Assembly: GCA_039621445.1 (NCBI GenBank)
Contig: CP154954.1
Location: forward strand, 41,905,572 to 41,969,571
Origin: Euglena gracilis
Taxonomy: Eukaryota
Direction: 5' to 3'
DNA: 64,000 nucleotides
Shown here: positions 1-64,000 of the stretch, piece after piece
Position numbering within the stretch: the first letter of the stretch is position 1
How the letters are laid out: each line of letters begins with the position of its first letter
Position numbers and translations under genes: made by a program
Notes under the pieces: model-generated
The model's database searches: none
Told to the model about the DNA's origin: nothing
Seen by the model: the letters and a program-made list of their open reading frames with translations, nothing else

Positions 1-793
1 GGCCATAGTTTCAAAATAGGTGCCCACCGCACATTGGTGGGTGCCGAGAGTATTAGCCACCCATGGACAGGCGTCATATGACGCGCACCACACAGTGGTC
101 CCTTCGTTTCGGCCTCATTCAAGTGCCCCGGCTTTTCATCATGTGTGGGCCGGGGGGTGCGGGCCCGGACGCATTGGGGGAAGGGGCCTGCCGGTGATGC
201 AGCTCCGACGCCATCCTGACGGGCAACTGTGCGCGGGCAGCAGAGATGACGCCCAGGGGTTCCGGGTACGGAACACAGACGCACAGAGAGGGTGGGGTCG
301 CTTTTCCGGGGTGGTTCCCCATGTGTTGCACATACACATGACCCTGGCGATGCGTCCCAGACGAACGCAATGTGTCGCAGGGGGGGGTTGGAGGTGTGGC
401 TGGAGGGGGGCCGTGGGCGGAGAGCGCAAGGTTCACAAGTTCCAGCGCCCGGCCGGGCGAGCCGCCCCCCCCCCCCCGGCCCCTGCGACCGATGCAGTGG
501 TCGCGCAAGGTCGCTCGGGCCCACGCCCTCCCCGCCTCGGGCCCGTCCACCGCCTCCGACCGCGGGGCTGCCTAGTGGCACAGCGGCTTCAAACGAGCCA
601 AACAAATGGTGGGTCACGCCACCTGGTGTTGGGGATCACGCCACCTGGTGTGGGGGTCACGCCACCTGGTGTGACCCCACACCCCTGTTCCATTGGGACA
701 GGGTCGAGCCTTGACGTTGGGCCACCCAAAGCCGCAGCCTGTCGAGTGCTGGCGGAATTGCCGGGCTTTTGACTGGGGGGTGGGGGGGGGCAG

Positions 794-3700
794 CCCGGCT
801 CCCGTGACGACCAGCTGCGGGCCCTCCTGCGGCGGCGGGCCAGCCCGGACGGGGTGGTCATGCTGACGACGTCCACCATCGGGTACCTGGGGCCAGCCTC
901 CGGCCTGGAAGCGGATGGGCTCTGCAGAATGGAGTCAGCGGAGGATCAACATAAAATTCAGCACACGCCCACATTCACGCATTCATGCGCACACACGCGC
1001 GCACACGCACATACACACACAAACACACACGCGCGCGCACACACACCCATGCACAGACACGTATTACGCACGCACGCACGCACACGGACGCCCATGCGTG
1101 CGCACACACAGATAACCATGATGTGAGTTGTCATCCCTAGATTCAAGGTTGGGAACGATGTCCCTGCAGTGTCCATGTCCACATCACGGCAGAGTTATCA
1201 AATTGGATTTCATTTTCTTATTTGCCCATTTCTGTCACCCTTTCAGCGCCATTAGCCCTATCAGCACTATCACCCTGTGTGTTTAATTCCCTTTTAACCC
1301 CCAGAACAACGGGAAGAGAATCCATGGCACCAGCATCGCCTCCACGTTAGGTTTGATACGACCAATGACGTGTTTATTTTGAGACTTTTGTTGATTTTGT
1401 TGTCCTTCTCCGCCATCTTTTTCTTCGCGACTTGTCCCCCCCAGAAGCGTCTTTGAAAAAGCTTGTGCAGTTGTTGGCTTATGTTGTTCACCACACAGGC
1501 TTCTTTCGGATTTCCTCTGGCTTCAGTGTACAAGCAGGGCAGATGGATGTCACAGCAGATGACGTAAGAATGCGAAAACAATTTTTGGCAAAATTGATTT
1601 TTTCTTGTATTTCCCCTTGTCTGGTGACTTTTTCCCTCGCTTTCATTTTTTTTTCAATAGTTTTTCATTTCACTTGCACAATGTTGCATTTATCCCAGTC
1701 TTTCACAATTCCCTCCAAAATGTTCAATTTCCCACAATTCCCTGCAGTTTTTTGAAATTTCCGAAATTTTTTGGAAGATTTCTATAAGTTCTCCCAATAA
1801 ACGGCCATTTTTTAATACTTTCCTCACATTTTGTGTGTGTTTTTTTTGTCCGCTTCCTTAGCGCGATTATGTGGGTCCAAACATGCCCAAACTCACATCC
1901 AACCAATTGTGCCTGTGTTTTGAGGGCTCACCCACACCCCAAATGGAGCGGCAACAGCCACCAATCAGCCAGAGCGGAAGTTGGGAGGTTGTAAACCCCC
2001 CCTCCCTGATAGAAGCGTGGGTGCGCTGATGGCGGACTGCTACCTCTGGCGGCGGGGGCGGCGCTTCTATTTTGACCCTCCCTGCCCAATTTTTGTTGAT
2101 TTCCTTCAAAAATCCTGTCAAATGGGGGGTGTGCTTGTAGTGGACCGCCGCCTTCGACGACGGGGGGGGGGGGTGCGCTTTTATTTGGACCCTGCGCTTC
2201 TAGCGGCCCCGCATTTTTATTAGGGGGGCGGGTTTACCGGCAGACCTGCACCACAGACAGATGGGTATTTAAACGAATACCTGAGTGCCGTGCCATGTTG
2301 AATGTGATGGGCCGGCATTTTCCTCTCCTGGGGGGTGGGCCGAGAGGGGCAGGGGGTTGTGGCCATTTCGTGTTAAATTTTGCCTGCAACCTGGAGAAGC
2401 TCCAGCTGCCTCACTACGTCATCGCTGCACTGGATGCCCCAGCCGGGCCTTCTCAAAGGAGACGGATGGGACTGGGGACTTTGGGGGGGGTGGGATTTGG
2501 CGTGGGGGGTTTGCCCCCAATTTTTTTCAGCATTGGACTGTTTCTGACCCTCCTGGGGCCGACCAGGCTGTTTTTTTAGTCGCGTGCCGATCCCACCCCG
2601 GGGGGGGGGGGGCCTGCCTGGGCAGGCACCCCAAGGCACTCCGGACCCCCCCTCCCCCCGGGGTTGGTAAAAAACAGCCTGGTGCCGACCCCCCTCTCCT
2701 TATAAATCTGCTGGGTGGGATGTCCCCAGAAGTCCAGCTTCTTCCGTACACAGGAACCCTCCATATACCACAGCAGGACGGAATGGAGGAGCGCGGGTGG
2801 TAAATGTTTTTTTTTGTGAATGCATTCGCACATGTTGTCCATTTTTTCCCGACTACTTTACCCAGTTGGGGCACAGGCTGGACCAAAAAATTTCCAGCGC
2901 AAAGGGCTGAAAATTTTTTTTGATAATTTTTTTCTGGAAAAAAGAATTTTGGAAAAAGGGTCTAAAAAATGGCAAAACAAAAGCCTCAGATTTCCCCAAA
3001 TTTTTGGCTGAAGAATCTAAACCCAGCTGCATTTCGTTTTTTTTTGCCCCTTTTCGGGTGCCAGCCAGGCCCGACTGCAGCTGGCTGGACCTCTCACGCA
3101 CGGGGGGGGGTCCAGCCACCAACTGTTTCCCCCATCCAGCCAGCTGGACCCCTCAGGCTGTCAGGGAGGGGCCCTCCAGGAACTCCCAGGTATTCCCCCC
3201 CACATTCCCCCGCTGGAGCCCCCCCCCCCCCCCACATTGCCCAACGCGCCGGAGCAGCCCCGCCCGCCCGATGTACGAGGCCGGCGCGGCGCTGCCCGCG
3301 CCCGTGGCCCCAGCGCCACGCCGCTCCGGCGCCGCTCCGGCGCGCCCTCGCCTCTGTGCCGCCTGCGCGCGGCCTCGGCGGCTCGCGTCGCCTGCCCCCG
3401 CGCCGGGTCACGGCTTCGTCCCCCCCGCCCTGCCCGGGGTCGGTCCGCCCCCCCCCCCTGGCTCAGGCAATGTCACCTCTGTGCCCCCAATTTGTCATCC
3501 CCGCAATTGCACCCCACCCCCCCTGCCCACCCCCCTTTGTCACCCCCGGGATTGTCCCCCCTCCGTGCTGATTTTTCATAGAAGACGAGTTGTTCTGGTG
3601 TCAGTGTTGATGCCAATTTGTCATAGAAGATGTCTTCTTTCAGTGTGAACTCGGTTGTGCAATACGAATGGAGTGATGGATCATATGCTGCTGGAAGAGT

Positions 3701-6700
3701 GGTTGGTTTAAATGATGATGGCCATATATCACGACCATAGCTGAATTTTTGCTGCGTTCACTTGTGTTTCAGATGGTGTTCTTGGTCATTTGGTTTAAAT
3801 GTGGCTTCCATGAGTGAATTGACGCCCTTGGGCATTTGACGCTTCCGGGCAATTGTCACCCCCCTCTGTGCCGGCCAAATTGTCACCACGGGAAATTGTC
3901 ACACCACCTTTGTCGCGCGACAATTGCCCGGGGAGGGGTGGGTATTATGACCGAAAGCAATGCAGAAAGGTTCCGGTTTCCGGTGAAACGTCAGGCCCAA
4001 AGTGGCACAGGTTCCGGCGCTGTGATTCGTGCGGTGCGCACCTTGGGGTGGAGGAACCGCACCAATGTTCGGCAAAATGGGTGAGGTTCGGTCTGCATTT
4101 TTCTGTGACCCGCCGTGGATCCACGCCCTGTTCGTCATCGACTCGGACGTTGTCTTGGAGAGGGTGGCGTCGCTTTTCTTGCAGGGAACTATGGTGAGCG
4201 CCAAAATTACCATTTTTCTCTTATCCCCCCAAAACACACTGCAAACCATTTGAACTGCAAAGCCTTCATTGTCCTCTTAATGTTGAGATTAATTGACATC
4301 AATAATCCCCCAGGAAGGCCTCACCCCGTTTCTCCACCAATAACACGTAGGCAACGACACCAGGAAGGTGTCGGCTGAATTTTCTGGCGGAGGTACTCCC
4401 CAACTCAATATCTCCATTTTCTAGTTCCAGTGTTGTCCAGTTCTATGTTTTTTTTTGTCCCTGAAACAGGGGTCTTCAAAGTATTTGTATTTTGTTCAGT
4501 GAGCATCCATCTGAAGCAACCTACCTCCCGTCTTTGTCCAATGCACACCGTGTCGTTGACACCCCCACGTCAACACCTGGGCAGGGGATTCGCGGCTGGT
4601 TGGGAGGTCTCCGGAACGGCCTTCCTTGCAGTGTTTTTCCCCACCACTGCACTGCGCCCCCCTTCCCGCGTTCCGCAACCCGCTGCCCCTGGTGAACCCT
4701 TCCCTGCGGGACGTGATGTACGCCCAGCGCAGACCCTGTCTCAGAGGGGGGGACCCCGGCCTCTGGGCTGGTTGTTTTCCAGCAACTCATGATCCACCAT
4801 ATGAGGCAGGGCTCTGCCGCACAAAAAATCATGAAGTATCTCAAATCACCAGAAAAAATGTTATTTTTTTCCTGCAATCGCAACTGCCTCTTATCCGAAT
4901 CAAAATGTCATTTACACACAGCCAGAATTTTTTTTGAAAAAGAGGCCATAACCCCCCCCTAATTGTTGAGCGGGTACTCTTGTAGTGGACGCTCGCTTCG
5001 CCAGAGGGGGGTGCTCTTCTGTTTGGGCCCTGCTCTTGTAGTGGACATCGCACACATTTTCCTACAGCGTTCCAGCGCCAGTCAGTTTCCGGTCCCCTCA
5101 ACCTCCCTTCCTCCACCTAAACCGGCAGCCAAGCGCAAATGGCAGCCGAGGTTGGAGGAATCGTTTAACCTCGGGAAGCTTGCCTTTTTGAGGCAAGTTA
5201 CAAACCTTGCCACAATCGCATGGAATGACTTGCCTTCCTTCTGCTTCCATTGGTTTTCCAGGGGGGTGCTCTTGTAGTGGACGCTCGCTTCGCCAGAGGG
5301 AGAGGGGGGGTGCTCTACTATTTGGACCCTGCTCTTGTAGAGGGCATGCCCTACTATTAGGGGGGGGGTTAGTACGTTGATTTTAGGCCGTTTTCAGCCT
5401 GAGTGCCAGGTTTGGAAGCAGGGGTTGTCCCCCCCCAATGTCTACCCCCCCCCCCGGTTGGTGGACGCCATTTCGAAGGTTTGGTCACATTTTTGCCACA
5501 TTTGCAAAAATTTGGCCAAACCTCCAAAAAGCTGTCCACCTGGTTTAAGATTTCTGCTGGCCAAATTGGCCAAAAATGCCATTTTGGGAACTTTTTGGGC
5601 ATAAAGTTGTCAAAGATTCAAAAATTTTCGGCGAAAACGCCGAGATTTCTTTGAAATTGACCTTTTGAAGAATTTGTTGATAAATTGACCTTTTGGGGGT
5701 TCCCAGGAACTCCCCCAGTCCCTGGACTTTTTTTTTTGGGACCCCGACCGACCCGACCCCCAGTCCGAGGATGGTTGGTACCCTATACTCAACGACCCCC
5801 CCCCGGTCGGGGATGGATGTTACCGGTCTTTTTTTGTTGGACATGGGGGGTTGAAGGTTGGACCCCCCCAGGATGGGTGGGGCTCCCCGCCCCCGCAGTG
5901 GTGGAGGGCAGGGAGGGGCCTTGTGGGTCCGCCGAGGGGCGACAATTGTATGTGATCATGGGCGTGTCCCTCAAAAATGACCAGGGGTTTTCTTAAGGAC
6001 CCCCCGGGGGGTCCTCCAGGCGGGTTGGAAAAAGGTGCTGGCCAGACGTTCATTTAGTGCGCCGCGGAGTTTTTTTTTTTCTGCGCCGCGTGCGCCGCGG
6101 CACCGGAAATTTTGTGACCGCCTGCACCACAGAAGATTTTTTTTTGTGCGCCGCGTGCACGGCGGCAGCGTTTCAGGTGCGCCGCGGCAAGAAAAAAGCA
6201 TGTGCCGCGGGAACGTCATTGGTGTGCCGCGGGTGCGTTGTTGGTGCACCGCGGCAGCGTTTCAGGTGCGCCGCGGGTGCGCCCCGGCAAAAATTCGATT
6301 GTGCTCCACGTGCGCCGCGGAAAAAGTTTTTTTTTTGCGCTGCGGCAAACTTCGTCACGGCGCACTAAATGAAAGCCTGGTGCTGGCTGGACCCCCCACC
6401 CACCCTGGGGTGTGGGGTTTTGGGGGGGGGCGGCGGTCCGGCCAGCTGGCAGCTGGACTTTACCTAAAATTCCAGACAAAAAAGCCCAAATGAGCTAGGT
6501 TGGCATTTTTAGCCAAACCTTGGAGGTGAGAATGAAAAGCCGCCCAAAGGTGCCATTTTTTGCCATTTTTTTGACCCCCTTTTCAAGAATTTTGGCGCTT
6601 TGCGCTGAAATTTTTCCGCGCCGGACCGAACTTTGTTTCAGCAGACCCCCCCCCCCCCAGGGGGTGCTGGCTGGCTGGACCCCGGGGGGAGGGAGGTCCC

Positions 6701-9700
6701 CGACTTAGAAAACCCCTTTATAGTGACCCCAAAAAGTGGGTCACTGAGACGGGGGGGGGGGGCAGGGTGTTTGGGTGTTTGGGTGTTTGGGTGGTGGGGT
6801 GAACCCTGCGTTTTAAAGAAAAAACCCCTGATAGGAACTGACTCGTTTTCAAAGAGTGACCAAATTTTATTTTTTGAAAGTCGAAAGTGACCCCTCCCCC
6901 CTGGGTCATTCGAAGTGCCGAAGGTTTTTTTTTTGGGTCCACACGCAAGGGTACCCGCTTAGAGGCCCCCCCTCGGGTTTTCCTCAAAATAGTAAGCTTC
7001 TAATTGGGGGGGGGGTCAGTTTCCTGGGGGTGCGAGGCAGGCTGAACCCTCGGGGGTTTGGGGGGGATGGGTCTCTGAGTTTCTGGATTGCCTAAATAGG
7101 CAGGCTCGCCCCCCCCCCCCAGTTGTGGGCCAAAATTCGCCCCAAAATGGGGCTTTTCTCAGCTTCCGCCGCCGAAGGCTCCGGAGCGCCTTGACCGCGG
7201 GCCCAGGCAGTTTTGGCGACGTGCACAGGGCGGGGGATCGGACCTGGGGGTAGTGCCTGCCCAGGCGCCCAGGCTCCGGGGCAGACATTCATTCAGTGTG
7301 GTACACCAAGGTTGTCATTTTGTGGTTCACGGTGGACACCAAAAAAATATTTGTGGTTCACATCTGGACACCAAAAAAATTTCCCACCTCCTGCCGACAT
7401 TTGCATCATTATTTTTTTTCTAAACAGCAATGAAGCAATCCTCTTTGAACATGTTTGCCCAAATGAAAGCGAAGCAAAATCAAAGGAAATGTCTGGCCTT
7501 GCCCGAAATATGGCCGATTTACGGCCCAAAACAGTGCGGCCAACTGGCGACTTAGCCGTTTTTCGGCCCTGTTTAGGGTAAAAAAAATCAAATTTTCTAA
7601 AATTTCTCGAAAATGGTGGGGAGTCAAAGGAAACGTCCGGCGACCTGAGTTGGCCCTTTGAAGCTCTGTCTAAGCGTATTTTGATTTCCCTGCAAATCTC
7701 TGCCCAGCCAATTTTGGCCATTTTGTACATTTTTGGTCTGTTTTGATTTAGCCGTTTTAGGCCATTTTTGGGTTAAAAGGGGCGAAAAAAATCGGGAAAA
7801 AATCGAAAAAAGAATTTGCCCGAAATGATGTTTCCCGGACCCAGAAGAACTGTTTTTGAGCCGAAAATAAGCGTTTTCCCACCCGCCCCCCCCCCCAGAA
7901 TGGCCAAGATCAGAAGATGGGACCCCTCCCCAATAATGATATTGCCCCCCCCAGTTGAACCCCTCCCAATTATTTTATTCTCACAAAATAATTTACACTT
8001 CAGATGCCCAGATATATCTCCCCTGCCATTTTTCTGCGAAAGAAATCAGGTGACGTGGATACTTTAGCTCCGGAACAGGCTGTTTTTTTTAGTCGGGTGC
8101 CGACCCCGCCACAGGGGGGGGTGCCTGCCTGGGCAGGCACTCCAAGGCACTCCCGATCCGAATCCCCCCAGTAGGGCACACGGCCAAAAGTGCCCTAGCA
8201 CAGACCCTGGAGCCAAAGGTGCCGGGGAGCCAAAAATGGCCTGTTTTCAAAGGAATGTGCCTGGTCGCAGGCCGAAATCCGACCCCGGGGGGGGGTAGTG
8301 CCTGCCTGGGCAGGCACCCCAAGGCGCTCCGGACCCCCCCCTCCCCCCGGAGGTTGGTAAATACCAGCCTGCTCCGGAAATGGCATGTTTTGACAAATTG
8401 ATTGGTTTGCTTGGAATGCTGATAGATAGATTGGAATGCTGAAATACCACCGATGTGCCAAAGATGGAGGGAGGGCGATCTACCTTGTTGCATGAGGATG
8501 CCGGTACACAAAACCTGGAGGATCCCGAGGAATCTGATTTGTGATTGTTTGTAATTGGAGTTACCTTGAGTCAAATCCCATTGGATGACCAACAAAAAAT
8601 TCTCACCGTCTGTACTGAAAAAAAGTTGGAAAGTGCCCAAGGGATCAAACGTCGTTTCCCGTTCATTCCGGCCGAATGGCTGCGTTTCGGGGCACGGCCT
8701 CCGCCCAGGGAAGGGTCGAAGGGGCCTGGCCCAGTCCGACGTGCCGTACAGCCACCTGCTGCCCCTCGAGCAGACCACCGCTGAGGTGGCGCCGCCCTCG
8801 TTTCAGGCTCGCCCTATCCGTTGGCCAGCTCGGTGCAACCCACTATTTGGTCACAGCTTTGCCATTACTTTCAGCCCCTCCCCGGCAGCCAGGGACAGCG
8901 CCTCGCGCCGAGATGACCGGGCCCCGCCCCGCCGATACGTTCAACGCGGGGCTGTTCTTCGTGCCTGCGTCGCCGGCCAGCATCGCGGCGTTCGAGTGGA
9001 TGATCGCCGCGCAAGGGCCCTTCCTGCCCCTCAGGGGACTGCCCCTTCTTGGCTGTCCTGTCTCTAAATCAGCTGTGTGACGGTGCCCCAACCTGAACGT
9101 GTGCTGCGTGCCCCAGGGTCCTGTTTAACCAGCGAGCAGGTTTTTTCAGCCTGGTTCCCTTCCTGGTTGCCTGCTCCGAGAGCACACAAACGGTACCAGC
9201 CCTTTTGCAGGTGCCAAAATTGGCATGTGATGAGCAAAGGACCGGTCGAAAGTCGACTACCCAGCTGAAGTTCTGGGTCTCAAATCAAATCAAACAAAAC
9301 CAAACCAAATCTTTACATTAATTTCTAACTATTTGCGGCTCTTTCTCTTCTTCTGTTTTCTTTGCCTGGGTCGCTCTGCGGAGTCAGCAAAGAGGTAGCG
9401 CCCAATTGACGGGCCTCATGTCGCACGTGACAGGCGCATGCCAGCACATTTGCGCGCATGCCTGAACCCACAACTTGCACTTCTTCCTTCACCGGCACCG
9501 TTGAAAGACCCCTGGGCAAACAGTTTTCCCGATGAAGTTCAGCTGATGTTGTTGATTTAGAAACGCCCTGGCCTTGGGGTCTGCACCAAGCACCTATAGC
9601 TAATATGGCCTAAAATGGCCTAAAATGGCCTAAATCGCCTAAAATGGGAAAAATTCTGTTCAAGCATATTTTGAAGGCAATTAAACAATTTAAACAACAT

Positions 9701-12700
9701 CCTTGCATTTCCAAATTATGATGAACAAAAAAGTGTTATCATCTCGCCGCCTTTCAGGTGGCAATCTCAAAGTTCGACTCATTTTGTTGGCCCAATCAAT
9801 AATAAAAAAAGTGTTATCATCTCGCTGCCCTTTGGGGTGCAAACTCAAAATTGACTTATTTTGTGACTTCTAAACAAATCAAATGTCATTGAAGAAGAAA
9901 TGGTGTGATTGTCATTACGTTGAAATTAGACGGTATGAGTTGTTTCTTCTGATGAACCAAACTGAACAAGGTTGTTTCCACGTTGATTTGCTTTTGCAAA
10001 CAAAGTGAAGCGTCCAGATTAGTGAAGTGTGGTATTACACTTTGAACACAATACAAGGTTTGAGGATTTCCTCAGTTTCCATGTGCTTATTTTTTTCTGG
10101 GTTTCAACAGCTTTGTCCAAAAGTTTCAGCAAGTTTGTCCAAATGGTGTCAATAACCCTGTCCACTCATTGTATTACTAAATAAGAGAAGGTTTGCACAC
10201 GTCATGATGCAGTTTTCGGGACAATAATGTCGCAAAATTATGATTTTCAGAACCCCCACCTATACCTAAAATGGGTGGCCTAAAATGGCCTAAAATGGTC
10301 TTAAATGGCCGAAAATGGCCTAAAATGGCCGAAAATGGCCGAAAATGGGGGAATTTTTGGGCTTGACTATAGGCTATAGATAGGTGCTTGGTCTGCACCA
10401 TCTTGCCCAGGGTCGGAGTGAGATTCTGTGTTAACCCTCCACCAACCCTCTTGCGCGGCAAGGCTCAGGGGGCTGATCTGCCAAAACAAGAACCAAAATT
10501 GAAGGGAGAAAAATGTGGCAGAAGCACAACCGCCAGGGTCGTCGGCCCGACGATGTTATTCATCGCCTCGCACGCCCAGTGCCTTTTCTTTTGCCACCCC
10601 TCCCCCTTTCCTGTGTTGGCCGACCCCTTTCGCTGCGAGGCCCATCCATCTCCAGTACCATGTTCCGAAAATACGAAAACTGGTATCATTTTAGAATCAA
10701 AATCAAATTTTGCTTCCATGTACGTTTTTGGGGGTTGGGTCGTTGGAAAAAAAAGTGGGCGGGCCGGCCCCGGGAAGGGAAGGGGCCGTGCCGGGGAGGT
10801 GGATGCCGGCCGGGTCACCACTGATGACCAGCCGCTCTACAACCGCGCCTTCTGCGCCGCCCCCCGCCGGCCACCGTCCCCAGCCCCCCCCCCCCCCCCA
10901 GGAGGGGGCTTGTTAATAATGGGGTTTTGGGGGTAGAGAACCTACCGACCTGCTGGTTCCGGGGGCTGGTCGCACTTTTTGGCGCGCCTGTTTTCTTGGA
11001 TTTGACGCTTCCCCGATAATCATGCCCGCTGCCCCGATATATACCGAAAAATTGCCAAAATTTTGCTATTCTGGGGTGTTGACCAGCAGTGCTTCTGACA
11101 ATAATGGGGTTTTGGGGGTGAGGAAACCAGCTGACCTGGTCCCGGGGGGGCTGGTCGCACACCCCCCCCCCCATTTCCTGGCCTGGCCTGGGTTGGTGGG
11201 TGGGTGGGTGGGTGGGTGCGGGGGCCGCCCCACGGCCGGCGCAACGCGACGACGTGCCACTTCACCGCCCCGGCGTCCACGGCGTCGCTGGAGGTCCGGT
11301 TCTGGCCGCAGATGATGGCGGCGAACGGCGCGGTGGACGGCCGGGGGTCCGCGGTGCCGCGGGCCCCATTTTGGTCCGTCCGGCCGGGCACCCCCCCCCC
11401 CTCCCCGGCAGGGTGTCGCCAGGGCATGTCCTCACTGGCCTGGAAGGTACCCCCCCCCTTGTCTAAGCACCAACCCCCCCCCGGTTCTTACCCATCTTTT
11501 TAAAGGTCATCGTTCCGGGAGGTTTATTTTGTGTGCATTTTTAAGGGAAATTTCTCAAAAAATTCGAAATTTCTGCAACTTCTGAGACCTGATTTGGTGA
11601 GGTATTGTTGATTTCTGCCTCCAAATTTGTGTAAGTTCAACAGCGGACCTCCAAAATAAGGGGAATTTTTTCTTTTCGGCGCGAAGCGAAGCCGGATTTT
11701 TTTTTTGCAGTTAAATTTTTGCTCCTTGTCTAAGCACCACCCCCTGGTTCTTACCCATATTTTGGCAAAATAAGCCCCCCGGTTCTTACCCATCTTTTCC
11801 GGTGCTTAGACAAGGGGGGGGGAGGTATGTCAGCATGCAAATCCACATGCACAAAAAGTGCACACCGACAACGAAGAGAGGGGAGGGGGAGGGAGGGAGG
11901 GAGGCACACAGCCGAGTTTATCTCTGGGGGAACTATAACACCGAAACGTGGCACCGCCCCCCCCCCCCCGCCCCCAATGTGTTGGCCTCTGGTTTGTGTT
12001 ATTATAAGCCAGTTTGCCAACTGTGATGCCATGAGGGCTGAAGCCAGCTTCGCGGCCGGGGGAGCAGGAACTGCCAAGCGGAGTTGCGCGTCGATGCCTT
12101 AACAGATCAACTGCCCCTTGGACACAGACCTTGCCCCTGTCCAATGGCTGCCCTGTGGCCAGTGATCACCCCTGATCAACGGACCGGAGGGGCCCCTGAC
12201 CCCCTGTCGCGAGAGAGGGGGCGGAGGCTGGGGTGTTTGTGGGGACCCCCCGCGGCCCAGCGCGCGCCGCCGGGGCCATCCAGCGGCGGGGCTTCTTCTC
12301 CTTTGCCTACCGGGGGCTGCGGCCGGTGCTGCCGGGGCAGATGTCGCTGCACAACAACTGCATCAAGGCCGGGCTTGCATTTCGGAAGACCCCCCCCCCC
12401 GGTCTTCACCGGGTGTCCGCGGCAGAACCTTCCCGGGGGCCTGGGAATGGGTCCAGCCAATAAAAAAGTCTGGTGTTTTTTTTTAAAAAAAACAATGGGC
12501 AAAATGGTAGATCATTGGTCGTTGTAGGTTTTTTGTGGCAAAAACTGAAAATATGTGCAGGGCTCCAGAAATCAGGGGAAATGGTCAGAACGATCCGAAA
12601 ATGAGTTCAAGGCCTGGTTTTTTTTGTTGATCCTTTTGCAACTCCCCCTCTTGCCCCCCCCCCCCGAGGTCCCTTGGCAGGTGGCCTCCTGTGGGTCTAA

Positions 12701-13134
12701 AATGAAAGCCTGCTCAAGAGCCTGGCTAACAAGCTGACCCGCCAGAAGAAGGCTGGGTTATGTACATGGCTTCATTTAACACCTGTGTGACCCCTCCCCC
12801 CCAGAGGGGGCGAGTGGGTGGGTTTTCGGTTCCTGGGTGGGTTGGGGCTGCTGGACCCCCTGGGGAGTGTGCCATGTCTGGCCCGGCCAAAGGCCGGGCT
12901 TGGGAAAATAAACTTCTTGCTTCTTTCTTTCAAGGGGTTTCGACTGATTTAGGGTGGGTTTGGGGTGGGTGGGTGGGTGGGTGGGTGGGTGGACCCCCGG
13001 GGGTTATGTGTGGGTGTGTTTTTGAAAAGAATGGTGGAAATGTTTGGGACCCAGGAGAAATGGCCTCCACTGGGTGTCACTAAGTGAATCCATGGTTCTG
13101 GTGGCTAGACGAGGAGGGTATCTGTCTTGTGTAA
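794..13134 (+). CDS. Nucleotide-diphospho-sugar transferase (GT77-like, GT-A fold), multi-exon, 5'-partial
   Basis: Hand-spliced exons 794-890, 2365-2436, ~4119-4156, 4670-4726, 8734-8785, 8889-9008, 10796-10865, 11232-~11345, ~12266-12366, 12718-12761, 13100-13134 give family motifs in order: VVMLTTSTIGYLDFVLNF..HYVIAALD, IDSDVVLFRNPLP (DxD), YAQSD, FNAGLFFV, DDQPLYN, MAANG, HNNCIKSLANKLTRQKKAGLWWLDEEGICLV*. Exons between 2437 and 4118 (e.g. MYEAGAAL near 3271) and upstream of 794 are unresolved. Confidence 0.85.
891..2364 (+). other. Nonconventional intron (GG...CC)
   Basis: +4 CAGCCTCC pairs with GGGGGTTG ending at -6; removal gives CTG G|AT TTC = GYLDFVLN. Confidence 0.8.
2564..2681. mobile_element. 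hAT-type MITE
   Basis: TIR CAGGCTGTTTTTT/AAAAAACAGCCTG; TSD GGGCCGAC/GTGCCGAC; same family as 8076-8371. Confidence 0.82.
3445..3945. mobile_element. MITE family with AATTGACGCCC/AATTGTCACCC subterminal repeats, diverged copy
   Basis: Collinear with 26153-26648 and 62465-62973 (shared core TTTCAGATGGTGTTCTTGGTCATTT); ends approximate. Confidence 0.78.
4157..4669 (+). other. Nonconventional intron (GG...GC)
   Basis: +4 GAGGGTGGCG pairs 9/10 with CGCCCCCCTT ending at -6; removal gives DSDVVL|FRNP. Confidence 0.75.
4949..5371. mobile_element. TA-flanked MITE
   Basis: TAACCCCCCCCTAA...TTAGGGGGGGGGTTA ends; internal repeats of CTCTTGTAGTGGAC; related copy at about 1992-2237. Confidence 0.65.
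6043..6379. mobile_element. hAT-type MITE with GTGCGCCGCGG internal repeats, nested in another repeat
   Basis: TIR CAGACGTTCATTTAGTGCG/CGCACTAAATGAAAGCCTG; perfect TSD GTGCTGGC (6035-6042, 6380-6387). Confidence 0.9.
8076..8371. mobile_element. hAT-type MITE
   Basis: TIR CAGGCTG.../...CAGCCTG; perfect TSD CTCCGGAA (8068-8075, 8372-8379). Confidence 0.88.
9009..10795 (+). other. Nonconventional intron (GC...GG)
   Basis: CAAGGGCCCTTCC pairs 11/13 with GGAAGGGGCCGTG at +4/-6; removal gives WMIA|EVDAG in frame. Confidence 0.75.
11448..11827. mobile_element. TA-flanked (Tc1/mariner-type) MITE
   Basis: TA-C-run-TTGTCTAAGCACC ... GGTGCTTAGACAA-G-run-AGG-TA inverted ends. Confidence 0.8.
12367..12717 (+). 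other. Nonconventional intron (GG...AA)
   Basis: CGGGCTTGCATTT pairs 12/13 with AAATGAAAGCCTG at +4/-6; removal gives HNNCIKSLANK. Confidence 0.8.
12762..13099 (+). other. Nonconventional intron (GT...CT) made of a whole MITE copy (12765-13094)
   Basis: CATGGCTTCATTTA/TAAGTGAATCCATG stem at +4/-6; removal restores KAGLWW; body is homologous to 23469-23774. Confidence 0.85.
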
Positions 13135-14490
13135 TGGCTCCTCTCCGCACTTCAACAAAATTCCCCTCCCCTTCCCTCTTTCCCTGCCTTTGTGTGTCTG
13201 AATGGAGGGTGCCGTATAACTCTCCAGATTGCGGCTGGCCACCATCCTCGCAAAAACTCCTGTTTTGACTCTGTGCTGTATGGTTTTTACGATTTTTTTT
13301 TCAGGACTGATCTCTGCTGTGAACTAAATTCACAAATGGATCAGCAATGATAGGGACATTTTCTGCATTGTGGTGATTTAAGGGGAATCGAACCATGTGA
13401 GGGTTATTATTTGGGCAACCTTTTCAACCTCAATATATGACCCTCACAGCAATTTACCATTTCCTCTGGACCCAGTTTCCCCCACAATTCTGGGCTTTGG
13501 CTGCTTCGCTGCTTCGTACCACAAAAACTGATCACGGGAGTCCTGGTCAGTGAACGGGAGGGGGACCCCTAAATTTACTCCTAACGGCCTAAATCCTGAC
13601 CCTAACCCAAACCCTGTTCCTGTTCCTGACCTTTTCCCTATTAAGAACAGGCGAAGAAGTGTCCCTGGTTGACTGAAAGGGTGCGGACCCCTTCACCCAT
13701 CAAGCCGCATCGACTCCCCAGGAAGTAACCCCCCCAAATAACACCCCCCCCCCCCCGGTGTGTTATTTGGGCACCCGAACTGGGCCCCCAGGGGGGTGTG
13801 TGTGTTATTTTTACATGGAAAACCAAAGGAAAACAGGGGGGGGGTGTTATTTGGGCGCTCGAAATCGGCCCCCGAGGGGGGGTGTGTTATTTGGGGGGGG
13901 GTGTTATTAGGGGGGTGTGTTATTTGGGAGGGGGGTTTATTTGGAGACCTCACCCTCCGCCTCACAGGGCAAAACTTTTCCTTCGCACTGCACTGTGAAT
14001 TTTATTTTTGGTCCAATCACAGAACGGTGTAGGGCTGTTTTGGCTGGGGTTCTCACCCTAAGAAAATAATGGAAATTTGGCAAATGTTCTTCCTTTCTTC
14101 CTCACTCTGAAAATGGCGGCCATTCTGAATGAAAATGGCGGCCCCACATAGTTGTTGAAACAGCTTTGTAGGCTGTCAGATATTGTCTGTAGCTTTTTTG
14201 TGCCAGGTTTGTATGTATGTTTTCTCAATCCACAACTGGCAGCCTTGAGTGCGGAAACTCTTCCAGAACGTGCAAATTTATTTATTCTGTGGCATTTTTT
14301 TTGCAGTTTTTGCAGTCCAGGCTTTTGCCTGCCGATGTGCCTCTTTCCTTCACCCCCTTTCAACCCACTTTTGGGGGGTTTGGGGGGTTCACCCCCCCCC
14401 CCGCCCAAAAACCTCTGGCTCGAAGGCACACACATTGCGGAACCCCCACACCACCATGCTTGCGCTTCGGGGAACGGCCGGTGCCTCATC

Positions 14491-14506
14491 CGCCTCTTCT
14501 TTCCAG
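14491..14506 (+). promoter_or_regulatory. Putative spliced-leader trans-splice acceptor
   Basis: Pyrimidine tract plus CAG ending 9 nt before the start ATG; SL trans-splicing is established in euglenozoans. Confidence 0.55.
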
Positions 14507-14515
14507 GGCCACGCC

Positions 14516-24992
<10,477 letters not shown>

Positions 24993-25764
24993 CAGCCCGG
25001 CACAATACACACCTCGGTGAGGGGCGGCGGGTGTGTGCCTGTGGCACCCCCGTACCCCACACACATATGGGTGGCACCCGCACTCCACCATCGCTGTTCT
25101 TTCCTGCCACTGCGTTGCTGTCTGTGTCCACTGGTGCTGGGGCATTTCTCATTCCGCAACTTTTGTGTCTCTTAACATTCACGCCTGCATCCAACCCCCC
25201 ACCGGGGGGTCCAGCTAGCATCTTTTTTCCCCACCCCCTGACAAGTCCTTATCGTATCATTAACCCCCCACTGACTAACCCCCTGGGGTCAGTACGATCT
25301 GGTTTGCTTGGGCCGAAGCGGGGGTGGGTGGTTAGTAGTTGGGGGGGTTAGTTGGTCAAATCCGACCCCCCAAAATGCCCAAAACACCCCTCTGCAATGC
25401 ATTTTTTTTTGGCAGAATTCGAAAATGGCATTTTTCATGATGATTCTTGGGAACACAAAAATTGACAAAAATCAGTTGGTGTCTTGCAACCAAATAAATC
25501 GTCCCCGGCGTCTTTTTCATTTTTCTTCACCGGGGGGGGGGTTAGTCAGTCGTCCTTTGGTTTGTTGGTCACAGGGGGGGCTTGTAGGTGGGGGGGGGGT
25601 GGGTGGGAAAAGTGGGGGGAGAGGTGAGGTTTAAACCGGGGGCCGGTGCGGACAGTTTCCCAGGTGCGACCCTGACAGGTTCTCTGGTATCACAGTTTCC
25701 CAGGAGGGTGAGGGTAGGATTGCAATCATCATTTGCACCCATTCCCAAGTCCTCCCGACCGGGG

Positions 25765-26037
25765 CAGGCTTCTTTTTAAGTCAGCAGACCCCCCACCCCC
25801 GGGGGGAGGGGGGGTGGGTGGGTGGGTCCCGGCCGGACCCCCCCCCCCGGGGGGGGGTCCCGCGCCGAAGGCGCTGGGTATACCTTTTCGGCGCGAAGAG
25901 CCGAATTTTTTTGAAAATTGCCTTTAGCGGCCCCCATTTTTTGGGGGGCACCCCCCCCCGGGGGGGTCCCGCGCCACCCTGGGTGGGTGGGGGGGACCCC
26001 CCCTCCCCCCCCCCCGGGGGGCTTAAAAAGAAGCCTG
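25765..26037. mobile_element. hAT-type MITE, intergenic
   Basis: Perfect 16-bp TIR CAGGCTTCTTTTTAAG/CTTAAAAAGAAGCCTG; perfect TSD GACCGGGG (25757-25764, 26038-26045). Confidence 0.92.
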
Positions 26038-26152
26038 GACCGGGGGTTTTCTCCTGGGGGGAGGGTCCGGCGGGCCGCTTCTTTTAAACTCAGACCCCCC
26101 CCAGTGGGTGGGTTTGGGGCCGGACCGACCCGGGGGTGGGTCCCGGCTGGGT

Positions 26153-26648
26153 CCCCCCCCCCCCCCGGGCAATTGACGCCCCCGGGTAATTGACGCCCCT
26201 GGGCAATTGACGCCCCCGGGCAATTGTCACCCCTGGCTGTGCCGGCCAATTTGTCACCCCGGGAAATTGTCACCCCCCTCCGTGCTGCCCAATTTGTCAC
26301 CCCCCACAGAAGACGTTTGTGAACTTTCTTTTCGCCGGCACGACTCAATTGATCTTCTATTTCGCTACAACGTGCTGAGAAATGTCACATACCAAATGCT
26401 CTGCACAATATCACAACCATAGCTGCATTTTTGCATGTTCACTGGTGTTTCAGATGGTGTTCTTGGTCATTTGGATTAAATGTGGTCTACATGGGTAGGC
26501 AATTGACGCCCCCGGGCAATTGACGCCCCCGGGCAATTGTCACCCCCCTCTGTGCCGGCCAAATTGTCACCCTGGGAAATTGTCACCCCCCTCCGTGCTG
26601 CCCGATTTGTCGCGCGACAATTGCCCGGGGGGGGGGGGGCGGTTATGG
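26153..26648. mobile_element. MITE family with 17-bp AATTGACGCCCCCGGGC subterminal repeats
   Basis: CCCGGGCAATTG/CAATTGCCCGGG inverted ends; collinear with copies at ~3445 and ~62465. Confidence 0.85.
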
Positions 26649-27055
26649 GTTTTGGCGCAATTTTTTTTGGGAAATACCCTCAGACGGCCCGATTTTAATT
26701 AAAGATCGCATTTGGACCCACTTTGAATCCATGAGCGCAGAACAAAATTCGAGCTTCGGCCAAGACGAAATAGGCTATGTGTATACAATTTTGCATTGAT
26801 TGTATCAAGGTGTGTAGTTTTGGATGCCAGACTTCGAGGGAAAAGGGAAATAATCTGGGGCAGAGCAGGAAGATATGCGTAAGATGTCCTTTCTGTCCAA
26901 AAACTGCGGACGGGCCATTTTTTTCCAAGTGGGCCCAACCATATTATGGTTGCTTCTGACATTCACACCAATGTCAATAATAATATTGGTTTGGGTCCAT
27001 TGCTCTTCTAGATACATGCAGTGTAAACCAAAAAGTCCAGTTTTGGGGGGTGAAC

Positions 27056-27169
<114 letters not shown>

Positions 27170-28095
27170 GCACACATCTTAATATACATGTATATTTAAC
27201 ACATAATACACATTTGAATACATGCACACGTACACATTTGAAAATTCCAAAAGCACAAATCTCTGTATTACCCATAAAAATCAATTTTTTGGGTTTTTTT
27301 TTACTAATGGACCCGTCACATTACTCCTGTCCCAATGTTCGCACACCAATGCTATTGTGGGTTTTTTCCGAGTTAGCATGCAGCACTGTCCTCTCCACCT
27401 GGGAAGGGGGGGCATCGATCGGACACAAGAGACCCAACATTTGGATTGGCGGAAGCAAAGACTAACACATGAAATATGCATTATCCAGTGCTTTCTTTTC
27501 TTGGTTCATGTCCTCATGATTTCCAGAAGTGGGATGAAATTGCCACAGCAACAAGGCTTTTGTACTATTGGAGGGCCCCTTTGCGGGCCTCCAGTCATTC
27601 AGGGCAATTGTCACACCCCATTCAGGGGACAGGAGCCAAACAAAGTAAGTTTTTTTTTGCCAGAGTGTTTGCCTTGGCCGCTTGTCTGCAGAGTTTTGTC
27701 GCTTTCTCTCGTGGCCGCCCCTTGCCTTCGGCGCCAGCGACTCCCTGGTGGATGTGCCGGGCCCCCGGGCAGGCCTTTGCTGAAGGTCTTTTTCCCCAAG
27801 GGAAGCATTTCACTGCCTTGCCGGGCCAGGGCCAGGGACGTTTGTGATGGGCTGGATGTGGCCAGGAAGCCCCCCCCCCCCCCGCTGGGCTGCAAACGGG
27901 TCGACTTCGATGGTTTGGCGCCTTTTCTTGGCCACCGCTTTTCATGGCGGGTTGGGGTTCTTGGTACCGCCCCCCCCCCCAGATTTCAGGGTTGGGACAG
28001 CACGGCCCAGTTCCCGCCAGCCCGAAAGCCGACCGCCCCAGAGATGGCCCCCGGGGCCAGCCCGTGCAGCAAAAGCCGGCGGGCGGCCGCACGGG

Positions 28096-56111
<28,016 letters not shown>

Positions 56112-56332
56112 CCCCACCCCTCGCGACCCGCCCCCGACCTGGGCTGTCCCCCCTGTCAATGTCGACCCCGCCTCCTGACCCTGTGTGAATAGAGTGTGGA
56201 TTATCGCACTGGGGCTTTGCATTGATGCCAAGTGCCCCCCAGGCACGCATGCCGAAACCAATGCCCAAACTAGCCCCCCAGAATTGAAGGACCATAACAC
56301 AGGCAAGGGAGTGCCAACAGCCAGGCCGGGAC

Positions 56333-57306
56333 CAGACGTTTAGAGTGTGCACCAAAAAACTTTTCTGTGTATCACATGTTCACCAAGAGGAATTTTGTGT
56401 TCACCTGTGTTCACAAATTTTTATGTTCGCATGTGTTCACCAAGTATTTTTGTGTTCACCAAAAAAGGTGTTGAGAAGAATATCAAAGTTGTTTTTGTCC
56501 CTCGGAAAGGGGATAGGCATTTGTTCGGGCGTGAATGGAAAAATGAGATTTGTTGCATTTTGACCCGGGTCTTGGAAAGAGGAACAACTGTGGCGGCATT
56601 GCAAGAGCGTTTTTTGCTTGCTTGAGCCCAATACTTTGGGGTTGGCAAATGGCACGCCGTCCCGGAATGTGAATAAGAATGTTTGCGACGTTTCGAAGCA
56701 ACACTCCAGGCAGAAGATTTTCAAACATTCGCTGACACATGCTAAGAAAAGCCTTAAAAAAAGCTCAACCCCCGGCGTCATCGTACAAGTGGGACCTATC
56801 CCCTAATGTTGGTATTTTTTCCCCTGATTCTGGCATTCCACTGGGATATTTTTGGACGTTTCCGGTGCGCGGAGCGTGCCCAGGTGTAGCCTGTCACAGG
56901 GGGTGTAGCCTGTCACAGGGATTTGGGGTTGGGTTTGGGATTTGGTGCAGGTCAGGAATTTTAGGCCAAATAAGGCCGAATTCTCAAAAATTGGACCTAA
57001 AATTGGGCCTTGATTTTCGGGTTTATTCAGGTTGAAAGTGAAGGCGGCCGACATCATAACCCCTGTGAGTAACCCCAATTTTTCCTCACTCCGCATGCAG
57101 GAAACCCTGGACAGGTTCTGACAAGTGGAATCGATCACGGTCCACCCCCTGTCACACATTTGGATCCCGCAGGGGATCAGTTTGAGGCTGCCTTATACTT
57201 TTTCTTTTTTTCTTGTTCACCCAAATTTCTCAGTGTGTTCACCTGTGTTCACCAAAAAAAAAATGTGTTCACCAGCGTCTTTGTGAACACACTAAGTGGA
57301 TGTCTG
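56333..57306. mobile_element. Older hAT-type element with TGTTCACC subterminal repeats, intergenic
   Basis: CAGACGTT/GATGTCTG ends; TSD GCCGGGAC/GCTGGAAC (6/8). Confidence 0.65.
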
Positions 57307-57854
57307 GCTGGAACGTGTGCACACCACGGAGGCTTACAAGCAAGCCCTGGAGCCATCCTCCTCCTTTTTTTTCCATTTGAGGAGTTCATAGCTCCAACAG
57401 GCAAGTTTGAAGGCAGTTGCATTTTTTTCATCAAATCACTGACCCCAAGGATTGAGTTCCTTCGGATAATTTGATGAAAATGCACTCATCCAACTCAAGT
57501 ATCCTCCAAAGGTGTAACCCCCCCCGCCAAATATAAGCAACTCTTTGGCCAATTTTCGGCCGACACCCAAATTTCCTACTCCCAAAGTATACGCGACCTC
57601 GGACTGGGCAATATGAAGGAAATGGCATTAAAGCGGCAGAATCAGCAAATTCCAAACACAAGCAACCCCCAAATAACCGGTTGCTTCTATTTGGGGGGTC
57701 TACCCCAACTGGATTGGATCGTGGGAATGGATCTGATCTTTGCTGAGCTGCGGCAAGGCCGCACTCCATGATTTCTGTCCAACTGTCTCGCAGGACAAGC
57801 CTGCAGTCCAAACCTTTAGGACCAGGGGTTGGGTGTCTGCGTGTTCCCGCCCGT

Positions 57855-57869
57855 CTGTGCTCTTTCCAG
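57855..57869 (+). promoter_or_regulatory. Putative spliced-leader trans-splice acceptor
   Basis: TCTTTCCAG|GGCC, the same 13-mer as upstream of the WD40 gene. Confidence 0.5.
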
Positions 57870-57907
57870 GGCCCTTGCCATGCCGTCCTGATGTGACCGG
57901 CTCACAT

Positions 57908-58093
57908 ATGTCACTCGCCTCCGTGGTGCAGGGGAAGCCCTGCCACTGCTGCGGGATTTTTGTGGACCTTCCTTTCACATGTCACAAGTGTGGGGAGAGC
58001 CTGTGTGAGGTGTGTGTGTGTCGCGCGCGCGCGTGTGTGTGTGTGTGCGTGCGGATGTGCATGTGTGGGCACACATTTGCATATGTGTACGTG

Positions 58094-58130
<37 letters not shown>

Positions 58131-61100
58131 AAGCGAGCGTGCATGCGTGCATGTGTGCGCACATGTGTGCGATGTGTACTCCTAATTCCACCAGCCCTGT
58201 GGCCGAAGGGATCACGTCTTGGAGAGGGAATGCACACGGCTTGGGCAACCGTCAAGTGCATCATTTGTGTCACCCCATGCGTCATTTCAGTCCCATCGCC
58301 TGCAGGACCATCGCCTCTTCGCCAGCCACAACTGCCGCGGCCACTACGACAAGGTGGTGCCGGAGTGCCCGCTGTGCGGCCAGTTGGTCCCCACGGCCAG
58401 GGGCGGATAGCCAACCTTTGGTCTCACACACAAACATGTCCAGCGCGAATGAGGGGGGCAGCCGAAGGCTCCACTCGCAGACCTTGGAATGGGAAGGCCC
58501 CCCTGTATGTGCAACTGGCAACCGTTTAGAATGGACGCAGCTCACACATTTTAAGATATTCCACCATGCATTTGCTGCCAAAGCAGTGGCACCACCACTG
58601 GCAACTCCCCCCCTCCCCACACACATGTTGACGAACCCCCCACGCCGGCCAGAGCGTCTCTCCAGAACCCCCTCTGTGTTGTCTGCCTTGTCACCTCCCA
58701 TTTTCGCTGTCAAAGAGGAGTTCCAAAACAATAGAAACACTCAAAAATGAGTTTTTTTCCCCTCTTTGGGAGGTGGACGGGTTTTGTTTATCATGACCCA
58801 ACCTGTTGACCCGGGTGGTAACAGCATCCCCTTTGACATCCCATTGATTGACAAAAATCGACCCCCCAGGCAATTTTTAACGCTGGGTCATTTCCACTTC
58901 ATCCCTGAAATGAGAAGCCCAACGACACACAAGAACATTGCCCTATTTTCTCCCCTAGTTGTTTGCAAATGCATGCCCCGCGGCAAACGGGCCTTATCTT
59001 GAAAAGAAGCTTTGACCCCACCCCAGCACCCCAGGGAGGTCCAGCCCGCCAGCAGCCTTTTTCCAGCCAGCAGCCTTTTTTCCAGCCCTGCACCTCCCTC
59101 CCCCCCCACCCATCAGCGAGTTTTATTTATTTCCAGCCACCCTTTGGGCCGCTGGACGACAACAGATTTTTGGCATTTGTGGGTGCAACAACAATCGGCC
59201 GAAAAACGGGTCAAAAATGGGCGAAAATGGGTCGGAAAACGGCTGTCCGGGGCCCCGGGGCAAATTTTGGATAAAAAAAACGTTGTTTTTTTGCATTTGC
59301 CAAAATTGGCATTTTTTTGACATTTTTGCAGTTTCTATTTTTGGTACCCGTTTCGACACCCCCAGTCAGGCCCTGTTCCAGCCCTGGGGCGTGGCCATGG
59401 GGGGTCAACCAGCAGCCTTTTTCCAGCCAGCCCAAGTTTTTCATCCTCTGAGCTAGACCCCCCCGGGGGGGGGTCGTTGAAAAACACCCTGGTGGCAAGT
59501 CTGTTGTTGTTGTTTTGGGGGCAGATTTTTCAAAACGACCATTGGGCCCGGAGCGCTGTGCAAGCCGAAGCTGAAGGATCCCAGGGTCCACTGGCTGGCA
59601 GTCTCAAGCTGGAAAGTCACTGGCCACTTCACCCTGGAGATGGGGGGGGGTCTGGTCCCCCCCGACAGGAAAAAAAACAGTATCTTCCGTCGCTTTGCGC
59701 CAATGTGGAGACGAGGTTATGGTGTATATTTCTTTTGTATTTTCATCCCAAATAGCTTCCCAACGTTCCAAAAATGGACATCTCTGGCATGTTTTGGGTG
59801 TAACAAAAGGAAATTCTGGTGCTTCGTGCCCCCAAGAACCCTGGGTCATGGGGGAGGAATGTTGGCCAGAATTGTCAGTTTGCATGGTGTTTTATTCGCT
59901 CCTTCCTGCGGCTCACAACCAAGATCCAAACCACGCCGTGTCCGTCCACATGGAAAAGGTACGACGGCTTGCCAGTGTGCGCTTGCCCAGTAGAGCCATG
60001 GTGGAGGGCCCAGGACCCCCGTGAGCCCAATTGTGATGGTGAGTGCGTGCCCGTCTCGCCAAACTGTTTTTCCAGTTTATGTGCAGCGCCACCGTGCATG
60101 CCCCCCCCCCCACCTAGGGCTGCCCGCGGGAAGGGAAGACCGCGTCCCCGCAGCCCCAGCGCCTCAATTTCTGCGCCTTCCGGGACTGCACCGCCAACGA
60201 GCACGTCCTCATCCGCTGCAAAGCATGCGGCAACTCCTTCTGCGTCCCACACCGCCTGCAGGTCAGCTGCCTCTCCCACACCTCCCCCCCCCCAGACAGG
60301 GAGGTCCATAGAGGACAAGTTTTTTTTAAAACTCAGGACTGTCTCTTAAGGACCGCCCTTGGCCAAAGGGCCGGCCAAGTTGGCAGTCGAACGGGGTCAA
60401 AAATGAAAAGTGAGAAACATTTTTCATACGTCCAGATATAGTTCTGAGCCTCGTACACAGTACCTCCCCCCCCTTGTGACAAATGCATTGTTGGTATGAA
60501 ATGATTTTAAGACAATTTTACCCCCCACCTATAGGAAAAAATGCTCGAAAATGGCCGAAAATGGCCGAAAATGGCCGAAAATGGCCGAAAATGGCCGAAA
60601 ATGGCCGAAAATGGCCGAAAATTGCAAAAATCGGGGGGTCAACTATAGGTGCTTGCCCTTGTCCAACGACCGGCCTTGTCCAACGACCCCCCCGGTCAGT
60701 AGCGATCTTTTTCCAGGTGATATTTTTTCCAGACGTTTGTGTTCTGTCAGAGTATAGACCACACAATTGCAAAGTTTTTTTTGTCTAGTTTCCTGCAAAT
60801 CAGCAACTTTTGGCCTTTTTTTGGCCCCTTTTTTTGGCCAGTTTGGACCACTTTTGGCCACTTTTGCCCATTTTGGGCTGCATTTGGCAATTCAGACCAC
60901 TTTGTTTGGATGCATTTTTGCTTCCAAACATTTTTGCTTTATACCAATTTTCGGCTGCTTTTGGCTATTTTTGCACATTTGTGGCCATTTTAGCCACTTC
61001 TATTGCTTTTATCCACTTCTTGCCCCTTTTTGGCCACTTTTGGCCATTTTGTGGTCACTTGCACAGATTCAGTGACTGCAATTTTGTAATCGATGGGCGC

Positions 61101-63187
61101 TTTTGCATGCATTTTTCTCTCATTCAGTCATTTTTAGTTGTACCTGATTCTTGTCGCGCGGTGCCACGGCTCATGCGGTGCCGCACGGTGCACACGGTGC
61201 CGCACGCGATGCGAAACACGCGGTGCATGCGGTGCAGAAGCATCCCCCTTGGGGCGAAGCGGGAGAAGAAAATGTTGACCCCGGTCTTGTCTAACGACCA
61301 CCCCCGCCCGGTCAGTAGCGATATTTGGACAAATTAGCGACCCCCCCCCCCGGTCAGTAGCGATATTCAGCAGTCGTTGGACAGGCGGGGGGGGTACTAT
61401 GCTGTTTGGGATTCCTGAAGGGCCCACTGTCTGAGAAGGGGAATGTGCGCTCTACAGAGCAGAATAATATTTTGGTTTCCTCTCCACAGGTGGCATTTTT
61501 CTTATTTTTCTTTACACAGTGACCAATTTTTGGCTTCACCCCCAGTCCAAAGGACTTTTGTCCGCACAGAACAGTACCACGACCGACAGGGTCGGCGTTT
61601 TGGCCATCGGACGGACACTCAAATCACCCGCTTGCAGACCGCCCGCGTCACACTGTCGTGGTTTGGGAAGTCTGGACTGAGGCATCGCTCTACTCCCTGT
61701 CTCTCTCTCTTGTCCGTTGAAGTGGGCGTAGGGACAAAGTCCGCGGATTGGGGGGGTGCTGGGCTGACCTGCTCCGCAGGAGGAGCGTCCCCCCCTCCCC
61801 CTTGTCAGGAGGACCACGACTGCCCCCGGCTGCGGGAGGAGCAGCAGCGGAGGGCCCGGCGGCCAGGGCGGGCCGGGGACGCCCGGCAACGCTACAGGTG
61901 GGCGGGGGGTCCCCCTCCCGTCCCACGGTTGGGGTCTGGTTGGTGCTGCCTCCCCCTCCCCGCCTCCGGGGTCTTCCCGGACCGCCCTGCCGGAGGCTGC
62001 AGGCCCAGGCCAAGAAGGAGGCGGTAGAGCCGGCGGGGCGAGTTGGCCTGCTGGGCAGGCACCGACAGTTGACCAGCCCCGACCGTTGCCGACTACCCAG
62101 AGAATGGCAACTGGAAAAAGTGACAAATTAATACGGATATATAGCGTAGTAATGACAATGATAATGATCCAACAAGAATTATAAAATAATAGCAATAGCA
62201 ATGGCAAAGATAACAATGATATCAGTAATAATCAGAATAAATAACACCTGCAACTCGGAAGGCCGGCAAGTGCTATGAATGTCTATGGATGCTTCACCTC
62301 CAGCAAAAACAGCTAAAATTGGCCAAACATGGCCAACTCCATCAAGAATACATGCTCAAAAATGCACGAAAATTGCCACACTGACCCAAAATAACCCTGA
62401 GAAAAATTGAAGTGTGTTGTGTGGTCATGGTATATGATTATTATCACTGTATTATATTGTTTTCCATTCCCGTGCCCCCCCCCCCCGACAATTGACGTCC
62501 CCGGGCAATTGACGCCCCCAGGCAATTGACGCCCCCGGGCAATTGTCACCCCTGGCTGTGCCAGCCAATTTGTCACCCCAGGAAATTTTCGCCCCCTTCC
62601 GTGCTGCCCAATTTGTCACCCCCATTTGCAGTATTGCTCTGTGAACTTTCTTTTCGCCGCATGACTCGATTGATCTTCTACTTCGCTGCAACGCGCTGAG
62701 AATTTTCGCATACCAAACGCTCTGCACAATATCACGACCATAGATTATTTTTCCTGCATTCACTTGTGTTTCAGATGGTGTTCTTGGTCATTTAGTTCAA
62801 ATGTGGCTGACATTGGTGGGCAATTGACGCCCCCGGGCAATTAACGCCCCCGGGTAATTGTCATCCCTCTCTCTCTGTGCCGGCCAAATTGTCACCCCGG
62901 GAATTTGTCACCCCCCTCCGTGCTGCCCAATTTGTCGCGCGACAATTGCCCCGGGGGGGGGGGGGCGGGTATGACTTATTTTTATTTTATTTTTATTTCT
63001 ATGACTTATTTTTTATTTTCTTTTACTGGCATGCACCCTAACTGCAGCCAAGTATTTGCCGGCCAGGGCCGACCACGCCGACCAGAGCACCAAAATGACA
63101 AGTGACCGTTGGTGCCTGCTGCTGGGGGCCCAGCGGTTCGCCAACACCCCGCAGACTGCCATCGGCTCCACCAGCGTGGCCTCCGAG
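57908..63187 (+). CDS. AN1-type zinc-finger protein (ZFAND2/AIRAP- or ZFAND1/Cuz1-like), 3'-partial
   Basis: Exons 57908-58009, 58306-58394, 59910-59958, 60118-60261, 61809-61897, 61996-62052, 63124-63187 join in frame: GKPCHCC..DLPFTCHKCGESLCEDHRLFASHNC, VPECPLCGQLVP..DPNHAVSVHMEKGC, CAFRDC..LIRCKACGNSFCVPHRLQEDHDC. No stop found; the last modelled exon ends at a GT donor. Confidence 0.88.
58395..59909 (+). other. Nonconventional intron (GG...GC)
   Basis: AGGGGCGGATA/TATTCGCTCCT 11-bp stem at +5/-7 (same register); flanks CCCACGGC and CCTGCGGC (6/8); removal gives LVPT|AHNQDPN. Confidence 0.78.
60461..61396. mobile_element. TA-flanked element containing an (AAAATGGCCG)n tract
   Basis: TACCTCCCCCCCCTTGT ... 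ACAGGCGGGGGGGGTA ends; internal TGTCCAACGACC motifs. Confidence 0.62.
62053..63123 (+). other. Nonconventional intron with perfect 8-bp flanking duplication CTGCTGGG
   Basis: CTGCTGGG at 62048-62055 and 63119-63126; inverted ends CAGGCACCGACAGT/ACCGTTGGTGCCTG; removal gives RVGLL|GAQRFAN. Confidence 0.85.
62465..62973. mobile_element. MITE (family of 26153-26648) nested in intron 62053-63123
   Basis: Collinear with 26153-26648 over its full length. Confidence 0.85.
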
Positions 63188-64000
63188 GTGCCTCCAGTCC
63201 CCCCCCCCCCTGCTGTCTGCCCTTCTTCTTGTGATGATGCATTTTCTGCGGTATTTTCCGCATTTCTCAACCATTGAGCATTGTGCTCTTCTCAGGTTGG
63301 TGCTTTCTCAATTGGGGTATGATTTTGTTTATTTTCATTGTGTCAAAAATTCCAGATTCCCCCAGGTGCCACCGCTGGAAAATTGTGAAAACCACCGAGT
63401 GGAGTTCCAACACGTCACGGGCAGTTCAAAAACCTGGACATCAACCCTCCAAAGATAAAAATTGCGTCGGTGTGCACAAATATGCGCACCGACGCAATAC
63501 AGCTCCAGTGCGAGTTTGGCCGCATAAGTGGATGTTTTCCACTACCCCACAGAATCTCATTGGAATGAAATGGACTCTGCCCACGCAACTTCTGTCTCTG
63601 CATTGCCTCCATAGATTTTGGCTGGGAGTGATCTTTCACGGTCAAAAAAAAATGCATGAAATGACAACGATCAACGCCTTGCGGGCAAAAAAGAACAGAA
63701 CGCTGTCACGACATGCTGTCTGGCCTGCTGAACGAACTCGTCGACGTGTGAAACCATCGGGACTCACCCCCCCCTCCCCAAAGAGAGAAATTTACTAAAA
63801 GGACACAAAACTCCACTTTTACACCCCCCCCTTCCTGTGTGACAACTACCACCTGGTGGCGTTCTGGAGGTGGGGTGGCAGGTTTACCTCTTTGCTTGCT
63901 TTCTGAACCTATACTGCGGTGTGGAGGTTTTTGAAGTTGGTTACAAAAGGAGTGGATTTTCACATTCAACAAATGAAAAAATATAAAATAATAGGTTGAA

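Follow-up and report, generated by a model that had tools for sequence, protein, structure and literature searches.

A 64,000-nt stretch of Euglena gracilis DNA (the window) contains several families of short elements that begin with CAG, end with CTG, carry terminal inverted repeats (TIRs) and are flanked by 8-bp target-site duplications (TSDs). We infer that these are non-autonomous DNA transposons (MITEs), for which the hAT superfamily is the best match. As hAT-like MITEs with an 8-bp TSD, they would be ready-made nonconventional introns, and are likely to be raw material for the introns of Euglena. The structure of the elements, the exact 8-bp TSD, the differing TSDs of related copies, the terminal pairing and the compliance with the published splicing code were computed here, while the code itself, its sufficiency and the circular excision products are taken from the literature.

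Results

Detection of CAG..CTG elements

A preliminary description of the window had listed seven elements starting with CAG and ending with CTG, and both ends are found at these coordinates in 7/7 cases. The scores it gave for the 8-bp flanks are reproduced: 8/8 for 6043-6379, 8076-8371, 14765-14875 and 25765-26037, 7/8 for 2564-2681 and 19733-20199, and 6/8 for 56333-57306. In all seven, the inverted termini extend past CAG/CTG. A blind scan of the 64-kb window (CAG..CTG, 40-3000 bp, TSD of at least 7/8, ungapped TIR of at least 10/14) returns eight matches, consisting of six of the seven plus two further elements at 61864-61989 (7/8) and 62056-63118 (8/8). The element at 56333-57306 is rejected by this filter on account of its 6/8 TSD and gapped TIR.

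When the same scan is applied to 100 dinucleotide-preserving shuffles, the mean is 0.3 matches and the maximum 2. Shifting the flank comparison outward by 1, 2, 3 and 4 nt leaves 0, 2, 1 and 0 matches, respectively, versus eight in register, and exact adjacent repeats are five in number at 8 bp and absent at 6, 7, 9 and 10 bp. Of 858 CAG..CTG pairs with a TIR of at least 10/14, the flanks agree at 8/8 in five and at 7/8 in three. Gapped TIR scores are bimodal among the 147 CAG..CTG pairs with flanks of at least 7/8: the eight elements score 9-18, and 134 of the other 139 pairs score 6 or less, with two more reaching 9, both longer than 3.6 kb. A relaxed scan gives 65 matches, mostly combining 6/8 flanks with 11/16 TIRs and mostly attributable to chance.

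Structure of individual elements

The elements have the small size and TIRs of MITEs (111-1063 bp, with 7-18 contiguous terminal pairs), the exception being 6043-6379 (337 bp), where terminal pairing is broken at positions 4 and 6. This element has the highest gapped TIR score of the window (18), and the pair C(+4):G(-6) is formed in its minimum free energy (MFE) fold. The TSD is likewise of fixed length, 8 bp, and is perfect in five elements, 7/8 in three and 6/8 in one; five of the eight robust elements thus have perfect TSDs. The element at 6043-6379 (TSD GTGCTGGC, 8/8) defines an end type, CAGRC..CATTTAGTG, that is shared by 14765-14875 (111 bp; TSD CTGGGAGC, 8/8; TIR score 17). A related end type is seen in 56333-57306, a MITE-like element of 974 bp that appears to be older, with a 6/8 TSD, indels in the TIR and 10 contiguous terminal pairs.

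The remaining first-listed elements outside the one multicopy family are 19733-20199 (467 bp; CAGGCTT.. ends, TSD 7/8, TIR score 10) and 25765-26037 (273 bp; TSD 8/8). The ends of the latter are identical over the first 16 nt (16/16), with 18 contiguous terminal pairs, and its fold has a z of -14 relative to 30 mononucleotide shuffles. Of the two elements added by the blind scan, 61864-61989 (126 bp) has CAGGGCGG.. ends, a 7/8 TSD and a TIR score of 14, and 62056-63118 (1063 bp; TSD CTGCTGGG, 8/8) holds a nested copy (62475-62973) of a different repeat family. A solo right end at 37558-37663 shares homology, up to ..GTGCCTG, with that of 62056-63118; no left end that would partner it was found. 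A further probable CAG..CTG MITE of 142 bp lies at 22837-22978, with a perfect 13-nt TIR and flanks of 4/8, and adjoins an (ATAC)n microsatellite. Finally, a larger CTG..CAG element of 598 bp at 14566-15163 (TIR 11/16, flanks 8/8), which encloses 14765-14875, is uncertain, as it comes from the relaxed scan only, in which we estimate that about 0.3 chance 8/8 matches are expected.

Families and coding content

The view that most interiors are unrelated holds, since only one family has two recognizable full copies: family A, consisting of 2564-2681 (118 bp; TSD 2556-2563 / 2682-2689, 7/8; 13 contiguous terminal pairs) and 8076-8371 (296 bp, one unit of which is duplicated internally; TSD CTCCGGAA, 8/8), which are 86-88% identical. 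These two copies are flanked by different 8-mers, which indicates that the direct repeats originate in the target site and do not travel with the element. The element at 25765-26037 is distantly similar to the pair (74% over 76 nt). The others are single-copy within the 64 kb, apart from the second right end of the 62056 family at 37663. We thus agree that several families share one end design, being MITE-like with common CAG/CTG ends and an 8-bp TSD. Three or more further TIR repeat families or elements of the window lack CAG ends, and the CAG..CTG design is therefore not universal within it.

The elements had also been called non-coding, and none of the ORFs running through them reaches a Pfam curated cut-off; the sole match listed for these ORFs is KH_6 (E 0.0018), at 19 bits against a cut-off of 27. 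Pfam searches with 522 ORF queries from the window, six ORFs being left out, give no transposase domain. A metagenome scan with a 26-nt core of family A gives 0 matches, Rfam finds 0 families in the window, and no related empty sites for the element flanks are present within the window.

Superfamily assignment

The 8-bp TSD is that of hAT transposons, and the elements share a hAT-like terminal design, CAGG/CAGA ... CCTG/TCTG, with a CAGA start in three of them. The hAT terminal consensus is 5'-YARNG. Positions 1-4 fit it in all elements (CAGG or CAGA). A G follows at position 5 only in 61864-61989 and 22837-22978; the others have C there. The hAT target consensus, nTnnnnAn, is weakly palindromic. 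In the TSDs observed here, the second base (t2) is a pyrimidine in 8-9/10 and the seventh (t7) a purine in 10/10, which form a palindromic pair; T at t2 (5/10) and A at t7 (4/10) are not individually significant. Neither a hAT transposase nor an autonomous partner with the same termini was found among the window ORFs queried, and we found no report of hAT elements in euglenids in the literature searched.

Fit to the nonconventional-intron code

The code for nonconventional introns of Euglena, N3-CDG...CH'G-N5-6|R, was defined by knock-ins, and five fully artificial introns with the code features alone are reported to be spliced after knock-in (Nomura et al. 2025, PMC12501133). Judged by sequence, an element together with its TSD conforms to N3-CAG...CTG-N5|R on the + strand in 10/10 cases, in line with the preliminary claim that such elements satisfy the nonconventional-intron consensus. 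That they would do so in either orientation is borne out for CAG and CTG, but the purine at the downstream exon start hangs on the target: it is present in 10/10 on the + strand, and on the - strand in 5/10 (N5) or 9/10 (N5 or N6). N3 and N5 of the published code add up to the 8 nt that were proposed to leave with the element (3+5 = 8), and loss of the element together with these 8 nt restores the target sequence. The description of these elements as candidate intron donors is hence upheld with respect to transposon structure and code compliance, and only in part with respect to the purine rule in both orientations.

In MFE folds of N3+element+N5, C(+4):G(-6) is paired in 8/10, and the other two are in a shifted register; such end pairing is expected because of the TIRs. 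The natural introns used in the knock-ins begin with CAGG.. or CAGGC.. and have TIRs of ~12 nt (Dataset S9). In earlier work, 51/55 introns are reported to have a purine at the intron 5' end, and in 55/55 the downstream exon starts with one (PMC4770533), positions that would be the two copies of TSD base t6 under the TSD model. In our elements, t6 is a purine in 10/10, while a pyrimidine stands at t3, its mirror position, in only 5/10. The t6 bias is modest (P about 0.01-0.04 by our own calculation, after 16 column tests with n = 10).

Gene context

The only gene mapped in the window is an alpha-kinase gene on the + strand (48745..52644, i.e., 48.7-52.7 kb), which encloses none of the elements. 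Its exon matches lie at ~48745-48825, 50149-50231 and 52510-52644, with Pfam PF02816 E values of 1.3e-4, 6.8e-7 and 5.3e-10. For its two introns, the GT/GC-AG and CDG/CHG combinations that keep the reading frame number in the dozens, and typing by homology is ambiguous. A search for homologous longer proteins with an alpha-kinase exon ORF gave no match, the 65 ORFs of at least 200 aa gave a low-complexity ZIP match only, and ORF ranking based on GC3 was uninformative.

Discussion

A proposed transposon route to nonconventional introns

We propose that the elements insert by cut-and-paste through an 8-bp staggered cut, presumably with a transposase encoded elsewhere. In RNA, the inverted termini would pair from CAG:CUG onward, and the nonconventional splicing pathway of Euglena would cut 3 nt 5' of CAG and 5 nt 3' of CUG. 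As 3+5 nt is also the length of the duplication (8 bp), these cuts would take out the element and one duplicate and give back the uninterrupted target. Such elements would then be the source population of nonconventional introns. Published observations that bear on this include a strain-specific, recently gained gapC intron of E. agilis, described as having 8-nt junction repeats (Milanowski et al. 2016, PMC4770533), the release of nonconventional introns as circles (PMC11282704), and the report that 69.1% of nonconventional introns in E. agilis are "slidable", i.e., situated between direct repeats (PMC12501133). In E. gracilis, 72,771/413,446 introns are non-slidable (Dataset S6).

Alternative explanations

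That inverted and direct repeats coincide by chance, in DNA that is rich in repeats and in GC, has a negligible probability. The relaxed scan does yield its many weak matches, but the excess of eight elements over the 0.3 of the shuffles, the near-zero register and length controls and the bimodal TIR scores effectively refute chance for the eight robust elements; 14566-15163 is possibly such a coincidence. It is highly improbable that the direct repeats are by-products of double-strand-break repair, as has been proposed for the gapC intron (PMC4770533), or arose by RNA-mediated reinsertion of excised circular introns, in line with the published circular release. Repair microhomologies vary in length, whereas the repeat is 8 bp in all eight robust elements and never 6, 7, 9 or 10, and long perfect TIRs are a transposase substrate. 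With a reinserted circle, its 8 nt would come along, but the flanks of the related copies at 2564 and 8076 are unrelated. Derivation from Merlin transposons is also improbable, even though two Merlin families, each making 8-bp TSDs, are described from E. gracilis itself (PMC8101967). According to the same source, all Merlin families, new ones included, start with 5'-GG, which is not the case for any element here, as CAG follows directly after the TSD; the Merlin marker DDE_Tnp_IS1595 gave no match among the ORF queries of the window.

It is conceivable, if on balance doubtful, that some or all copies are instead ordinary slidable nonconventional introns, or lie in UTRs or spacers of + strand transcripts. 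They would then be products and not donors, a reading that overlaps and is compatible with the one we prefer. The published intron density of E. gracilis is ~10 per gene, most of the introns being slidable (Dataset S6), and the exon matches that pass the curated Pfam cut-off, five in all, lie on the + strand (Alpha_kinase x3, zf-AN1, WWE). The asymmetry between t6 and t3 is also better explained by selection on one strand than by a target preference that is symmetric, but the statistical strength of the t6 bias is modest, as noted above. Against this reading, no coding exon was found beside any element (Pfam, ORFs), virtual excision of element + 8 nt gives spanning ORFs no longer than at random sites, and the elements are spaced 2-6 kb apart in DNA without Pfam signal. 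We retain hAT-like MITEs as the probable explanation.

Implications

Where the nonconventional introns of euglenids come from has been asked since the 1990s. A 2014 paper noted that transposable elements had not yet been identified in euglenids (Milanowski et al., PMC3935182), a 2018 paper raises the question of whether the transposon theory holds, and a 2025 paper states that the origins "remain unclear" (PMC12501133). In the literature searched, published work on nonconventional introns names no discrete transposon families, TSD length or superfamily, and no paper linking hAT or an 8-bp TSD to them was found. A MITE origin is thus an old hypothesis, and, as far as the literature was searched, the new parts are the concrete families with 8-bp TSDs and the link through 3+5 = 8. 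With discrete MITE families and intact 8-bp TSDs, the transposon hypothesis yields specific predictions for which suitable data already exist: in slidable introns, the most common length of the junction repeat should be 8 nt, the families of introns and of MITEs should be the same, TSD bases 5 and 6 should flank the splice junction, and the genome should hold a hAT-type transposase with matching termini.

A more tentative step, to which we give somewhat less than even chances, is that the N3/N5 spacer rule mirrors, at the level of RNA, an 8-bp hAT-type TSD and that the hundreds of thousands of nonconventional introns are MITE insertions with these ends. One insertion geometry would account for the slidable repeats and for both purines, the one at the intron 5' end and the one that begins the downstream exon, and would also explain the strict spacer lengths in the knock-in experiments. 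The perfect TSDs would imply that some families are still mobile and that intron gain is ongoing, and transposons would have a second, non-spliceosomal way of making introns across whole genomes. More boldly, the splicing nuclease might recognize the terminal hairpin that the transposase recognizes, or even be a descendant of the transposase.

Comparison with known systems

The elements described here mostly have C at the fifth terminal base, where the hAT consensus has G. In other respects they resemble hAT MITEs, of which Mar of Drosophila is an example (PMC3517528). The shared features are 8-bp TSDs, short TIRs starting with CAG, no coding capacity, lengths of 0.1-1 kb and several families with one terminal design. 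With the Merlin transposons reported from E. gracilis they have in common the 8-bp TSD, the TIRs and the lineage, whereas Merlin TIRs start with GG and Merlin elements encode DDE_Tnp_IS1595 (PMC8101967), neither of which is seen here.

Close parallels are also seen with the nonconventional introns of euglenids. These have CAG at +4..+6 and CTG at -8..-6, as do our elements if 3 + 5 nt of TSD are counted as intron. In both, the ends pair, G/C is frequent at +7/-9, a purine stands at the downstream exon start, and lengths range from tens to thousands of nucleotides. Direct repeats at the intron junctions, 8 nt in one recent gain, correspond to the 8-bp flanks. Nonconventional introns differ in that they interrupt exons and are removed from RNA, for which our elements are candidates. 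Maize Ds is removed from transcripts imprecisely, by the spliceosome acting at cryptic sites. Giroux et al. reportedly described in 1994 how Ds, a hAT element, is spliced out, and it thus offers a case of a hAT-type element acting as an intron within an exon, whereas removal of the elements here would be exact. Introners of Micromonas, dinoflagellates and other organisms (reviewed in PMC11282704; see also PMC12130899) are non-autonomous DNA transposons that give rise to a removable intron on insertion, part of its splice boundary coming from the TSD, as we propose for our elements. Introners are, however, removed by the spliceosome and have one GT/AG-type site and 3-8-nt TSDs, whereas for the Euglena elements a non-spliceosomal, structure-guided pathway would act, and the whole length of the TSD would enter the cut geometry (3+5).

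CAG...CTG elements with 8-bp target-site duplications

The seven elements placed in the window by the preliminary description have the coordinates that it gave, and each starts with CAG and ends with CTG. Their 8-base flanks, read as target-site duplications (TSDs), agree at all eight positions, as claimed, for 6043-6379, 8076-8371, 14765-14875 and 25765-26037, and the matches of 7/8 for 2564-2681 and 19733-20199 and of 6/8 for 56333-57306 were likewise recovered. [quoted passage not shown]

A blind scan for CAG..CTG pairs (40-3000 bp, flanks matching at ≥7/8 positions, ungapped terminal inverted repeat (TIR) of ≥10/14) returned eight elements, comprising six of these seven and two that the preliminary description did not contain, 61864-61989 and 62056-63118. 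The same criteria gave a mean of 0.3 and a maximum of 2 matches in 100 dinucleotide-preserving shuffles, and when the flanks were shifted outward by 1-4 nt in the real sequence, 0, 2, 1 and 0 matches were found. Exact adjacent repeats numbered five at a length of 8 bp and zero at each of 6, 7, 9 and 10 bp. Among the 147 CAG..CTG pairs with flanks of ≥7/8, the eight elements have gapped TIR scores of 9-18, and 134 of the other 139 score ≤6. A chance origin is excluded for these eight robust elements.

The remaining element, 56333-57306, is weaker and probably an older copy (TSD 6/8, indels in the TIR). Two further candidates are also weaker: 22837-22978 has a perfect 13-nt TIR with flanks of only 4/8 and adjoins a microsatellite, while 14566-15163 (CTG..CAG, flanks 8/8) emerged solely from a scan with relaxed criteria and high noise, and could reflect chance. 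Long microsatellites lie at 21954-22829, 24002-24494, 27059-27176, 31915-32085 and 45721-46021, with (ATAG)n, (GCTC)n, (ATAC)n of 479 bp and (CA)n/(GT)n of up to ~300 bp among their units; they resemble the tandem repeats described for E. gracilis introns (PMC11170887).

The proposal that several families share one end design is correct, as ends are shared and interiors are mostly unrelated. The end type CAGRC..TTAGTG is common to 6043-6379, 14765-14875 and 56333-57306, whose interiors are unrelated. One family consists of 2564-2681 and 8076-8371 (86-88% identity), the latter distinguished from its relative by an internal duplication, with 25765-26037 as a distant relative; no second copy of the remaining elements was found within the 64 kb. 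The segment 37558-37663 repeats the right end of 62056-63118, with homology ending exactly at ..CTG, and 62056-63118 itself hosts a nested copy of a different repeat (62475-62973). At least three further TIR repeats have ends other than CAG..CTG: 16056-16469 with 44647-45060 (90% identical), 26156-26647 with 62475-62973 (87% identical), and 44281-44646. The first two families are built of short units of a C-run plus an 11-12-nt word and have C-run/G-run inverted ends with no CAG. The third is 366 bp long, with a 30-nt, 97% complementary TIR (TACAGTCCGG..), and directly adjoins one copy of a C-run repeat.

Correspondence to the nonconventional-intron code

From knock-in experiments, Nomura et al. 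(2025) report the signature N3-CDG...CH'G-N5-6|R, in which the 5' spacer of 3 nt tolerates no change in length, the 3' spacer is 5-6 nt and the exon preferentially starts with a purine; splicing was also seen for five entirely artificial introns containing only the signature features and a 12-nt stem (PMC12501133). If an insertion is written t1-t8 | CAG...CTG | t1-t8, with t1-t8 as the TSD bases, this code would cut after t5 of the left and t5 of the right copy, and the cuts would take out the element plus 8 nt, restoring t1-t8. The geometry of the elements matches the Euglena code exactly, and the copies may be spliced. On the + strand, the code is satisfied by 10/10 candidates (the eight robust elements, 56333-57306 and 22837-22978), and on the - strand by 5/10 with N5 and 9/10 with N5 or N6. 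In the folded RNA, C(+4):G(-6) is closed in 8/10, and CAGG ends occur in 7-8/10, as counted from the end sequences.

[quoted passage not shown] The model fits the direct repeats reported to flank 69.1% of E. agilis nonconventional introns (PMC12501133) and the eight-nucleotide junction repeats of the strain-specific, recently gained gapC intron (PMC4770533). It also fits the purines reported for 51/55 introns at their 5' end and for 55/55 at the first base of the following exon, the frequent G/C at +7/-9 (PMC4770533), and the CAGG.. or CAGGC.. starts of the natural knock-in introns, which have TIRs of ~12 nt (PMC12501133).

Strand bias and possible transcript context

Across the ten candidate TSDs (e.g., 6035-6042, 8068-8075 and 25757-25764), t6 and t7 are each a purine in 10/10, whereas t3, the mirror position of t6, is a pyrimidine in only 5/10. 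With n = 10, this asymmetry between t6 and t3 suggests that selection for the splicing purine acts on one strand, as opposed to a target preference that is symmetric. All five Pfam exon matches above the curated cut-off (WWE, three Alpha_kinase and zf-AN1; 20904-20999, 48745-52644 and 60172-60260) are on the + strand. Together with the t6 bias, they hint that the elements are part of + strand transcripts and that selection favors their splicing, which at n = 10 is only suggestive. On the + strand, C exceeds G in most 2-kb bins and the cumulative GC skew drops to -1.69; this skew and the Pfam matches may reflect one-directional transcription of the window.

The only gene mapped in the window encodes an alpha-kinase, with + strand exons near 48745-48825, 50149-50231 and 52510-52644, and none of the elements lies inside it. 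Homology typing of both its introns is ambiguous, as the number of compatible in-frame combinations is too large. The first intron is bracketed by a perfect direct repeat of 8 bp (CGACCCCG, at 48842-48849 and 50152-50159), and joining at this repeat preserves the frame and the order of the Pfam profile; it is only suggestive, because an 8-mer is shared by 3.4% of pairs of random 40-nt windows. In this intron, a different pairing that conforms to N3-CAG..CTG-N5|G, also in frame, places the last exon base at 48833 and the start of the next exon at 50153. For the second intron, one option is GT...C-rich tract...CAG, in agreement with the C-rich polypyrimidine tracts reported in E. gracilis (PMC11170887). 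This intron also contains two degenerate tandem-repeat arrays, 50857-51193 and 51429-51876, with units of 18 nt and about 20/51 nt.

Origin and superfamily of the elements

Published papers consider a "MITE-like" origin of nonconventional introns, or double-strand-break repair, with neither TSD length nor superfamily named, and the 2025 paper describes the origin as unclear (PMC12501133). Direct repeats arising from repair or an RNA-mediated process fit poorly here, as the repeat length is fixed at 8 bp and related copies carry different flanks. A live alternative is that the copies are already ordinary slidable introns, that is, nonconventional introns flanked by direct repeats, rather than free donors; if right, this would not weaken the transposon model. 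The MITE hypothesis is itself old, and a single 8-nt junction repeat is already in print. Relative to the articles searched, the novelty lies in the specific families, in a TSD that is constant at 8 bp and in reading 3 + 5 as 8.

That the elements are hAT-like MITEs of several families is a sound observation, the MITE label being given because of their short size, TIRs, lack of coding capacity and a duplication of constant length whose sequence is not the same in related copies. An 8-bp TSD and CAG-initial termini are hallmarks of the hAT superfamily, and membership in it is moderately favored. The TSD columns of the ten candidates display a weak palindromic preference (t2 pyrimidine in 8-9/10, t7 purine in 10/10). 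None of 522 queries with ORFs from the window (six ORFs left out) revealed a transposase domain; an autonomous partner, if any, must lie elsewhere. The documented alternative in E. gracilis is Merlin, which also makes 8-bp TSDs; however, derivation from Merlin fails on the termini, as all reported Merlin TIRs start with GG (PMC8101967), whereas these elements start with CAG.

Follow-up and report, generated by a model that had tools for sequence, protein, structure and literature searches.

Nonconventional (NC) introns form the majority class in Euglena agilis, with 71.8% of all introns, and are removed according to a genetically defined code, 5'-N3CDG-/-CH'GN5-6|R, with a strict donor spacer of 3 nt (Nomura et al. 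2025, PMC12501133). Of the NC introns, 61.2% conform to this pattern; splicing was lost upon single changes in CAG or CTG, and the derivative motifs CGG-CCG and CGG-CTG have been shown to splice in Euglena (PMC12501133). Further characters of the class, which is found in euglenids or diplonemids, are excision as a full-length circular RNA, removal later than the conventional introns and the lack of a U1-type 5' site. The most conserved bases of these introns are CA/TG at positions +4,+5/-7,-6 (Milanowski et al. 2014, PMC3935182). Inverted and direct repeats led in 2014 to the proposal that these introns originate from MITE-like elements (PMC3935182), an idea restated in 2016, 2018, 2024 and 2025, with the origin called unclear in 2025 (PMC12501133). 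In the openly accessible text of the literature, we found no NC intron that had been shown to belong to a repeat family.

Here we analyse the last intron of a gene in a 64,000-nt stretch of Euglena gracilis DNA, referred to as the window. It shares with the described euglenid NC introns the slidable non-GT-AG borders, pairing that starts from +4/-6, spacers of 3 and 5 nt, the CA/TG bases and a downstream purine (PMC3935182, PMC12501133). In contrast to the published NC code, it has CAT/ATG, i.e. T:A as the third pair instead of G:C, and unlike the introns for which a MITE origin has been proposed in the euglenid papers, the whole intron here belongs to a repeat family of which other copies exist elsewhere.

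Comparable cases exist outside the euglenids. Introners, known from Micromonas, Aureococcus, dinoflagellates and others, also consist of a mobile element plus part of a target duplication, the composition that we propose below, and share with the last intron inverted and direct repeats at the junctions (PMC11282704). However, Introners are mostly spliceosomal, with GT-AG or adapted sites, and occur as many near-identical intronic copies (PMC11282704). The ends here, by contrast, are non-canonical and not GT-AG, a single copy has RNA evidence, and with about 64% likeness between them the copies are old. Introns with terminal inverted repeats in Amoebophrya and Fritillaria borealis resemble the present one in their non-canonical junctions, their inverted repeats and a proposed MITE origin (PMC11282704; see also PMC7789003). 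The duplications in Amoebophrya measure 3-5 nt, compared to 8 nt here, and in Fritillaria removal by the spliceosome is favoured, whereas the intron described here follows the euglenid splicing code (PMC11282704).

Among DNA transposons, Merlin families with 8-bp duplications have been reported in E. gracilis (PMC8101967), and the present element resembles them in its short inverted repeats and its putative flanking repeat of 8 bp. Merlin ends begin with GG and those of the element do not, and the element family therefore does not fit Merlin. The hAT transposons also generate 8-bp target duplications, and many of their termini begin with CA, as do those of the element; its CATRG departs at the third base from the hAT consensus YARNG.

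Results

The last intron is removed from the mRNA

The region around the last intron represents the 3' end of a plus-strand gene with short exons, in a window that is repeat-rich and has 55% G+C. Motifs of the gene presumably resemble those of glycosyltransferase family 77 (GT77). A Pfam search of 15 single-exon frames (6 + 9) gave no relevant match, only one chance hit to SepRS_C at E 0.25, and the frame 8619-9077, used as a protein query, returned no homologue at E <= 0.01. These searches confirm neither the GT77 label nor the conserved status of G-L-W given in the original prediction.

A search for sequencing runs that contain the stretch listed no RNA run. Reads from two RNA data sets (X21 and X24) and transcript contigs (X1), all with the same species label, were aligned over positions 10400-13700 together with a DNA run (X20). 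In the RNA, a joint 12760->13099, with two ambiguous letters, skips 338 nt; it is supported by 10 X21 reads with 10 starts, one X24 read and one X1 contig of 1732 nt. The joint is absent from the DNA run (0 reads), where the filled site is present in a 437-nt contig covering 12364-12798, and RNA depth is 0 in the bins 12842-13063 inside the intron. The last intron of the gene is removed from the mRNA exactly at the site proposed from the sequence alone, the predicted junction 12761/13100 being one of three equivalent placements of the joint. The exons and the intron are defined as follows.

12718-12761, plus strand: next-to-last coding exon (44 nt if the nonconventional register is used), ending in G-L and the first base of W (joints 12362->12714 and 12760->13099).
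12762-13099, plus strand: last intron, 338 nt, nonconventional, GT..CT with the equivalents TG..TC and TA..TG (RNA joint, pairing register).
13100-13134, plus strand: last coding stretch, W-W-L-D-E-E-G-I-C-L-V, with the stop codon TAA at 13132-13134 (sequence, RNA, open frame).

The upstream joint, 12362->12714, is likewise seen in RNA, with 5 ambiguous letters. Joined together, the RNA-supported exons form a single open frame across all junctions with the C-terminal end G-L-W-W-L-D-E-E-G-I-C-L-V, and RNA depth runs on past the stop codon to about 13285.

A second allele or paralogue is also spliced at the last intron, with synonymous differences directly after the junction in the RNA reads (a loose end at 12762 in 3 X24 reads; 13107 A>G in 5/14 X21 reads). 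The intron is present in at least two haplotypes, and the X20 contigs differ from the window at 3 of 155 intronic nucleotides. We also note that throughout 10804-13181 a second allele or paralogue accounts for about 30-50% of the RNA reads at many exon positions, e.g. 12304 T>C in 9/17 reads and 12727 T>C in 8/15, and that the X1 contig represents this second version.

The intron body is a member of a repeat family

Between its borders the intron reads GTA, a 330-nt element and GTTCT, in agreement with the original prediction, leaving 8 intron nucleotides outside the element. The element and its relatives in the window are listed here.

12765-13094, plus strand: copy 1 of the MITE-like element (330 nt), in which 12952-12992 form a (GGGT)n tract (blastn, nhmmer, alignment A1).
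12765-12778, plus strand: 5' terminal inverted repeat of copy 1, CATGGCTTCATTTA, also the 5' half of the terminal RNA stem (sequence, pairing).
13081-13094, plus strand: 3' terminal inverted repeat of copy 1, TAAGTGAATCCATG, also the 3' half of the terminal RNA stem (sequence, pairing).
23469-23774, plus strand: element copy 2, 306 nt, with perfect 14-nt inverted repeats and a pyrimidine after 5 or 6 nt (blastn, nhmmer).
54852-55022, minus strand: copy X, the 3' part of the element, whose tail ...CGCTAAATGAAACTTTG ends at 54852, with weak similarity to about 55122.
54527-54631, minus strand: copy Y, the 5' part of the element, with the head CATAGATTCGCTGA at 54631.

When 12700-13160 was compared with the window by blastn, the counterpart of 12764-13094 was 23468-23774, at 63.7% over 364 columns (E 7.8e-15), and that of 12944-13037 was the minus-strand stretch 55008-54908, at 76.9% over 104 columns (E 2.2e-15). 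An nhmmer profile built from both full copies recovered the minus-strand stretches 55022-54848 (E 2.2e-18) and 54631-54527 (E 5.1e-13), the next match in the window having an E-value of only 0.0012. Of the relatives named in the original prediction, the sister copy is thereby recovered in an end-to-end alignment with inverted repeats in both members, and two partial minus-strand copies are found where one partial inverted copy near 54853 had been noted. The family in the window hence amounts to two full and two partial copies; the four pieces are collinear in alignment A1, with conserved ends and a G-rich, variable interior. As inverted repeats, the 14-nt arms of copy 1 are identical at 12/14 positions and those of copy 2 (CATAGATTCATTTA / TAAATGAATCTATG) at 14/14. 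The 21-mer at 12771-12791 has three occurrences in the window at <=3 mismatches, versus 0.00 expected from 100 shuffles, and 0 matches in a metagenome scan.

Outside the element, copy 1 shows no resemblance to copy 2 on either side (P 0.18 for the left flank, a score of 0 for the right one), and homology therefore stops at the inverted repeats. An extension of the homology into the exon was considered, as ATGTA is common to the left side of both copies, and was rejected at P 0.18. In the DNA run, the bin 12731-12841, which holds the 5' end of the element, has a word depth of 5791 compared to about 15-80 in most other bins, with a C-run in this bin that may inflate the copy estimate. In contigs of the same run that come from elsewhere, the ends of the element enclose different interiors, as in 12800->13075, where 38 other letters intervene.

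The element is thus MITE-like, being short and non-coding, bordered by terminal inverted repeats and present in multiple copies at unrelated sites. The two open frames of copy 1 match no Pfam family, the first frame of copy 2 has stops, Rfam gave 0 matches on the window, and among the 102 long frames of the window, inspected by eye, no transposase was seen. As the copies are about 64% alike, neither the element family nor the insertion of copy 1 looks recent.

Copies X and Y are arranged tail to head, separated by 54632-54851, in which a 204-nt insert occupies 54640-54843. If this insert and one copy of its flanking repeat are left out, just 8 nt remain between the X tail and the Y head. The two overlap in element coordinates (about 78-330 and 1-125+), and they consequently represent two tandem copies, not one permuted copy; a single circularly permuted element made of X and Y was rejected on the same ground. 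The arrangement reflects either a tandem pair or the trace of a circular or multimeric intermediate. Long microsatellites of the types (ATAG)n, (CATA)n, (CA)n and (CAACA)n are found at 21900-22900, 24000-24450, 31900-32100 and 45700-46020; such arrays surround copy 2 and recur through the window.

The last intron is nonconventional

The three placements that give the same mRNA have the ends TG..TC, GT..CT and TA..TG; 0/3 are GT-AG, and none ends in AG or AC. The intron had originally been read as an ordinary one starting with GT, a reading that does not hold: it ends in CT and is therefore not a GT-AG intron. Only the register 12762-13099 combines pairing from +4/-6 with a purine after the intron. 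In this register the terminal stem consists of 5 pairs, one mismatch and 8 more pairs, i.e. 13/14 positions including one G.U, and the nucleotides outside the stem correspond to the two spacers of the published code (PMC12501133).

12762-12764, plus strand: donor spacer GTA, 3 nt, equal to N3 of the code.
13095-13099, plus strand: acceptor spacer GTTCT, 5 nt, followed by the purine G13100, corresponding to N5-6|R of the code.

Non-GT/C-AG borders, terminal pairing, spacers of 3 and 5 nt and a downstream purine are all found at the last intron. The motif CDG...CH'G (+4..+6 / -8..-6) is not, the intron having CAT/ATG with the third pair T:A for G:C, which places it among the roughly 39% of NC introns that are off the published pattern.

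The stem has a duplex energy of -15.0 kcal/mol, and 14% of random 24-mer pairs from the G+C-rich window are as stable. Folded as a whole, the 338 nt perform no better than shuffles (z 0.29), and the minimum-energy fold includes the terminal stem. The duplex energy is not exceptional, and the argument stands on the register and on the family. Taken together, the last intron belongs to the nonconventional introns of the euglenid type, which are defined by a hairpin, and it is at the same time one copy of a short inverted-repeat element.

Other introns of the gene share the stem geometry

Four further introns of the gene, all RNA-supported, have the same stem geometry as the last one, so that it is found in 5/5.

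9009-10795, plus strand: intron Z, GCG|CAA...GTG|CCGGG|G, with the arms CAAGGGCCCTTCC and, as reverse complement, CACGGCCCCTTCC, 11/13 by reading.
10866-11231, plus strand: intron A, slidable over 5 positions, the chosen register having a 4-bp stem and a purine (X1 record 1; X24 loose end).
11339-12277, plus strand: intron B, GGC|CGG...CCG|GGGCC|A, with a nested high-copy inverted-repeat element inside (RNA joint).
12367-12717, plus strand: intron C, GGC|CGG...CTG|CTCAA|G, with a 7-bp terminal stem (RNA joint).

Support for intron Z comes from loose ends at 10796 (X21, 16 reads; X24, 8 reads; X1, one contig), and the register of intron A was selected by stem and purine. Introns B and C carry the published motifs CGG-CCG and CGG-CTG, respectively. 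By themselves, the NC geometry of all five introns and the two Euglena motifs point to a euglenid host, probably Euglena. Compared to random 24-mer pairs, introns Z, A and B have terminal duplexes within the most stable 0.5%, and intron C within 7%; the duplexes of C and of the last intron are unexceptional in stability because their stems are A/T-rich. The possibility that the other introns are whole-element copies as well was rejected, since none of them has a full-length copy in the window.

Several further observations concern these introns. Shifted by one base to the right, intron C would have GC-AG ends, corresponding to the 'intermediate/hybrid' type of the literature. Within intron B, positions 11450-11822 form an element with perfect 22-nt inverted repeats (C9TTGTCTAAGCACC...) and AGGTA on both sides, i.e. 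a 5-bp direct repeat; the word depth in X20 reaches 1e5 to 4.5e5 over 11399-11842, which indicates a very high-copy family nested in this intron. Intron A contains an 81% direct repeat of about 61-64 nt (10915-10975 and 11100-11160), and a sequence related to it lies in the opposite orientation near 31157-31261. Tandem repeats of 10 nt, of the GGCCTAAAAT / GGCCGAAAAT type, are located in intron Z at 9590-9665 and 10270-10365, and again 50 kb away at 60536-60651.

The element is flanked by an imperfect 8-nt direct repeat

The excised RNA equals the element plus 3 + 5 nt, i.e. the element plus 8, as would be predicted from a target-site duplication of 8 bp, provided that splicing takes out the element together with one duplication's worth of sequence. 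The corresponding 8-mers are as follows.

12757-12764, plus strand: left 8-mer, GTTATGTA, left copy of the putative target-site duplication, 5/8 identical to the right 8-mer.
13095-13102, plus strand: right 8-mer, GTTCTGGT, right copy of the putative target-site duplication, 5/8 identical to the left 8-mer.

The mRNA retains the first five bases of the left 8-mer and the last three of the right one. Taken alone, an identity of 5/8 has a chance probability of about 0.03. The flanks had originally been interpreted as a target duplication; of this, an imperfect direct repeat in the expected register stands, whereas its two members agree at 5/8 positions only. Over all five introns of the gene, the in-register 8-mers are identical at 23/40 positions, compared to 9-17 of 40 in 12 shifted registers and to 2.15/8 for left and right 8-mers taken from different introns (binomial P for the in-register count 4e-5), with registers set by stem and purine before the 8-mers were counted and with slidable junctions inherently adding matches.

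At copy 2 the flanking 8-mers, CATGTACA and CTCAACTT, match at 1/8 and form no flanking repeat, and copies X and Y have one element end each. The 204-nt segment at 54640-54843, itself an inverted-repeat sequence with the short inverted ends CCCTG...CAGGG, is flanked by TTCCGGGC and TTCCGGAC (7/8); TTCCGGRC matches at only three places in the window, and these flanks account for two of them. As this segment is bordered by an 8-nt repeat, elements with 8-bp duplications seem to exist in this genome.

Discussion

Based on the RNA junctions, the pairing register and the comparison of copies in the window, we propose that the last intron is an NC intron made of a complete MITE-like copy and 8 nt, which arose by insertion with an 8-bp duplication and is removed by NC splicing; we assign this explanation a probability of roughly 0.65. 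The 330-bp element would have inserted into uninterrupted G-L-W-W codons at the target GTTATGGT, duplicating 8 bp. In the pre-mRNA, the two inverted repeats are predicted by the computed pairing to form a stem that brings the exon ends together. The NC splicing of the host would then cut on either side of the stem, at a distance of 3 nt upstream and 5 nt downstream, ahead of the purine, where the junction is given by the RNA reads and the cutting rule by the published Euglena work. As the excised part equals the element plus exactly one duplication's worth, the original reading frame would be restored, and 3/8 positions of the intronic duplication would later have drifted by substitution. As we saw neither an intron-less orthologue or allele nor an empty site, the gain of the intron and its direction are inferred. 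The origin from a mobile element put forward in the original prediction accordingly stands in so far as a full family member plus 8 nt makes up the intron and homology ends at the repeats; the reading as an ordinary intron starting with GT does not, which changes the mechanism.

Other explanations need to be weighed against an insertion of this kind. An NC intron that spreads by itself, for example as an excised circular RNA followed by reverse transcription, would make copy 2, X and Y other or dead introns and would require no DNA transposon in the exon. NC introns are reported to leave as full-length circles (PMC11282704, PMC12501133), and the 8 nt between X and Y after removal of the insert are what a circle junction of element + 8 nt would give. 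Yet X and Y overlap in element coordinates and hence represent two tandem copies, and in-register 8-nt direct repeats are a prediction of DNA insertion. The setting of copy 2, amid microsatellites, with a pyrimidine at the purine position and no obvious adjoining exons, speaks weakly in the same direction, and we regard a self-spreading intron as unlikely. A similarity of copy 2 and the partial copies that stems from segmental duplication or gene conversion of the intron locus, instead of transposition, would account for the similarity alone and for nothing further; the flanks are unrelated between the copies, and the DNA run contains additional variants with other interiors as well as a high word depth at the 5' end, making such an origin exceedingly improbable.

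The element might also be secondary to the intron. Nested insertions do occur in this gene, as in intron B with its high-copy inverted-repeat element at 11450-11822, and an older NC intron at the same site could have been filled or replaced by a MITE that did not create it. However, the splice sites are set by a stem that consists of the element's own inverted repeat, and the mere 3 + 5 nt outside the element are similar to the adjoining exon bases, as expected of a duplication; we consider such a sequence of events very unlikely. An ordinary spliceosomal intron of the U2 or U12 type, with unusual ends and containing a MITE by coincidence, would be compatible with the GT at the start of the register 12762-13099 and with in-frame AG acceptors at 13083-13084 and 13107-13108. 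Neither AG is used in the RNA at the reporting threshold, though, no register ends in AG or AC, the last 28 nt of the intron are not pyrimidine-rich, only 8 intron nucleotides lie outside the element, and the +4/-6 stem geometry is common to all five introns of the gene, so that a spliceosomal intron is highly improbable.

Insertion of a MITE-like element with an 8-bp duplication, followed by NC splicing, is therefore the explanation that we favour, and it raises a broader question as to the NC cutting rule. Since 3 + 5 = 8, NC splicing takes out the element plus exactly one duplication. Tentatively, and with doubt prevailing, the rule itself could represent a precise excision, at the RNA level, of inverted-repeat transposons with 8-9-bp target duplications. 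In the gene studied here, 5/5 RNA-supported introns have in-register 8-nt repeats, and one of them is still a recognisable family member. If this idea is true, decay of duplications would have left the slidable direct repeats that are reported at 84% of Euglena introns, and inverted-repeat transposons would be the ancestors of most NC introns. In the open-access literature, as far as its accessible text extends, we found no account that equates the 3 + 5 spacers with the length of a duplication.

In conclusion, the last intron is of the known NC kind with a variant motif and gives a concrete case for the hypothesised transposon origin: its junctions are proven by RNA, and its entire body belongs to a repeat family that has further copies elsewhere. 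The CAT/ATG ends represent a natural variant that is usable in the published knock-in splicing assay. Moreover, the hypothesis of a MITE origin becomes a countable test in Euglena, through the numbers of introns that are whole elements, of 8-bp repeats flanking them and of their absences in related species.

What the first reader, a model, noticed from the sequence alone, without database searches (positions are those of the whole stretch)
62048..63126. Clearest case: CAG...CTG inverted ends, perfect CTGCTGGG duplication, in-frame removal
Seen: CTGCTGGG|CAGGCACCGACAGT ... ACCGTTGGTGCCTG|CTGCTGGG. Its ends follow the same design as the free MITEs (CAGGC...GCCTG with 8-bp TSD, as at 8076 and 25765), yet it sits between two coding exons and fits the +4/-6 intron rule exactly. 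A different MITE later inserted inside it.
Basis: partly seen in the sequence, partly recalled or inferred. Interest (0 to 1): 0.85.

Follow-up and report, generated by a model that had tools for sequence, protein, structure and literature searches.

The report
MITE-shaped euglenid nonconventional intron
A 1,071-base stretch shaped like a small DNA transposon plus one copy of its 8-base target duplication is cut exactly out of the messenger RNA, as in the already described "nonconventional" introns of Euglena-like algae, so it is a very clean example of a known oddity.

Summary
CTGCTGGG (62048-62055) | CAGGCACC…GGTGCCTG (62056-63118) | CTGCTGGG (63119-63126) is in the window.

RNA-seq shows that transcripts skip exactly 1,071 nt, which is the element plus one duplicate. 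The joint has 17 reads in X21, 22 in X24 and one contig in X15. The DNA run X1 shows no such joint.

None of the 9 equivalent registers has GT/GC-AG ends. Register 62053-63123 gives 3 nt + CAG … CTG + 5 nt, pyrimidine|purine at both junctions and a purine starting the next exon. That is the published code of euglenid nonconventional introns.

The host is a + strand AN1 zinc-finger gene whose frame stays open across the joint. Two more nonconventional introns in it use the same register, with decayed 8-bp duplications (7/8 and 6/8). Three other introns are GT-AG.

A transposon (MITE) origin is a published hypothesis. What this adds is a pristine 8-bp duplication, look-alike elements nearby, and the arithmetic 3 + 5 = 8. 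The organism (probably Euglena) was not identified directly. This is a new member of a known kind, of moderate interest.

The parts
62048..62055 (+). Left copy of the 8-bp direct repeat (target-site duplication) CTGCTGGG. By the rule, its first 5 nt stay in the mRNA.
62056..63118 (+). Outer transposon-shaped element, 1,063 bp, CAGGCACC…GGTGCCTG
   Evidence: Its 5' part (to 62486) lies on one DNA contig of X1 with the upstream exons, at depth 47.8.
62056..62069 (+). 5' terminal inverted repeat CAGGCACCGACAGT. CAG sits at intron positions +4..+6.
63105..63118 (+). 3' terminal inverted repeat ACCGTTGGTGCCTG. CTG sits at intron positions -8..-6.
63119..63126 (+). Right copy of the 8-bp direct repeat CTGCTGGG. 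By the rule, its last 3 nt stay in the mRNA.
62053..63123 (+). The nonconventional intron in the register set by the published code: 3 nt + CAG … CTG + 5 nt, 1,071 nt in all. The mRNA alone cannot tell this register from the 8 others.
   Evidence: Joint 62047->63119 with 8 shared letters; registers
62465..62973 (.). Nested high-copy repeat with poly-C/poly-G ends, GGGCAATTGACGCCCCC 17-mers and an internal duplication of about 319 bp. The left edge is uncertain (62465-62475). No duplication of the target was found.
   Evidence: Summed DNA contig depth is 158,000-347,000, against about 45-95 in the flanks.
61995..62052 (+). Upstream exon (…AQAKKEAVEPAGRVGLL)
63124..63188 (+). Downstream exon (GAQRFANTPQTAIGSTSVASE). 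The next exon lies outside the window. A GT donor is possible at 63188-63189.
   Evidence: loose end at 63188: 12 reads in X21, 18 in X24
61861..61994 (+). Second nonconventional intron (134 nt). It is the 126-bp element CAGGGCGG…CCGCCCTG (61864-61989) plus a duplication CCGGCGGC/CCGGAGGC that matches at 7/8.
   Evidence: X15 contig loose end at 61863
58395..59909 (+). Third nonconventional intron (1,515 nt). CAG at +4..+6 faces CTT at -8..-6. The duplication remnant CCCACGGC/CCTGCGGC matches at 6/8.
   Evidence: 32 reads in X21, 11 in X24, 1 contig in X15
60262..61808 (+). Conventional GT-AG intron of the same gene, with a C-rich tract before CAG. The other conventional ones are 58010-58305 and 59959-60117.
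60118..60261 (+). Exon encoding an AN1 zinc finger. It identifies the host gene.
   Evidence: PF01428, E 6e-07, 29.9 bits against a cut-off of 27.9
37558..37663 (+). Diverged relative of the outer element's 3' end. It stops at the same …GTGCCTG terminus. No matching 5' end was found.
   Evidence: 74% over 109 nt, E 1.3e-10

Best explanation
This is a nonconventional (non-spliceosomal-type) intron of the kind described in euglenids. Its DNA is a small terminal-inverted-repeat transposon that inserted into a coding exon of an AN1 zinc-finger gene and duplicated 8 bp of target.

In the pre-mRNA the two inverted ends pair (CAGGCACC… with …GGTGCCTG). The cuts fall 3 nt before CAG and 5 nt after CTG. 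Because 3 + 5 = 8 equals the length of the duplication, the removed piece is the element plus exactly one duplicate, and the mRNA regains its pre-insertion sequence and frame.

Shown here:
- the anatomy of the element;
- the exact RNA joint;
- the absence of GT/GC-AG ends;
- the fit to the published cis code;
- the open frame across the joint.

Inferred:
- the origin by transposition;
- the exact cut register;
- the pairing in vivo;
- the euglenid identity of the organism.

The trans-acting machinery is unknown in the literature. The papers I saw suggest it is not the usual spliceosome and report circular products.
For: **RNA joint.**
- One search reports joint 62047->63119, skipping 1,071 nt, with ends CT..TG and 8 letters that fit either side.
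- Support: X21 has 10+7 reads from 16 start places. X24 has 2+20 reads from 17 start places. X15 has 1 contig at depth 322.5. DNA run X1 has 0 contigs.
- X1 does carry an uninterrupted contig over 61541-62486.

**No retained intron.**
- In the unique part of the intron (bin 62148-62381), RNA depth is 0 in both X21 and X24.
- The flanking bins hold about 2-7.

**Strand.** In X24 the first mates lie almost all on the - strand, which fits a + strand RNA.

**Borders.**
- None of the 9 registers begins GT/GC and ends AG.
- Register 62053-63123 reads GGG-CAG…CTG-CTGCT, with T|G at both junctions and G as the first exon letter.

**End pairing.**
- The duplex of the intron ends is -28.5 kcal/mol, and 0 of 300 shuffles reach it (z -4.2).
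- The two other nonconventional introns give 0/300 and 2/300.
- The two conventional introns tested give 138/300 and 274/300.

**Coding.**
- One frame is open through all six joined exons.
- It holds a zf-AN1 domain.

**Published code.**
- CAG/CTG sit at +4..+6 / -8..-6, with Y|R junctions (passages of PMC4770533; review PMC11282704).
- A 3-bp and a 5-bp spacer and a purine at the acceptor exon were shown by knock-in mutagenesis (passages of PMC12501133).

**Duplication at the exact boundary.**
- The three RNA-proven nonconventional introns match at 8/8, 7/8 and 6/8.
- Window-wide, the true register is enriched over shifted registers.
Against: The full-length minimum-energy fold of the 1,111-nt stretch does not pair the two ends with each other. 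There, 62053-62063 pair locally and the upstream exon pairs with 63061-63088. Only the isolated-ends duplex supports the helix.

The third letter of the downstream exon is G, not the C preferred in the published model. That preference held in only 30 of 55 published introns.

The RNA runs and the DNA run come from different samples, so splicing and DNA presence were not shown in one individual. X15 comes closest: it has a low-depth (4.67) contig inside the intron beside the spliced contig at depth 322.5. But its 'RNA' label is a guess.

The outer element is at single-copy depth in X1. Family membership therefore rests on its termini and on one 74% relative of its 3' end.

No empty site, no transposase and no taxonomic assignment were obtained.
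Confidence: 0.9

Rival explanations
1. The joined transcripts come from an allele, a paralogue or somatically excised DNA that lacks the element (an empty site). On this view there is no RNA-level removal.
For: The RNA runs (X21, X24) and the DNA run (X1) come from different samples. Contigs drop rare variants. A perfect 8-bp duplication fits a young, possibly polymorphic insertion.
Against: X1 DNA shows no joint. It carries the element's 5' part at the same depth (47.8) as the neighbouring exon contigs (44.7-49.3).

Two other introns of the same gene, with decayed duplications, are removed in the same register.

X15 holds both intron-interior sequence (depth 4.67) and the spliced form (depth 322.5).

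The literature documents RNA-level removal of such introns.
Confidence: 0.04
2. The joint is a reverse-transcriptase template-switching artefact between the two 8-nt direct repeats, which the hairpin brings together.
For: Direct repeats next to a stable stem are the classic setting for such artefacts. That this setting favours the artefact is general knowledge, recalled.
Against: The joint is seen in three libraries of three studies.

No reads lie in the intron's unique part, so the joined form is essentially the only form.

The frame is preserved and continues into a further exon.

In Euglena the same design was functionally validated by phenotype, and not only by cDNA.
Confidence: 0.02
3. 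It is a spliceosomal 'introner' like those of Micromonas or dinoflagellates. Those are removed by the ordinary spliceosome, with one splice site supplied by the element and the other by the duplication.
For: It has the same overall logic: a transposon with inverted ends and a duplication becomes an intron (review passages).
Against: No GT/GC…AG pair exists in any of the 9 registers compatible with the mRNA. The conventional introns of the same gene do have GT-AG and a C-rich tract. So two intron types coexist here, as in Euglena.
Confidence: 0.03

Closest known systems
Nonconventional introns of euglenids (Euglena gracilis, E. agilis). Sources: Milanowski et al. 2014 and 2016; Guminska et al. 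2018; PNAS 2025, PMC12501133.
   Same: - Non-GT/AG borders.
- CAG at +4..+6 pairing with CTG at -8..-6, extended to CAGG/CCTG.
- 3-nt and 5-nt spacers.
- Y|R junctions and a purine starting the next exon.
- Direct repeats at the junctions.
- Coexistence with GT-AG introns in one gene.
- Length within the reported range.
- An 8-nt junction repeat was reported for one recently gained E. agilis gapC intron.
   Different: No difference of kind. This copy has a perfect 8/8 duplication, a nested high-copy repeat, and a G instead of C at exon position +3.

The link between 3+5 nt and an 8-bp duplication, and look-alike elements with 8-bp duplications elsewhere in the same DNA, did not appear in the passages I read.
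Non-canonical 'introner' introns of the parasitic dinoflagellate Amoebophrya (Farhat et al. 2021, PMC7789003)
   Same: Non-canonical borders, inverted repeats at the ends, and direct repeats at the junctions. These are read as invasive transposon-like elements (review passage; search listing).
   Different: The direct repeats are given as 3-5 nt there, not 8, and the inverted-repeat motifs are strain-specific. The lineage is different. I saw this paper only as a listing and through the review.
Non-canonical MITE-derived introns of the tunicate Fritillaria borealis (Henriet et al. 2019)
   Same: Transposon-derived introns without GT-AG, removed precisely (review passage).
   Different: There the introns are removed by a modified U2 spliceosome. 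No CAG/CTG helix rule is described. I saw this only through the review.
Spliceosomal introner elements (Micromonas, Aureococcus, Polarella and other dinoflagellates)
   Same: DNA transposons with inverted ends and a duplication that are born as introns.
   Different: Those use GT/GC-AG, with one site supplied by the duplication (3 nt in Micromonas). Here no canonical site exists.
hAT-type non-autonomous DNA transposons (8-bp target duplication)
   Same: An 8-bp duplication, short imperfect inverted ends starting CA(G/A), and no long ORF. The hAT features are recalled, not taken from any call.
   Different: The recalled terminal consensus YARNG is met at 4 of 5 positions (CAGGC). No transposase was found in the 12 largest ORFs of the window. 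Other superfamilies also make 8-bp duplications.

Membership tests
Euglenid nonconventional intron | Removed from the RNA although the borders are not GT/GC-AG | tested here: met
   Joint in X21, X24 and X15, none in DNA X1. 0 of 9 registers is canonical.
Euglenid nonconventional intron | Pairing of +4,+5,+6 with -8,-7,-6, usually CAG/CTG | tested here: met
   In register 62053-63123, CAG is at 62056-62058 and CTG at 63116-63118. Position +7/-9 is G/C as well.
Euglenid nonconventional intron | A stable stem that brings the two ends together | tested here: inconclusive
   The isolated 25-nt ends give -28.5 kcal/mol, reached by 0/300 shuffles. The full-length minimum-energy fold does not pair the ends.
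Euglenid nonconventional intron | A 3-nt spacer before CAG and a 5-nt spacer after CTG (PNAS 2025) | tested here: met
   The register is allowed by the mRNA (shift 5 of 0-8). The mRNA cannot exclude the other 8 registers.
Euglenid nonconventional intron | Pyrimidine|purine at both junctions, and a purine at the start of the downstream exon | tested here: met
   T62052|G62053 and T63123|G63124.
Euglenid nonconventional intron | [quoted passage not shown] | tested here: not met
   63126 is G.
Euglenid nonconventional intron | Excised as a full-length circle, after the conventional introns | not testable with these tools
Known only from the review passage.
Euglenid nonconventional intron | The host is a euglenid | not tested
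   No genome is held, organism names are coded, and Rfam gave no hit. The identity is inferred from the intron code and from the C-rich tract + CAG at conventional acceptors.
MITE (non-autonomous terminal-inverted-repeat transposon) | Terminal inverted repeats flanked by a target-site duplication of fixed length | tested here: met
   Inverted repeat 13/15; duplication 8/8; the register is specific.
MITE (non-autonomous terminal-inverted-repeat transposon) | A multi-copy family of similar elements | tested here: inconclusive
   The 5' 430 bp is at single-copy depth in X1. There is one 74% relative of the 3' end. The CA(G/A)GCACC terminus is shared with the elements at 9587 and 50316.
MITE (non-autonomous terminal-inverted-repeat transposon) | Evidence of mobility (an empty site in another strain or species) | not tested
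   Only one DNA run was laid, and it holds the filled site.
Spliceosomal introner element | GT/GC…AG ends made from the element plus the duplication | tested here: not met

The most novel reading that the evidence does not exclude
The euglenid nonconventional splicing code (3 nt + CAG … CTG + 5 nt) may be the RNA-level mirror of one transposon superfamily that makes 8-bp target duplications. The machinery would measure from the helix of the inverted ends and remove the element plus exactly one duplicate. Every insertion of such an element into an exon would then be born as a perfectly neutral intron. The excised circle would carry the element plus a re-formed duplicate (CTGCT+GGG here).

If so, most 'slidable' nonconventional introns should be insertions of identifiable element families whose junction repeats decay from 8/8 with age. 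A bolder extension is that the RNA circle is itself a propagation intermediate.
Probability: 0.45. Interest if true: 0.6.

Novelty: new member of a known kind. Interest (0 to 1): 0.35.

Why it matters
Nonconventional introns make up most introns in at least one Euglena genome: 71.8% in E. agilis. Their origin is still called unclear (PNAS 2025 discussion), and an open question in PLoS Genet 2018.

This locus shows the full signature of a cut-and-paste insertion in an exon: inverted ends and a perfect 8-bp duplication. RNA proves that exactly the element plus one duplicate is removed. Two older introns in the same gene show the same duplication in decay.

The match between the experimentally defined spacers (3 + 5 nt) and the 8-bp duplication gives a simple prediction about origin and mechanism that can be tested genome-wide.

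It does not reveal a new kind of intron or the removal machinery.

Tried and rejected
- **Whole-genome search:** no genome is held. No family census and no empty-site search were possible.
- **Earlier findings:** closed.
- **Sequencing-run search:** no RNA holder was listed among the indexed runs. RNA evidence came from raw-read runs with the same species label and from X15, whose RNA label is a guess.
- **Terminal 11-mer search in the window:** 5 matches against 3.7 expected, so it is uninformative beyond the two ends themselves.
- **Full-length fold of the intron:** the two ends do not pair with each other in the minimum-energy structure.
- **Open-frame test across the other duplication-flanked elements:** in this GC-rich DNA several frames stay open by chance. 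It cannot tell which other elements are introns.
- **Target duplication of the nested repeat:** none found at boundaries 62465/62973.
- **5' end of the relative at 37.6 kb:** not found.
- **Rfam over the whole window:** no hit.
- **Pfam on the 12 largest ORFs:** no family, hence no transposase.
The SI Appendix of PMC12501133 (Fig. S3, lengths of junction repeats) is a PDF and cannot be read here. Both may bear on whether the link between the 8-bp duplication and the 3+5 spacers is already documented.
- **First guess:** I first took the window for a dinoflagellate or Amoebophrya. I dropped that once the CAG/CTG +4/-8 rule and the 8-nt (not 3-5 nt) repeats pointed to euglenids.
- **Literature searches for a printed link** between euglenid nonconventional introns and 8-bp duplications or hAT elements: they gave the MITE hypothesis, 'TSD-like' repeats and one 8-nt case. 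None of the passages I read links the two explicitly.
Full report
**What is in the sequence**

CTGCTGGG lies at 62048-62055. An element starts with CAGGCACCGACAGT at 62056 and ends with ACCGTTGGTGCCTG at 63118. CTGCTGGG follows again at 63119-63126.

The repeat finder gives arms 62055-62069 and 63105-63119, 15 nt and 87% complementary (I11).

I scanned the whole window for an exact 8-mer repeat bracketing inverted ends of at least 10/12. This gave 17 hits, against 0-1 in 20 mononucleotide shuffles. Seven of the 17 lie in a microsatellite at about 22.3-22.8 kb.

An internal control is stricter. There are 389 CA-starting inverted-repeat pairs outside microsatellites. In the true register the flanking 8-mers match 8/8 in 6 pairs and 7/8 in 4. 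In ten shifted registers the counts are 0-2 and 0-2.

**Is it removed from the RNA?**

No genome is held for the window. The run search found DNA holders and RNA runs with the same coded species label. I laid two raw-read RNA runs (X21, X24), one contig run guessed to be RNA (X15) and one DNA contig run (X1) on 57000-64000.

- The joint 62047->63119 skips 1,071 nt, with 8 letters that fit either side.
- X21 supports it with 10+7 reads from 16 start places.
- X24 supports it with 2+20 reads from 17 start places.
- X15 supports it with one contig at depth 322.5.
- X1 (DNA) has no such contig. It carries 61541-62486 on one contig at depth 47.8.
- The unique part of the element (bin 62148-62381) has zero RNA depth in both raw-read runs.
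- In X24 nearly all first mates lie on the - strand, which fits a + strand RNA.

**What kind of intron?**

The 8-nt repeat allows nine equivalent registers. None begins GT or GC and ends AG.

Register 62053-63123 reads GGG-CAGG…CCTG-CTGCT. It has T|G at both junctions and G as the first letter of the next exon.

This is the published model of euglenid nonconventional introns:
- Positions +4,+5,+6 pair with -8,-7,-6, mostly as CAG/CTG and often as CAGG/CCTG. Junctions are pyrimidine|purine. (Passages of PMC4770533; review PMC11282704.)
- A strict 3-bp spacer before CAG, a preferred 5-bp spacer after CTG, and a purine at the acceptor exon. These were shown by knock-in mutagenesis and by synthetic introns in Euglena. 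(Passages and section 5 of PMC12501133.)

The one deviation is G instead of C at the third exon position. That is a weak feature, present in 30 of 55 published introns.

**Pairing of the ends**

The 25-nt ends form a duplex of -28.5 kcal/mol, and 0 of 300 shuffles reach it. The two other nonconventional introns give 0/300 and 2/300. The two conventional introns tested give 138/300 and 274/300.

Against this, the minimum-energy fold of the whole 1.1-kb stretch does not pair the two ends. The helix is therefore supported only locally.

**The gene**

The RNA joints define a + strand gene with these introns:

| Intron | Type |
|---|---|
| 58010-58305 | conventional GT-AG |
| 58395-59909 | nonconventional |
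| 59959-60117 | conventional GT-AG |
| 60262-61808 | conventional GT-AG |
| 61861-61994 | nonconventional |
| 62053-63123 | nonconventional (this finding) |

A further exon lies beyond the window.

The 61863->61998 joint rests on a single X15 contig whose 20 loose letters match 61998-62017.

The joined exons keep one frame open. It encodes an AN1 zinc finger: PF01428, E 6e-07. There is also a weak ZFAND2-type hit, below the cut-off.

The conventional acceptors have a C-rich tract before CAG. This is described for E. gracilis.

**The duplication in all three nonconventional introns**

Take CAG…CTG (or CTT) as the element ends. The 8 nt outside them then compare as follows:

| Element | Flanking 8-mers | Match |
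|---|---|---|
| 62056-63118 | CTGCTGGG / CTGCTGGG | 8/8 |
| 61864-61989 | CCGGCGGC / CCGGAGGC | 7/8 |
| 58398-59904 | CCCACGGC / CCTGCGGC | 6/8 |

In the two decayed cases the mRNA keeps the left copy's letters at the mismatched positions (3-5). This agrees with a cut 3 nt before CAG.

The removed piece is always the element plus 8 nt. The experimentally defined spacers, 3 + 5 nt, add up to the duplication length. An insertion of this transposon type into an exon is therefore erased exactly from the message.

**What is inside the element, and its relatives**

62475-62973 is 87.6% identical over 502 nt to 26156-26647. Its summed DNA contig depth is thousands of times that of the flanks. That is a crude measure, not a copy number.

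It has imperfect inverted ends (I3). I found no duplication of its target, so 'a different MITE inserted later' is plausible but only partly shown.

The outer element's last ~105 nt resemble 37558-37663 (74%, E 1.3e-10), and that stretch stops at the same GTGCCTG terminus.

The terminus CA(G/A)GCACC recurs in the duplication-flanked elements at 9587-10390 and 50316-52019. It also occurs at an element end at 60655.

The outer element itself is at single-copy depth.

No transposase domain was found in the 12 largest ORFs. Rfam gave nothing.

**Comparison with what is known**

The finding passes 5 of the 6 features of euglenid nonconventional introns that I could test. It fails only a weak one, and the stem feature is inconclusive.

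It is not a spliceosomal introner, because it has no GT/GC-AG. It differs from the Amoebophrya introns, whose junction repeats are given as 3-5 nt.

A MITE origin has been proposed since 2014 and is still called a hypothesis in 2018 and 2025. One recently gained E. agilis gapC intron was reported with 8-nt junction repeats. The authors read that as double-strand-break repair.

In the main text of PMC12501133 the word 'duplication' does not occur. In seven literature searches and in the passages I read, I did not see the 3+5 = 8 link or element families with 8-bp duplications described for Euglena. Supplements that might hold it could not be read.

The hAT attribution (8-bp duplication, CA(G/A) termini) rests on recall, and no call tested it.

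**Verdict**

It is a clean, RNA-proven new member of a known intron class, in what is most likely a Euglena genome (the organism was not identified directly).

Its value is as direct evidence for the transposon origin of these introns, and for a simple explanation of the spacer rule. Interest 0.35.

Noticed in passing
window 61861-61994: A second nonconventional intron (134 nt). It is a 126-bp element CAGGGCGG…CCGCCCTG with a 7/8 duplication. The support is one X15 contig only.
   Followed up: partly
window 58395-59909: A third nonconventional intron (1,515 nt; 32 reads in X21, 11 in X24). CAG faces CTT, and the duplication remnant matches at 6/8. Its interior holds very high-depth repeats (58872-59573).
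   Followed up: partly
window 8121-8140 and 8298-8317 (variant at about 2611-2630): GTGCCTG-CCTGGG-CAGGCAC occurs inside the CAGGCTGTTTTT-type elements. It looks like the 3' and 5' termini of a CAGGCAC-type element placed tail to head, 6 nt apart. There are 2 exact matches against 0.01 expected, but both lie in one duplicated unit. Unexplained.
   Followed up: partly
window 60538-60655; 9587-10390: A high-copy element family with ends CAAGCACCTATAG…CTATAGGTGCTTG and AAAATGGCCG tandem units. One copy sits inside a conventional intron, where summed DNA depth is about 330,000. Another copy has a perfect duplication, GTCTGCAC.
   Followed up: partly
window 50316-52019: A 1.7-kb element with 12/12 inverted ends (CAAGCACCTCTG) and a perfect duplication, CTGGTGGG. 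It is filled with 10-, 18- and 20-nt tandem arrays. Whether it is an intron was not tested.
   Followed up: no
window 19733-20199 and 14765-14875: Two more elements with duplications (7/8 and 8/8) lie near frames with WD40-like wording (15.6 kb and 19.6 kb). They are possible further nonconventional introns. Pfam gave no hit on the frames tested.
   Followed up: no
window 62503-62617 versus 62818-62936: The nested repeat carries an internal duplication of about 319 bp. Many DNA contigs of X1 join 62550-62552 to 62873, so most genomic copies lack this duplication.
   Followed up: no
window 63167, 58330, 57919-57979: Single-letter differences between the RNA reads and the window appear in part of the reads. 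For example, 63167 T>C is seen in 9 of 17 reads in X21 and 11 of 19 in X24. These are alleles or strain differences and give no evidence of editing.
   Followed up: no
window 21.8-24.9 kb, 29.9-32.1 kb, 45.7-46.0 kb: Long microsatellites: (TACA/TGCA)n and (CA)n, the longest about 300 bp. They inflate naive repeat and ORF scans.
   Followed up: no
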